Part shown: positions 1-64,000 of the stretch, piece after piece
How the letters are laid out: every line of letters starts with the position of its first letter
How positions within the stretch are numbered: position 1 is the first letter of the stretch
Assembly (NCBI GenBank): GCA_964199315.1
Contig: OZ116700.1
Location: 9,300,001 to 9,364,000 of the forward strand
Length of the DNA: 64,000 nt
Reading direction: 5' to 3'
Origin: Orbicella franksi
Taxonomy: Eukaryota
Translations under genes and position numbers: made by a program
The notes under the pieces: generated by a model
What the model was told of the DNA's origin: nothing
Database searches by the model: none
Seen by the model: the letters and a program-made list of their open reading frames with translations, nothing else

Positions 1-884
1 CCTTCATTATCCTTGGAATAATGGTAGAAAGTTCAAAGCTGTTCCAACGAAAATTGAAATGAGGATCTCTATTTTTGTGAGAATTATATAGGCTTTGCTG
101 AGTCCTATTTGTTTCTGTAGCAAGTATTGCTACCCTGTACCAGCTGATAGTTTTAGTACATAGAGAATGAATGACAATCTGAAAATACTCATAACTGTGT
201 CGAAATTCAGACAACAATTTACAACACTAAAGGTGATATTTTGGTAAGACCTATACCATCATCAGGGTAGAATATAAATTGGAGTACGTTTGCATCCCGA
301 TTTCAACACTCACACATTCGAGCATTGCTTAATTTTTTCGGGCAAGAAGGTCTCCGCTCCCCCACCCCCCTTCCAAGTCCGAAGGTGCCCGTACGCCTAT
401 GATCTGGAGGGTCGAGCCTAACTATTAGTTATCCAATATGAAAAGCAATTCGAGCAAGGTGACATATCGACCTCTTAATCCAGCTCTATTTTTGAGTAAT
501 CAAGCTTGATTGCCATCGGATGAAATAAAACTTGATTGAATTTTTATCAAGCTTGATAGAAAGATCAGTTATTGTTCCTGTGCAAAAATTACATTAATTA
601 TAAATGATTTGGCTTTATTATACAAATCAATTTAAACATAGAAAATCAAAGCTAAACGAACGAAGATAGGAATGATCTACATTCATGAGAATGGAGAGGA
701 AGCAGTGTCAGTTATAATTTAGTGGGTTTGTGATATAATCAGTTTAATAGAAAAACAATCTACGAAATCAGTTTGTCGTCTTATTACAATTGTGGTAACG
801 TTATTAGGGGAAACAAGTATTACTGTAGAAAGCCTGGAGATATCCCCAGTGTGAGGGAAAGAGATAGGTGCATATGATGCAAGT

Positions 885-1600
885 CGGGAGGCAATTCCAT
901 TCAAGGTGGGAGGGGTGGGAGGGGGGGGTGTGAAAAGGTCGGGGATGCTCAGTGTCGTTTCGCTTAGAAGGTGTAAATCAAGGATTTTAGTATACCCATA
1001 CCAAGGGTGTCGGGGACGAAACGCCACTATATTTAGCATTCAAAGTAACTTTTAGGGTTACACTGACTCAAAAAAATAGTTACAATAAAGCGCTGTCTGT
1101 CCGGTTTCAATGTGGTATCCTTTAAGCGTCAAAACAAAGCTCGAGTCACGCCCAGATTGGTCTCTTTTAGGCCCGGGGAGAGTCCCTTATATGGGCTATA
1201 TGGGTACGTGCAGTCCCAAAGGGTATGGTTTTTCAGCCGTTTTGGTAATAAATAGGGTATCGATTTGGGCATATAGGGTATGGTTTTAGCACTCTGGTCT
1301 TGAATTGGGTATGTTTCTTAGAAGAAGCCACTTTTTCATCATTATCAGAAAGGCCGCAAACAAAATCCCTTCATAACTTGTGTTGAGGGCAACTGTCCCA
1401 GCCACAACGGTCATAAATAGGGTATGAAATTTCTGGCCAGGTCATAAATAGGGTAGCAAAAATGAACAGAGTAAGGGTTTTGGGAAGTGGGCCGCACACC
1501 CCCACCCAACGTTTCTGGGAGTATCCCCTCGGGCTTTTAGGAGTTTAATTCAGATTTGTCGACAAGCATCCCCGACCTTTTCACATGGGAGTCCAACCCG
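885..1600. mobile_element. Non-autonomous DNA element with C/G-rich ends, interrupted by the insertion at 1172-1533
   Basis: Starts cgggaggcaattcc and ends atgggagtccaacccg (loosely inverted). Boundaries approximate. Confidence 0.4.
1172..1533. mobile_element. MITE-like element with CCCGGG-type termini and 8-bp target-site duplication
   Basis: Flanked by identical cttttagg at 1164-1171 and 1534-1541. Termini cccgggg...ctcggg. A related copy lies in the opposite orientation at ~4357-4738. Confidence 0.75.
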
Positions 1601-2125
1601 TTTTCTCTTTTCGTGATATGAAATCGTGTGGAAAAGCTTACGTATCCGCAATTTGACGTCGTTTGTGAAAGAAGGCCGTTGAAACGTTAACTTGCTGAGT
1701 ATCCTTGAAATGGGTGAGATATGAAATTGAAGTGCTCGAGTCACAGCAAGGAATTATCAATCGTCCAGAAAACGTGCCGACAAAAAAATATTTCTTAAGG
1801 TGTTTTGTCAGTAGATGGTTAGAAAATGCATTTCATCTCAAAAGTTGAAGCCTCACTCGGGTTATAATGCTGTTTGCAGAATACTTAACTTTGTGTTAGA
1901 AGTATATTAAAAGTAAGTACATTAGAAGTACAGTTTCTTTTTTCCGATTATTGTATTCAGTCACAACACCCACTGCTGCTAAATCACTACTCAGATTATA
2001 TCCCAAAATAAATTCTTTTTATATTTCTTTAACGGAAGACGATATAATTTTAAAACGTGTCAAATTTTGCCATCCGACTCCTCAAAGCTAATTGTCGCCT
2101 CCAGCAATGCAATGATTTAATTATC
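1590..2125. repeat. Interspersed repeat family R1, copy 1
   Basis: Shares diagnostic blocks (caacacccactgctgctaaa; tttaacggaagacgat; aaagcta.ttgtcgc..ccagcaatg) with ~23565-24215 and ~27330-27985. Confidence 0.7.
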
Positions 2126-3490
2126 TAGACCACAGGCATCCCAAGCTCACGTCTGGGAAAAAGCGAAAAATTAATTCTCGGACACGTACGTATTCATTCA
2201 TGAAAGCGTCACGCGTTATGAGAGTCCAGGGCGGAAAGAGCCCTGGTGAGTCTAAACTGACGCGGCGGTGAAAGGTTACGCGGGGAACCGTTGAGAATTT
2301 GAACGCGTTTTGTAAGGAATTGTATGGGAAACGAAATATCATATGGTCGATTTACAACGCTAAATATTCCGAAATATGAACAAGTTACACGCAAGATTAG
2401 TAAAAAATATTCACTCCTTATGTGTCCGTTGTGGTTTTCGGTGATCTTTACCTTTTTGGGCTTTCTTTGAAAGGAATTACAGTGATAAGCAGTGATGACC
2501 AACTTCTTCTTGGAGTGGCGACATTTCCAGGCGGCGTTACTCTCGGAGGGAAGGGGGGGGGGGGTGGGGGTAGGAGGAAGGTGGAGGCTCTCTTACGGGA
2601 GGCTTGAAATAAGATCGACCAGGTAGGTGCGGCTTGTTTTATCGCGAGGAATGTGCCAACTGCTAAGACATCCTTCAGCTTTTTTTTGGCCCGATGAGTG
2701 ATCTAAAACTATCACCATGCATATATTTCTGGGCGAAAGTTAGTTTCACTTAAAATTGTGCTCTGAACAGCCATTTCCCTAAATTTAAACTAGAAAGGAG
2801 CGTTTTTTAAAGAGATGTACGCGCCCTTGTAGTTGGTAGTTCCAAAAGAGAGAGAGATACTTGCAAAGTGCAACATCTGATATATATTAAGGATATGATG
2901 GTGAAATAATCAGAATTCCTGAAATACTGACAATTTTGTTAGCTTATAGGTTAAATATAAATTCAATTCGTTATCGACGTATTCGTCGGCGTCGCGGTCG
3001 TGATTGACTCCAATAGAGACACTTTTCGGAATCCTGCAGTGAATAGATAAATATGGCTTTTTCTATCGCGAGGCAGTATCAGTGCCAAGACAGACTTCAC
3101 CTTTGTAACCCTGATGAGTGACTTAACTGATTCACCATTCGGCGCTAAATCTGTTCCTGATTAAAAGTGTTTAAAAGTGTACTGATACAGCTATTCATCA
3201 TACCCATTTATGATGAATGGCAGAGTCTAAACTAGAAAAGAGAATTTTAAAGAAATAGTTCCAAAATAGAGAAAAATGATTGCACAGTACACCATTTGGT
3301 TGCTTTGACTGGCCAGTGTCACCAATCCAATTTGTTATTTATATTTGTGGTGTTTGTTTTCCCAATCGCATCCAGAAACACCGACAACTTTATGTCAGTC
3401 TAGATAATTACCGGGCTTTCAACACATACTCACATGTCAAACTCAAAACCAATAAGATTTCAAATCCAAAACAAATTTGAGCTTTTGATG

Positions 3491-3497
3491 TATAAAT
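3491..3497 (+). promoter_or_regulatory. Candidate TATA box of the scavenger-receptor-like gene
   Basis: TATAAAT about 120 bp upstream of the ATG at 3615, which has aaaATGg context. Confidence 0.45.
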
Positions 3498-3614
3498 AGC
3501 AGAAAAGTTGGCAGAGTACATCCATACGCGTAATCTTGGTATCACCTGACAAGTTGATACCCGGCCAGAGTATCGAACAAATCCGCTAGAACTTCAGATT
3601 GTTGACATCACAAA

Positions 3615-6600
3615 ATGGCCGTTCAAAAGCAAAGTACGCCTTCCTTTGCTTTAATAACTTCTGTTCTGTCTATTGTGTTTTACTGTGTTGGGTTTATAAG
3701 ATTGGAGGTGGAGCTGAACGAGCAGAAGAACAGAATAAATTTGCTTGAAAACGTTGTGAATGCCATCCCGCCGTCAGATCCACCAGAGCCAGACAACCCA
3801 AACATTCAACTACCCAAGAATTCTCCAGGTGAGTCCGAGTCTTAGAAGATACACTGAAGCCAGAAATAACTAATCTTTTAACAGTCACGGCTTGTTTGAA
3901 GGAAGTATTTAGCTTGCATGTTCTCGCCGCTCTACGTTTGCCGCGTGACAAACTAGCTACTCAGGGGTTAGGGGGTCAAATTTAAGAAAAAAACTAATAA
4001 TTCGAATGAAGTTGCTTTTAACCAAACATTTCCGGACTGAGGTCAATGATGAACAGCTGGTCCCAGTTGTCACAGCGTCTATATCAGGGATATCAAATGG
4101 TCTTTGGGAGCATTTGCAGACCGCACTCGAGAAAGCGGCGGAAATCGAGCCCAGCTTCCGAGCAGTGCGTTTATTTTTGCGAACGCGGGCAATAATCAAA
4201 ATTTTTCTTGCGAGCAGTGAGCACTTTAGAAAATACAGATGGCGAGCAGCGAGCACAGGTCAAATTTTGCGAGCACTTTTAAGTTGAATGGGACCATTCG
4301 ATACCCCTTATATCAGTTTGTCCTTTGCACGAGAAGATGTTGTTAGTGTGTTGATCCCCCCGGGGGGAGGGGAGGGAGGCTATTACCAGAAAAATTGGGT
4401 ATGGGTGTGTGGCCCGCTTCCCAATTGAAGCCCTTACCCTATTTATGACCAAAATCTGCGATTATCCTCACCCTATTTCTGACCTAACCAAAAATTCGAC
4501 ACCCTTTTTATGATCGTCGCGGCTGGCAAAGTTGCCCTAAAAATAATTCATGAAGAGCTTTTGATGATGGTCTTCTCGATAATGATGAAAAAGTAGTTTT
4601 TTTTTTTTTCTAGAAAACCATACTCTATGTATGACCAAAATGACCAAAAGCGATACGGTATGACCAAAACGGCTGAAAGACCCTACCTTTTGGGGCCGCA
4701 CATACCTATATAACCCATACAAGGAAGTACCCCGGGGGTCGACCCTTTGTGTCCCTTGCAGATGTTGCCATTACCCGAATTAAATGAAACTAAATAAAAT
4801 ATGAAATTTTCTGCGGATATCTGTATCGGTTGTCTTCTTGAGAAGACAAACGCTGAACTGTTTTCCAGAGCTGACAAAAGCCCATTAATTCCCGAGGTTT
4901 CAAATATTCGGTCTTATTTCTAACGTTGATTCGCAGGTGAAGTTCTCAGTTCAATGTACACTCGATTACCAGCCGCTGCTCGGGAAAGGAACCCGAGGAA
5001 CGTAGACCGGACTCGAGAAAGCGGCGGAAATCGAGCCTAAGTTCAATGACAAATTCGGCAATGTGAAAACGACACTAAGTTGTTTTTCCTTCGCTTTTGT
5101 AAATACAAGTCTGTTCATTTAAATACTTTTTTCTTTTGTTGATAGAAAGTCAAAAACTCCCTATAAACAAGCGTCAGGTTGACTCAACTAAGAACGTAAC
5201 GGAAACGAAAGGCAACGCGGAAACCACCATCAAAATCAGTCAGCGTCTTTTATCAGAATGGAGAGCACATCTTTGTCAATCAAAGGGTGTCACGTGCTCA
5301 TCAGGTCCCGCGGGCCCTCCCGGCCCACCTGGGACAAAAGGAGCTCGGGGAGAAAGGGGAAAGAAAGGAAGGACTGGAAACAAGGGAGATCAAGGCATTA
5401 TGGGATTGCCAGGAAAGAGCGGCAAGCAAGGCATTATGGGGCCTGTGGGGTTAAAGGGAGAGCCTGGAGCCAAGGGTGAGAAAGGAGAAATAGGACCCGC
5501 AGGCATGCCGGGAACGAAAGGTGAACCTGGCGAATCAATATCATCTCCTACTGTTGTTGTTTCTCCTGAGATGTTGACAGTGAACGAAGGTGGATCAGCC
5601 TCGTTTCAGTGTTCAGCCCGCGGTAACCCTGGGCCTGCAGTAGGGTGGAGTAAACTTGAGAATCGGTCAGAAATCATTCAGTCAGCGGTTTCAGGAGGAA
5701 AGTTGGAGTTAAAGAAGGTGACCGGAAATGACTCAGGCGTGTATCAGTGTTCAGCAATAAACATCCTGGGGCATTCACGGAAAGTGGTGCGATTAACAGT
5801 AAATGGTAAGTGTCTGTCACAGGTACTCAATTTCTCAACGATAATTTCTCTTCCGAAGCGTACAGGCTACGCTAAAAAATGGGTCGGAAAAGTCTCTCAG
5901 AAGAGCCACAGAGATATACTTTGACGAGCAAACTGGACCAGTTTGCTACTGCGTAGAACATATATATCAAATGAAGCATGGTTGTAAATACTGTAGTGGA
6001 AGTGCTTTAAAAATATTGAGTAGAAATAGACGTTTCGCGAAGTATTCGTTTATCTGTGTAAGTGCGACTACTACAGGTAGTAAAATGTCCGTACCACCAT
6101 ATCAAGTTGTGCTAAAACGCTTCGAAGCTAAGCTAAAAACTCGTTATGTTAACTCGATAGTACAGTTTCTGAATAAGCAGATACTGTGAACAGGCACTGC
6201 AAAGGGAATGTTTGCATTAATTGGTATCAGCATTTGAAAATTATACTACTTTGGCAATAATTTAGACAGCATAATTAAGAACAGTGCCTACTTTTGTTAG
6301 TGCGCACACGGTCTGCACATCACGCAAGGCATGGTTTAAGGTGGCCGAACACAGTTTTCGCGCTCGCTTTTGCTGATGCAATTCAGCGCGCGCACAATGA
6401 TTGCAAAAAACAAACATGCCCTCAATACAGCGATCATTTTATTTACTCAACACCCGCACTATCTGTGCTATTTTTCTCTATAATTGAACGTAGTGTATTG
6501 ATGGCTTTAGTCTTTTATCATAAATATATGTTAGAAAAGGTGAAGATGTAAAGAACTCAGCAATTCTCAGCTTTTTCTTTGATACCGAAAGAACCCAGTT

Positions 6601-8406
6601 AAATGCAGCGCATGCGTAGTAAGTCAAAAAATTGCGATTGAATGAAAATTTGCACTCTCGGAAATACGCCTATTTCTCGAGAACCACTCATTAGAATTTC
6701 ACGAAATTTGGCACGAAAATACTTTAGGAAATAAGTAACTGGTGTATTGAAAATAATTGAACTTTAACAAAGGAAACTCTAGATATTCCAGTAAACCTTC
6801 AATAAGGGATAATTAAAGATCTCTCTAATAAATTATTAGCAAAATGTCCTTAACTTGTTATAATCTTTACAAGCTTGGTACATGCAAATTGTAAAGAAAA
6901 TCTAATGACTAGATTTTCTACAAATAAACAAAACCGATTTTAAAGGCCTGTTTATTTTTATTCATGTTGCCATGGCAACGGCACATACGTCAGCTTAACC
7001 ATCAAAAAACCAAAGTTTGTGCTGTTAACTTGCTTGCTGCCATTTTTGGCGACCGAGAGATCAAGGGCGTTTGCTTTTCTGTATGTAAAGGCGAATTTTA
7101 AAGAAAGCTGTGAAGAAATATCCTCTCCTTCTTTCTTCTGAAAAATACTAGCGCTGATGTCAGCATTTTTGTTGAGATTCAAGGCTAATTTCTCGAAAAA
7201 ATGCGTGGTTACCCCCTTTTTTCTTTGTGGATTCCGATAGCCCTTGCAAAGATCTACTTTTTCCGCAAGGTCCTAACCTGGCGCAAAAACCTTTGCATTT
7301 AGTAGGCACAGTCCTTAATTCTTAAATATGTACTTAATTTTACTCACCAATTAAATGGGTCCTTTGAATTTACTTCGACTTTATGAAATTGTTAACTTCT
7401 GTTTTGTCTTCAGTTCATCCTGGAGTTGCTCTTCATCCGGGACCTCACTACACCCCTGAAGGAAGTCATTTCAATTTTCCAGTCTGTCACGTGACTGGGC
7501 ATCCGGCCCCGGTGGTCACCTGGAGGAAGTCATCGGGTCATTTACCTCAGGGGAGGGTACATTATAATAACACTGCTTTACAGATCTCAGATGTCCGTAA
7601 AAGTGACTCCGACACGTACGTCTGTTCAGCTGTCAACCTGTTAGGGAGTGATGAAAGAAAAACTCTTTTGGTCGTTGTTTCTCCTCCTCGGTTCACCTCA
7701 AAAGCATCTGTGAAGGTTGTTGCCTTTCTGGGCGGCAATTTGACGCTAACTTGTCTTGCTGGTGGTGATCCAAAACCTGTCATCAGCTGGAAAAGACAAG
7801 GAGCACAATTGCCAGTTGGGCGGAGTCTTGTGTCAAAAGAAGCGTTGATCATTAACAGTGTAAAGCTGGAGGATGCTGGGAACTACACCTGCGTGGCCAC
7901 AAGTGCAGGAGTGTCCAGCGTTGAGCATACAAGTTACATTGAAGTCACGAAGCCAGGTTGGTTTAGTATTACGAAAATAGTCTTTACTACTTCGAATAGA
8001 ATAAACCAAATTTATGAACAATAGCCTCCATTTGGCGAAAAAATATGCTCGGATATTTCTCCGTGGACATTATCTTTTCCGACAAGCGAACAGGTTCGTG
8101 AGGTTTGAAGAACAGCTAATGTTCAAGGGCAACTATCCAGCCAAATGGAAGCTTTGAACTTTGCTATCCTTGAAATATTTTTTGCAACACGCGGTTTTTT
8201 TTCGGAAATTGGGGAACGTATATCTCTCGGATATCATCTAGTTTTAGCTGGGGCATATTCAGTCATGTGACGCGTTTAGAAATATATCTGGAGGATAATA
8301 AACACAATAGCCTCCATTTGGCGCGAAAACACGCCGAAATCTGTTTTGTCCTTGACCATTTTCTGTTCATTAACAATTATTGCGCGAGCGCGCGTTGGAT
8401 AATTAA

Positions 8407-8459
<53 letters not shown>

Positions 8460-8485
8460 CCGTAGGGCCGAGTTGGCTATAACCA

Positions 8486-8519
<34 letters not shown>

Positions 8520-11500
8520 TTAATTATTAAATTCTCAGCCTCGGATAATGCAATTCTAGCTTTCTGATTGGTTCACTGGATCTTGGTTACCAGCCATTAT
8601 ACCTGCGTTTGACCTTATATGGAAATGAAAGCGGCAAATGTCGCTCGGCATAAGCTTTTTCGCGTGAAGCGAAGTTTCGTCGACAAAAAAAATGGATGAA
8701 AAAAAGCACACTCGGTGAGCTATCTACACAGGAAATACAGGAAATTATGGACAATGCTGTCCCAGTAACAACAAAAAAGCCACAAAGTTCGATATAAGGT
8801 TATTTAACGGTACGTGTACGTTAAGTTTCCCTTAAAGTTGCAAAATTAAAATATGACCGGCGAGATTTTACGCATTCATGAAGATTATGTGACAAAAACA
8901 ATGTTTACCTTAACAGAATGGCTTGCTAGTCCTGGTGGCACCAAATTTTCGAAACCGATATAAGAAAAGTCAAAAGAAGAACTGAGTGTTCAGTTGAAGT
9001 GTTTTTACTCGTCTGCGAGGAAGAAAGATGACACTTATTGCAAAAGTTCATTGATTAAATCCATTAGAGCCGCCGGTTGATCATTTCCTTTGCACGCCGC
9101 CGCACAACAAACCGTTTTCCTTTATCTCTTACCAGGCAAATAAATTATTAGAGCATATGCATTTGTAAAAGGCCGCAGGAAAACAGGCATAATTGCCGGC
9201 GTAGTCTATAAGAAACCAGTTTCCAATGAGCAGATGAGCAAACTGTTCGACTAAGCAAGCTCGGATCGGCCGAGAGCAAGAATCCCGCACAGCTACAGAG
9301 GACGACCTAGTTTCATCTCAGTCTCTTTTTTGGCCGACAACGACGAGAGTATCAACGACAGCTAGCGCCAACAATTCTGTCCTTGCGAAAAACACCTCAA
9401 GGAGTTGAGTGTTTTGAGCTGAACCGAAGTAAGCCCGGTTCTTTACCAGCCACGAAAAACTACCAGGGTGGCCTCGGAGATTCTGAAGATGAATCTGACG
9501 CTAAGATAGTTTCTGTCCTTGACTCTAAAACTGACCAACAATGAGCTCCACACATACAGCTCGAAATGCCAAGGCTTTCAAAGCAAGGGAATCCTGAGAG
9601 AGATCTGGTAGAGAATAATTTTGGCACAACGTCTGTCACATGGCGATCAAAGTTTTCCGCAGCATTATTACGATGGCAATGTGCAAGTGCACAATTATTT
9701 GGCTCTTCTCCATGACTTGAACTCGAACGTTTTCAAACTTTCTGGCCAAGGTTATATCTCCTTCATTTGATAGACGTTTCTTGAATTCTACTTGATTGCA
9801 ATTTCATTCAGCAAATTCGTTTGCTGTAACCATCTCATATCTAAAAAGCGCGAGTGGAGTAATTGTGCTCTTAAAAATGCCCCCAAAATATAGAAAACTA
9901 AACTAAAATAAAAATAAAAACACTCAAAAAATCACGCGTATGCTTGCAACATTTGTAGAACATGTTACAATGGCTGATAACTTATGATGGCTGAGCCAAT
10001 GAAAACTCTCGAATTGCATTTACCAATGATCCAGTTTTTAATAATTAAAGATAGACTTGAAGCTATTACGATTTTTTTGGAATTATTGATTCCATGCAGT
10101 TTTTAGTTTCGTTGTGTGGCTCTGATCGAGAGGACGCTAGGTGGTAAAATAGAGTTATCGTACCTATGAACAAGTTTAGATTTGTACAAGGTTTATTTGC
10201 AGACCGAACTTGGGCATTGCATTTTTTGTCGTTCTCAGTCTTCTCAGAGTTCAGTTCCATTAACTGAGTACTACTTCCGTTCATACTCATCCCTGTCTAG
10301 TAGCGTTCTTACGTTTTTAGCTGTCTTAATTAATTTAATTATGCAGAATGGCGGAGCACCTTTTGGCCGTGTTGAGGTTTATTACAGAAACGTTCGAACC
10401 TTATCCAGTTTTTCGTTATAATTTAAGGTTGCTGTTGCTTCTGAATCAATTGAGAACCAGACGCCGAAAGCTTTAACTTTGTATATAGGCCATTTAAAAT
10501 TACTTCCAGGAGTTTATTCCATCGTTCCCACTATTTAATCCAATCCAAAGGGCTTCTGTGTTTTTTATTATTAAGTTTTAAAATACAGTGAAACCTGTAT
10601 TAAGCGAACCCCATATTATGCGGACACCCTCTATTAAGTAGACACCAGCCTTAGGGACCGTTCATTTTTTATAAGGTAGGGGGGGCTGGTGGGATTTGGG
10701 GGGGGGGCCATGCGAAAAAAAATGGCTTTCGAGGGGGGGCCATCCCAAAAAAATAAGGGAAAAAGGGGGGGTCACGTGAAATATTTTAGTAAAACTTTAA
10801 AATGGCATAATGTTTGAATATCAAATAAATTGCTATAGAATAAACATAGAAGGCAGGATACAAATTTATTACAAACTTTGCTTCTGCTTTAAAAAAAAAA
10901 CGTTTGGCGACAAAAAGCATTTGTAGCTACTGAAAAGAAGTATTTAACACTGTTATTTTCAAATGCAACTTTCACTGGCACTCATCTTCATCTTCGCTGT
11001 CGTCGAGTTCTTCGTCGCCGCTTGCGCTGCTATGGGAGTCTCTTTCACCAATGCTGCAAGAAGCAGCAATGCTTTCGGTCAGAGTGTACTCTTCAGGGCA
11101 CATGAAGGTGTAAACATAATCTCTGACTTCCTGCTCAAGGTTGGTAGTGATTCTGCTTCTTGCAGCATTGGTGAAATAATTCCCTTCCAAGAGCTGTGCG
11201 ATGTATGGCCCATCTCTTCTAAATAACGACGCGGAAACATCCTCAACTTTAATACACTCTTCCGGGACGGCCGTTCTAGGAGGGTACACAAGGCATTGTG
11301 GAAGATCATTTCCTAGCGGGTTTCCAACACAGATTCCATAAACTCGTTGGACGTTATTTTCAGTTCGCTTCCTCTTTCTTTCATTTGACTTTCTGCGGTT
11401 TTCTTTTTTCCTTCTCCTTTTGTTGATGAGCTGTTTGAGTATGCCCTTGAATATGCTGTTATAATTGCTCTTCTTATTTTCTAGTGCTTCCATGTCCTGC

Positions 11501-14500
11501 GTGACCTTCGTCAACTTAGCTTCTATACATTTAATCTGTTTTACATTAAAACTGTGGGCAAATTCTTCGCCCTACTTTAAAGCAAGCCCATTGGACTGAA
11601 AGAGGGTGGAATCGTGTTCCTTTACATCTTTCAATATGACATTCAACTTTTCCATCATTGCTCTGTGCTCTCACCCAGAGAGCGTTGCTCTATTTGCAGA
11701 TAAGTTTATTGTCAAATCAAAGTTTGTGGTGGATTATCTTCAGCATCTTGAAGTGCTGGAATTTAAAAGTAAAAAGAGAGCAGAAGAAAAGGCAAAGTTA
11801 AGTAGGGACGCAAAAGATAAATCATATGAGGATTATCCTTGGACGGAGTTGTGTGAAGATCTAACCAAGCTTAAAAAGCTACGTGTTCCAGAATTAAACA
11901 AGTACTTGAACCACCACGGACTGAGGCAGCATTTGAAAAGCAGCAAGAGTGAGAAAGTAAAGGCATTTGTAAGACATTCATGCTTGCAGCAGAAGAGTCC
12001 TCTCAGAGCTGGCCAACCAACACTGAGAAATGCCAGGACATTGACACAAAATGACAACAGAGCAAGTGCTGACAGCAGTGAAACGGATGAAAGTGACAAT
12101 GATGCGTATGACAGTGATGCCATTGACTCTGGGGGAGAAGATGACTCTGGTGATATCATTCTTGCATTCATCAATTCAGATGAGGAAGATGCCAATGAGA
12201 GGCCAAATGCCACACGCTCAGGGCGAGCCATAACTAGGAGATCCGAAATTGACTTCTCTTTCTTTTGATTTGTTTTTTAAACAACAGCTCTCTGTAGTAT
12301 AGGGATTGTAAATATTGTCTTCATAGTGAGCACAATAACGTGAAGTAGGGGGGATAATAGAGAAATATTAAAAAAGTTGAAATCTAAAAATTGTTTGTTT
12401 AATTTTTTTTTTTGGGGGGGGTCATCCCAAAAAATGCCCGCTATAAGGGGGGGGGGCCATGTGAAAAAATTGGTAAGCTGAGGGGGGGTCATGCGATTTA
12501 TAAATGGTGCTTCCCAGATCCCACCAGCCCCCCCTCCTTCGTAAAAAATGAACGGTCCCTTAGTCCCAAAATGTTCTTCCTACATTTACTGTAAAATAAA
12601 CCTGCATTCGGACACCCCTGTTACGCGGACGCGGTCACCAATATTAAGCTATTTTGTTGCATAAAACCTGCAATAAGCGGACACTTCAAGGGCTTTTTAC
12701 TTCTGAAAGTTCAGTTCAGCTCAGACTCCTTTAACATTGTTCAGTGATATACTTTCAAAGCTAAGTAGATTGATGCATTGACTGACTGGACATTGTACTA
12801 TGAGCAGTCTTTGATCTTACATTGTGTGTGTTACGCTGTGTTACAAAAGAGTTAATAATTAACTATTATTACACAATGTATTAGAACCTGTTTAGAGCGG
12901 ACACCCTGTATTAAACGGACACTGGTGAGGGTCCCAAGGGTGTCTGCTTCATACAGGTTTCACTGTAGACACTTCATAATAATCATCCAGCGTTTTAAGA
13001 GACTAAGAGAGGCCCTTAGGGATTTCTTTGTACCGTCTAGTATGAGTGTTGTATCGTCTGCATACTGACCTAATTTAATTTCCTTACTGTTCACGAAGAT
13101 ACCTTTAATACTTTTGTTTTCCCGAATCGCCTTGGCTAGCACTTCAACTGACAAAACAAACAAGTAATTAGGAAAGAGAGGACAATCTTCTCTTAGACCT
13201 CTTAGCTTTGAATTTCAAAGAAATCACTCGCCCCACCGTTGTTCAAAACACAGCTTTCAGTCTGGGTGGCAAAAGAAAAGATGCAACTACCAAAACCAAA
13301 AAGTTGAAAGTTTTTCTGATGAAAGACCATTCTATCGTGTCAAAATGTGAAGAGCTTTTTCAAAACCCAAAATCAAGAGTAATCCTGGAATATTTTTCTC
13401 TTTGGCATAGCAAATGACACTTTCGATAAGACGAATGTTTTCTTCAATTAATCTACCTTTTATAATTGATGACATAATTGATGAGATTAGGAAGAGAAGG
13501 TTTCAAGCGATTAGCGATTGACTTTGCCGCTATTTTGTAGTCGCAGTTCAGGAGGGTTAGAGGTCTCCAGTTTTTGATGAAGAAAGGTTATGCGTCTTTC
13601 TTAGGGATGAGTGTGATAATTCCTCTTCTCTGAGTTACTGAGAGTTGTCCAGTTTCATAAGCGTAGTTCAGTGCTCTAATAAGGATGGTGTCTATATCAT
13701 TGCAAAAATACTTTGTAAAATTCAGCTGGCAAACCGTCCGTTTTGGTTTCACTGTCATACATACGTACATACATCACCTTTATTTGTACACTATTAAAAA
13801 TCCTAATTGAACGACAAAGTAGCGCGGGTTTTCAAGCCAATCACATCGCATTTAATTATGGAAAGAGAAGCAAAGCTGGAAGTGCCCAGTCTGTAATAAC
13901 CTCTAAATTATATGCTTTACAATATTCCAATAACCAATAAACGTCCTTTATCTACACTGTAAATTCAAAAGATCTCTTACGGCCCTAAAATGCAAATTTA
14001 GCCCTCGCTACGTCTGATTCTTTGCCAATAATAATCTGGGCCAGACAGCACCTTCAAAAAAAAAAAGAACTATTTTAGCCCAGTCCTACCCATTTCAGTG
14101 CGTAGGTCCGTATCAGTCCATAAAAATTAGTTCCCTAACTGGTACCGTGTTTTACTCATTGAAAGGTTTATGCCCCATGTAAGTGTTTAAAACAGCTCTT
14201 GTAAATTTATACAGTGACAACGTCCAGTTTACGAAGTATTAACTTTTATTATATGGCCAGCTCCGTGAGCGGGCAAGATGAACCAAATCCTGCGCTGTGA
14301 CTGGCTACCCGAGCGGGCAAGATGGAGCTATCTTGCCCGCTCGGGACTACCCGTCGTGTCCCGCGAGAAAAATTTCCCCGAAATAGCCATATAATAAATC
14401 CTTTATTGACCAAGCTTGTTCGGTCAAGATGGCTGAATATTGGCCCCGTTCTTTTTTTACGAGTTTATGGACCTCGACTCCGTCTCGGTCCATAAACATG

Positions 14501-17500
14501 TAAAAAAAGAACTTGGCCAATATCCAACCATCTTGACCTCACACTTGGTCAATAACCCTTATGTATTGTTTTTAGTTCATCCTGGTGTTGCTCTTCATCC
14601 GGGACCTCACTACACCGCTGAAGGTAGTAATTTCAGTCTTCCAGTCTGTCACGTGACTGGCGACCCAGCCCCAGTTGTCACGTGGAGAAAATCATCGGGT
14701 CAGTTATCCAAGGGAAGGGTGCAGTATAACAACAGTGCTTTACAGATCTCAGATGTCCGTAAAAGCGACTCTGATACGTATTTCTGCTCAGCTGTCAACT
14801 TGGCAGGACGTGAAGAAAGAAAAACTCTTTTGGTCGTTGTTCCTCTTCCTCGGTTCACTTTAAAACCTTCTGTAAAGGTTTTTGTCTCTCTTGGCAGCAA
14901 TTTGACGCTAAAATGTAGCGCCACTGGTGATCCACAACCTGTCATCAGCTGGAAAAGACACGGAGCGCAATTGCCAGTTGGGCGGAGTCGCGTGTCAAAA
15001 GGCGCGCTGATCATTAACAGTGTAAAGCTGGAGGATGCTGGGAACTACACCTGCGTGGCTACGAGTGCAGGAGTGTCCAGCGTTGAGCATAGAAGTCGAG
15101 TAGTGATAAAGAAAGGTTAGTTTAGTTGTACGAGAATATTTGAAGGAAATATTTCTGGTCATTACTGCTAAATAGTTCGCAACAATCAAAATTAAAATAA
15201 CTTGAAGACAAACTTGAAATTTTTACCATTTTTTCAATTTTTTTTTTCGTTTGCAGTTTTTAGTTTTTTATATGTGTTGACTGAGTAAAGGTTGTCTGAT
15301 AAAGATAAGCTTTATAAAATTCTGTATTTGAGGTTATCATTTACTGTAGGTACTGAATGAGTATATAGAGACATTTGCTATGATGGCTCAATCGAAATTA
15401 GATAGAACCAGCGTGCGTGCTTTGGTTTTCACTGGCGCACAAACATAAGCCGACATACGTAGACACGCCAGTAAGACGTTCTTAATCCAGGTGACCAAAA
15501 CTGACCCAGGCATGCATGCATCAGTGTGCAGCAACAAACATAATGGGTGACTCACGGAAAGTGGTTCAATTTACAGTAAACGGTAAGTTTCTGTCAGAAA
15601 GCGAGTTTAAATTGATATTCAGTAAAACTCAAAAGAAAATAATTACTCCAGCCAATCACAAAGGACGCAGACAAGCGAGTCACGATTAGTTCTGGTTTTA
15701 CTGTCATAATTAAATACGTACTTACATAACCTTTATTTGCACACGATTAAAAATTCTGATTGAACCACAGGGAGGTTAATCTGTTATTCATATTCTAATT
15801 GGATGTGAGGACTCCCTGTGATAGAACGACAAAGTAGCGCGGGTTTTCAAGCCAATCACATCGCATTTAAGAATGGAAAGAGAAGCAAAGCTGGAAGTGC
15901 CCAGTCTGTAATAACCTCAAAATTATGCTTTACGCACGGCAATATTCCAATAACCATTAAACCTCGTTTATCTACACTGTAAAATCAAAAGATCTCTTAC
16001 GGCCCTAAAATGCAAATTTAGCCCTGGCGACGTCTGATTATTGGCCAATAATAATCTGGGCCAGAAAGCAGCTGTAGAAACGAACTATTTCAGCCCAGGC
16101 TTACTTATTTCAGTGCGTGAGTCCATATCAGCCCATAAAAATTAATTCCCTAATTGGTACCCTATTTTACTCACCGAAAGGTTTATGCCCACTTACGTGT
16201 TTAAAACAGATCTTGTGAATTTATACAGTGACAACGTCCAGTTTACGAAGTATTAACTTGTGTTGTTTTTAGTTCATCCTGGTGTTGCTCTTCATCCGGG
16301 ACCTCACTACATCGCTGAAGGAAGTAATTTCAGTTTTCCAGCCTGTCACGTGACTGGCGACCCAGCCCCAGTTGTCACCTGGAGGAAATCATCGGGTCAG
16401 TTACCTAAGGGGAGAGTGCAATATAACAACACTGCTTTACAGATCTCAGATGTCCGTAAAAGCGACTCTGATACGTACCTCTGCTCAGCTGTCAACCTGG
16501 TAGGAAGTGATGAAAGAAAAACTCTTTTGGTCGTTGTTCCTCTTCCTCGTTTCACTTTAAAACCGTCTGTGAAAGTGGTTGCCTCTTTTGGCAGGAATTT
16601 GACGCTGAAATGTAGCGCCACCGGTGATCCACAACCTGTCATGAGCTGGGAAAGACAAGGAGCTCAATTACCAGTTGGGCGGAGTCACGTGTCAAAAGAA
16701 GCGCTGATCATTAACAGTGTAAAGCTGGAGGATGCTGGGAACTACACCTGCGTGGCTACAAGTGCAGGAGTGTCCAGCGTTGAGCATAGAAGTGAAGTAC
16801 TGATCGAACCAAGTAAGTTCCGTTTTACGAGAATATTTGAAGGAAATATTTCTGTATACTACTGCATGATTCGGATAAATCAAAGAAATATGAGGAGAGA
16901 CTCTGAAATTAATTTTACCATTTTTTTCAAATTCTTTTTATTGCACTTTTTAGTTTTTTATATGCGTTGACTGGTCAACGATTGTGTAAAGTTCTGTCTT
17001 TGAGGTTTCATTAAGTTACTGAATGAGCACATAGAGATTTTTACTATGGTGGCACCTTAGGAATTAGGTAAGACCAGCGCGCGCGCTATGTTATATGGCT
17101 GGTTTTCATCGAAATACAAGCATAAGCTGACATACGCAGCCAGACGCAGTCGGATGTTGATAATTAACAGATTTTGTTCGGAAAATCTCCTAACAAAGAG
17201 GTGCGTCTTAGCAGCACTTTACCGCGTCTGCTTATGTTGAATATGGCTATACTTGTGCGTCAGAGAAAAACAGCCTATAACCATTTCTTTTAACTCGGGA
17301 ACAATATTCGTGAAGCTGATATCACGCAATGCGTCTAAAACACCTATCAGTTATAATTTGATTTCTATATCTGCACTAGTTCGCTTAGTCAATGGTGGAG
17401 CATCTTATGGACGTGTTGAGGTCTATTACAATGGATTATGGGGCACCGTCTGTGATGATGACTGGGATATCAAGGATGCTAATGTGGTATGTCGTCAGCT

Positions 17501-20500
17501 AGGCTTCTTTCGCGCATCCGGGGCTCCCCATGGAGCAACGTACGGTCAGGGATCTGGTACAACCTGGATGGATAATGTTGGTTGTCAAGGAGGAGAGGCG
17601 TCGTTACTACTCTGTGCTCACAATGGATGGGGAACTGAGAACTGTGGTCATAGCGAGGATGCAAGTGTGGAGTGTGAAGGAGTTCGTTTAGCCAATGGCG
17701 GAGCATTTTATGGCCGTGTTGAGATTTATTACAATGGGGAATGGGGCACAGTGTGTGGTGATGGCTGGGATATCAAGGATGCTAATGTGGTCTGTCGTGA
17801 GCTAAGATTCTCCCGAGCAACCAGCGCTCCTCGTCAAGCAAAATACGGTCAGGGGTCTGGTACTATCTGGATGGATGGCGTCAATTGTCAAGGAGATGAG
17901 GCATCGCTACGAGAGTGTACCTATGACGCGGATACATCTGACTGCAGTCATAGCGAGGATGCAAGTGTTGAATGTGAAGTAATGGTTCGTTTAGTCAATG
18001 GCGGAGCATCTTATGGCCGTGTTGAGGTTTATTATAGTGGGCAATGGGGCACAGTGTGTGATAATGGCTGGGATATCAAGGATGCTAATGTGGTATGTCG
18101 TCAGCTTGGCTTCTTTCGTGCATCCCAGGCTCCCATAGGAGCAAAGTATGGTCAGGGGTCTGGTACAATCTGGATGAATAGAGTCGCCTGTCAAGGAGAT
18201 GAGGCATCGCTACAACAGTGTCCTCGTGTAAAATTGGGAACAGGTGACTGTAGTCATAGCGAGGATGCAAGTGTGGAGTGTTTAGCAGTTCGTTTAGTCA
18301 ATGGTGGAGTGTTATATGGCCGTGTTGAGGTTTATTACAGTGGGCGATGGGGCACAGTGTGTGATGATTCCTGGGATACCAATGATGCTAATGTGGTCTG
18401 TCGTGAGCTCGGCTTCTCTCGTGCATCCGGGGCTCCTCACAGTGCAAAGTACGGTGAAGGGTCTGGTACTATCTGGATGGATGGCGTTAATTGTCAAGGA
18501 GATGAGGCATCGCTACGAGAGTGTACCTATGACACGGATACATCTGACTGCAGCCATAGCGAGGATGCAAGTGTTGAGTGTGAAGTAATGGTTCGTTTAG
18601 TCAATGGCGGAGTATCTTACGGCCGTGTTGAGGTTTATTACAGTGGACAATGGGGCACAGTGTGTGATAATGGCTGGGATATCAAGGATGCTAATGTGGT
18701 ATGTCGTCAGCTCGGGTTCTTCAGTGCATCCGGGGCTCCCCATAGAGCAACGTACGGTCAGGGCTCTGGTACTATCTGGATGGATAGAGTAGCTTGTCAA
18801 GGAGATGAGGCATCGCTACAACAGTGTCCTCGTGGAAAATTGGGAACACGTTACTGTAGTCATAGCGAGGATGCAAGTGTGGAGTGTTTAGCAGTTCGTT
18901 TAGTCAATGGTGGAGTGTTATATGGCCGTGTTGAGGTTTATTACAGTGGGCGATGGGGCACAGTGTGTGATGATTCCTGGGATACCAATGATGCTGATGT
19001 GGTCTGTCGTGAGCTCGGCTTCTCTCGTGCATCCGGGGCTCCTCACAATGCAAAGTACGGTGAGGGGTCTGGTACTATCTGGATGGATGGCGTCAATTGT
19101 CAAGGAGACGAAGCATCGCTACGAGAGTGTACTTATGATGCGGATACCTCTCACTGCAGTCATAGCGAGGATGCAAGTGTTGAGTGTGAAGTAATGGTTC
19201 GTTTAGTCAATGGCGGAGTATCTTATGGCCGTGTTGAGGTTTATTACAGTGGACAATGGGGCACAGTGTGTGATAATGGCTGGGATATCAAGGATGCTAA
19301 TGTGGTATGTCGTCAGCTCGGGTTCTTCAGTGCATCCGGGGCTCCCCATAGAGCAACGTACGGTCAGGGGTCTGGTACTATCTGGATGGATAGAGTAGCT
19401 TGTCAAGGAGATGAGGCATCGCTACAACAGTGTCCTCGTGGAAAATTGGGAACAGGTGACTGTAGTCATAGCGAGGATGCAAGTGTGGAGTGTTTAGCAG
19501 TTCGTTTAGTCAATGGTGGAGTGTTATATGGCCGTGTTGAGGTTTATTACAGTGGGCGATGGGGCACAGTGTGTGATGATTCCTGGGATACCAATGATGC
19601 TAATGTGGTCTGTCGTGAGCTCGGCTTCTCTCGTGCATCCGGGGCTCCTCACAGTGCAAAGTACGGTGAAGGGTCTGGTACTATCTGGATGGATGGCGTT
19701 AATTGTCAAGGAGATGAGGCATCGCTACGAGAGTGTACCTATGACGCGGATACATCTGACTGCAGTCACAGCGAGGATGCAAGTGTTGAGTGTGAAGTAA
19801 TGGTTCGTTTAGTCAATGGCGGAGCATCTTATGGCCGTGTTGAGGTTTATTACAGTGGGCAATGGGGCACAGTGTGCGATGATGGCTGGGATATGAAGGA
19901 TGCTAATGTGGTATGTCGTCAGCTGGGCTTTTCCCGTGCATCCCAGGCACCCAGGGGAGCAAAGTATGGTCAGGGGTCTGGTACAATCTGGATGAATAGA
20001 GTCGCTTGTCAAGGAGATGAGGCATCGCTACAACAGTGTCCTCGTGGAAGACTGGGAACAGATGACTGTAGTCATAGCAAGGATGCAAGTGTGGAGTGTG
20101 AAGGAGTTCGTTTAGTCAATGGCGGAGCACTATATGGCCGTGTTGAGGTTTTTCACAGTGGGCAATGGGGCACAGTCTGTGATGATGACTGGGATATCAC
20201 TGATGCTAATGTGGTGTGTCGTCAGCTGGGCCTCTCTCGTGCATCCGGGGCTTCTACTGGAGCAAAGTATGGTCAGGGCTCTGGTACTATCTGGATGAAT
20301 GACGTCAGGTGCAAAGGAGAAGAGGCATTTCTTCAACAGTGTACCCATGATGCAGACACATCTGACTGTAGTCATAGCAAAGATGCAAGTGTGGAGTGTG
20401 AAGTAATGGTTCGTTTAGTCAATGGCGGAGCATCTTATGGCCGTGTTGAGGTTTATTACAGTGGGCAATGGGGCACAGTGTGCGATGATGGCTGGGATAT

Positions 20501-21923
20501 GAAGGATGCTAATGTGGTATGTCGTCAGCTGGGCTTTTCCCGTGCATCCCAGGCACCCAGGGGAGCAAAGTATGGTCAGGGGTCTGGTACAATCTGGATG
20601 AATAGAGTCGCTTGTCAAGGAGATGAGGCATCGCTACAACAGTGTCCTCGTGGAAGACTGGGAACAGATGACTGTAGTCATAGCAAGGATGCAAGTGTGG
20701 AGTGTGAAGGAGTTCGTTTAGTCAATGGCGGAGCACTATATGGCCGTGTTGAGGTTTTTCACAGTGGGCAATGGGGCACAGTCTGTGATGATGACTGGGA
20801 TATCACTGATGCTAATGTGGTGTGTCGTCAGCTGGGCCTCTCTCGTGCATCCGGGGCTTCTACTGGAGCAAAGTATGGTCAGGGCTCTGGTACTATCTGG
20901 ATGAATGACGTCAGGTGCAAAGGAGAAGAGGCATTTCTTCAACAGTGTACCCATGATGCAGACACATCTGACTGTAGTCATAGCAAAGATGCAAGTGTGG
21001 AGTGTGAAGTAATGGTTCGTTTAGTCAATGGCGGAGCATCTTATGGCCGTGTTGAGGTTTATTACAGTGGGCAATGGGGCACAGTGTGCGATGATGGCTG
21101 GGATATGAAGGATGCTAATGTGGTATGTCGTCAGCTGGGCTTTTCCCGTGCATCCCAGGCACCCAGGGGAGCAAAGTATGGTCAGGGGTCTGGTACAATC
21201 TGGATGAATAGAGTCGCTTGTCAAGGAGATGAGGCATCGCTACAACAGTGTCCTCGTGGAAGACTGGGAACAGATGACTGTAGTCATAGCAAGGATGCAA
21301 GTGTGGAGTGTGAAGGAGTTCGTTTAGTCAATGGCGGAGCACTATATGGCCGTGTTGAGGTTTTTCACAGTGGGCAATGGGGCACAGTCTGTGATGATGA
21401 CTGGGATATCACTGATGCTAATGTGGTGTGTCGTCAGCTGGGCCTCTCTCGTGCATCCGGGGCTTCTACTGGAGCAAAGTATGGTCAGGGCTCTGGTACT
21501 ATCTGGATGAATGACGTCAGGTGCAAAGGAGAAGAGGCATTTCTTCAACAGTGTACCTATGATGCAGACACATCTGACTGTAGTCATAGCAAAGATGCAA
21601 GTGTGGAGTGTGAAGTAATGGTTCGTTTAGTCAATGGCGGAGCATCTTATGGCCGTGTCGAGGTTTATTACAGTGGGGCATGGGGCACAGTGTGTGATGA
21701 TTCCTGGGATATCAATGATGCCAATGTGGTATGTCGTCAGCTGGGCTTTTCTCGTGCATCCGGGGCTCCTCACCATGCAAAGTACGGTCAGGGGTCTGGT
21801 ACTATCTGGATGGATGACGTCAGTTGTCAAGGAGACGAGGCATCGCTACTACACTGCACTCACAATGGAATGGGGAATGAGAACTGTAGTCATAGCGAGG
21901 ATGCAAGTGTGGAGTGCGAGTAA
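3615..21923 (+). CDS. Class A scavenger receptor-like type II membrane protein (TM, coiled coil, collagen, 7 Ig, 15 SRCR), ~2346 aa. Exons 3615-3828, 5146-5805, 7414-7956, 14576-15115, 16273-16812, 17380-21923
   Basis: All five introns are GT-AG and phase 1, and the frame is continuous (7041 nt). Exon 1: hydrophobic [18 protein letters not shown], then heptad [19 protein letters not shown]. Exon 2: 26 uninterrupted Gly-X-Y triplets plus one Ig (C..W..DSGVYQC). Exons 3-5: two Ig each. Exon 6: 15 x 101-aa SRCR domains, then TAA. Joining the exons into one gene is inferred without RNA data. Confidence 0.8.
4087..4307. mobile_element. MITE with ~16-bp TIRs and 7-8-bp target duplication
   Basis: gggatatcaaatggtc ... 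gaccattcgatacccc. Flanks ctatatca (4079-4086) and ttatatca (4308-4315). Confidence 0.65.
4357..4738. mobile_element. Second copy, inverted, of the CCCGGG-terminal element at 1172-1533
   Basis: Contains the reverse complement of its blocks (accctatttatgacc; aaaacggctgaaa). Termini ccccggggg at both ends. No clear TSD. Confidence 0.65.
6279..7314. mobile_element. Non-autonomous DNA transposon with TTAA target duplication (Kolobok-like)
   Basis: ttaa|gaacagtgcctact ... agtaggcacagtcc|ttaa. TTAA TSD with purine-purine start matches Kolobok; the family call is inference. Confidence 0.6.
8399..8527. repeat. Long palindrome/hairpin at the left end of the Crypton-like relic
   Basis: Perfect 42-bp inverted arms 8399-8440 and 8486-8527, with a nested atagccaac/gttggctat and ggccc/gggcc stem. 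Confidence 0.9.
8690..9560 (+). pseudogene. Decayed Crypton-type (DUF3504-like) tyrosine recombinase gene
   Basis: Hand translation with stops and frameshifts: [24 protein letters not shown], then GT-AG intron 8810-8916, then [43 protein letters not shown]...[26 protein letters not shown]. This resembles the FGRRGRENQR box of DUF3504/Crypton recombinases (recognised from memory). Confidence 0.65.
10347..10387 (+). pseudogene. Isolated SRCR-domain start fragment in intron 3
   Basis: aatggcggagcaccttttggccgtgttgaggtttattacag encodes [13 protein letters not shown], nearly identical to the starts of the exon-6 SRCR repeats. Confidence 0.75.
10586..12965. mobile_element. Tc1/mariner (pogo-like) MITE with TA target duplication, carrying a nested element
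   Basis: ta|cagtgaaacctgtat ... atacaggtttcactg|ta: perfect 15-bp TIRs plus internal cggacac subterminal repeats. Confidence 0.85.
10654..12559. mobile_element. Internally deleted DNA transposon with ~47-bp TIRs and 3-bp TTA target duplication (PIF/Harbinger-like signature); holds two divergent ORF remnants (10972-11514 on -, 11606-12268 on +)
   Basis: tta|gggaccgttcatttttt...aaaaaatgaacggtccc|tta. Neither ORF remnant shows a recognisable DDE or Myb motif. Confidence 0.8.
14246..14562. mobile_element. Hairpin-containing non-autonomous element inserted just upstream of the exon-4 acceptor
   Basis: Absent from the paralogous intron before exon 5 (~16255-16272). Internal palindrome ttattgaccaag...ttggtcaataa. 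Inverted copy at 33665-33937. Confidence 0.8.
15491..15588 (+). pseudogene. Relic copy of the 3' end of exon 2 (Ig C-terminal strands plus donor site)
   Basis: Matches 5719-5812 (gtgacc...tcagtgt.cagcaa.aaacat..tggg...tcacggaaagtggt..ga/aatt.acagtaaa.g|gtaag) but carries a 4-bp gcat insertion. Confidence 0.75.
17380..21923 (+). repeat. Coding tandem array of 15 SRCR domains (303-bp monomer, 606-bp higher-order unit)
   Basis: Domain starts fall at 17379 + 303n. Six Cys per domain. Identical antisense ORFs recur every 606 bp (19809, 20415, 21021). Confidence 0.97.
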
Positions 21924-23564
21924 AACCATTACAGAATCGTAGAGTAATCATGTAGATTTTTGTGAATAACACGACAGTACGTACTTATTTGAAAGTTGAA
22001 ACTGACACCTTTGTTATCCATAGTAGAAAGTTCAAAGCTCTTCGAACAAAAAATGACATAAACATTACTTTTTTTTCTTAAGAAATATAAAGACTTTCTG
22101 AAAGTCCTATTTGTTTCCGTAGCAATTTTTTTAAAATTTAATACACGCAGTTTGGTTTTGTTTTTGATAGGGTGATACCGATGAGAATCCGAAATAGAAA
22201 GTGACCACTGATAAAAACAGTCAAACACACGTTTATTATTGTCTTGAAGTGATTCCATGTTGTGTAGGGCATGAATATGTTTGTATTTGAATTAACTGAC
22301 TTTTCTACCAAGACTCTTACTTTTTAAGTCTTTTTTTTTCTAAGCCTCTTGCTAATTATGACGAACCTCTATTAAGCGGCAAACTCCTAATAAGCGGCAC
22401 CCTCCTATTTCCCCAAGGGGAGCCGATGAATACGGGTGCGACAATAAGTTTATAGGTAAATCAGTTATATAAAAAGAAATTCTACGAAATATTCTTCTTG
22501 CCATTATATGGTTACGTCACAAGATAATTCACACTTAACTAGATGAAAAGTGTGAAATTATTGTTAAAGACAATTAGTGCCATAAAAATTAATTGCGTAT
22601 AAAAACTGTTAGAAACTTCTATCATTGTTAAATATCAAATCGCTTCCATAAAAAATGAAGCATTACTAATTGACTATATATCTTAAGTAATAAAAACATT
22701 ATTTTTGTGTCTACTCGACTGAGACATAGACAGCACCTGTTTGCGCACATTTAAGTATTTTACTTGTTTTTAGTTACTTAAGACGAGTTTTAGGTCTAGG
22801 GAAAAACGTCTTTATGAAGTTCCAGTATTTACTGATAATGGAATGGACTTATTTTGCCCATTCATTTGTGAGACATGGTGGCTCCGTTTTGGCATTTATA
22901 CTACGAATATGCGTTTAGTTCAGTTTCTCAATCCCTTAAATTCCATTACCTAAATATCTTAGGGAAACAAAGTCCGATGCATCCTTTAAATCTATCAACC
23001 CATTTTTAGTTTAGGATTTTTATCTTAACTTGGGCGCTGCCTCTTGTTGACAGTTTCGTAGAACTGCTAAGAATTTGTCCATGATTTAACTGTGTGTTTA
23101 TCCGATTAAACTTAGGTTTGTCATCTATAATTAGTTTCTAGTAACACCTAACGTTATTACATTCTAGTGAAAGTTGTATTGTATAATTTTAACTATAGGT
23201 TTAGCCTTAGTGTAAAGCTTTGGTTAGCAACAGAAATTGCGTGAGAAACGGCGTATGATAACAATCTTTTAAGCTCTTCGTTGTTAGGTAAAGATAATTA
23301 GTTCATGTGTGAGCAATTAAGCATTCGAAAAATACAAAACTAGTCATCGTAAGGAGAGGATTTTGAAGAAGGAAAATTGAACGTGAAACCAGTTGAGACG
23401 ACCCTCCTGAGAAGAGATAAAACAAGAGAATAAAGAAAAGGCAAGAGTTTAAAAGTAAGGTTACTGAATTAAAATCTTATTGTTGAATTGTTGGCTGTGG
23501 AGTACCTCGCTCACTGAGCTAGTTCCCCGAAGGGCGCGCCACTTTCACGCGGTCATCTCAACAG

Positions 23565-24215
23565 TTATATCAGTAAGCAAAAAATTCACTGTAGGAGGGT
23601 CGAAGATATTCACAGCACGAGAGAAAGGGTCAGGTGTTTTCGTTGTGAGTCGAGCGGCAATTTCATCTCTAGGCGAGATACAAGCGTGGCAGTGTCATTT
23701 CAAATCGTGTGGGGAAATCATTTGACGTTGTTTGTGATAGAAGGCCATTGAAAATGTAAAATCACTAAGTTGCCGTGAAATGAGCGAGATATGAAACTGA
23801 ACTGCCCGAGTCACATCAAAGAAATCGCGGCCTGTGAAAACGTGCCCCGAAAACAAACATCGCTTGAGATGTTTACTTACTAGATAACCAGGAAGTGCTT
23901 TTTAACGCAACAGTCGTCCCCCTCTTTTAGCTTTAATGGTGTTTGCAGAATACTCAACGCTGTGTTAGAAGTACATTAAGCATTGTTCACATCTGATTGG
24001 TGAACAATTAAAACGAGAGGATATAAAAAGCTTTTCCTTTCTTCAAATTATTGTCTTCAGCCTCAACACCCACTGCTGCTAAACAACCGGACAGATCACT
24101 ACGCAAAATAATTCATTTTATATTCCTTTAACGGAAGACGATGGTATTTTAAAAACGGCCAAACTGTGCGATCCGACTGTACAAAGCTACTTGTCGCCCC
24201 CAGCAATGAAAAAAA
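23565..24215. repeat. Interspersed repeat family R1, copy 2
   Basis: Shared blocks with ~1590-2125 and ~27330-27985 (e.g. tgtgagtcgagcggcaatttcat with copy 3). Confidence 0.7.
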
Positions 24216-24369
24216 TCAATTTTCTAAACATTAAGAAAGGATTCACTGGAGTAAAGACAACGAGCTTCCAGAAAGTCTATGTACGAGCGTCTGCTTTATT
24301 ACAGAAGCTTAAGTCCCACAACATAAATATATAAGTTTAAAATCATTATGACACTAGTGATTTAGATCT

Positions 24370-24670
24370 AAGCAATAGAGCACTTTTTTCCGTGTTTACA
24401 TAGCCTCATCTAAACAGGGGGAGGGTAGGGAGAATCCGAGACAGTTATGCAAACCCAAGCCGTAGTCGTAGCATAACTCTCGAGAATTCTCCCAGACCCC
24501 CGAGTGTTTAGATGAGGCTATGTAAACACGAAAAAAGTGCTGTATTGCTTTTATAAAACAATTCTCAAAAGTACGCGTGAATCTGAAACATCACAACCGT
24601 GTTTACGTACTCTCTTCGAAACGCATCCATCGACCAATGAGAGCACGCGTAGTAGCTCAGTTATTTTATA
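24370..24670. mobile_element. Hairpin-plus-tail non-autonomous element
   Basis: Inverted arms aagcaatagagcacttttttccgtgtttacatagcctcatctaaaca and tgtttagatgaggctatgtaaacacgaaaaaagtgctgtattgctt (24370-24550), followed by a ~120-bp tail. Confidence 0.7.
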
Positions 24671-24755
24671 AAACATAATGTACTCCTTTCCTCTTTCTGT
24701 ATTCCATAACACACGTCAGACGTCGTGCACAGTGATTCAAAGAATGAAACCCTTA

Positions 24756-25073
24756 AGGTCGGCACACACGGGGGGACTTGTCCCTGCGACTGGTCCCTGC
24801 AACTAGTCCCCTGAAGAGTTTACACGAAGAGGACTGGTCGCTGGGACTTGTCCCACGAACGATTCACACGAAGCGTTCTGAGGAACAAGTCGCAGGGACT
24901 TGTCCCAAAAATTCAAACTGGTTTGAATTCGTGGGACTAGTCGCAGGGACCAACCTTTGGTCCCTTCTGTTAGATTTTGAGGCAAAAATGGCCACTTCAC
25001 ACGATGGGACTTGTCCCCGCGACTTGTTGCAGGGACTAGTCGCAGGGACTGGTCCCCTCGTGTTTGCCGACCT
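24756..25073. mobile_element. MITE with TTA target duplication (Harbinger-like)
   Basis: tta|aggtcggcacacacg...cgtgtttgccgacct|tta, with many internal gggact/agtccc inverted subrepeats. Confidence 0.8.
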
Positions 25074-25077
25074 TTAA

Positions 25078-25171
25078 GGCTATGTTCACACTTGGTGTCC
25101 GAGTACGGTGTCCGAGTACGGTGTCCGAGTACGATTGTCACTGGGTACTAATGTGAACACACCTTTTTTCC
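25078..25171. repeat. Short Harbinger-type MITE fragment with 3 tandem ggtgtccgagtac units
   Basis: Begins ggctatgttcacact, has three direct repeats, ends gtgaacac. Confidence 0.5.
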
Positions 25172-26124
25172 AAGTTCTCACACTAGAATTAGGGCACAGT
25201 GTCCGTTTACAAAATCTCGAGCCTGTCCTCGGGCACTAAGACGGTACTTGAGTACTTCAAGTACCCAGTGTCTGAACACAACCCTATATTGTGCTGGTGT
25301 TCAGGCAACAGTGCTTGGACAAAAAATGTGAACGTTTTTTTTATTTTTAACATCTTGTGCGCATTTTTCATCAAGGAAATGTTGTTAACTGAAAAAAAAA
25401 AAAAAAAATTTAACAACAGAAGATTATTGTTTAACAGACAAATGGTACTCGATATAAATACTTACGCCGTTAACTATTGTCATCAGAATTAAAGATTTGG
25501 CTTATTATTGGCAAAATAAAAAAATTGAAAATTACTAATCCTACTGAAAATTTAGTTTCATCAAATGTAAGACTTTCTAATAACTTGGCGTTTTACAACG
25601 TTTAAGCTCGACAGTGTTCTTCATTTTATAAGAGGGTGCTTTCCAACTGAGTTTATGCGGCCCGAGAAGGTTCTTGCAAAAGTCAAAAGATGATTCGTCG
25701 TGTAAGTTTTTGCTAACTGCAGTTGAACCGTTCTTGCTCTAGAAGAAGTATTAATATCATTGTGTCGGAGCTCTAGAGTAATAACTTTTCATTTAAATAG
25801 CAAAACTCAATGACAGATGTTTCTGTTACTTTACGGCCGGAGGGTACGAACATGGCGTCTCCATACAAAGCTCTACAAATTTGGGTGCAAAAACTTCTAC
25901 AAATAACGCGCGAATGAAAAACCGCATAGACCTCAATCTTGACGAGGTTGTTTATATATCAATCTTCTATCATATCCCAGATTCTCGAGTAAATTTATTG
26001 AATGGTTACGATTTTTATTTTTGATGGGGTGACAGCTCTGTGCGGTTTTTCATTCGCGCGTTATTTGGAGAAGTTTCTAACCCAAAGCCATGTTTTCCCC
26101 TCGGAGGGTGGCCGTTAAGTAACA

Positions 26125-26295
26125 GAAACATGGAAAATGCATTGGACATGGGCCTGAAAGTGGGCGTGCTTTTCATTGACTTTCGGAAAGCTTTTGACAC
26201 TGTGAATCATACCATCCTACTAGAAAAGCAAAAAGCCATTGGTATATCAGGTGACCTGTTTTCCTAGATTGATGATTACATGTCTGCACGTAAGC
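26125..26295 (+). mobile_element. Fragment of L2/CR1-type reverse transcriptase
   Basis: ENALDMGLKVGVLFIDFRKAFDTVNHTILLEKQKAIGISGDLFS*IDDY contains the D(F/L)xKAFDTV.H motif with an in-frame stop. Confidence 0.75.
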
Positions 26296-27329
26296 CAAAA
26301 GAGGAAATCTCGACGTCTACATGTGCGCTTGACTCTCTTGTTGTGGAAGTTTCGGAATCGCGTCCGGTCTAATTCTCCAGCAATTCCGTGCGACTAGCAC
26401 TTGTTGTAGTTTGTCCTTCAGCTTCATTGGTGGGACTAGTGTCCTCGAGTTCCTTCAACCATTCTTCTTGACTGTGGGTCGCTCAGAGCCAAAGGATCTT
26501 GTTCGATGCTGAACCTGTGGGTTCCACCAGATTTTCGCCTCTCCGACTTCTTCAAAGACGAAAATGGACAAGAAGTTTTCTTGGGTTTTCGTCCTGATTC
26601 TTGTGATGCAAGAACCAGATCGAGAGCAGTTCGCGTGCACAAATGAAATATCACACCGCAGTTCGCTTTACATGTGACAACTGGCGGTGAATTTTATTTA
26701 GAAGTGTCAACGCGCCGTAAGGTTTAATGAGATTCAAAAATAGTTTTTCTCTTTATCGTAAAAACGTAACAAAGCTTTTCTTACCATTCTTTTTGCAAAA
26801 TATTTATCTCAGTCTTCTCAATTTGAACAGCAAAAAAAAATATTTTTCGCATTTTTCGTAAAAATTCACCTACCATGATACCTTAAGTCAACCAGAAGTT
26901 TCAACTCTAAAAACTGCAGCACAAACAGTCTTCTGATCGACCAAGAATAGATTCTTCTGTCGTTCGAAAGGCGCGAGGGAAACAAAGCACACACGCCATG
27001 TCTTCTGGGTAGTGATTGCGCAATTTAGCCATTTTCCCACGTAGGAGACAGCCCCGTTCGCATTTTATGACTGGGTTCGCCTACGGCAACCCAGTAATTA
27101 GACGCTTATTTTCTCTTACAGCGGTGTGTCGAAAAGTAATTGGTTTTGCACTTTCTACGCCACACGATTGGCTTAAAAAACTCGCGCCACTTTTTCATCC
27201 AATCAGAAGTACAACCAAAACCAATTGTGACGCGTTCGCACGCATTTTCCATGCTTGCGAACTTCCAAAAGTGCGAATTTCCAAAAGTGCGACTGCAAGT
27301 TTATTGTTAAATCAGGTATTTAAGGAAAA

Positions 27330-27985
27330 AACTTCTACGGAATATTGCTTTTGGCATTATTGTGGTTATATCAGAAAGCAAACCATTACTGTAGAAAGGT
27401 CAAAGATTTCCACAGTGTAAGGGAAAGAGTCAAGTGCTTTTGCTGTGAGTCGAGCGGCAATTTCATATCTTGGCGGAATACAATCGTTTGTAAAGTCGCT
27501 TAGGGGCCGTAAAATTACCGAGATATGAAACCAAATTTATCCAATCACAGCAAATATATCGCCTCTTGTGAAAACGTGCCGAGAAAAAGAAAAACATCGC
27601 TTGAGGTGTTTACTTAGTAGATAGCTAGAAAGTGCGATTTATCTCAGTAGTTTTAAGCCTCATTTAGGTGGTAATGCAGTTTGCAATATACTTAACTTTG
27701 TGTTAGAAGTACATTAAGCATTGTTTTCTTCTGATGCGTGAGCAATTAAAAAAGGAAATTACCGAGAAGATATAAAAAGCAGTTTCTTTTTTCCGATTAT
27801 TGTCTTCAACCACAACACCCACTGCTGCTAAATCACTACTCAGATCATATCCCAAAATAAATTCTTTTTATATTCCTTTAACAGAAGTCGATAGAAATTT
27901 CAAAACGTGCCAAATTGTGCGATCCGACTTCACAAAGCTAATTGTCGCTTCCAGCCATGCAATAAATCAATAATCTAAACATCAA
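27330..27985. repeat. Interspersed repeat family R1, copy 3
   Basis: Shared blocks with copies 1 and 2. Confidence 0.7.
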
Positions 27986-28368
27986 GGAAGGATTTCGAGA
28001 GCAATATACCTGTGTGTCCGCTTATTGATAGAAGCCTGAGCCCCTGTAACATAACAAGATATGAATTTAGAAACTTATTGAGACTAGTGCTTCATAAAAC
28101 AGTATCTGTCCCATCTGAGTTCAATAACTTAGTTCAGATGTGCACAGTGGTTCGAAGAATAAAACCTTATTTCCTTTTTCTAAATATTGATTGCATTTTT
28201 TATCAAGGAAATGCTGTTAATTGAAATTCAGATTTAATTTGAGAACAGATGTCATTAGTGTTTCACAGACAAATGTACTCAATATAAATAATCTTTAGAA
28301 GTGGAAAGATCCAATCAGACCAATATTATTTGGGGTCATTTAAAGCGATTTGCAACCGAACACCAAAG

Positions 28369-28923
28369 ATGAGGGGAGAACAGCTTTTACGAAAGGCGAT
28401 ATCAGAATGCAAAGAATACCATTTACCTGAATCGGTGACAAATCCTTTCGAAAACCACGATTTAAAATTTGCGTGGCTTGATAAGTCAATATCTTGGTTG
28501 CCTTTCCAAGCAACAGCTACATCGATAAAGCAAACAAACAACGGTTCTTTGAAAAGCGAGTTCAACAAAGTTGGCAAAGGCGCGAGACCAGTGCTACAAA
28601 GAAATGACTCGGTGAAAAAATTAATAGCGTCCAAAACACAGGGGATACGACGCTCCTTCTCGGAGAGCTTTAAGCACAGAACTGTAGTGACAGGCTGCAG
28701 CACAAACAGTACAGCGAGGGAGGAAATCATCGAAGAAGAACGTCTTGCAGCTGTGTTTGTAAGCGGCGATGAGTACATCTACAATCCGTGCGCGCCAAAC
28801 AAGCGACGAAAAGCAATTTGCGATCAGATCGAAAAGTGCATCTTGCAAAAGGGTGCGACGTTGAGGTCTTTGAGAAGGGACCTTATAGTTGCGGTCAATT
28901 TAACGAACTGGCATCTTCTTTAG
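28369..28923 (+). CDS. Intronless uncharacterised protein A, 184 aa from the first ATG
   Basis: 555-nt ORF in AT-rich DNA with aagATGa start and tandem CCAAT motifs ~50 bp upstream. The last 39 aa align without gaps to ORF 31506-32051. Confidence 0.7.
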   Translation: MRGEQLLRKAISECKEYHLPESVTNPFENHDLKFAWLDKSISWLPFQATATSIKQTNNGSLKSEFNKVGKGARPVLQRNDSVKKLIASKTQGIRRSFSESFKHRTVVTGCSTNSTAREEIIEEERLAAVFVSGDEYIYNPCAPNKRRKAICDQIEKCILQKGATLRSLRRDLIVAVNLTNWHLL

Positions 28924-31505
28924 AAGGAGCAGGCGCGTGCAACAATAATGCAAAAATGCTATGGCGTGGATACTGAGTAAATGATGATACGGTTTGAAGC
29001 TTTACATGTAAATGAAGGGGCGATCCATATACATGCATATACTCTGGGTGGACAAAACTAAGCGTACAAACATTGGATAAAGAGATCTTTCTTTTCTCTC
29101 AAAGACACTCGCTTGCCGCTCTCACATAAAATATGCGCCTTTTATCAAAACGGCAACAAACTGAGTCCGTTGGCGAAGCATTGTGGACAGCGCGCCTTTG
29201 CTCCACGAGGAGCCTAAAGGTATATCAAGTAAGTATCAAAACGGTCGAAATGTCAAGACTTCGCGCCAAAAGTAAACGGCAGCATTATGGGATACATCAG
29301 TGGCTTTTATATATTTTGTTGCTAAAAGTTGGACTTTGCACTGAGATGAGTTCCATTCAATGACATCATAGATGGATTTAGATAACGTGTTGTTGCCAGC
29401 CGATTTAGGTCATGTGATGATACATATGGGAGGTTACAATTGTCCTGTTTGTACATACTCCAATGCAATCAGTTGCGTGTGGCAATTTGTACAATTGTAA
29501 GGTCGAATCCGTCTATTGACTGAAAAATGTAAGGACGCAGTTATTCATTTATATTATTGTAAATTTGTATGAATATAATTATAGGTTTCACATTTAGTTT
29601 CTACTTTGCATCTATTTTGAGATCTTTTTGTTCCATAATATTTTTTCGAAAAATATAACTTCGTTAGTAGATTGATTGAGGCCTAGCCAAACGCTCGCCA
29701 AGCCAAGACAGTATAAAACAATCCGTATACCACGCGCGAAAAAAGGCGAACTGTTGCGCAGTCCTAAACGTTGTTCCGGAGAATACTTGAGAATATTGAG
29801 ATTGGTCCGATGTTTGAAGCACTGTAGCCCTTCGCTATCTCAAGTTCAAGTCGACGAGTAGAAATTCCTCAGATTGGCAAATTGGACTCGGCCCACGGAA
29901 ATTACTAAGCTTTCATTCTATTTGGTTAGTTACACTCAGTATACAAATTTTTCCTTTGCATATTGATGCTCTAGTTGAAAACATTGTGCAACCATGACGT
30001 CTGCAGCTAATGTGTAGTTTGACGAACTACACCGCAATGTTACTGTACCTTAATTACCTATGTAAAAGAACAAAGGAAACGATTAAAGAACTAGCCAAGT
30101 TATCGCCCCGTTTGTAGTGTAAATCATGCTGTAGAAACTAAAATAAGACATAACAGAAGCATATCACCCTGATAAGCTTCTGGATATAATAATATAGTAA
30201 CATGTAATAAGCTAGCTAACTGAGTCTTCCGAGTCTGTCTCTTTTACAGACGCTTTGGTTAGAGTACAAGGTCAGTAAAGGGTTGGGAAATTACAGAACG
30301 TGATATTTGAAGCGCCGCCGGGACGACTGTTCCCTGTCTCCCTATGTCCCCTCCCCTTAGGAAACTCTACAAGGGATTGAGACTTCCTACAACTGTACTC
30401 TGTAAGAAACAAATGAGAAATAAAAGGGTTCAAAAATGATGTTTGATACGAAGATAATTCGCATTGAACGAAAGGGGAAGTGGACAAACGGTTTGCGCGC
30501 TCACACAGGTTCGAGCTCTGGTCAGGGGGCCATTGTGTGCTCGAACAAGACAACTAAATTGCGTTCACGGTGTCTTCCCCCTCCCTCCCCTCCCAAAGTG
30601 TTCAAATGGACACAGCCGCCATAGCTTTTGAAAATCGTCAAGGAGAAAACCCTGGGGACGAGGTGGCCCCTTTTAGGATTCGACCGGGAGGTCCATCGTC
30701 TTCTCCGCCACGAGTTTCAAAATGACTGCTCGTCGGGGGAGACGCCCCGTGAAAAAAATCTGGGTCAACCCGGTGGAAAATCTTCCAAAAAGTAGACATT
30801 TGTATCACGTCACCGAAAGAGAAGAAAATGGCGGCTGGAGTCGACTTCAAATCCACCTTTAACAGGACCACGTGACTGAAAATTGCCAAAAAAGATCACA
30901 AAAGCGCGCTAAAAACACATGGAAAGACTCCAAGGTTTGAAACAAATTGATAGAATTTCAAATCCATGCAGACTGTCTTGTATCGCGCTTTGCTTATCTG
31001 TGCGTGAAATGTGTTGACGCTTATTCCTGTCTGCAAACGAACCCCTGTGATGAAATGAGTAGTTAGTTCTAATAGCGCGCACACACTGGCAAACTTGACT
31101 GATAGCTATTCAGTCTTGTGGTGATTAAAATGCTTTTAGGCAATCAGCTTTTCATTTGAATTAATGCAGCAGATGATATCAAAACTTTTCAAATAGCATT
31201 TTCATTCATTTTACTCGCTTTATTCATTGCAAGTCGACCGCGGATATTTCAACGAGCCGACCACGAACTGTTCAATAAATTAGGAAAAAAAGCGTCTTGT
31301 TGTCGCAGCGTGACAAGTGGGAGATTTCGAAGTAATTTACACCGACCATTGTCTTCCTTGTAATTAGTTTTAATAATGACTATGTCACAGGGCGAATGCG
31401 AACAACTTGTAAATTCTGAACACTGGTTAGACGAATGGAAGTCAAGACGAAGTCGGAGGACCCAGAAAATTCACTCATGAATACTTGAAATGTTTTCATA
31501 AAACT

Positions 31506-32051
31506 ATGGATAGAGGCATTCAATCTCGAGGAGAAAAACACCCTGACCTTAAACCTCGAAACTGTACTTCAGTGAAGGGGAGACAAGACGAGAGATCGGA
31601 GACTTCATCTTATGTCGTTAACAGCGAAAAATCGAGTAACGACTTGACTGAGAGAGTGGCACCATCTTCTTTCATACCGGCTAATCAAAGAAGAAAACTG
31701 TTTAACGGGAGCCTTAAGCTGTCAAAAACCAGATGGGTAAGTATGAGTCACGAAAAACCGTCTAGGAAAAACAGAGTTTTGAAGACGGAAAAGTCCCTGG
31801 ATGACGCTGCGTTTTTAAAGGAAAAGCGAGGAGGTTCGCATTATTGCGAAAGCTCTTCTGCGATTCAAGAAAGTCCAGAATTGGATACCTTGCCCGAAGA
31901 GATTTGTCTCGAGGCGTACTCTGAGACGCCACGAAGGGGAAGCATTTGTGAAGAGCTCGAAAAGGAGATCTTTCAGGGAGGAATCAGCTTGCACAAGATG
32001 CGCAAGGCAATGGTGATACAGGAAACACTTAAGGATAGATTTCTGATATGA
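31506..32051 (+). CDS. Intronless uncharacterised protein B, 181 aa from the first ATG
   Basis: 546-nt ORF with actATGg start and a Ser/Lys/Arg/Glu-rich N-terminal region. C-terminal RRGSICEELEKEIFQGG... is homologous to protein A. Confidence 0.7.
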   Translation: MDRGIQSRGEKHPDLKPRNCTSVKGRQDERSETSSYVVNSEKSSNDLTERVAPSSFIPANQRRKLFNGSLKLSKTRWVSMSHEKPSRKNRVLKTEKSLDDAAFLKEKRGGSHYCESSSAIQESPELDTLPEEICLEAYSETPRRGSICEELEKEIFQGGISLHKMRKAMVIQETLKDRFLI

Positions 32052-33127
32052 ACGTGGAGTGAAAACACGCTTTATTTTGAAAACAGTCTGTGCTCGACGC
32101 AGTGTTGAAAAACGAGGAATAGCAAATACTGTATATTTAGACTTCTGCTACAGGGACGAGCAAAGATGACGGGAAAAAACCGCGATAACGTTGTTTGCTT
32201 CTTCCACTGAAAAATTTACACAAAATCTGAAACTTCTAAATTTGAAATAACTATGGCAGCTTGCATCCACATGTCAATCAATACCTTTCACTGGGTTATC
32301 TGCAGCTGATATGACGTATTCTGATTAAATAAAAGATGTGGAATAAAGGGGGTGAACTGACTTCATGTATATTCAGAAGGAAGACGATTAAGACAAATCT
32401 TTCAAGAATACTTGAACGTTCTTTCTTATCACTATGGATAAAAAAAGCAGAGGGAGAGTTCTACGGACGAATCTGTAATGACGGAGGAATTAAAAAAAAA
32501 AAAAAAAGAACTGATCACAAATTAATGCGACACGTTTCTCAATCACAAGACATCTGTCGCAGTTGTTTCTTTATATGTATCAACCATCGGGAAGCAAACG
32601 AGACAAGTTGCATATAATATTCAACTCTCTTCAGAAATTGTATAATTTTCCTCCCCCAAAAAGGAAACTGAGAGAATCAGAACCCTTTTTGAGCTTGATC
32701 TTGATCAGTGAAGTCAAAAAAGACACGAAAAGATTTTTTGTAGTAAATTTTCTGAACACAGACTGATTTAATTGTTCAATTTACATGAGAACGTCAGATA
32801 TTAGAATTTGTGATGATCACTTGGGGATGCAGAACAAAAGAAACTCATTGATAAATGCATTCTTCGTGACTTAGAGCACTGTGACTTGGGACAAAAGTTA
32901 AATAATGCATGAAAACTTTCGTCCGTCATCAAGATAATATGTTAATTGAAGAAAATCACTACCGTAAGCGAAGATGATCATGAATAACGAATATTAATAA
33001 ATTGAGGACAAAGCCCAGAGAAAAACTAATCGAGTGTATTGTGCGTGAGTCTCGAATCTCGACAATAAACTGATACTTTTAAGGCTTCACGTATCACGAT
33101 ATATCAGGAAAAACGTTGTTGCAATTA

Positions 33128-33345
33128 AGGCAGCGTCCACACTTGAACACGTTGCTTTAATTCTACGGCTAGGCCTGTCGTCCACAATAATCTGTCACGA
33201 AAACGTTGCTTTTCGAAAACGCTCTTCCAACCCGAGGAATTTGAAAACGCTGGCTTTTTCGTTTTAGCGTGGACGGAAAACATTTTGAAAACGGAGCTGT
33301 TCGAGAGCGATGGTGTCGTGATAATCACGTGATTTCCCCGGCTGA
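33128..33345. mobile_element. Truncated Harbinger-type MITE
   Basis: Starts tta|aggcagcgtccacac with repeated gaaaacg motifs; the right end was not found. Confidence 0.5.
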
Positions 33346-33664
33346 CAGTTTTCCTCAAACAGTTTTAAGCTGAATCTGAATTTCTGGACGTTTTAGCGTG
33401 AGAATGGGCCTGAGATCATGTTTAAATTGTTCATTATTCTCGTCCACAACAATGTCTCAGACACGTGAGAGTGTTCCATTGTATTCTTAACAGCGAGAAG
33501 AGAGTTCAAAATATGTCGGGCAGGGGACTATTGTTGACTAAATTCGATTTTATTTTGAGACTGCTGCGACAGTTTTGACAAACCACCTCAGTCGAAACTA
33601 AGCAAGGAAAAGGAGGAATAATTATACATCCCTGCCATTGTTACAATTTCCTTTGTTTCAACAA

Positions 33665-33776
33665 ATATGGGTTATTGACTAAGCTTGTTCGGTCAAGATG
33701 GCTGGATATTGGCCAAGTTCTTTTTTTGCGAGTTTATGGACCGAGACGGAGTCGAGGTCCATAAACTCGCAAAAAA

Positions 33777-33811
<35 letters not shown>

Positions 33812-33937
33812 AAGCTTGGTCAATAAAGGATTTATTATACGGCTTTCGGGGAAATTTTTCTTGCGGGACACGGCGGGCAGTCCCGAGCGGGCAAGATAGC
33901 TCCATCTTGCCCGCTCGCGGAGCTTGCCATATAATAA
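33665..33937. mobile_element. Hairpin element, inverted copy of 14246-14562
   Basis: Arms ttattgactaagcttgttcggtcaagatggctggatattggcc and ggccaatatccagccatcttgaccgaacaagcttggtcaataa. Tail ends gccatataataa. Confidence 0.8.
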
Positions 33938-34749
33938 GATGAATTATTGACCAGTTTGATACAAAAAACTGAATCTGAACAAAGTGTTCTTCGTATTGTA
34001 CCAGTGTTCCCAGCTATTATCTAGAGCTCAAACAAGCGAAGGTTCTAAACAAGCTTCAATTACTTAACATGTTCCGAAATGTTTGACTTCCGAAACTTAG
34101 GCTTTTGCTATGGCTATATGGATCCCCGAACCACACTGATTTGCGTAACAATTTACCGGCATCTATTTATATATTTGAGTAGAAAGAAGCACTGAAAGGG
34201 TTGTCGTTACGTAGGCCGGGCCTTGACCTCGTTATGTACGCATTTATTTCCAAAGGATGTATGAGCGAGCCATTCATAAAGAAGGATAGAAGTGTCGCCA
34301 CACGAATTCACCACGGGTTAACACCAACCCTTCTCCCTTGCCAACAAAATTCAAGGACTGCTGTTAAAATTCTAGGACCGTTCAAGGCGATAAGCTACCT
34401 TACTTCATTTTCAAGGACACAAGGCCCGTGCTAGCCATGCACCGAAGTGATGCGCCTAAAAAAGTAACTGTCACCCTGGCCATGGCTTAGACCCCGTTTC
34501 TAATCTCATTAGGCCCATTGATTGAATGTATGTCTGAAATAAATTATATGGGTCAAATGAAGACAAACAATGGAATTGAAAGTGGGACAGACCAGTTTCT
34601 AACGAATGTATTTCATGTTTTCACTAGGTGAACATTCTCTGGCGAGGCTCATAAATAACTTAAAATCTCTCGTTTCCTTCCTCTCTAAAATATCTTTCTT
34701 GATGTCTGGGTTACATTAAGAGAAATTCAAAAGTTAACTGGCATTATTG

Positions 34750-44595
<9,846 letters not shown>

Positions 44596-45027
44596 CTTGG
44601 CTTCGTGGATTACGCAATAGCATTTGGAACGAGGAGGAATGGGTACTTCTGTCCTGTCTGGGGGCCTTGGCACGAGGAAATTTTAAAGCTCTTGTAAAGG
44701 GAAAAACATGAGATATGGATTGATTGGCTAGATTCTTGGACTTGAAAAGAAGCGACTGTTTGATTTATTCGATTACAGCACCTACAGAGCTCAAGCCACA
44801 TACTCAAAAAGAGAACAGAATTCTGACCGGAACTGACATTTGCATTTTCGCTATAAGGTACTTTTTTTTTTTACTGTAAACTCTCCGTGCAAGCAACTTT
44901 TAGATCTCTTGAAGGTCTGTTGGTGATTTGGTCGAGCGGCTTTAGTTACAAATCAATTAGAGGGTATTCTCGGGAGGGAAAACAGCGTTAAAGATCTTAT
45001 TTTATAGTCCAAGCATGTAGAGCGCCT

Positions 45028-45822
45028 AGGGCGGATCCAGGATTTGATGAAGGGGGGTTCGGAGAATTTTCCGTCGAAGGTGGACCCTTCTAAGGGGTCC
45101 GAGGCATGCTTCACTCCCCCCCCCCTCCCCCCGCCAAGACTTATTTAGGTTCTCGGAATCCTAATTTAAAGCGTGTTGACGGATGACTGTGGTTGTTTAA
45201 TATCTTTGAAATCATCTCTGTTTTGAGCTATTTAAACAAGAACTACGCTTATAAATTAGGTATTTGCAATAATGCTTACCCTCCTGATGACGTAGGAACT
45301 AGCCGACCGAAAAAAGCGATTAATTCGCTGCTGTCTTTTCGACACAACTCACGGACTTCAAATTAAACCCTGAATCCTAAGAGAAAAGTGGTTTTCCTTG
45401 GACTTTCGTGCGCCGCTGGCAATCGAAATCTTTGTGAACGATTACACAACACAATGGTGAGCTGATTAACAAAGAGGCTCAGCTTCTGGCCTAAGCTACG
45501 GCGCTTAACATGTGATATCTGTCGATAGAAAAACTGTCACTTTTGGCGCCATGTAGAATTTGACAGAAGCATGAATCACGTGTTATTTTACCAAATAGGC
45601 AAATAAAAAAAGAAAGTGCTTAAATAAAACGGATTTTAGGCATTTAAAACCAGGAAAAGACTCAATATGATTTTCACGCTTTTCAAGCTAGTCCTTTTTT
45701 CAGAAGATAAAATATTTGTTAGCGATGTTTGCCCACAAAGGTTCTCGTCAGAAACGGCACGTATTTAAGCAATCTTTCATCTCATTTAGGGGGTTCGACC
45801 GAGCCACCCCTGGATCCGACCC
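45028..45822. mobile_element. TIR-bounded non-autonomous element upstream of AGXT-P
   Basis: agggcggatccagg ... cctggatccgaccc. No TSD detected. Confidence 0.5.
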
Positions 45823-46301
45823 AGCGCGCCAATCAATCACATATATTTCTCCGAAGGGACTGTTTTTAGCGGGCTCTAACTCTGCCGGCTAAAAGAGACA
45901 GGTTTTCGGTGCGGAGGGGGGTGGGGGGGAGGGAAGAATGATTTTTTTTGCCGCTCTTGGGTAAAGCTAACGAACAACCACTAGACGTGCAGTGCTCAAA
46001 GAACCCAGTTTTCTCTACTTCACCACCCTCGACACCCTCGCCACTCTCCACCCACGTCACTCTAGCATTGCCATCCTCGTAAAAGTGGAGAGGGCGGCAA
46101 TGGTGACCAAGGTTAAAAGGGTGGCCGGTGGCAAGGGTGGGTTTCAAGGGTTCGGAGGATCTTGGCTAGCTTGGCCGTGAGATGTCAAATGTTGTACTCA
46201 GTCTTATAAAACTCCCTCAGGTACGGAGGTAAGAGAAATTAAAAAGCCTTCCAATTGCTGGTTGCGAGTCTCTTCTTTCATCATCAGTAACAGGGGTTTA
46301 A

Positions 46302-46751
46302 GGTCACTCCCCAGTATTGCATTGCGCATCCCTACTTGCGCATAATTTCACGCATAATTAGCGCGCGCGCATTAAAAATTGGCGGCTTTTTCTTTACGGC
46401 TGGACCTCGCCAGAGAGGTAAATCGTCATTTTCTCGCAAACGAGTATGGTGACCTATCATTTTTTTTCTGTTATTTTGAATTGAGTAATAAATTTCTCTG
46501 TGTAAAATAAATATGGACCAATTCTCAGTGTAGAACAAAAAACAATCGTCGGAAACGTGAATTTAGCAAGCAGTTGTGACAACATGGTGCTATTATAAGG
46601 ATTTATTGGGTATAAACAAGGTGCTGTTGCTCCTAAATGAACATGGGGACCTTTTATTTTTATTTCAAAATTTAAGTTCCTATAAGATACACAATCAATA
46701 GGCAAAGTTTCACAAAAATCTCAGTGGAGGTTCTATTTCAGTGGAATGACC
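46302..46751. mobile_element. Non-autonomous element with TTAA target duplication (Kolobok-like)
   Basis: ttaa|ggtcactcccc ... gtggaatgacc|ttaa. Confidence 0.7.
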
Positions 46752-47223
46752 TTAAAGAGTATTACCGGCAGCGAGGGTCGGGAATTCCACGTTATTGTGT
46801 GCGAAAACACTTTTGCGCTACTTTAACGGAAATGTGGCGGATTTTAGCGCCACCTTTATTATATGAAAGCAACGATCATCCATTTTAAGTTGATTCTGAA
46901 AGTTAAGATCAAGCGCAGGACGGTAGCTAACCGAGGCACTTGCCACGGTAAACATTTTGAAGTCATTATCCTGCAAGAGGCTCTGTTTCAGTTTAAAAAA
47001 AAAAAAGATTTGAAAAAAAAAAAAAATTGTGACAGTGGCGAGGTAACCATCCAAGAGTATGCATACTATGCGAAGGGAAGCTGTCTAACTGATCGGACAA
47101 CTCGTCCTCAAACCCGTATTCTTCCGGCGGTCAAAAGCCGAGCGCCACGCAAATTGTAGGTTCGATATAAATACAAGGAGTTTTTATTTAAGAATAGAAA
47201 ACATGCACCGTGTTTCTATCCAG

Positions 47224-47515
47224 TTTTAGTATAAATCTACTAGCGTTCTATATATCACGAACGCCGTTCGCTGATTGGCTACGCTACTCACTATCTATTC
47301 TGTGATAGATAGTGAGTAGCCTAGCAATGAACACTTGTTAACGAACTGGCGGCCGCGTCTTTGTGCGTTTGAAGTTTCTGTGATGAGGATTTAGATAAAG
47401 TTTTGAGCGACTGGTAGATTTATACTAAAACAATTACATTGTATTCGCTCTTGATAGTTGACTTGGGCTGCACCCTCGTCAACTATCACGCGATAGAAAT
47501 CGAGATCAGTGTATG
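47224..47515. mobile_element. Hairpin-containing non-autonomous element
   Basis: Internal palindromes ctactcactatcta...tagatagtgagtag and gatagttgac...gtcaactatc. Near-inverted tagtataaatctac / gtagatttatacta. Confidence 0.55.
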
Positions 47516-48622
47516 TTTAATAGAAATACGATTTTAAACATAGCAGCGTGCGTATTTTCTTTGGGCTATTTTCTAAATAAGTATATAGAGCGAGCTCTAT
47601 GACTCAGGTGTTAAGAACACTTACACACATCAACCACTCAAACTTTATTTGCAACTTACAAAACACTGAAATTTTCAGAGTGAACATGTTGAGTTTAAAT
47701 AAGAATACCATCTATTTCCTTACCAAGGTTAATCTTACTTATGATATAAAATAACCTTCACCTTGTTACCAAATGGATGGCGAAGCTATAATACTCGAAG
47801 TAACTTCTAAGTAGTCCTCGCGACGCTTAGAATAACATGTCCAAAATTGAAAACATCACGAAATCCCAAATATTTACCAACAAAAAACGCCTGACCCGAA
47901 AGTAATTCTCAAGGCTTTCATATAAATTCTCAATTACTTGGGTTTATATCTACAGACTTAAGAATTAGAACCGCTATGTAAAATTTACAGCATATAAAAC
48001 AAGAACAAATCAAAAGTACTGCTTAAAAGCTTTCGTTTGAATGCCTCCATATGTACTATGGTTTAATTCACAGCCTCAAAAGTTAGCACCACCCCGTGCG
48101 ACGTAACAAAAAGTACCACAAGAACGTTAACATCTGAATGGCTTTCTCTTAAACGGTTTCTTTTTAGAATTTTATCGTCAAACTTCAGGAAAATTAAAAC
48201 GAACCTTTGCAGTCGCAAAAACCACTCTGAGTTCAAGGCCACGCAGGCATTTTTCCCTCTCAAAGTGTGGCAGGTTTATTATTTTAGTTTCAAAATTCAA
48301 TACCGTTCTTATTTTACAATATAAATGACTGTAAATCACGTAAGAAGAATTCTAAAACCTATTGTTTACGTGCACCCTTTTTTATTCTACACATTTTATT
48401 CCACAAATCTAAAAGTGTTTTCTCAATTTCCACCATCCATTCGTATTTAATTAGCCAGATTAATTCCTTCTTCTAGATGAAATCAACTGAAGTGAAATTT
48501 CTAGTCCGCTACTAAACCATCCAAAACAGTTGCATTAATTTCCGCTATTTAAATTGCCTTTAGAGGCCAAATGTTCTATTTTACACCAGTGACGATTCAG
48601 TCACATTTTCGAAGCCGGAACT

Positions 48623-51600
48623 TTAGGAACGGCGTTGGACATCTTCTATTGCCTCTTTGAAAAGACGCAAGAACGTGTCAACATTTTCGGTGTACGAGTT
48701 ATGTCCCATGAATCCTACACGCCACACCTAAAGAATCAAAGGGAACGTTTTGGTTAAAGTTTAATACCTCCAGATTATTATATGGTTGTGTCTCACAAGG
48801 ACGGAAAACTACCGAATTCACATGTTTTTTGGCTGAAATCGACAATTACCGCGGTCTTGATTTTCCCATTTAGACCGACATCTAGACTGGTTTACATTTT
48901 GCGGTGAAAAAGTTGCAAACTAAGATATAACAATATTGACTAATTTCTTCTAAAAATATTAAAGGAAGTGCCAAATAGCCCGATGAGAAAAAAAGTAAAG
49001 AGGACGCGCAACTTTGGCAGATTTTGGTTTTAATAACTTTGCGTATTTTTACCGTTGAACCTAATATAACTGGAAACTCTAAGGAGCCGACTTACCTTTC
49101 CAACTGTAGGGCCCATACCACCAACAATTTCTAGCTTGTACCTAAAAGGCAAATAGACACAAACCACCTCTTTAACAAGGACTAAACTCAATTCATAAAT
49201 ATGAAGTGTACTGTGAAGTTATTGAAGTATAAAAAGAAAAAGAAAGAAAAAAAAAAACACCTCATTTTCTGCGATTCTCTACGCGATCCACTTATACTAT
49301 AATGTAAGAAGGGGTACATACTGGATAGCGGTAATTTTAGTTTAATTTTTCACGTGCTTTAGGGAGCTTTAAGGGCGAACGGCAAGCAAAGTTTGGAAAG
49401 CGATCGAGGTGAGTAGCATTTACTTTTTTTTCGGTGGGGTGGGTGGGGGGGGGGGGGAATACTGTGCGTATATACAGTAGAATCCTGATTTCTCGAACCC
49501 TCATTTTTTTGAACCTCCCAATAACTTGAACCAAAAGTCTTTCCCTCTCCTCAGTCAAACACTGTAATTTTACCCCCACTTTCTCGAGCTCTCCGATTTT
49601 TGGAATTAATTTTCGTTTTCCTTGGAGGTTCGAAAAATCGGGATTCCACTGTAATCAAAACAGCATGCATCTCATTGAATAACCTTAAGCTTATACTAGC
49701 AGTTTATGAGTTAAGCTTATGTCTCTATGATCTACCAAGGAAGGTGTTTATTTTACACATAGTTTATCTTGCTCACTTTTTCATAAGATATTCTGGGACA
49801 GCTTTCCAATCTGGAAATCCTTCTGGGATTTTAACACTTGTTACTGTTGGAAGACGATGAGCCTATAAAATAGGGAATTGATTAGAATTTGACAACAATT
49901 TAATAAAAAAAATATCTATGAGATTATCCATCCAATAACTATTCGAAATATGTCTTTGGGTATTTTCAGTAAACATCCATGCCTCCCCCACCAAAGAGAT
50001 TTTTTCCAACAGCCCCCCACCCCTCTGGAAATTCCAATTAAACTTAATACATGTCTTTAAATTTTCTGGTCTTAGAGAAGCCCCCATCCCCCAGGAAATT
50101 ATAATCCCTTCTGTGGGGGGAGTATGGATATTTTCTGGTGCTGCACATTATGAATTACCATAAATCCTTGAATTAAGTCCCCCCCCCCCCTCGAATAAGT
50201 GCCCCTCCTATTGGCCAAAATTTAAAACAAGCACCCCCTCCCTCCCCCCCCCCATTTTGTGGACGAGTAATGAGACAACAGAGGATGTATAGTTTTCGTC
50301 ATGTGGTATTAGATTTGTACATTGTTTCAGTTTGTGAACATGTTTAGTGAACATGTTGAACTTTAGGATCAGCTTTTTATGTGAATAAACAGCTTATGTT
50401 GGTGTTCACACGTAGGTGAGGTATTAGTAAGCACCCCCCTGAATAAGTACCCCCCCCTCGAATAAGCGCCCCCCCCGTCTTCTCCTAAATTTGAATTAAG
50501 CGCCCTGAGGAAGCGTACCCCTCAAGATTACATTAGTGAATTGATTATTTGAATATTGAACCTGCTAGTCAGTTCAAGAATGAAATAATGAATTGATTAT
50601 TGGAAAATTGAACTCACTAGTCGTTCCAAGAATACGGCTAATGGGTTTAATGTTCAAAAAATCAATTCAATATTTATTTTTGAAATGACTAGTAAGTTCA
50701 ATATTCAAATACAGTGAAACTCCACTCCATGGACACCCGCTTAATAAGGACACTCCCTTATGATGGACAGTTTTCTCTGTCCTGACAACTAAAATGGTCA
50801 TATATTTTCTCTTAAATTAGCCCACTTAATCCGGATAATGCAGACACCACTGCATGTCCCTTTGCTGTCCGTATTACTGGAGTTTCACTGTAATAAATTC
50901 ATTATTGAATTCTTGAAACGATTAGCAGGTTCAATATTCAAATAATCAATTCATTAAATGTAATCTTGAGGGGCACACTTCACTTGGTTTGACCACAACC
51001 TTGAAAGACTTTGAGAAAGTCTTAGATTAACCAATTGCCACCCTTACTAATTAAAAAGAAAGAAATGTCGAAGCATTTTTACCTTATCTTTAACAAACAT
51101 CTCCAGTCCCATCTTCTCAAGTCCAGCCCAGAGATGTTCAATGGTGTCATGATGTCTTTTCCAAGAATTCTCAAGTCCCTAATAAGAAGCAAAAACACTT
51201 AATATTAACAAATAGTTTGTATAATAATTCTCACTGACAATTTCACAACTGCATCGGGTATTTTTTATCCAATGTATGTTTTAATCAATTGATGAGGTTA
51301 ATTGAGTGCAAATAATTCAATCAGAACTGAAACTTTAAAAAACAAAACATTGATTTAAAGTATTTATTGTTAAGCTTGGTTTTGTTATAAACATTAAGGC
51401 AAGAAGACATCTCTTGTCCTGACTGAGTGGCTATCTGAAACATGCCAATTAAATTTCACACACTGCAAGTCCTGAACATCAATTCTGTACCTCTTCTGCA
51501 AGCAAAGCCAGGCTTTCTCTCAGTGCATAAACCAGATTAATTGCTGCAGTATGGTGGTACCTAAACACAAACAGCAAAAAGGAAATAAAAAGTTAAAAAC

Positions 51601-54600
51601 TTACCAAAGATACCTAACCAAATGTAAAAAATTGCTAAAAATGTCTCACCTTCTTGGGTCCTCATCACAGCCCCAGTAGTTCCCTAGTTCAATCATGTCC
51701 AAGTAAAATGATGGTACTTTAGTTCTCCGGCTGTTTATCTTAGCCCTAGAAGTGTTAACGCAGCAAAGTTAAGGACATTCACTTTAATTGTTTCTGCACA
51801 TCCTTACTGCGCACGCAAATTCGCACCCCACATCATGCATGAGCAAGTACACTAAGTTCTAAAATGAACCATGATACGGCAGATGGCCATTGCTATATAG
51901 CTAATGCCTGGATTTAATGATCTTGGATGTTCAGTAACCCTTATTTTCCTTTCCAGAAACAGATTTTATTTACAACTATCTCCACATTGTCCATGAATGA
52001 ACAAAAAAAATCACTGTGGGAAGTTAAAAAAATTTCAAGATTTCTGTCCACATTGAATCCTGCCATCTTGCAACTGCAAGGAGCCTGAAGCTACATGTAT
52101 GGTCGCTAAATGCGAATGTGTTCTTTAAGGAACCTCACCAGTTGACTAAATTCACTTAATAGGTCCACTTGAACAATATTTAGCAGAGAACATTTCACTT
52201 CAAAGTTCCAATTGCACTACTTTTGGCTTACAGACACTGTGGCCTTATTCGTTAATGAAACCAAAGTTTTTCAGATTTAGGATGTTCTTCCAGGCATGTT
52301 CTCTCCAAAACAAAGTCGGTGACCCCCCATTTTCTTACATTTCATTTTCTGACATAAATAACTCACCATCTTACAGTGGTAAAAGTCTAAGAAAAAAATC
52401 AAAGTTGGAAAATTTTCGCACGTACGTCCTTATAAATCTTCACTTGGCTCCCTTGGCTCCCTTATAATTTAACCCGCTGACTTAGATGCTAACCATTGGG
52501 GCAATGCTTTGCAGATCATTCCTAATATCCCTTCTTTTTAGATTGTGAACTCTCGGCCAGCTTTATTCATGAGGCTTTGCAGGATGATTTTTGCCAAGAG
52601 ATAAGATCATGAGATTTACAATTTAGCTACATGTAAATCTTAGTGACTCTCATTCAAAATAACTGAGATAATAATTGGAGATGTGTATACCTGGTGACCC
52701 AGATAATTTAGTTGTGGCCGTTAAAGCAGCAGACTAGAATTCTTACCAAGGCAATAACAGAAAAAGATGCATCTTATATTGCATACAGATTTATTTTTTT
52801 TCTCAATGCCTGGCCACTGTCAGGAACTCAAAAGAGATATTAAATAAATTCAAAGTTTTTACCAAGGTAAGTGCCTCTGTTAGCCTGTTACTAGCTACAG
52901 CTATGGCCCTGTTATACTCACATGGCTCTGGGGCTGAATGTAATTGGTGCGATTCCAGGAGGTGAGCCAAGACACTTTTGGGAGCCTGAGTAGACACAGT
53001 CCAGGTCCCAGTCATCAGTGAGGAAAGGTGTTCCACCAAGGGAAGCAACAGTGTCCACAATTATTAAGCAATTATGCCTGTAATTGAGAAAATTTTAAGT
53101 TGAGTCCTTACATAGAAAACTGAACAACCAAATTAAAAGTTATGACCAAGGGTACATGACCATACTAACTGATAAAATTTTAATTTTTTTCATTCTTAAT
53201 CTCTAAATTTAGCTTTCATCTTAACTTAGAAGTCTAAACTGGCAGGAGATTCCCTCTCAGTTAGAAATTTAATTATGACAGTGAAATGTTTATTCAAAAA
53301 GTTACAATTCATAAATATAATTGCTGTCAATTTTTCCTCATTACACTCACTTGTGGCATAAAGCTCCAAGGTCATCCATTGGTTGACATATTCCTGAAGA
53401 AGACTCACTGTGAACGATGAAAAGCACTGACGGCTTGTGTTCTTTGAGACTCTTAAAAAAAATAAAATATAATGTTAATAACTAATCAAAACCTAAATAA
53501 TGAATAAATGAATGTATGACTGGGTAGTAAATCAAGTGGTGGTGAATGGTTCCCAGAAAGTTCCCTGGAAATTTTGCCGCAGATCTCAAAAATCTTGGTT
53601 TCCTTTCTGATGAGTCTGAAGGCATTGTTTTTCTGTGTTTTTTTTCAGTCTCTGAGTCTAAGATCATCATTTAGTTAAGTGTCATTCACAGATTTTAAAA
53701 TAAGTGTGTTGGTATCTTGTTTTGCCAACTGTCACCATTGATCAATCAAAATTAACATTAACAAGTCATAAATTCTTTAGAAGTTTTAAAACATTTTAGG
53801 TTAGATCTGGCTCTGCTTTCAATGAAAAAGAAACTAATAGACAGGAAATTTCTTATTCTATTAATATTATTGAAAGTTGCTAAAAATCATCAGCATTCGG
53901 ATGAACTGTTTGACCAATTGTATCGATTTTGCTAACTGATCTGGATCGTGCAGAAAACTGAAAAATAGTCAAAAAAATGAAATTTCACCTGTTCAATTTC
54001 ATCACGAGTGTAGTATTCTCCGGGTGACTTTTCAAGGACTCGTACATCACATCCTTTTGAAGGAAACACATGTTGCACCAAATTAAAAACATTGATCATT
54101 CATGGCAGAAGTGATTTACTATGAATGCCCAAAAACTTGCAATGTGTTGTTTTGGAAAAAATCCATACCCCCTCCCTTAGATTAGGGCTTTTTGCTTTGA
54201 GCCCCTCATCCATCTGAAAATTCCAGTTTTGATTCATACTTTTGTTTGAAAATTTCTAACAACCCTCCTTGGGATGGGTATGGATATTTTCTGGAACCAT
54301 ACATTTAAAAGCAAATGCTGTTTATAGATTCCCAGTTAGTTTCTTTCTTTTTAAACTGTAACCCTTAAAAAGTTTGTTTATAAAAAAAAAAAAAGGAAAC
54401 AAAAGACTGCCTACTGCATATCTTAATTTTGTTTTCAGTCAGAAAAATAATGAACTCCTCTCATCAGCCAACCTTGTTTATGGTCTGATTATGTGAAAGA
54501 TAATAAAATTATTACAAATAATTCTCAAAAATTATGAAATAATAATGGCTCTGGCAAAAAAACAGTTGTTGTTATTAAATAAAGTATTTGACAAAAGTTT

Positions 54601-55583
54601 CTGAGAAAGTTTGGTGTTACCATAGAAATGCAATGGAGATCCCCTTCACCCACGGATGTAGGGTAGGAGGGAAACTTGATTGCTTTATAACGATTTATCA
54701 TTAACTGTGCAGTTTATAATTTCTCCGTGGGGCGCTTGTTGATGTTTCGCTAGGCTGAGAGCGCTCGTCCCCTCGAATGTATTAAACGTGAAACGTGTCA
54801 TCGCTAGTAGTGCAATAGGAATCTGACAGTGGAGAGGACTTCAGGATGTAGTGTACGATGTTATGTATAGTACAAAGTTCGAAAGAAAAAGAAACTTTGG
54901 ATAATTTCCATTGTAATTGTTTGCGCATCTGGAAATGTGCATTCAGGTTGGGGAGATCGCGCGCCAAAGTATCCAGACTACGGGATGACGCTAGTGTGTA
55001 AATTTGGCACGTTGACAGCCATTCATGAGCAATCTTTAAAATTTAGAAGAAATATGCAAGGACTTCACAGAATATCATGGATGAATTCACGTTAAAAGTG
55101 CCATTTTCATGCTGATTTCTGATTCTTACCTTGCCGCTCGGCAATTTCGCGAGCCCTCGAACCCCACATTCCATTAACACACACTAGAATGCGTTCTCCT
55201 CGTTCGACAAGGTTCATGATCGAAGCTTCCATCGCCGCATGTCCCGCTCCAGTGATAGCGAGAGTGTAGTCGTTATTCGTCTGAAACACGTACTTCAGAC
55301 CTGCCTTCGTTTCGTCCATTATGTGATGAAAATCCGCCTGCAGATGGCCCAGAAGCGACATCGCAGAAGCGTTGTATATCCTCATCGATGGATTCGAAGG
55401 GCCAGGCCCAAAAAGAAGCTTCGTGGGCACTGTCAGAGGCACCAGCAATTCTTCCGGTGGTGGAACTTTCGGTTTCCATTCCTCTGCCAACTTGGCTGTG
55501 GCTGTCGAAAGCGCCCTTAATTCGAATCGGAGAGGCCCTCGAGCCGCAACTCCAAAAAGTCTAGCAAATTTCGTAAGGCTCAT
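48623..55583 (-). CDS. AGXT: Alanine-glyoxylate/serine-pyruvate aminotransferase, paralog M (predicted mitochondrial), 424 aa. Exons 55583-55130, 54053-53989, 53451-53351, 53077-52922, 51745-51650, 51560-51491, 51178-51083, 49862-49777, 49141-49096, 48727-48623
   Basis: Ten GT-AG exons (454, 65, 101, 156, 96, 70, 96, 86, 46, 105 nt), same intron positions as paralog P, continuous 1275-nt frame, SGSQKC PLP lysine. N-terminal [33 protein letters not shown]; ends ...EDVQRRS*. Confidence 0.95.
49475..49651. mobile_element. pogo/Tigger-like MITE, TA target duplication
   Basis: ta|cagtagaatcctgatt ... aatcgggattccactg|ta. Confidence 0.8.
50510..50981. mobile_element. TIR element carrying a nested pogo-like MITE at 50712-50890
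   Basis: Outer arms gaagcgtacccctcaagattacat and atgtaatcttgaggggcacacttc. Inner ta|cagtgaaactcc...ggagtttcactg|ta. Confidence 0.75.
51773..52429. mobile_element. Kolobok-like non-autonomous element, ~25 bp from the AGXT-M exon-5 acceptor
   Basis: ttaa|ggacattc ... gtacgtcc|ttat (degenerate TSD). Confidence 0.55.
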
Positions 55584-56356
55584 TTTTCTGCACTTCGTAG
55601 ATTTCGTTCTACGTGTACAACTCCGAGTAGTAGTATCCAAATAGAGAAAATACCGGTTGGACTGTTTATAAACAGAATTAACACGTGATCAAGAGGGCGA
55701 CAAAGGCAGCAGTTTGCATCATAACAAACCAGACGAACGGGTTTTAGGATGAGAGTTTGGCACGTACAAGTTCGCAAAAAATATTTTTTTCAACTTTACG
55801 TCAGCAAGCACAGTTTAATTCTCCGAGCAGATCCTAATAAAAATGGCGGCTATTTAGAGCGTAGCGAAAAATATCGGGGCGATTGTGAAGAGACCATTGG
55901 CGACATCATCGTTGTGGTCTATGTGGACTTTGCTACTGATTACATCACAATAGAGGACGTGGGCGTGTTTGGAGGTGTGTTTCTACGCACGAATACAAAA
56001 TTACTTCCTACTTTCAATTTTCGCCCTTCCGATTCGTGTGAATCGGCAAAACTCCACTGCAAATTGTAAAAATGTGAAAGTGCATATTCCATCAACAATT
56101 CTTACACCGTGATCAAGCGACAAATTCAGTCAAGCGGAAACTTCGTACTGGTAGTTGACGTTAGTAATCCGGCGTAATGGCTCAAGACAATATTGCGCTC
56201 TCGAATAACAATGGAGTCGATCGAAAGCCCAAGTGAAATAAAATTGGCGCATTTCCGTGTGAAATTCTTTCACGCATTTCGCTGCATCATGTTGTAGTTT
56301 CCGCTTCTTTGAGGCATTAAGTGCGTCATGTCAGTCCGCGATCTACCGAAAATTCT

Positions 56357-57005
56357 CCCAACTTGTATTCTTTCATGTTTGGAGACGGAATTAGGCGACT
56401 TTTAGTACACTGGAATCCTTCTAATCCGAGCCACAAAGGGTTTCTTTAAATAAGAAATGATGTCCGAGCTTTTGTCCAGGCCTGAATAAAGTGGCCGTGA
56501 TAACGAAGTGGCCGTATTAGATGACGAAGTGGCCGTAAGAACGAGGTTGCCGTATTAACGAGGTGGCCGTGTTAATGGGGTGGCCGTATGTAAGGGGTAG
56601 CCTTATGTATGGGATAGCCGTATGCATTGGGTAACCGTATCAACGGGTTCGCCGTATGCATGGGGTAGCCGTAAGAACGAGGTTGCCGTATTAAAGAGGT
56701 GCCCGTGTTAACAGGGTGGCCGTATGTAAGGGGTATGTATGGAGTAGCCGTATGCATGGGGTAACCGTATGAACGAGTTAGCCGTATGTATAGTGTAGCC
56801 GTAAAAACGGGGTATCTGTATGAAAGGGGTAGCCTTATGCATGGGGTGGCCGTACCATACTGGTGTTTTTCTTGTCATGACCATGAATTGTAGTGTAGCA
56901 AGCCTCATTCGGTCTGCCAGCAGACCAAATGACCAGATTAACGGGGTTCCAGAGTACTAAAAGTCGCCTAATTCCGTCCCCAAACATGTAAGAATACAAC
57001 TGGGG
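56357..57005. mobile_element. TIR element (~60-bp arms) enclosing a 17-bp minisatellite at ~56481-56855
   Basis: cccaacttgtattctttcatgtttggagacggaattaggcgacttttagtac is inverted at 56944-57005. Internal g(g/t)tggccgtat..(a/t)(c/t)g units, about 20 copies. Confidence 0.75.
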
Positions 57006-57151
57006 NNNNNNNNNNNNNNNNNNNNNNNNNNNNNNNNNNNNNNNNNNNNNNNNNNNNNNNNNNNNNNNNNNNNNNNNNNNNNNNNNNNNNNNNNNNNNNN
57101 NNNNNNNNNNNNNNNNNNNNNNNNNNNNNNNNNNNNNNNNNNNNNNNNNNN
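57006..57151. other. Assembly gap (146 N)
   Basis: Run of N. Confidence 1.
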
Positions 57152-58175
57152 NGAGAAAAAAGAAATTGAAACCAAGCCAGGTCATCTGCAGCTACAGTGT
57201 TTTACATGTTTATTAAGTGATAATACTGATCTGTGATTACATGTACAACAAAAGTGCAAAATGTGATACCCCTGAGTGAGATCCCCTAATTGGAAATGCA
57301 AAATTGTCAAAAGCCCACTCTCATTCCCAGAGCCGCCAGACCCTCTTAGTTGACGGGGGCCTTGGCACAAGGAAATTGATTGCTAAATTCTTGGACTAAT
57401 GTTTTCATTTATTCAGGAAAAAAACCAAAACAGATTTTTACTGATTCAGAAAAAAGAGATTGTCACTAATTTGCCACTTGTTTGCTTCCAGAAAGTGTCC
57501 ACTGGTTGATCTCTAAATTAAACCATACGGAAGTTTATAACTGGCTTACAGAAAGACTTCTTAGTTAAAACAACACTAACAAAACATCTGAATACCACTT
57601 CCTGCCAGTAATTCTGTTTTAAGTTCTCTACTGTTAAAATCTGTTAACGTCTTTAGGTGCACTAACTGAATAGTCTGAGTTAAAGATACACATTCAAAAA
57701 GCTTCAAGAAAACAAAAATCCATAATCAACACACACAGGTCGGCAAAAGGTTGTTTACATTTTTGTACAATTCGCCGCAAAATTTCCAGAAATTTAGTAG
57801 GGAATTTCCATTCAAAAAGAGTATCTTCTATTTTCCACCAAAGAACTCACCATTGTGGTTAAGCCATGAAATTTGGCACAGCCTGAGAAGTCAAAAGGAG
57901 TTAGAACTAATGCAAAAGGTGCATAGCAGGTAACAAAAATGCAAACTTACATTGGTAATAGCTGAGCAAACAAACAGGACCACCTTTTCAGAAGTTTCTT
58001 CGCTCACATAATAAAAGTTGTGTTTTGTTTGCATCATATCCCAACTGGAATATTTTACAGAATTTTTTGATAAATCAAGAATAACCCAAAATCCCTGTGC
58101 ACTGTCTAATAGTCTGAAGTAATGCCCTTCTTATATTTAACACTAGTTTGATGTGTGCTAGACAGTGTATTTAAA

Positions 58176-60641
58176 TCAATTCTTGATTGGAGTAACATCA
58201 ATGAAGATGCTACTGCTTACACATGATGCTGAAATTAGAAGTTCTTGACCAGCTTCTACAGTTACTTCCTCTTTCAACATGATGACAGCTTGTCTCCAGT
58301 GCGATTCAGCGTAAGCCCCACCATGTGTTGACAGTGAGTGGTGATTGTCAAGATGTAACATAAACCAGTATGGAATAGCATGTATCCTCCCAGAATTTGT
58401 AGCTTTGACTCTTTGCTGAGAGTGAGTTTCAAGTAAGGAGAGCACCTTGTTTTCATCATCAAACTGCTCCATGAAATTCAGACTGAAAAGAGCAACATGG
58501 TCTGTGATTGCTGAGAAAGGAAGTGTTGTAAGGTCCACATCTATGTGAGTTGTTACTTGAAACTCATTGATAAACTGTGCGATGTTGAGTCCAAGTGTAT
58601 TGTCTTGGCTCACAATGCGACAGTTAGCAAACAAGAAGGGCGATTCAATACACATGCAGTACAAAGTGAATCCCATAGGAATAATCTGGAAACTCTGTGG
58701 TCTCAGTAAACATCCTCGAGCAAACACAATATCTTCAACAACTTGTTGGCGAATGATTCCCGACGGTTCCACTGTGTCACTGACAAGAATATCCCACTTC
58801 CTTCCTTCTTTGGCAATTTCTTCAAGTTTACTTGGACTACTTTCAATGACTGGTGGTAGATTGTTTCCATGCAAAATGCATTTTATCCATGCAGCATTGT
58901 GAGGATTTGTCACTAGGACATGACCAGCTTTGCCTCGAGAAGCAAAAAGAGAAGACAGAGCGGGACCGTAGGTGATGTCAATAATGTTACCGGTAGGTTT
59001 CCCGCTGGCGTTGTCATTATTAGCAGATGCATGTAGACCAGGTGTCACAGACTTCACAGCTCTACAGATAACTTCATCATAGAGGTCATTAAAGGCATTG
59101 TCATTCAGTCTTCGCATGTAAGAAGGTGGAATGATTATAACTTCACTGTTACGCTCATTGTTTTTAGTCAAAGAGCTGTTCCTTGTGGAGGCAATTTCTT
59201 TGTGTGCTAGTGTACATGTAACACTGTTACGAGATTCATTACCTGTTGTTGTTTTAATGTCACTTAAATGTAACTTCAAACATTCTTGGGAGAGTTCTCC
59301 ATGAATGGACATCAAGTCTCCCATTGAAACTTCCAGTTTACCAGACAAATTTCCAGCACTTGAGTAAACAGGGAAAATTGCCTGCTCCCAACAGAGAGAG
59401 TCATCATTGGGGCCAGTGGAAAGAGTAATTTCTTCATCCAGTCGCAAATCAAACCATGCTGATATAGCATCCACCCGACCATCACAGGTTGCAGGGATTT
59501 CAAAACTTATGTTTCTCTCCTTATTCAAGCTACTTGGATTGTTGAAATCATACTCTGTAACTTTGAAAGGGCATGACAGAGCTTTGAAACCACCTCTAAG
59601 CCTGTTCAAGCATTCTGTGTTGTACGGTTCCAACTGATCTAGAATACTTCCAGACGATGCCATTTCTGACTTTTGTGCCATTAGTTCTGCTCCTATGCTA
59701 CACTCAGGAAACATGTTCATTCCATTAATTATTGGTTTGCTCCTGGTTTGATGTCTGATGTCATAACACATAATTGCCATAGCATAAACAACTGCACCAC
59801 CTGGTATGACCTTTGAAACAGGCTTTGCATTTGAGTGGTGCAAGTCATCTGTGGAAGGCATAAGCAGGTTAGCCCAGGCATGTTCCACAGTGGCAAGAAT
59901 TCCTTCACCGAGAAGTCCACAATCTAATGTCTCGGTTACAACAAGAGAAACCTGCTGTGGAATATCGTCACCTACTTTCATCTCAGTTGATTTCTTGTGT
60001 ATGGTGTGGACTAACTTCTCCATTTTATTTGCTTTCAACACATCCAGACCCATTTCATACATGGTCTTAGACATTTCACAAGCATAGACCTCTTTTGCCC
60101 CGCTCTGAACAGCAAACATACTTAAAATTCCAGTGCCGCTTCCAATGTCTAAAACGACATCGTGCCCTTGGCTTATGGCCTTAGCAATTGCCTGCTTGTA
60201 AGCCAAGTTCCTTTTCTTGTCATTTAACATTCTAAAATGCCATCTCTCGACCAACAGATTTGCGACGTTTTCAAGATTTTCTTTCGCTCTGATACTCCCA
60301 GGATTGACTTGCAACGCACGTCTAAAACACGACGCAGCTTCGTCGGTGATTCCGGCCTTGATCAAGCTTGCACCCGTGTTTACGAGTATGTTTTCGCTTC
60401 GTGGGTAGAGCTTCAAGGCTTCCTGCAGGCAAACCATCAGTTTATCTAGCTCGCCATGACGTTCAAGTATATCGGTCCAGTGGCGCAAAGCGATGATGAA
60501 GTCTTCCTCTAACACTTCTTTTGAGGAAGGTTCCACATTGGCGAGAAACACCAAATGCGCCAACGCATCTCCATACCTTTCGCGTCTGAGGCAGTTCTTG
60601 GCAGCTTGAAAATGCTGAAAATAACGCGAGTTCGCTTCCAT
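58176..60641 (-). CDS. PRMT9: Protein arginine N-methyltransferase 9, single coding exon, 821 aa
   Basis: N-terminal TPRs (EAASCFRRALQVNPGS..AKENL), LVERWHFRMLND, motif I VLDIGSGTGILS, double-E loop VTETLDCGLLGEG, CWEQA in place of THW, and a degenerate second methyltransferase module ending HWRQA. Confidence 0.93.
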   Translation of the reverse strand: MEANSRYFQHFQAAKNCLRRERYGDALAHLVFLANVEPSSKEVLEEDFIIALRHWTDILERHGELDKLMVCLQEALKLYPRSENILVNTGASLIKAGITDEAASCFRRALQVNPGSIRAKENLENVANLLVERWHFRMLNDKKRNLAYKQAIAKAISQGHDVVLDIGSGTGILSMFAVQSGAKEVYACEMSKTMYEMGLDVLKANKMEKLVHTIHKKSTEMKVGDDIPQQVSLVVTETLDCGLLGEGILATVEHAWANLLMPSTDDLHHSNAKPVSKVIPGGAVVYAMAIMCYDIRHQTRSKPIINGMNMFPECSIGAELMAQKSEMASSGSILDQLEPYNTECLNRLRGGFKALSCPFKVTEYDFNNPSSLNKERNISFEIPATCDGRVDAISAWFDLRLDEEITLSTGPNDDSLCWEQAIFPVYSSAGNLSGKLEVSMGDLMSIHGELSQECLKLHLSDIKTTTGNESRNSVTCTLAHKEIASTRNSSLTKNNERNSEVIIIPPSYMRRLNDNAFNDLYDEVICRAVKSVTPGLHASANNDNASGKPTGNIIDITYGPALSSLFASRGKAGHVLVTNPHNAAWIKCILHGNNLPPVIESSPSKLEEIAKEGRKWDILVSDTVEPSGIIRQQVVEDIVFARGCLLRPQSFQIIPMGFTLYCMCIESPFLFANCRIVSQDNTLGLNIAQFINEFQVTTHIDVDLTTLPFSAITDHVALFSLNFMEQFDDENKVLSLLETHSQQRVKATNSGRIHAIPYWFMLHLDNHHSLSTHGGAYAESHWRQAVIMLKEEVTVEAGQELLISASCVSSSIFIDVTPIKN

Positions 60642-60936
60642 TTGAAATTTTAAAAAATATTTGGTACCATCAAGATCCTATACTTCTAAGTTATCTGGGC
60701 GAATAGCGAAGATTTCTTCCAGAGAAAATAAGAGAAAGTATAGAAGGACGTTGGAAGGAGCACATATGCCGCCATTTTTCTTTTTCTTTAGGGATGATCA
60801 GCTGCTAAACTGCGGGCTCCGTTTATGAAAGCGAGGCTAACGTGCTGCGTTGCCATGGATATTGTGTAAACTCTGAAAAAGACTCTACATTGTTTCAAAA
60901 TCGTGTAAACAGAGGAAGCATTTACACCATACGACC
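60642..60936. promoter_or_regulatory. Bidirectional promoter region between PRMT9 and the CFAP95-like gene
   Basis: Only 295 bp separate the two divergent ATGs. Contains GCCGCCATTTT (YY1-like, 60768-60778). Confidence 0.7.
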
Positions 60937-63900
60937 ATGTCGGCGTCGCATCCGAATCCACTTGCTTTTATTCCCGATTATGTGGAAAGAAAAGGATCTC
61001 TTTTCTTACGATCCGATCACATGGATTATGGCAGACCGACTCTTGTGTCGAACTGGTCAGTATAGAAACATTTCGTTCGATCTGTTTCGGTGGCTTGCCG
61101 TGGCCACTTGTCCTTATTGTGTTTTAGCCATAAACAGTACTCTTGATCCTGTCTTCGTAAAAGGCAAATAAAACCTTATACCTCATTTTCTTGATTCAGT
61201 TCAGTCAAAAAAGTTCATCTTCATGAAATCGTATTGTTTTTTGAGGCGGTATGTATTCCAGTGGAGTCAGACATAAATGCATGGGACGGTTCTTGCTCAA
61301 CATTTAAATTCAACTACACATATACATGTAACAGTTACACTCTACTACCTAGAGTACGTATGCATTACATATTGGTGATTATTTACACATCGATAGGAGC
61401 TAGCAAAGTTTATTGTGGTCAAATGAATTCAACACAAACTCAAAATAAGTACTCTAGCCACTTGCAAAGCAAGTACAGCCGTGTGCATTACTCCCTCCAG
61501 GCTTGATTTTCTATACTTAATTCATCAACTCTATTAAAGTATTCAGTTAACCAAGGAGAACTTAACAACCGGGTGAAAGAAATTTAACATTTCTTATGTC
61601 CTGTAGGCATCAAGCTAGGGAAGCTGAACCCAAAGACTATGACATCAAAGATTATCAACCTCAAAAGAGAAATCTCCATAATTCTACATACCATCGCATT
61701 GGAAATGTTACAGACGGGGTAAGTTCAAAGAACATAACTAGTTTTTAATGAAATAAATTGCTGCTCAGAATTGATATATGTCTATCCTTTGCCACCTTCT
61801 TGACACTCAGTGGCCTAATAGTAGAGCCTGTTCCAAGCTTGTCAGGTCAATGGGGAACATCAAAAAAGTAGGCAGGCAAAAGAAAAGTGAAGTGTCTGCA
61901 GTAAGTGACTTGGTAATCGAGCTTCAATAATTATTCACTCCTGGTTTGCATGTTAATGAGAAGCTAAATGTAAGTCACACTGCTGCTTGAACAGGCATCA
62001 GTTTAGGCTCACTAGTGGAGACAGCTCATATGTGGCATCCACAATCCAGCAAATACATGATGGGGAAATGTATATCAGTATACCAGCAACTAGATTCTGC
62101 AGTACACCACAAGGGTAATGGAGAGGATTCCTTTTTGGGAAAGGTGGGAGGGAATATATGAAACATAGACAGTCATACATGTACACATACATCTGCTTCA
62201 GTGGTTTGCAAACTTTGAGGTAAACCACAGTAGGATTCAAACCCCATGCAGGTCATGTGGGCACCTTGCACAAAACAAGCAACACTTCCCTAACCCATGA
62301 TTAAAAATTTTATAAATAAATTAATATTATAATTTTACTACTTTAAACATTTTAAGGATCAAAGTACATGGACATGCATGTGTGAAGCTTGTGATGAGAA
62401 AAACAATGGTGGTCAATATAATTTTTATGATAGAAATGTTCTAAGTTTTTAATATTTTTTTTTTTCTCCTCAGTCTTTACCAGATACAACCAGTCATGAT
62501 CAAATGGAACAGGCAGTGAAACTTAAAAGTGATTTTGAAACAAGGGATACTAGACGACAGATGGTAGACATGACCACTTTTAATAGCGTTAACTTTCAAA
62601 GGTAAGGTGTAAAAATTGAACCATATTCAACAATATATTATGGACATCTTAGTGGCATTTCACACACTTTTTGTGAGCTCCTGTTTCTACTGCATATTGA
62701 TCTAGTTTCACTATAGTGACTGTTTACTGCTTATTTCATGGATGTAAATTTCATGGATGTAATATAATTTGAGTAAGGGTGCTGTCCACTACCTACATGT
62801 AACCGAGGTGAAAGAAGTATGTACTCTTCTTCACTGCAGGAATATTGTTAATTGCCACCAAGTTTTCCAACTGGAACAATATAATTATTTCAAATCTGTT
62901 CAGAACTTACTTCCTGACGAGACTAAAAATCATTGAAATAATGCAGGTCTCAGAATCTTTGGGAACTCAATGAATAAAAGAAATTTTGATAGTCAGACAA
63001 GCTCTTGAGAGTCTTGGGCAATTTGCATAATATTCAAAATGAAGGTCTCAAAATTAAATTATCTCAACAAATCTACATGCAGGTATGTCTACACTCCTAA
63101 ATATAATAGCAAAAGCTGCATGCTGAATCAAATTATATGTAAATTATATTTAAAAAAATATGTGTAAAAGTACATAGGAGTACAAAAGGTATAATTTACC
63201 AATTGTGTGCATGAACTTGTCTTAACAGAGATACCGGAGCTCCAGAGAGAGGCTTTGGTAGTGTCCTCCCCAGGCATCCACCAGACCACGGAAAGAGGTG
63301 CAGTTGTACTTTAAGTTTTGCATAAATTATGTTGCTGTCTCTCCATATCCAGCAAATTAACTTATCATTTAGGCAGTTATACCCAGGACTCATGCAGTTC
63401 TAGCTGTCTGCTTTAGGTGTTTAGTTAAAGCGAAATTCAGTCAGGATCAGTGAGACAGCCATGCCCGGGTGCTAAGGGAGATGTCTGCCTTATGTGAATA
63501 CATACATGTAGCTTTCTGCTTTTATTTGGTTGTTATCATTGAAAGGTTTTTGTTTCTCGAATAAACTAAGACAATCAAATAAAATGATCACCTTAAAACA
63601 AGATTATTTAACCAATCAGATATAAGTCGGTAACTAATTTATCAACTTATAAATTTAAATCCAAATATGAAGGATAAGTAATTTTATATGACGTGATAAC
63701 TGATCTGGAATTCCCCCTCCAAATTATCCCTCAGGATCTCTCGGCTGAGAGGAACCACTCACATAGGTTTTAGACCCCTTAGCATTGAATGGCTTCATTC
63801 ACTAAATATTAATAGTTAATATGTGTCTGGGATCTGTAGGCAGCAATATTTAAGAGAGCTTTTCTATTTATGAACTTAAGTAACTGGTTATAAATTTTAA

Positions 63901-63978
63901 GTATAATTACCTTGCAGGTATCTTGACACAACTTACAGAGTGGACTATGATTCCCCATATCCATATGAACAACAGAAG
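60937..63978 (+). CDS. CFAP95: CFAP95/C9orf135-like ciliary microtubule inner protein, 5' partial. Exons 60937-61055, 61607-61718, 62474-62601, 63229-63297, 63918-63978; continues beyond the window
   Basis: Five GT-AG exons too short for the ORF track splice in frame to [89 protein letters not shown]. This resembles human C9orf135 (VERKGSLTLRS..WHRDREAFPKGYDI..GFGAVFPRHPPD) as recalled from memory. Confidence 0.8.
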
Positions 63979-64000
63979 GTAAACAAATGAATGAATTCCT

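Follow-up and report, generated by a model that had tools for sequence, protein, structure and literature searches.

In a 64-kb window of Orbicella franksi DNA, which is the whole stretch analysed here, one gene predicts a collagen-stalked membrane protein with Ig domains and a C-terminal array of SRCR domains. Is it a relative of the vertebrate scavenger receptors SR-A1, MARCO and SCARA5, or a member of another family that has come to resemble them? Our comparisons favour the latter: this six-exon scleractinian gene is very probably a member of the cnidarian ficolin-like (CniFL) chassis family, in which the Ig2-Ig3 exon would have been triplicated and the fibrinogen head exon replaced by an exon of 15 SRCR units; its likeness to SR-A would be convergent.

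Gene layout, SRCR array and alleles

The gene lies at 3615-21923 (+), and every intron is GT-AG and of phase 1 (the donor of exon 1 is CAG/GTGAGT). When the six exons were spliced, they gave one open reading frame of 2,346 aa, from the ATG at 3615 to the stop at 21921-21923. From the N- to the C-terminus, the predicted protein is composed of a Lys-containing tail of 9 residues, a hydrophobic anchor, a short coiled coil, a KR site, a collagen domain, seven Ig domains and 15 six-Cys SRCR domains. The anchor, residues 10-28, is the sole strongly hydrophobic 19-residue window (Kyte-Doolittle mean 2.19), while the short heptad stretch, approximately residues 27-50, was read by eye off the sequence and not scored by a coiled-coil program. 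Pfam assigned Collagen and one Ig domain to exon 2, two Ig domains each to exons 3, 4 and 5, and 15 SRCR stretches to exon 6; the collagen run (residues 125-202) is unbroken, and Pfam found no CUB or ZP domain in this protein. Self-comparison (83-88% identity) showed that the duplication of exon 4 into exon 5 took in introns. By Pfam, hydropathy and the one-ORF splice model, the coordinates, anchor, 26 triplets, seven Ig and fifteen SRCR domains of a preliminary description of this DNA were right.

Table 1. Positions of the gene's exons, domains, polymorphic codon and relic copies in the window.
Feature	Position (nt)	Strand	Evidence
Exon 1: start codon, 9-residue tail, signal-anchor, heptads, proline/acidic spacer	3615-3828	+	Sequence, model, hydropathy
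Signal-anchor, residues 10-28	3642-3698	+	Hydropathy
Short heptad/coiled-coil stretch	about 3693-3764	+	Sequence
Exon 2: spacer with basic site, collagen, Ig1	5146-5805	+	Pfam, RNA words, cDNA L003
Basic site I-N-K-R/Q in exon 2 (K-R)	5169-5174	+	Sequence
26 G-X-Y triplets	5304-5537	+	Pfam Collagen 8.9e-16
Ig1	about 5550-5805	+	Pfam I-set 8.3e-14
Exon 3: Ig2-Ig3 pair	7414-7956	+	Pfam, cDNA L003
Relic of SRCR unit start in intron 3, 41 nt	10347-10387	+	88-95% identity to exon 6 unit starts; 13-aa tblastn match
Exon 4: Ig4-Ig5, duplicate of Ig pair exon	14576-15115	+	Pfam, L003, RNA joint
Relic copy of exon 2 3' end in intron 4	15489-15596	+	80% identity to 5716-5819
Exon 5: Ig6-Ig7, tandem duplicate of exon 4 block	16273-16812	+	Pfam, self-comparison, RNA joint
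Exon 6: 15 tandem group A SRCR, then stop codon	17380-21923	+	Pfam, TRF, RNA, L003
SRCR2 polymorphic codon: TAT (Tyr) in window, TAG (stop) elsewhere	17727-17729	+	L080, RNA contigs X1, X7
3' UTR, probable	21924-22774	+	Aligned post-stop sequence of cDNA L003

TRF resolved exon 6 into 15.0 copies of period 303, and the units alternate, giving a period of two units (606 bp). Each unit has 101 aa (the last one 100) and six Cys at fixed spacing, and the units abut without linkers. Cys was found in 15/15 units at positions 25, 38, 69, 79, 88/89 and 98/99, which is the group A spacing, and in alignments to CD163 both extra Cys positions are not Cys in the coral units. All 15 domains are encoded by a single exon, unlike vertebrate group A SRCR domains, each of which is, as a rule, encoded by at least two exons. 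An acidic pair D-D follows G-T-V-C in 10/15 units, and S-E-D in units 1-8 and 15 is replaced by S-K-D (Glu to Lys) in units 9-14. Our own, tentative placing of these motifs on the DMBT1 numbering makes the S-E-D Glu equivalent to a cation-site residue of that protein. The cation-dependent ligand site of DMBT1 is D1019/D1020/E1086 (PMC7043408). The median dN/dS among the units was 0.57 (range 0.10-0.93), and dN/dS between the window and the metatranscriptome cDNA contig L003 was about 0.4; both point to constraint on the coding sequence.

Polymorphism at the locus is high: SRCR number and sequence vary, a nonsense allele occurs, and allelic diversity climbs toward the 3' end. At 17729, G is read in a genomic contig of the same species (L080, 99.76% identity across 1,681 nt) and in RNA contigs from runs X1 and X7, made in two separate studies; the SRCR2 codon is thus TAG in 3/3 other same-haplotype samples covering the site, and in animals with this allele only SRCR1 of the array would be translated. 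In units 9-14, a 606-bp stretch is present three times with differences of 0-1 nt, and because of this near-identity the count of 15 is possibly mis-assembled or very recent; it depends on the allele or the assembly. In view of the stop codon in SRCR2 of the other samples, the 45 SRCR domains per trimer proposed earlier apply to the reference allele only. Other coral contigs contain 7 SRCR units (L010, with exon 2 and one Ig pair), 5 (L008), at least 8 (L005), 3 (L011) and 1 each (L014 and L064).

It is possible, if doubtful, that most animals make a truncated product (chassis, seven Ig domains and one SRCR) or that the gene is decaying, the 15-SRCR frame being a feature of the reference individual or assembly. 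The shared TAG, the near-identical 606-bp copies and the single-SRCR relatives are in line with this, whereas the reference frame is open over 1,514 codons, the older units have dN/dS below 1, and the relatives' arrays of 3, 5, 7 and at least 8 units are open, each with a proper stop. The L080 array, moreover, is open apart from one SNP, and the TAG samples are just three, possibly of shared ancestry.

The CniFL chassis and its predicted working

The CniFL family has already been described from cnidarians (Baumgarten et al. 2015, cited in PMC5094078; van der Burg et al. 2016, PMC5094078; Seneca et al. 2020, PMC7654579). Its members have a TMD and three Ig domains according to PMC5094078, and they are up-regulated on Vibrio infection (PMC7654579). 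We compared the gene exon by exon with Fibrinogen_C-headed proteins of Oculina patagonica (676-678 aa) and found 62% identity for exon 1 (residues 1-68 against residues 1-68, gapped BLASTP), 74-78% for exon 2 and 66-71% for exons 3-5. The N-terminus is colinear with those of the full cDNAs L020 and L031, the chassis aligns over its whole length with members from Acropora, Actinia and Nematostella, the tandem CniFL array L002 has the same exon plan, and the basic site, Arg then Q-V-D-S, is kept across the family. The same chassis was found with Fibrinogen_C, TLDc, F5/8C, Ephrin_lbd, ILEI, Lectin_C, OLF and PHR heads. When a fibrinogen head was searched for in the 64-kb window by tblastn with the full-length fibrinogen-headed protein P0305, nothing matched its head region, beyond about residue 480.

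The gene thus has in common with CniFL genes, which occur in tandem clusters, a homologous TMD, coiled coil, basic site, collagen, Ig1 and Ig2-Ig3 exon and the phase-1 plan; it differs in having 15 SRCR domains instead of one fibrinogen-related domain and seven Ig domains instead of three. Because its head is SRCR and its Ig pair exon is triplicated, it falls outside the published CniFL definition of Collagen + Ig + Fibrinogen_C. The Ig pairs of the SRCR-headed relatives form one clade (SH-aLRT 100) separate from the fibrinogen clade. No Collagen+Ig+SRCR protein was present among the matches listed in protein-database searches, and an earlier survey of six cnidarians reported only two collagen+SRCR sequences (PMC5119243). 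The earlier suggestion that the architecture may be undescribed holds for this combination among the listed matches but not for the chassis, which belongs to a described family.

In this family the chassis would be anchored as a type II membrane protein: a very short cytoplasmic tail leads into a signal-anchor and a brief coiled coil, after which come a basic processing site, a collagen helix of 26 triplets, three Ig domains (Ig1 within the collagen exon, Ig2-Ig3 in a single exon) and lastly a head on its own phase-1 exon. Here the Ig2-Ig3 exon appears to have been triplicated to give seven Ig domains, with one large tandem group A SRCR exon in place of the usual fibrinogen head exon. Collagen domains imply trimers, and the coiled coil and collagen would assemble the protein into one; the Ig domains would serve as a stalk, and through the SRCR array the protein may bind polyanionic or microbial ligands polyvalently and probably in a cation-dependent manner. 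It could act at the membrane or, after K-R/Q cleavage, as a shed agglutinin; a shed soluble form would be as likely as a fixed receptor, because the chassis keeps the basic processing site.

Alternatively, the protein could serve in adhesion, matrix or self/non-self discrimination (allorecognition or symbiont sorting) and not as a microbial pattern receptor, which we judge unlikely. Such a role would agree with the high, 3'-rising allelic diversity, the variable SRCR number, the Ig stalk typical of adhesion molecules and the binding of host proteins by SRCR domains (PMC7043408). Two observations weigh against it: expression of CniFL, the closest family, rises on bacterial infection (PMC7654579), and agglutination of microbes is known for SRCR arrays such as DMBT1 (PMC7043408).

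Likeness to SR-A/MARCO and unity of the gene

The preliminary description had set the protein on the SR-A/MARCO plan and its repeats close to MARCO. The order is indeed alike: SR-A1, MARCO and SCARA5 combine a type II anchor, a coiled coil and a trimeric collagen stalk with a six-Cys SRCR of group A at the C-terminus, and the same is predicted for the coral protein, whose 26 triplets supply the collagenous G-X-Y domain. In SR-A proteins, however, one C-terminal SRCR (or CTLD, or none) stands right after the collagen, whereas here the collagen is followed by seven Ig domains and only then by the 15 SRCR domains, which all lie in one exon. The SR-A cytoplasmic tail is also far longer than the 9 residues of the coral gene. 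Against the PDB, one SRCR unit scored highest with SCARA5 (118 bits), closely accompanied by LOXL2 (118), SR-A1 (109), DMBT1 (107) and MARCO (101), M2BP and CD163 being about equally close; a special likeness to MARCO was therefore not upheld. The vertebrate chassis appears to have no sequence kinship to the coral one, which is 62-78% identical per exon to fibrinogen-headed CniFL proteins and shares their exon plan, and neither chassis nor head appears closer to SR-A than to other families. That the gene is a true SR-A1/MARCO/SCARA5 homologue which gained Ig and extra SRCR domains, as the shared order and the top SCARA5 score might be read, is therefore most improbable, given also the foreign Ig domains, short tail and tandem SRCRs and at least eight other heads on the same chassis. 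Since the chassis carries many swapped head exons, of which the SRCR array is one, the comparison suggests convergence by exon shuffling and not common descent. By analogy, the coral protein probably works like SR-A, as a trimeric polyanion receptor.

Array searches gave DMBT1-type and other tandem-SRCR proteins as top matches. DMBT1/SALSA/gp340, CD163 and sea urchin SRCR genes likewise have long tandem arrays of variable copy number, and the G-R-V-E-V...W-G-T-V-C and acidic motifs of DMBT1-type proteins are kept in many coral units. Those proteins, however, are of group B (eight-Cys), with linkers (SID) and CUB/ZP domains or a C-terminal TM, and are without the collagen and N-terminal anchor of the coral gene.

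Public transcript data support the SRCR-headed gene as a real, transcribed, single gene. Exon 2 was found in many coral RNA runs (up to 0.82 of its sampled words per run), RNA depth is high in exons and low in introns, and an RNA contig of run X2 displays the exon 4-5 joint 15115/16273. The cDNA L003 joins exons 2-3-4-5-SRCR exactly at the predicted borders. It matches exon 2 at 100% (5636-5805, ending exactly at 5805), exon 3 at 99.8% (its 170-713 against 7413-7956) and exon 4 at 98.7%, falling to 94% in exon 5 and 87% in SRCR1. The contig possibly stems from another allele or from a paralogue, or its assembly is in part chimeric. Its frame, open for 1,102 aa, runs from Ig1 through six further Ig domains into the SRCRs across the homologous junction ...IEP/VRLVNGG and ends ...VECE-stop as in the window, and the post-stop sequence aligns with 21923-22458 at 78% and 22629-22774 at 86%. 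The exon 5-6 joint of the window is supported by this homologous joint, by an X7 RNA contig that begins at acceptor 17380 with 8 extra letters and by zero RNA depth at 17221-17347 in 4/4 runs; no contig seen of the window haplotype runs across it, and another X7 contig begins at 16813, exactly the first base of intron 5. The cDNA proposed earlier as a check across six exons was thus obtained for exons 2-6, in a homologous and not identical form, exon 1 lying outside L003; expression, unity and domain order were supported by the RNA runs, L003, Pfam and the one-ORF model.

That the collagen/Ig exons and the SRCR exon are two separate genes, the case named earlier as refuting, was not borne out and is close to refuted: the unspanned 16812/17380 joint and the locally low RNA coverage of intron 5 would fit it, but the SRCR frame has no ATG or signal sequence ahead of SRCR1, L003 and the depth profile speak against it, and the SRCR exon lies about 0.6-0.7 kb after an Ig pair exon in five coral contigs (L005, L008, L010, L011, L080) and 1.2-1.4 kb downstream in L014 and L064.

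Meaning for coral receptor repertoires

More tentatively, one TM-collagen-Ig3 family of hexacorals might rebuild the whole vertebrate defence collagen repertoire by phase-1 head exon swaps, with the SRCR branch as a fast-evolving, highly polymorphic recognition locus. In such a scheme, fibrinogen heads would parallel ficolin, C-type lectin heads SRCL/collectin, olfactomedin heads gliomedin and SRCR heads SR-A/MARCO; SRCR arrays would range from 1 to 15 units in two-unit steps, haplotypes would diverge 3'-ward with a truncating allele segregating, and the branch would serve microbe, symbiont or self/non-self discrimination. Gliomedin, collectin-12/SRCL and ficolins resemble the coral protein in that a globular head for recognition sits on a collagen stalk, either type II-anchored or secreted, with a basic cleavage site, and the OLF (P0439) and C-type lectin (P0327) heads of coral siblings mirror gliomedin and SRCL; the analogy is one of design only, and the coral family differs by three Ig domains between collagen and head.

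Few cnidarian-specific candidates for pattern receptors exist; the CniFLs are among them and have so far been defined by their fibrinogen head. SRCR, lectin, olfactomedin, TLDc, discoidin and PHR heads on the same chassis suggest that CniFL is one branch of an exon-shuffled modular receptor family, and the gene described here would show convergence on the SR-A/MARCO design in a clean form. The SRCR-headed clade occurs in several coral metagenomes and is absent among the listed protein-database matches, which indicates that coral immune repertoires are under-annotated here. With its copy-number and nonsense polymorphism, it would provide a natural experiment on whether the length of the SRCR array bears on coral infection or symbiosis.

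Gene structure, transcription and splicing

We resolved the gene at 3615-21923 on the forward strand into the six exons listed in the table, setting all splice sites by eye and script. All introns have GT-AG ends, all junctions are in phase 1, and the open frame after splicing comprises 2,346 codons. Residues 10-28 form the sole strongly hydrophobic window, preceded by a 9-residue tail, and a K-R pair at residues 80-81 lies between the heptad stretch and the collagen stretch, which consists of 26 G-X-Y triplets without a break. The SRCR units of exon 6 have 101 amino acids each, with six Cys at constant spacing, and adjoin without linkers; TRF analysis of the array gave a period of 303 x 15. 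The features and coordinates reported in the preliminary description were thus borne out by the forward-strand ORFs, the splice model and Pfam. An acceptor at 17389, which is in frame as well, was rejected, as the cDNA contig L003 from another coral sample uses a different one.

Exons of the gene and other features of the window
Feature	Coordinates	Strand	Content
Exon 1	3615-3828	+	9-residue tail and hydrophobic window
Exon 2	5146-5805	+	Pfam: Collagen and one Ig
Exon 3	7414-7956	+	Pfam: two Ig
Exon 4	14576-15115	+	Pfam: two Ig
Exon 5	16273-16812	+	Pfam: two Ig
Exon 6	17380-21923	+	Pfam: 15 SRCR stretches
Acidic ORF in intron 3 (6.6 kb)	11606-12268		220 aa; no Pfam match
Retroelement debris in intron 3	12960-13770	-	Short ORFs with reverse-transcriptase motif Q-Y-A-D-D; Pfam RVT_1 E=9e-4
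High-copy repeat	14300-14560		Just 5' of exon 4
Inverted repeat	14403-14555		83% identity; inside the high-copy repeat
Two ORFs without introns	28330-28923; 31485-32051	+	197 and 188 aa; C-terminal ends alike
Two similar exons	44227-44673; 55107-55640	-	Common ...L-L-G-P-G-P-x-N-P-S-M-R-x-Y-N-A-S-A-M...; appear to be the first coding exons of tandem duplicates of an alanine-glyoxylate aminotransferase-like gene
N run	57006-57152		
ORF without introns	58179-60641	-	821 aa; TPR repeats, methyltransferase core, PRMT oligomerisation subdomains; resembles PRMT9-type protein arginine methyltransferases

Many RNA runs whose label is either coral metagenome or a coded coral contain exon 2 of this reef-coral gene. 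For four RNA runs (X1, X2, X5 and X7), Logan contigs were mapped to 14300-18100, a span that lies 3' of exons 1-3. The results showed RNA depth on exons 4, 5 and 6 and little or zero in the introns. In X2, one contig leaves out 15116-16272 and thereby joins exons 4 and 5 as predicted, with GT..AG ends. One X7 contig starts exactly at 17380, plus 8 extra letters, and a second starts at 16813, the first base of intron 5; at 17221-17347 depth was zero in all four runs. Ahead of SRCR1, neither an ATG nor a signal sequence was found in the SRCR frame. On the high-copy repeat the summed RNA contig depth was 6,000-22,000, whereas the exons had depths in the tens, and the contigs there showed numerous loose ends and skips. 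The repeat has the appearance of a MITE- or SINE-like element carried in many transcripts.

We used the exon 5 protein to scan coral metagenomes and metatranscriptomes from JGI and found L003, a contig without introns. Its bases 1-170 are 100% identical to window 5636-5805, and bases 170-713, 712-1253 and 1252-1792 match exons 3, 4 and 5 with 99.8%, 98.7% and 93.9% identity, respectively, the block joins coinciding exactly with the predicted exon borders. After exon 5, L003 continues in frame into five SRCR domains (junction ...IEP/VRLVNGG) and ends in the same C-terminus as the window (...VECE-stop), with a 3' UTR that aligns beyond 21923. Its exon 4 and 5 variants were found again in X2 RNA contigs, indicating that L003 is a real expressed haplotype or paralogue and not noise. 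The link between exons 1 and 2 is drawn from homology: the full cDNAs L020 and L031 of sibling genes, together with RefSeq models, share the N-terminal anchor M-x-V-Q-K-Q-S-x-P-S-F-A... and continue colinearly into the collagen. When JGI contigs were searched for an exact match to the window haplotype's spliced junction of exons 5 and 6, none was found, and this 16812/17380 joint was seen only indirectly. L003, the RNA depth and the SRCR frame without ATG or signal nearly exclude the alternative of two separate genes. The gene is expressed and spliced, with indirect signs at the 5-6 joint of this haplotype.

Kinship with CniFL-type genes and SRCR-headed relatives

The exon 2 search covered 1.84 billion representatives; hemicentin-like and collagen proteins dominated the matches, and relatives were chosen by single-stretch coverage. 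They are proteins of 570-860 aa in which spacer, collagen and Ig1 are covered in one stretch. Pfam analysis of ten of them gave Collagen and three Ig, followed by TLDc, Fibrinogen_C, F5/8 type C, Ephrin_lbd, ILEI or no further domain. Additional C-terminal domains, here called heads, came from searches with a profile and with the L003 ORF, and were then confirmed on proteins: Lectin_C in Nematostella vectensis (P0327; three Ig stretches; C-type lectin, SRCL/collectin-like), OLF in Oculina patagonica (P0439; three Ig stretches; olfactomedin, gliomedin-like) and PHR in Stylophora pistillata (P0342; two Ig stretches). The database names of P0439, P0327 and P0342 are 'hypothetical', 'myosin light chain kinase' and 'uncharacterized'.

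The closest full-length relatives are fibrinogen-headed O. patagonica proteins, 676-678 aa long, to which exon 1 is 62%, exon 2 74-78% and exons 3-5 66-71% identical. Collagen, Ig and fibrinogen define the cnidarian ficolin-like proteins (CniFLs), which mostly have a TMD and a total of three Ig domains (PMC5094078). The genomic contig L002 of another coral carries three CniFL genes in tandem with the exon plan of the window gene, each consisting of four exons: anchor, collagen plus Ig1, Ig2-Ig3, and fibrinogen head. These genes (L002:745-20417, ENA contig ctg29359_202x_l) lie head-to-tail at a spacing of about 9 kb. In an alignment with Acropora, Actinia and Nematostella members, window exons 3, 4 and 5 each matched the Ig2-Ig3 pair, so the gene consists of Ig1 and three copies of this pair; the exon 4 and exon 5 blocks are 83-88% identical, introns included. 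A relic of a fibrinogen or other head was sought in the window and not found. These sequence comparisons indicate kinship with CniFL-type genes, and the evidence says that the SR-A/MARCO-like design arose by a head-exon swap on the CniFL chassis of anchor, coiled coil, collagen and Ig.

Several genomic contigs with SRCR heads, from coral samples other than that of the window, were drawn from the 80 loci of the exon 5-protein scan. The SRCR exon lies about 0.6-0.7 kb 3' of the Ig pair exon in L005, L008, L010, L011 and L080, and 1.2-1.4 kb 3' of it in L014 and L064. L010 comprises exon 2, one Ig pair and 7 SRCR; L008 has 5 SRCR, L011 3, L014 and L064 1 each, and L005 at least 8, its array leaving the contig end. 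The number of units is odd in all complete arrays, which fits array growth by two-unit (606-bp) steps, as suggested by the alternation of units in the window. When a quick maximum-likelihood tree was built from the Ig pair exons, 11 of the 12 SRCR-labelled pairs fell into one 21-row clade (SH-aLRT 100) with no fibrinogen members, the heads of the remaining 10 rows being unknown, and fibrinogen-headed pairs formed their own 51-row clade with no SRCR members. The Ig pair of L064 was placed apart. An SRCR-headed clade therefore exists.

The domain-architecture check proposed earlier found no Collagen+Ig+SRCR protein among the matches listed in the protein-database searches. With the SRCR exon as query, DMBT1-like proteins overwhelmed the search, and the matches listed included none of this genome and none with collagen. 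In a survey of six cnidarians, only two collagen+SRCR sequences were reported, each of which also had CUB domains (PMC5119243). We considered P0023, an Ig+SRCR protein of Dendronephthya, and rejected kinship because its type I SRCR-array-Ig-TM architecture lacks collagen.

The SRCR array and its polymorphism

When one SRCR unit was scored against all PDB chains, the bits were 118 for SCARA5 and LOXL2, 109 for SR-A1, 107 for DMBT1 and M2BP, 105 for CD163 domain 9 and 101 for MARCO. The special likeness to MARCO proposed in the preliminary description is not supported; the units are generic group-A SRCRs. The unit motif G-R-V-E-V-Y-Y-x-G-x-W-G-T-V-C appears similar to the bacteria-binding peptide V-E-V-L-x-x-x-x-W of DMBT1. 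The cation sites through which DMBT1 binds ligands rely on an acidic pair together with a Glu and are also conserved in MARCO, CD6 and CD163 (PMC7043408). In our own motif mapping onto these sites, D-D follows G-T-V-C in 10 of the 15 units, and the Glu of S-E-D is retained in units 1-8 and 15 and is Lys in units 9-14. The dN/dS between units (median 0.57, range 0.10-0.93) and between window and L003 (about 0.4) point to coding constraint that is somewhat relaxed.

The locus is polymorphic. The genomic contig L080 is 99.76% identical to window 16689-18369, and one of the four differences is at 17727-17729, where the window has TAT (Tyr) and L080 has TAG. The same G occurs in X1 and X7 RNA contigs, which show no other difference from the window, so in all three other samples covering the site on the window haplotype the protein would end 12 residues into SRCR2. 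A stop in the last exon should spare the message from nonsense-mediated decay; the message with this TAG should therefore escape it, and RNA depth does go on 3' of the stop. Identity to the window was 97% for L017 (exons 2-3, introns included), 93-94% for L006 (exons 4-5) and from 100% down to 87% along L003, showing that divergence grows toward the 3' end. Units 9-14 comprise three copies of 606 bp, 0-1 nt apart, and with such near-identical copies the count of 15 SRCR in the window is provisional. X5 carries a third exon-6 haplotype at 17471-17675 (6 differences in 205 nt, 4 of them amino-acid changing), and its RNA depth exceeds that of the other three runs, a further sign of numerous alleles or paralogues.

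Basic site before the collagen and proposed working

The stretch between coiled coil and collagen retains, family-wide, an Arg and then Q-V-D-S. The site reads R-H-[ST]-R in the fibrinogen clade, R-S-K-R in L064, S-R-R in L010 and L013, I-N-K-R in the window, L017 and L016, R-N-R-R in Acropora, R-F-R-R in Actinia, R-Y-K-R in the Logan-assembly protein P0233 and R-Q-R-R in Nematostella. In the window the dibasic pair is kept, whereas the Arg expected at P4 in a classical furin site is absent; shedding by a proprotein convertase is plausible.

The protein would have type II topology and form a trimer via coiled coil and collagen, with the Ig domains as a stalk and an SRCR array that may provide polyvalent, cation-dependent binding; it could possibly be shed. 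CniFLs are under discussion as putative lectin-pathway receptors, and they are upregulated in Exaiptasia on Vibrio infection (PMC7654579; PMC4840205). The SRCR-headed gene of O. franksi may have an immune or recognition role.

What the first reader, a model, noticed from the sequence alone, without database searches (positions are those of the whole stretch)
28369..32051. Two intronless orphan proteins share a gapless 39-residue C-terminal domain
Seen: A ends RRKAICDQIEKCILQKGATLRSLRRDLIVAVNLTNWHLL* and B ends RRGSICEELEKEIFQGGISLHKMRKAMVIQETLKDRFLI*. They align with no gaps to the stop codon, 13/39 identical, with conserved hydrophobic spacing. The proteins are 184 and 181 aa, same strand, ~2.6 kb apart, with no evident N-terminal similarity. 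Established: RRxS is a PKA consensus, present in B. Inference: an unannotated, anciently duplicated family of largely disordered proteins with a conserved RRxxIC-helix module, possibly a phospho-regulated docking domain.
Basis: partly seen in the sequence, partly recalled or inferred. Interest (0 to 1): 0.7.

Follow-up and report, generated by a model that had tools for sequence, protein, structure and literature searches.

The report
Coral protein family sharing C-terminal module
Two neighbouring coral genes encode small, mostly disordered proteins from a previously undescribed family found in corals, sea anemones and an octocoral, united only by a strongly conserved 40-residue tail whose first eight residues resemble the site that blocks protein kinase A.

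Summary
ORF A (28369-28923) and ORF B (31506-32051) end in a gapless 39-residue match, 13/39 identical. It is the best non-repeat pair among 35,511 ORF-tail pairs in the window; no shuffle out of 200,000 reaches its score.

Both are real genes. Each has about 26 full-length homologues in other corals. dN/dS is 0.22-0.29 overall and 0.04-0.15 in the tail. The A-then-B tandem order recurs in two other corals.

The pair belongs to something larger. A profile of the tail finds 108 protein clusters, nearly all carrying it at the extreme C-terminus. Every named member is anthozoan (Oculina, Stylophora, Nematostella, Exaiptasia, Actinostola, Paramuricea). None has a Pfam, PDB or fold match.

AlphaFold2 models the tail with pLDDT 96-97: an extended RR segment, a short helix, a tight Gly turn and a long helix. 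The rest is disordered.

The invariant core, RR-x-[A/G/S]-[I/V]-C-[D/E]-E, mirrors the PKA inhibitor site. It has the Ala/Gly/Ser P-site trio of RI-alpha, RI-beta and RII, and the P+2 Cys of RII. My proposal (about 0.3, inferred) is a pseudo-substrate (A) or substrate (B) docking module for a PKA-type kinase.

The parts
28283..28289 (+). TATA-like box (TATAAAT) about 86 nt upstream of the ATG of gene A, inside a roughly 110-bp block conserved in three corals; putative core promoter
   Evidence: the block, including ATATAAAT, is nearly invariant between the window, L003 and Oculina L006. Promoter function is inferred.
28369..28923 (+). Gene A coding sequence, 184 aa plus stop, uninterrupted
   Evidence: 26 homologues at 98-39% identity, full length; dN/dS 0.22-0.29; in-frame stop just upstream of the conserved MRGE start
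28768..28920 (+). C-terminal module of A (51 aa): acidic-aromatic lead-in (Tyr at P-13 and P-11), RRKAIC, short helix, Gly turn, long helix ending at the C-terminus.
   Evidence: AF2 pLDDT 96-97; dN/dS 0.07-0.15
31098..31505 (+). Conserved non-coding region upstream of gene B; putative promoter and 5' UTR, including a conserved CGTCTTGTTGTCGCAGCG element
   Evidence: 86% mean column identity among three corals, higher than in the CDS; the element is also present in L012; one Logan contig (L004) starts inside it. Function is inferred.
31506..32051 (+). Gene B coding sequence, 181 aa plus stop, uninterrupted
   Evidence: 26 homologues at 100-44% identity; the Oculina orthologue is an NCBI model (LOC144658701) whose 564-bp span equals 187 codons plus stop; dN/dS 0.23-0.24
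31896..32048 (+). C-terminal module of B (51 aa) with RRGSIC (Ser at the P-site). The 39-aa core is 31932-32048.
   Evidence: AF2 helices 147-157 and 162-179; dN/dS 0.04-0.11
32324..32347 (+). Cluster of polyadenylation-signal hexamers (ATTAAA, AATAAA, AATAAA) at the 3' edge of the block conserved with other corals; likely 3' end of the gene B transcript
   Evidence: inferred, with no read evidence

Best explanation
Shown (confidence at least 0.95): A and B are two real, tandemly arranged paralogous genes with uninterrupted coding regions. They encode proteins of about 180 aa that are mostly disordered. They belong to a family, seen so far only in anthozoans, that has no Pfam, PDB or fold match. 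A C-terminal module of 40-50 residues, ending at the last residue, defines the family. The module has four parts: an extended segment R-R-x-[A/G/S]-[I/V]-C-[D/E]-E, a short helix, a tight Gly turn, and a long amphipathic helix. The N-terminal regions have diverged beyond recognition while the module is under strong purifying selection.

Inferred (about 0.3): the module is a docking element for the catalytic cleft of a basophilic kinase of the PKA type. The RR pair would sit at P-3/P-2, and the small residue at the phospho-acceptor site. Ala there would make A, and most of the family, pseudo-substrates. Ser there would make B a true substrate, as in RII. The Ile/Val would fill the P+1 pocket. 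The near-invariant Cys would lie at P+2, as Cys97 of RII does next to Cys199 of the kinase. The helical hairpin would add affinity or carry a second function; a PKI-like nuclear export signal is one possibility. On this reading the family are PKI-like kinase buffers or localisers, and the A-to-B split switched one copy from inhibitor to phosphorylatable substrate.
For: Real genes: full-length conservation in more than 25 homologues each; dN/dS 0.22-0.29 overall and 0.04-0.15 in the module; A-then-B synteny between the Ig/collagen gene and AGXT in three corals; conserved upstream blocks with a TATA box.

Family: a 51-column profile finds 108 clusters at E <= 1e-3 among 1.84 billion representatives, nearly all with the match at the extreme C-terminus. 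All nine named clusters are anthozoan. A second tandem pair exists in Oculina.

Structure: AF2 with the 82-sequence alignment gives pLDDT 96-97 for the module and below 70 elsewhere.

Kinase idea: column counts in 82 diverse members are RR 82/82; P-site A 65, G 9, S 7; P+1 I 55, V 19, T 8; P+2 C 81/82; P+3 D/E 77; P+4 E 63. Published pseudo-substrate hallmarks are Arg at P-3 and P-2, Ala at the P-site, a hydrophobic P+1 and an upstream aromatic, and Ala-to-Ser converts inhibitor to substrate (10.1101/2021.07.05.451193). RI-alpha has Ala, RI-beta Gly and RII Ser at the P-site, and RII Cys97 can disulfide-bond to Cys199 of the catalytic subunit (PMC10532679). RII segments RRVSVCAE and RRASVCAE lie in the PKA-C cleft in PDB entries 2qvs and 3idb (PMC10401967). 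The A family has conserved Tyr at P-11 and Tyr/Phe at P-13.
Against: No binding, phosphorylation or expression data exist. The kinase idea rests on an eight-residue resemblance noticed after the fact. There is no sequence homology to PKI or to R subunits (no Pfam hit). The upstream aromatic or helix that gives PKI its high affinity is not conserved across the family, and AF2 predicts no helix there. P+3 is acidic here but Ala in R subunits. Thr at P+1 in 8 of 82 members is a poorer fit. Invariant E and R inside the helices, and small residues before a helix, could be purely structural. The NES-like pattern is only modestly enriched (66/82 against 44/82 in shuffled tails). One Oculina genome copy of A reads QRKAIC.
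Confidence: 0.3

Rival explanations
1. The module is a self-contained helical mini-domain (helix, Gly turn, helix) that binds a non-kinase partner or dimerises. The invariant RR, E and R would make structural salt bridges or contact that partner. The resemblance to the PKA inhibitor site would then be coincidence.
For: AF2 models the 35-40 residues as a compact unit with pLDDT 96-97. Invariant residues are spread through both helices (E at +10, L, R, L), not only in the RR segment. The segment upstream of RR is not conserved family-wide.
Against: No fold or sequence relative was found that could suggest a partner. This reading does not explain why the residue after RR-x is restricted to A/G/S, followed by a beta-branched hydrophobic and a near-invariant Cys, in a segment that AF2 leaves outside the helix.
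Confidence: 0.3
2. The tail is mainly a trafficking or turnover signal. Either it is a CRM1 nuclear export signal in the last helix, or a D-box-like RxxL degron (the invariant R and L; A reads R-R-D-L-I-V-A-V-N). The disordered N-terminus would then carry the real activity.
For: A class-1 NES spacing occurs in the last 18 residues of 66 of 82 members against a mean of 44 of 82 in shuffled tails. Invariant R followed by L/I/M three residues later is seen in 77 of 82. A matches RxxLxxxxN exactly.
Against: The NES regex is permissive: 54% of shuffles also match. The RxxL lies inside a confidently predicted helix, whereas D-boxes bind in extended form (established knowledge). The Asn at position +8 is present in only 13 of 82. 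Neither signal explains the invariant RR...C...E segment.
Confidence: 0.12
3. The match is chance, or the ORFs are non-coding (repeat- or transposon-derived).
For: For an unrestricted six-frame all-against-all comparison of the window, the 39-aa match alone would have an E-value of roughly 0.2, extrapolated.
Against: It is the top non-repeat tail pair by a wide margin. Profile-profile E is 1e-7. There are dozens of full-length orthologues, dN/dS is well below 1, synteny is conserved, there are only two copies in the window, and no transposon domains were found.
Confidence: 0.01

Closest known systems
PKI (heat-stable cAMP-dependent protein kinase inhibitor, Pfam PF02827)
   Same: A small, largely disordered protein. 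It has an RR-x-Ala-Ile pseudo-substrate core (PKI: RRNAI; A: RRKAI), an aromatic residue 11 positions upstream (Phe10 in PKI, from my own knowledge; Tyr in the A family), and a hydrophobic helix downstream that fits the class-1a NES spacing.
   Different: No detectable sequence homology (no Pfam hit). The module is at the extreme C-terminus rather than near the N-terminus. It has a near-invariant Cys at P+2 and acidic P+3/P+4. A folded helix-turn-helix follows immediately. The proteins are 2-8 times longer. Inhibition is untested.
Inhibitor site of PKA regulatory subunits (RI-alpha RRGAISAE, RII-alpha RRVSVCAE, RII-beta RRASVCAE)
   Same: Agreement at seven of eight positions in a relaxed sense: RR, the A/G/S alternation at the P-site across paralogues, Ile/Val at P+1, Cys at P+2 (RII) and Glu at P+4.
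   Different: No cyclic-nucleotide-binding or dimerisation/docking domains (no Pfam hits). P+3 is Asp/Glu instead of Ala. The surrounding context is entirely different, so at most this is convergent mimicry and not family membership.
SMO 'PKI motif' (decoy substrate in Smoothened's cytoplasmic tail)
   Same: It is a precedent for a short RR-x-A-I pseudo-substrate embedded in an unrelated disordered tail, recognised first from sequence hallmarks and then validated experimentally (10.1101/2021.07.05.451193).
   Different: SMO is a membrane receptor whose motif is internal and binds weakly. Here the motif heads a conserved C-terminal folded module in soluble small proteins.

Membership tests
PKA pseudo-substrate / substrate-type inhibitor motif (PKI, R-subunit inhibitor site, SMO PKI motif) | Arg at P-3 and P-2 | tested here: met
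   RR in 82 of 82 diverse family members and in all A and B orthologues that retain the tail. One Oculina genome copy reads QR.
PKA pseudo-substrate / substrate-type inhibitor motif (PKI, R-subunit inhibitor site, SMO PKI motif) | Non-phosphorylatable small residue (Ala or Gly) at the P-site for pseudo-substrates; Ser for RII-type substrates | tested here: met
   A 65, G 9, S 7, C 1 of 82. A has Ala and B has Ser.
PKA pseudo-substrate / substrate-type inhibitor motif (PKI, R-subunit inhibitor site, SMO PKI motif) | Hydrophobic residue at P+1 | tested here: met
   I 55, V 19, T 8 of 82
PKA pseudo-substrate / substrate-type inhibitor motif (PKI, R-subunit inhibitor site, SMO PKI motif) | Upstream aromatic residue (P-11 to P-13) on an amphipathic helix, giving high affinity | tested here: inconclusive
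   The A family has Tyr at P-11 and Tyr/Phe at P-13; the B family has Leu at P-11 and Ile/Phe at P-13. These positions are not conserved family-wide, and AF2 predicts no confident helix there.
PKA pseudo-substrate / substrate-type inhibitor motif (PKI, R-subunit inhibitor site, SMO PKI motif) | ATP-dependent binding to, and inhibition of, the PKA catalytic subunit | not testable with these tools
   Needs biochemistry or complex prediction. Structure prediction takes single unaltered chains only.
PKI protein family (Pfam PF02827) / PKA regulatory subunits (cNMP-binding plus RIIa domains) | Sequence homology to the family profile | tested here: not met
   No such Pfam hit in A, B, their 52 homologues or 102 wider members, even at E <= 10
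CRM1-dependent class-1 nuclear export signal | Spacing of four hydrophobic positions (classes 1a-1d) in an accessible helix | tested here: inconclusive
   66 of 82 tails match against a mean of 44 of 82 for shuffled tails, maximum 53. The pattern is permissive and is confounded with helix packing.
AKNA domain (Pfam PF12443) | Score above the Pfam gathering threshold; recurrence across the family | tested here: not met
   14 bits against a cut-off of 28.1 for B; best E 0.011 in 11 of 27 closely related B members; absent from the listed recurrent families among the 102 wider members
APC/C D-box degron (RxxLxxxxN) | R, L and N at fixed spacing in an extended, accessible segment | tested here: inconclusive
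   R in 82 of 82; L/I/M at +3 in 77 of 82; but the N-position column has N in only 13 of 82, and the segment is a confidently predicted helix
Transposon or virus-derived ORFs | Transposase, RT or capsid domains; multi-copy; non-syntenic | tested here: not met
   No such domains; two copies in the window; conserved synteny in three corals

The most novel reading that the evidence does not exclude
Anthozoans carry a previously undescribed, multi-paralogue family of PKI-like regulators of PKA or a related basophilic kinase. Their C-terminal module would combine an R-subunit-like inhibitor sequence with a folded helical hairpin. That sequence has the Ala/Gly/Ser P-site alternation and an RII-like P+2 Cys that could cross-link to Cys199 of the kinase under oxidation. 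Gene duplication, as in the A/B pair here, would then have repeatedly toggled members between pseudo-substrate inhibitor and phosphorylatable substrate.
Probability: 0.25. Interest if true: 0.75.

Novelty: new variant of a known kind. Interest (0 to 1): 0.5.

Why it matters
If the module does target PKA-type kinases, corals and sea anemones would have a lineage-specific, expanded set of kinase buffers with no sequence counterpart in bilaterians. That would bear on cAMP signalling in calcification, symbiosis and stress responses. It would also be a natural example of paralogues switching between inhibitor and substrate through a single P-site change.

Even without that, the result gives a concrete definition to more than 100 clusters of 'hypothetical' anthozoan proteins. 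It supplies a searchable profile, a confidently predicted mini-fold, and invariant residues to mutate. It also shows how disordered proteins can keep one short functional module while the rest diverges beyond recognition.

Tried and rejected
(1) Pfam on A, B, all 52 homologues and 102 wider members gave nothing significant or recurrent. The AKNA lead (B only, 14 bits) did not recur in the wider family.

(2) ESM Atlas feature searches on A, B and the tail alone scored at most 0.75. The leads (INKA1, MACIR, KRAP_IP3R_bind, polycystin) were inconsistent and were dropped.

(3) A PDB sequence search with the module profile had a best E of 0.03 over 18 residues of polyomavirus large T, treated as chance.

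(4) Fold searches of the AF2 model against PDB (Foldseek and VIA wide), AFDB clusters and the Atlas gave nothing above noise. The best was Z 2.3.

(5) Secreted peptide precursor with a dibasic cleavage site was rejected because neither N-terminus looks like a signal peptide; this is my reading of the sequences, with no predictor run.

(6) Exon shuffling of the module was not supported. In Nematostella and in the Oculina 606-aa member, the module shares one large exon with almost the whole protein.

(7) N-terminal homology between A and B was not detected (hhalign probability 0.1%).

The Logan contigs are collinear with the genome and have no poly(A) tail, so they could be DNA or RNA. TARA contigs are metagenomic DNA. 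Run accessions and locus names are absent from the paper library.

(9) The search of earlier findings by words returned nothing relevant.
Full report
**1. Observation**

The window comes from a coral genome, according to earlier notes on the same window. That is consistent with all the homologues found here.

ORF A (28369-28923, 184 aa) and ORF B (31506-32051, 181 aa) lie on the + strand, with 2,582 bp between A's stop and B's ATG. BLASTP aligns only their last 39 residues: 13 identical, 25 positive, no gaps, running to the stop codon, pairwise E = 5e-7.

Against all six frames of the window, each protein finds the other at E about 7e-4. The next hit is at 0.7.

An unrestricted all-against-all comparison of the window would weaken that figure, so I tested the claim directly. 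The gapless score of the two tails is 69. None of 200,000 shuffles reaches it (maximum 33, z = 7.7). Among 35,511 pairs of tails of ORFs of at least 60 codons, every higher score is a DNA repeat, and the next unrelated pair scores 28. Only 15 ORFs of at least 130 aa exist in the window.

**2. Both are real, conserved genes**

Each protein has 26 homologues in the 5.8-billion-protein collection. They are aligned over the full length, at 98-39% identity for A and 100-44% for B. None has a Pfam domain. The only name is 'uncharacterized protein LOC144658701 [Oculina patagonica]', for a B orthologue.

Longer variants in the B alignment are gene-caller artefacts that read the TGA stop as Trp.

Nei-Gojobori dN/dS against two other corals and two metagenome contigs is as follows:

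| Gene | Overall | N-terminal part | Module |
|---|---|---|---|
| A | 0.22-0.29 for pairs with dS below 1 | 0.26-0.50 | 0.07-0.15 |
| B | 0.23-0.24 | 0.25-0.37 | 0.04-0.11 |

The order Ig/collagen gene, A, B, AGXT is kept in an ENA coral assembly (L003) and on an Oculina patagonica chromosome (L006).

The NCBI model of the Oculina B orthologue spans exactly 187 codons plus stop, so it is a single coding exon. The A orthologue there is an intact ORF but is not among the called genes.

Upstream of A there is a block of about 110 bp conserved in three corals, with a TATA box at 28283. Upstream of B, about 400 bp (31098-31505) are 86% identical among three corals, which is more than the CDS. A cluster of poly(A) signals at 32324-32347 marks the end of the conserved block.

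**3. Expression was not tested**

Logan contigs that carry the genes are collinear with the genome and have no poly(A) tail, so they may be DNA or RNA. The case for real genes therefore rests on evolutionary constraint, not on reads.

**4. The pair belongs to a large family**

Profile-profile comparison of the A and B orthologue alignments gives 94% probability, E = 1e-7, over the last 52 columns or so. The N-terminal parts give nothing (probability 0.1%).

A 51-column profile built from both families (A4) was run against 1.84 billion cluster representatives. It found 108 clusters at E <= 1e-3 and 12 at E <= 1e-10. In nearly all of them the match ends at the last residue, in proteins of 50-625 aa.

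All named members are anthozoan:
- Oculina patagonica
- Stylophora pistillata (LOC111338805)
- Nematostella vectensis (LOC5500903 / A7T1I8)
- Exaiptasia diaphana (KXJ19338.1)
- Actinostola sp. (KAK3710128.1)
- the octocoral Paramuricea clavata

No Pfam family recurs in the 102 wider members. The sub-threshold AKNA hit seen in B orthologues does not recur among them and is rejected.

In a tree of the module, A and B fall in different subclades, each with closer relatives than each other. That tree rests on a short alignment and its resolution is low. Still, the duplication appears to be old even though the two genes remain adjacent.

Oculina has a second tandem pair: a 606-aa member followed 3.9 kb downstream by a member of about 140 aa. 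The Nematostella member and the Oculina 606-aa member each encode the module on the same large exon as nearly the whole protein. Tandem duplication followed by fast divergence of the disordered part explains the pattern better than exon shuffling. The window itself holds only the two copies.

**5. Anatomy of the module**

Column counts in 82 diverse members:

| Position | Residues |
|---|---|
| P-3, P-2 | RR 82/82 |
| P-1 | any residue |
| P-site | A 65, G 9, S 7 |
| P+1 | I 55, V 19, T 8 |
| P+2 | C 81/82 |
| P+3 | D/E 77 |
| P+4 | E 63 |
| next | I/L/M |
| next | E 82/82 |
| next | K/R |
| turn | G 72 |
| next | S/T |
| next | L 81 |
| long helix | R 82/82, then L/I/M, V/I, V/I, three variable residues, then L 79 |
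| end | L-L |

AlphaFold2 with only the B orthologues gave two helices with pLDDT up to 86 in an otherwise disordered chain.

With the 82-sequence alignment, the last 35-40 residues of A reach pLDDT 96-97. The model has an extended RRKAIC segment, a short helix (108-113), a tight hairpin turn at the Gly, and a long helix (121-136). Everything upstream stays below 70.

No solved or predicted structure matches it. For a 40-residue element attached to a disordered chain, that is weak evidence either way.

**6. Mechanism**

This much is shown: the module is strongly constrained, is always C-terminal, is probably folded or folds on binding, and sits on variable disordered proteins.

The rest is inferred. 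The eight invariant or near-invariant residues at its start read like the inhibitor site of PKA regulators.

Published hallmarks of a PKA-C pseudo-substrate are Arg at P-3 and P-2, Ala at the P-site, a hydrophobic P+1 and an upstream aromatic. Changing the P-site Ala to Ser converts an inhibitor into a substrate (10.1101/2021.07.05.451193). RI-alpha carries Ala, RI-beta Gly and RII Ser at the P-site. Cys97 of RII, at P+2, can disulfide-bond to Cys199 of the catalytic subunit (PMC10532679). The RII segments RRVSVCAE and RRASVCAE are seen in the PKA-C cleft in 2qvs and 3idb (PMC10401967).

The family shows the same RR, the same A/G/S alternation, I/V at P+1, Cys at P+2 and Glu at P+4. A (RRKAIC) would be a pseudo-substrate and B (RRGSIC) a substrate. 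A orthologues also keep Tyr at P-11, the position of Phe10 in PKI (my own knowledge), and Tyr/Phe at P-13.

The last helix fits class-1 NES spacing in 66 of 82 members, against 44 of 82 in shuffled tails. That would echo PKI's pseudo-substrate-plus-NES layout, but the pattern is permissive.

I put about 0.3 on 'docks into the cleft of a PKA-type or other RR-x-S/T-hydrophobic kinase'. The reasons for caution:
- The resemblance is short and was noticed after the fact.
- There is no homology to PKI or to R subunits.
- The upstream determinants are not conserved family-wide.
- P+3 differs from R subunits.
- The invariant E and R inside the helices could be structural.

The rivals are a non-kinase partner-binding or dimerising mini-domain (about 0.3), a trafficking or degron signal (about 0.12), and chance or non-coding sequence (about 0.01). 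The remaining probability is for mechanisms I have not thought of.

**7. Comparison and novelty**

The family is not a member of PKI, of the R subunits, of AKNA or of any Pfam family tested. At most it works like a PKI or R-subunit inhibitor site. As an uncharacterised protein family seen so far only in anthozoans it is new, and no paper in the library mentions its locus names. Lineage-restricted families of disordered proteins are common, though, so the interest lies in the sharply defined module and the testable kinase hypothesis.

I rate it a new variant of a known kind (pseudo-substrate or SLiM-type docking modules), with interest 0.5. That would rise to about 0.75 if the PKA link is confirmed.

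**8.

Three corrections apply:
- The pair is part of a family found across the anthozoans sampled, so these are not two orphans.
- The usual P-site residue is Ala, not Ser.
- 'Intronless' is shown only for the coding region.

Noticed in passing
window 58176-60641 (-): An uninterrupted 821-aa ORF with TPR repeats and two arginine-methyltransferase-type modules (PRMT_C E = 1.4e-19; PrmA; PRMT5_C). It looks like an intronless PRMT9-like gene.
   Followed up: partly
window about 34.6-44.3 kb and 48.6-55.2 kb (-): Exons of the Oculina AGXT (Aminotran_5) gene hit the window twice in parallel series. This suggests two tandem AGXT copies downstream of gene B.
   Followed up: no
window 31098-31505: The non-coding region upstream of gene B is more conserved among three corals (86% column identity) than the coding sequence. 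It contains an invariant CGTCTTGTTGTCGCAGCG element that is also present in a fourth species (L012). One Logan contig (L004) starts inside it, and it may mark the transcription start site.
   Followed up: partly
L006:6891-7433 (Oculina patagonica CM126640.1): The A orthologue is an intact 180-aa ORF but is not among the genes called for the NCBI record. Its motif reads QRKAIC, whereas a near-identical Logan protein (P0010) has RRKAIC. This could be a polymorphism, an assembly error or a real loss of the P-3 Arg.
   Followed up: no
L011:8389-10194 and 13736-14188 (Oculina patagonica CM126639.1): A second tandem pair of family members: a 606-aa protein and, 3.9 kb downstream on the same strand, an ORF of about 140 aa ending in the same module. 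The called gene there is listed as an 87-aa spliced product, so the model may be wrong.
   Followed up: partly
window about 14492 (+), 33761 (+), 33737 (-): Three ORF tails share a repeat-derived peptide (core [13 protein letters not shown]), which indicates copies of an interspersed repeat. One sits about 1.7 kb downstream of gene B.
   Followed up: no
window 28326-28778 (-): A 150-aa antisense ORF overlaps gene A. It has no Pfam hit and is most likely a by-product of the codon composition of the sense gene.
   Followed up: partly
P0027, P0028, P0031, P0034, P0043, P0011, P0024 (Logan/ENA gene calls): Several database versions of A and B run past the true stop with W at the TGA. The gene caller evidently used a genetic code that reads TGA as Trp on coral contigs, which inflates the protein lengths.
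   Followed up: yes
L013:1-22: The Logan contig that carries a B-like gene starts with Illumina adapter sequence directly followed by the 5' leader, 172 nt before the ATG. It may mark a cDNA or fragment end, and is weak circumstantial evidence for a transcript start.
   Followed up: no

Follow-up and report, generated by a model that had tools for sequence, protein, structure and literature searches.

Two tandem AGXT genes, hereinafter M and P, were found in the window, the 64,000-nucleotide stretch of Orbicella franksi DNA analysed here. The analysis supports the view that the 3' untranslated region (3'UTR) of M begins with a disabled C-terminal peroxisome-type tripeptide, which a +2 frameshift, with the early TAA that it created, severed from the protein. 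We give the molecular-fossil explanation as a whole a probability of about 0.85.

Tandem AGXT genes

Both genes lay on the minus strand, and gene models from splice sites gave 10 exons for each.

48623–55583, minus strand: coding span of M, 10 exons, 424 amino acids
34750–44595, minus strand: coding span of P, 10 exons, 396 amino acids, without presequence
48623–48727, minus strand: last coding exon of M (exon 10), 105 nt including the stop, placed by its AG acceptor and the reading frame, with its junction in a contig of run X7

In the whole genome, copies of AGXT exon 1 were limited to those of M and P. Exon 1 of M matched mouse and human AGT chains with E-values of 8e-35 to 1e-32, and identity to whale AGXT ranged from 29 to 61% by exon, with the well-aligned exons 1–5 at 52–61%. 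Single-exon pieces scored 17–20.8 bits each against Pfam PF00266; they fell just short of 21.5, the cut-off for the whole protein, since every query was a single exon. The PLP-binding lysine motif S-G-S-Q-K was present in both M and P as YSGSQKCLG, aligned with YSGSQKVLN of P0022. By fold-wide homology and by the PLP-binding lysine, both genes are AGXT, class-V aminotransferases.

A disabled tail behind the stop codon of M

In the splice-site gene models, M ends with CAA CGC CGT TCC TAA (protein ..QRRS-stop) and P with GGC CTT CCA AAG TCC CAG CTT TGA (protein ..PKSQL-stop). The strings of M (48609–48634) and P (34750–34765) on which the preliminary description was based were both found on the minus strand exactly as quoted, and the following features were assigned.

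34750–34764, minus strand: terminal codons of P, AAG TCC CAG CTT TGA (K-S-Q-L-stop)
48625–48629, minus strand: zone in which alignments show two bases more than the ancestral CGY CCA AAG, namely one T of the TT at 48628–48629 and the T at 48625
48623–48625, minus strand: stop codon TAA of M, made by the frameshift, from the gene model; a stop (TAA, TAG or TGA) stands at the same position in all M orthologues
48609–48623, minus strand: relic AAG TTC CGG CTT CGA, formerly K-S-Q-L-stop, now untranslated, from its identity to P and from homologous codons that are intact in L007, L012, L020, L008 and L021
48000–48622, minus strand: 3'UTR of M, at least to this extent, unspliced through the relic in the X7 contig

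The first A of the relic doubles as the final base of the M stop codon. At the expected place, the relic was identical to the terminal codons of P at 12 of 15 bases. When the 3'UTR of M was shuffled and 15 offsets were allowed, this score was reached in 31 of 300,000 trials (p about 1e-4). Across both strands of the entire window, only three 15-mers scored this high, namely P itself, the relic site and one other. The blastn alignment of the two last exons (M 48729–48605, P 34868–34746; 80.8%) passed the M stop and ended 4 bases beyond the P stop.

The preliminary description had explained the difference between M and P by two single-base insertions that shifted the frame and created an early TAA. 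These were recovered by global alignment (match +1, mismatch −1, gap open −2), the sole printed optimum of which contained two 1-base gaps and 23 identities in 28 positions. Pairwise MAFFT favoured one 2-base gap, with the same net shift of +2, and which exact bases of 48625–48629 count as inserted depends on the alignment. A multi-sequence MAFFT alignment of the C-terminal DNA gave a single 1-base gap; it fitted the window pair poorly and was judged a compromise artefact.

Contigs of X2 (another study), X3 (organism B) and X7 (organism C) covered 48000–48729 or more with 0 gaps and carried no substitution within 48609–48640. The contig of X7, 1011 nt long, spanned 48000–48729 and ran on into upstream exons of M, and the exon 9/10 junction of M (49096/48727) was present in a contig of this run, which shows transcription of both the spliced last exon and the UTR. 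In addition, JGI contig L023, which was 98.7% identical, had the identical M string. The gap-free contigs of X2, X3 and X7 therefore contradict assembly errors as the source of the indels, a case that the preliminary description had named as refuting. Raw RNA reads of X23 on the stretch numbered only 6, too few to define a 3' end.

Polarity of the change and the ancestral tail

Comparison with related genes supports a loss of the tail by M and not a gain by P, because L007, L012 and L020 end ..KSQL with near-identical codons (AAG TCC CAG CTA TGA in L007; AAG TCT CAG CTT TAA in L012 and L020). A presequence, an internal Met and synteny with PRMT were also found in L007 and demonstrated for L012, and the P-type L008 and L021-10a likewise end KSQ(I/L). 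In the tree, L007 was sister to all coral copies (95–98% support), and L018, a farther syntenic outgroup, was more distant. L018 ends ..LRGY without a PTS1-like tail, and KSQL is therefore assigned just to the node of L007 and the corals, not deeper. The topology test on the order of M, P and the single-gene clade rejected none of the three resolutions (p-AU 0.24–0.36, or 67% support).

The loss of the tail by M, as proposed in the preliminary description, was thus borne out in the last-exon alignment of orthologs that it had called for: K-S-Q-L-stop stands at the homologous position in L007, L012, L020, L008 and L021. An outgroup AGXT without PTS1 at this position had been named there as a counter-case; the outgroups L007, L012 and L020 have the K-S-Q-L codons intact, and the distant L018 lacks a PTS1-like tail. 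The ancestral end had been reconstructed as SRL or SQL; SQL stood, and SRL was ruled out by CAG in all tail-keeping genes and by CCCAG in the frameshifted L010 and L014. Since CCCAG is still present in these frameshifted M orthologues, the CGG of the window arose after the loss. The first extra base is most simply read as T and not G, i.e., CGT[T]CC[T]AAAG, because P exon 10a of a sister genus reads CGT CCA AAG; the CTT of the window P reflects a G>T change that came later.

The 50%-identity representative search yielded mostly exon-1 read-through fragments, which were used as handles to contigs, and a protein search with a whale-backbone profile of coral exons gave a list filled by mammals, with no full-length cnidarian AGXT. 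MAFFT scattered the short exon fragments, and that alignment was left out. L011, L013 and L017, the loci of which end before the last exon, were left out of the last-exon comparison, and P0285 was left out of the DNA comparison.

Age and decay of the relic

The M orthologues L001, L010, L014, L019, L025, L026 and L028 showed gap-free alignment to the window M through the stop codon, and their reading frames all end at the same codon. Because the +2 shift and the stop position are common to all M orthologues, the loss is old and would have come soon after the duplication; judged from these sequences, it predates the split of all sampled M orthologues and is not particular to the present species. 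The ancestral bases kept differed by M lineage, with C at position 5 in L019 and L025 and CCCAG in L010 and L014.

Fourfold-site divergence was 0.53 between M and P and 0.57–0.70 among the M genes. The neutral identity of the relic to the ancestor was predicted to be about 75–78%, and 80% was observed; the UTR around the relic was 76–83% identical between related species. The relic thus decays at the neutral rate of the 3'UTR, because its 80% identity equals that of the neighbouring UTR and fits the fourfold expectation. The marks of a frameshift relic were all found: the site is positionally homologous to coding sequence of relatives, its frame is disrupted, and it changes at a neutral rate. 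In the shuffle test, the relics of L010 and L014 (p 0.16) and of L001 (p 0.75) were not significant alone.

Putative targeting signals at the two protein ends

M ends R-R-S and has no PTS1. The S-Q-L of P does not match the canonical PTS1 [SAC][KRH][LM], as Q at −2 is outside the set, and the tail has a basic residue at −4. K-S-Q-L/I was kept in coral lineages and L007, which are saturated at synonymous sites. SQL is a natural AGT terminus in a mammal, and human AGT with SQL replacing KKL still allowed peroxisomal import (PMC2120593); SQL was termed a weak PTS1 in zebrafish Crot (PMC8919083). KSQL is accordingly described as a putative non-canonical PTS1 that would direct coral AGXT P to peroxisomes.

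In one related coral (L021, L022, L027), the P gene seems to have exchanged its KSQL exon for a copy of the last exon of M. In this reading, the captured PTS1-less terminal exon (10b) lies 0.7 kb downstream and would be the one used, and the gene's own KSQL exon (10a) would have been inactivated at its acceptor, which appears as AC.

At the N-terminal end, the following features were assigned.

55488–55583, minus strand: N-terminal presequence of M, 32 codons including Leu32 (TTG, 55488–55490), from its overhang past solved AGT chains, composition and conservation
44596–44670, minus strand: approximate presequence relic upstream of the P ATG, from alignment with P-type genes

The N-terminus of M was longer by 32 residues than that of P and by about 31 than those of solved AGT chains, and Leu32 stands where single-gene relatives and P have Met. 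The presequence contained 6 K/R versus 1 D/E, had a helical hydrophobic moment of 0.65–0.72, whereas mature-protein windows did not exceed 0.53, and was kept in 12 species with K5, R8 and R23 invariant. M thus has the basic, nearly acid-free, amphipathic N-terminal extension expected of an MTS, and this presequence would direct M to mitochondria. The presequence relic of P lacked an upstream ATG in frame and, compared with the P-type genes of other corals, carried a deletion of 15 nt; among those genes, L014 and L008 retain an in-frame extension (..RALSSTAN-MAEW and ..FSLGAK-MAEW).

Alternative explanations

An artefact of assembly or sequencing might be considered, as long reads often carry single-base indel errors, but the three other runs with gap-free contigs bear two other species labels and L023 repeats the string; together with the shuffle result, which speaks against chance likeness, this leaves such an origin with a negligible probability. 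Two sequences do not distinguish an insertion from a deletion, and the short ..RRS end could in principle be ancestral, with P having gained KSQL by a 2-base deletion that brought the 3'UTR into frame; the short-ended, PTS1-less L018 would fit. However, KSQL stands in the frame of P, in near-identical codons, in L007, L012 and L020, which are not P-type (presequence and PRMT synteny were seen in the first two), the L007 branch lies outside all coral copies, and vertebrate AGTs too end in a PTS1-type tripeptide (e.g., ..NKL in P0022), which makes a reversed polarity very unlikely. We also consider it highly improbable that a short gene-conversion patch from P refreshed the 3' end of M in the present lineage. 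The match between M and P in the window (12/15, plus 5 of 6 bases past the P stop) does exceed that of L010 or L001 to the ancestral codons, and the M–P synonymous divergence of 0.53 is no greater than that between M orthologues; but L028, L019 and L025, of the same family, have the relic at the same offset with changes of their own, CGG and CGA are M-specific, family-wide and absent from P, and in its coding part the exon clusters with M orthologues and not with P.

Continued use of the relic would mean that readthrough, ribosomal frameshifting or alternative splicing yields a minor PTS1-bearing M isoform; a test for frameshift or readthrough products was raised in the preliminary description, and the relic is indeed transcribed in the 3'UTR. 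Both predicted products nevertheless end without PTS1: readthrough would give ..SSGFENVTESSLV-stop, and the relic frame runs on to ..KFRLRKCD-stop because TGA became CGA. Moreover, among relatives the relic changes as fast as the adjoining UTR, and the transcript contig is unspliced across it, so that present use is hardly credible. An explanation that is unlikely but keeps some weight is that KSQL is a real relic and yet not a coral peroxisomal signal, the tail having been kept for another reason and M never having changed compartment through its loss. SQL lies off the canonical consensus and is rated weak, the P-type gene of one related coral also appears without KSQL, and a literature search found no paper on cnidarian AGXT targeting and no cnidarian localisation data. 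Against this stand the position of the tail at the extreme C-terminus, as in PTS1, its basic residue at −4, its retention as K-S-Q-L/I over deeply diverged, synonymously saturated lineages, and the natural occurrence of SQL in mammalian AGT together with its support of peroxisomal import of human AGT.

Proposed history and relation to known systems

Under the molecular-fossil explanation, the ancestor would have had a single coral AGXT adjoining a PRMT-like gene, its product starting with a mitochondrial presequence, carrying an internal Met and ending in ..R-P-K-S-Q-L, the latter being a non-canonical PTS1 of a type with demonstrated function in AGT. Following tandem duplication, two bases would have been added to the upstream copy M just before the K-S-Q-L codons, which would have shifted the frame, produced an immediate stop (..R-S-stop) and stranded the old codons in the 3'UTR, of which they form the first 15 bases. 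The internal Met of M would have become Leu, and the downstream copy P would have retained KSQL, its presequence being lost in the present species. The relic is presumed functionless, with 3 of its 15 bases changed in the present lineage, including CAG>CGG and TGA>CGA.

Evolutionary shifts of AGXT between mitochondria and peroxisomes are the textbook case of re-targeting, and mistargeting of the enzyme causes primary hyperoxaluria type 1. Variable AGT targeting in mammals is reportedly the subject of Danpure's reviews, and to our knowledge the re-targeting story has until now rested on vertebrates. Some mammals keep dead MTS codons upstream of the start codon, the mirror image of the coral relic. 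In mammals, a single AGXT gene combines an N-terminal MTS and a C-terminal PTS1 with an internal start, and one of the signals is lost or weakened in individual lineages (PMC2120593; PMC12960970). The enzyme and the competing signals at the protein ends are the same as in the coral pair, and the single-gene L012 and L007 are laid out like the mammalian gene, their presequence being followed by an internal Met and a terminal tripeptide. Unlike in mammals, where the destinations are handled within one gene, they would be divided between two tandem genes in the coral, a cnidarian, where the signal lost by M is the PTS1, by a frameshift, and remains in the 3'UTR.

Of the zebrafish AGXT paralogues agxta and agxtb, one carries SRV, a weak PTS1, but lacks an MTS, and the other carries an MTS but lacks a PTS1 (PMC8919083). 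This division of labour is the same as that proposed for coral P and M, but it arose from an independent teleost duplication with no lost-signal relic described, whereas in corals the two genes have stayed in tandem and related species preserve intermediate states. Duplication-degeneration-complementation, or subfunctionalisation, of dual-targeted proteins is a general model (PMC3798809, PMC4678951). The complementary losses in M (PTS1 and internal Met) and P (presequence) match it, and the coral pair is one concrete case with readable remains, for which the fitness rationale is putative. The find is a clean, tidy and unsurprising example of duplicates that would split two compartments and brings no new principle.

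We tentatively suggest, while considering it somewhat doubtful, that corals hold a stepwise record of this process, comprising dual-signal single genes, three matching relics in duplicated species (the dead KSQL, Met>Leu and the decayed P presequence) and a second, independent loss of KSQL from P, in at least one related coral, through the captured terminal exon of M. Such a record would suggest repeated selection on the AGXT compartment of a photosymbiotic animal, perhaps tied to the algal glycolate/glyoxylate load. At the level of single bases, the relic is evidence for which way the change went in a cnidarian, namely loss of a putative PTS1 in the presumed mitochondrial copy after tandem duplication. 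As the ancestral dual-signal state appears to be alive in related corals, these may serve as a natural experiment on competing N- and C-terminal signals, and the find opens the question of compartment-specific selection on glyoxylate handling in symbiotic corals.

Tandem AGXT genes in the window

In the window, from a reef-building coral, two AGXT genes were found in tandem on the minus strand. Both have 10 coding exons, share all exon phases, and have introns of the GT-AG type:

55583-48623, minus strand: M gene, 424 aa
44595-34750, minus strand: P gene, 396 aa

They were the sole AGXT exon-1 copies in the genome (497-Mb assembly, in which the window's sequence is contig 3). Exons of both genes matched mouse and human AGT (E about 1e-33 to 1e-35), Pfam PF00266 was also matched by AGXT exons, and the PLP lysine motif SGSQK was retained in both. 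The N-terminus of M was 32 residues longer than that of P, which starts with MAEWKTK, and M ended with ..EDVQRRS-TAA. The last intron of M (48748-49011) contained a high-copy repeat, where the summed contig depth in sequencing run X3 rose from ~100 to >50,000 with many loose ends. In the last exon of M, the only coding differences among close relatives were 48647 T>C (Ile>Met) in organism B and 48680 A>C in organisms B and C.

A KSQL relic behind the stop codon of M

With blastn alone, the last-exon alignment of M and P ran through the M stop codon to just beyond the P stop codon, and the introns were unaligned. The M codons from 48623 to 48609, AAG TTC CGG CTT CGA, were identical at 12/15 positions to the KSQL-stop codons of P, AAG TCC CAG CTT TGA (p about 1e-4 by shuffles); among 128,000 window positions, one unrelated 15-mer scored as high. 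The strings quoted in the preliminary description were exact (M 48609-48634, P 34750-34765). Its two 1-base gaps were the sole optimum printed by global alignment (23/28 identities), whereas pairwise MAFFT favored one 2-base gap; the net shift of M relative to P was +2 under either alignment.

The indels were also checked in independent contigs from run X2, which belongs to a separate study, and from runs X3 and X7, of organisms B and C, respectively. These contigs spanned the site with 0 gaps and carried no substitutions in 48609-48640. The same string was present in a JGI metagenome contig (L023) 98.7% identical to the window. In addition, an X7 contig contained the exon 9-exon 10 junction (49096|48727), followed by unbroken 3'UTR to at least 48000. 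The indels are therefore genuine, and transcripts carry the relic as part of the UTR.

Origin and loss of the tail

Genomic loci of related corals and outgroups (L-numbers) were located through public coral assemblies by means of exon-1 read-through ORFs; beyond the window, gene models of orthologues were built from tblastn segments with uncurated splicing. L012, which directly follows the same PRMT-like gene as M does in the window, encoded a protein with a presequence, an internal Met, and the C-terminus ..AGRPKSQL (AAG TCT CAG CTT TAA); a spliced transcript of the same type (L020) had an identical C-terminal end. The more distant L007, which shared the PRMT synteny, presequence, and internal Met, ended with ..HGRAKSQL (AAG TCC CAG CTA TGA). 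P-type C-termini of other corals were ..NRPKSQI (L008) and ..GRPKSQL (L021, L022 exon 10a). Protein trees placed L007 as the sister lineage of the whole set of coral copies (support 95-98%), with L018 outside. These KSQL ends, together with the tree position of L007, indicate that KSQL predates the origin of M. KSQL was thus lost by M and not gained by P, and a loss by M was also what the preliminary description had proposed; L007, L012, and L020 all carry KSQL at the homologous position. L018, a still more distant syntenic AGXT with fused exons 9 and 10 (L018:19740-19886), ended with ..LRGY and lacked a PTS1-like tripeptide; therefore, no claim of KSQL is made below the node joining L007 and corals, and the tail is not assumable for all cnidarians. 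Topology tests rejected none of the three possible arrangements of the M, P, and single-gene clades. Species with a single gene may predate the duplication or may have arisen by later loss or fusion.

At 58176-60641 (minus strand) lay an 821-aa ORF free of introns, which contained TPR and PRMT-type methyltransferase domains (PrmA, PRMT_C). It was the immediate upstream neighbor of AGXT in the window, L001, L002, L007, L012, L013, L017, and L018, and this conserved gene order identifies the M-side loci as orthologous.

M orthologues ended with ..KNRS-TGA (L010, L014), ..KNS-TAA-TGA (L001), or ..QRRY-TAA/TAG (L019, L025, L026, L028). All aligned gap-free with window M across a stop codon common in position, which traces the +2 shift to a single event in the ancestor shared by the M clade. 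The P exon of a sister genus has CGT CCA AAG at the place of CGT TCC TAA AG in M, so that the simplest history is the addition of two T's, CGT[T]CC[T]AAAG. By the same comparison, the G previously taken as inserted is ancestral, and CTT in window P would most simply be a later G>T change.

In M's family, the relic was GAG TTC TGG CCT CGA (L028), AAG ACC CGA CTT CGA (L025), or AAG ACC CGA CAT CGA (L019), and L010/L014 retained AAG-CCCAG. The ancestral bases kept thus differ by lineage and jointly point back to AAG TCC CAG CTT TGA. CGG was restricted to the window's family and CAG was still present in the frameshifted M of L010, so A>G came after the loss. Of the ancestral endings suggested earlier, SRL or SQL, only the latter held; that M ever encoded SRL was ruled out, because A>G followed the frameshift.

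Decay of the relic

Introns and most of the UTR of window M could not be aligned with those of L010, L014, or L001, which was at first hard to square with an old relic still 80% intact. Fourfold-site divergence was 0.57-0.70 among M orthologues and 0.53 for M vs P. This amounts to about 0.26-0.35 per branch and predicts 75-78% identity to the ancestor at a neutral site. Flanking 3'UTR was 76-83% identical between the window and same-family species, and the relic differed from those of L028 and L025 at 3/15 positions each, no slower than the flanks. Nothing in these comparisons points to constraint on the relic. Readthrough of the M TAA would yield ..SSGFENVTESSLV, and the relic frame, which runs on since its former TGA has become CGA, would yield ..KFRLRKCD. 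Translation of both frames thus gave no product ending in a PTS1, which speaks against rescue by readthrough or frameshift.

Putative targeting signals

SQL mismatches the canonical PTS1 consensus at position -2. It is nevertheless the natural AGT terminus in another mammalian species, and replacing KKL with SQL on human AGT still allowed peroxisomal import (PMC2120593); in zebrafish Crot, SQL was classed as a weak PTS1 (PMC8919083). KSQL has stayed at the very C-terminus in lineages whose silent sites are saturated, which is consistent with a function. The M extension, conserved in 12 species, was basic (6 K/R and 1 D/E) and strongly amphipathic, with a helical hydrophobic moment of 0.65-0.72 vs no more than 0.53 in the rest of the protein. 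The internal Met, which could be a start for a presequence-less isoform, was present in 8/8 single-gene-type sequences and in P, and was Leu in 4/4 M-clade sequences (TTG in M, 55488-55490, minus strand). A literature search found no targeting data for cnidarian AGXT, and we infer from sequence that KSQL is a putative PTS1 and M putatively mitochondrial.

Upstream of the P ATG, 44596-44670 (minus strand) showed homology with the presequence, over its 3' half, and is a mirror-image relic with a 15-nt deletion and no upstream in-frame ATG. In P-type genes of two other corals (L014:10001-10140; L008:10001-10145), this half still reads in frame from ATGs further upstream, ..RYVAMIRALSSTAN-MAEW.

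P-type genes in other corals

The P-type KSQL exon of a related coral (10a) had AC at the site of the AG acceptor (TTAC|GTATGG). This was seen in two independent contigs, L021 and L022, listed here with the transcript contig L027:

L021:1-3753 (ENA OMLO01038197.1): genomic contig, exon 10a with AC acceptor
L022:1-3051 (JGI Ga0099814_1096334): partly spliced transcript, exon 10a with AC acceptor
L027:1-1145 (Ga0099814_1152726): transcript contig, P-type exons 1-9 spliced directly to exon 10b

Exon 10b, about 728 nt downstream of 10a, was a ~97% identical copy of the last exon of that species' M (L028) and also held the dead KSQL codons. It appears that the PTS1 was lost here a second time, independently, by terminal-exon replacement. 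In L014, the P-type gene was located 2.4 kb downstream of the M orthologue, showing that the tandem M-P arrangement is common to another coral; its first intron contained a retrotransposon ORF of 1158 aa (RVT_1, RT_RNaseH) on the opposite strand (L014:11949-15425).

Comparison with known systems

The layout of mammalian AGXT is the same as that of the single-gene corals, and the split of zebrafish agxtb and agxta into MTS-only and PTS1-only paralogues parallels the one proposed for coral M and P. Shifts in AGT targeting are an active research topic (PMC12960970). Coral M and P represent an independent cnidarian case of such a shift, in which the remains of the lost signal are still readable, and thus add an example to an already known kind of change rather than a new kind.
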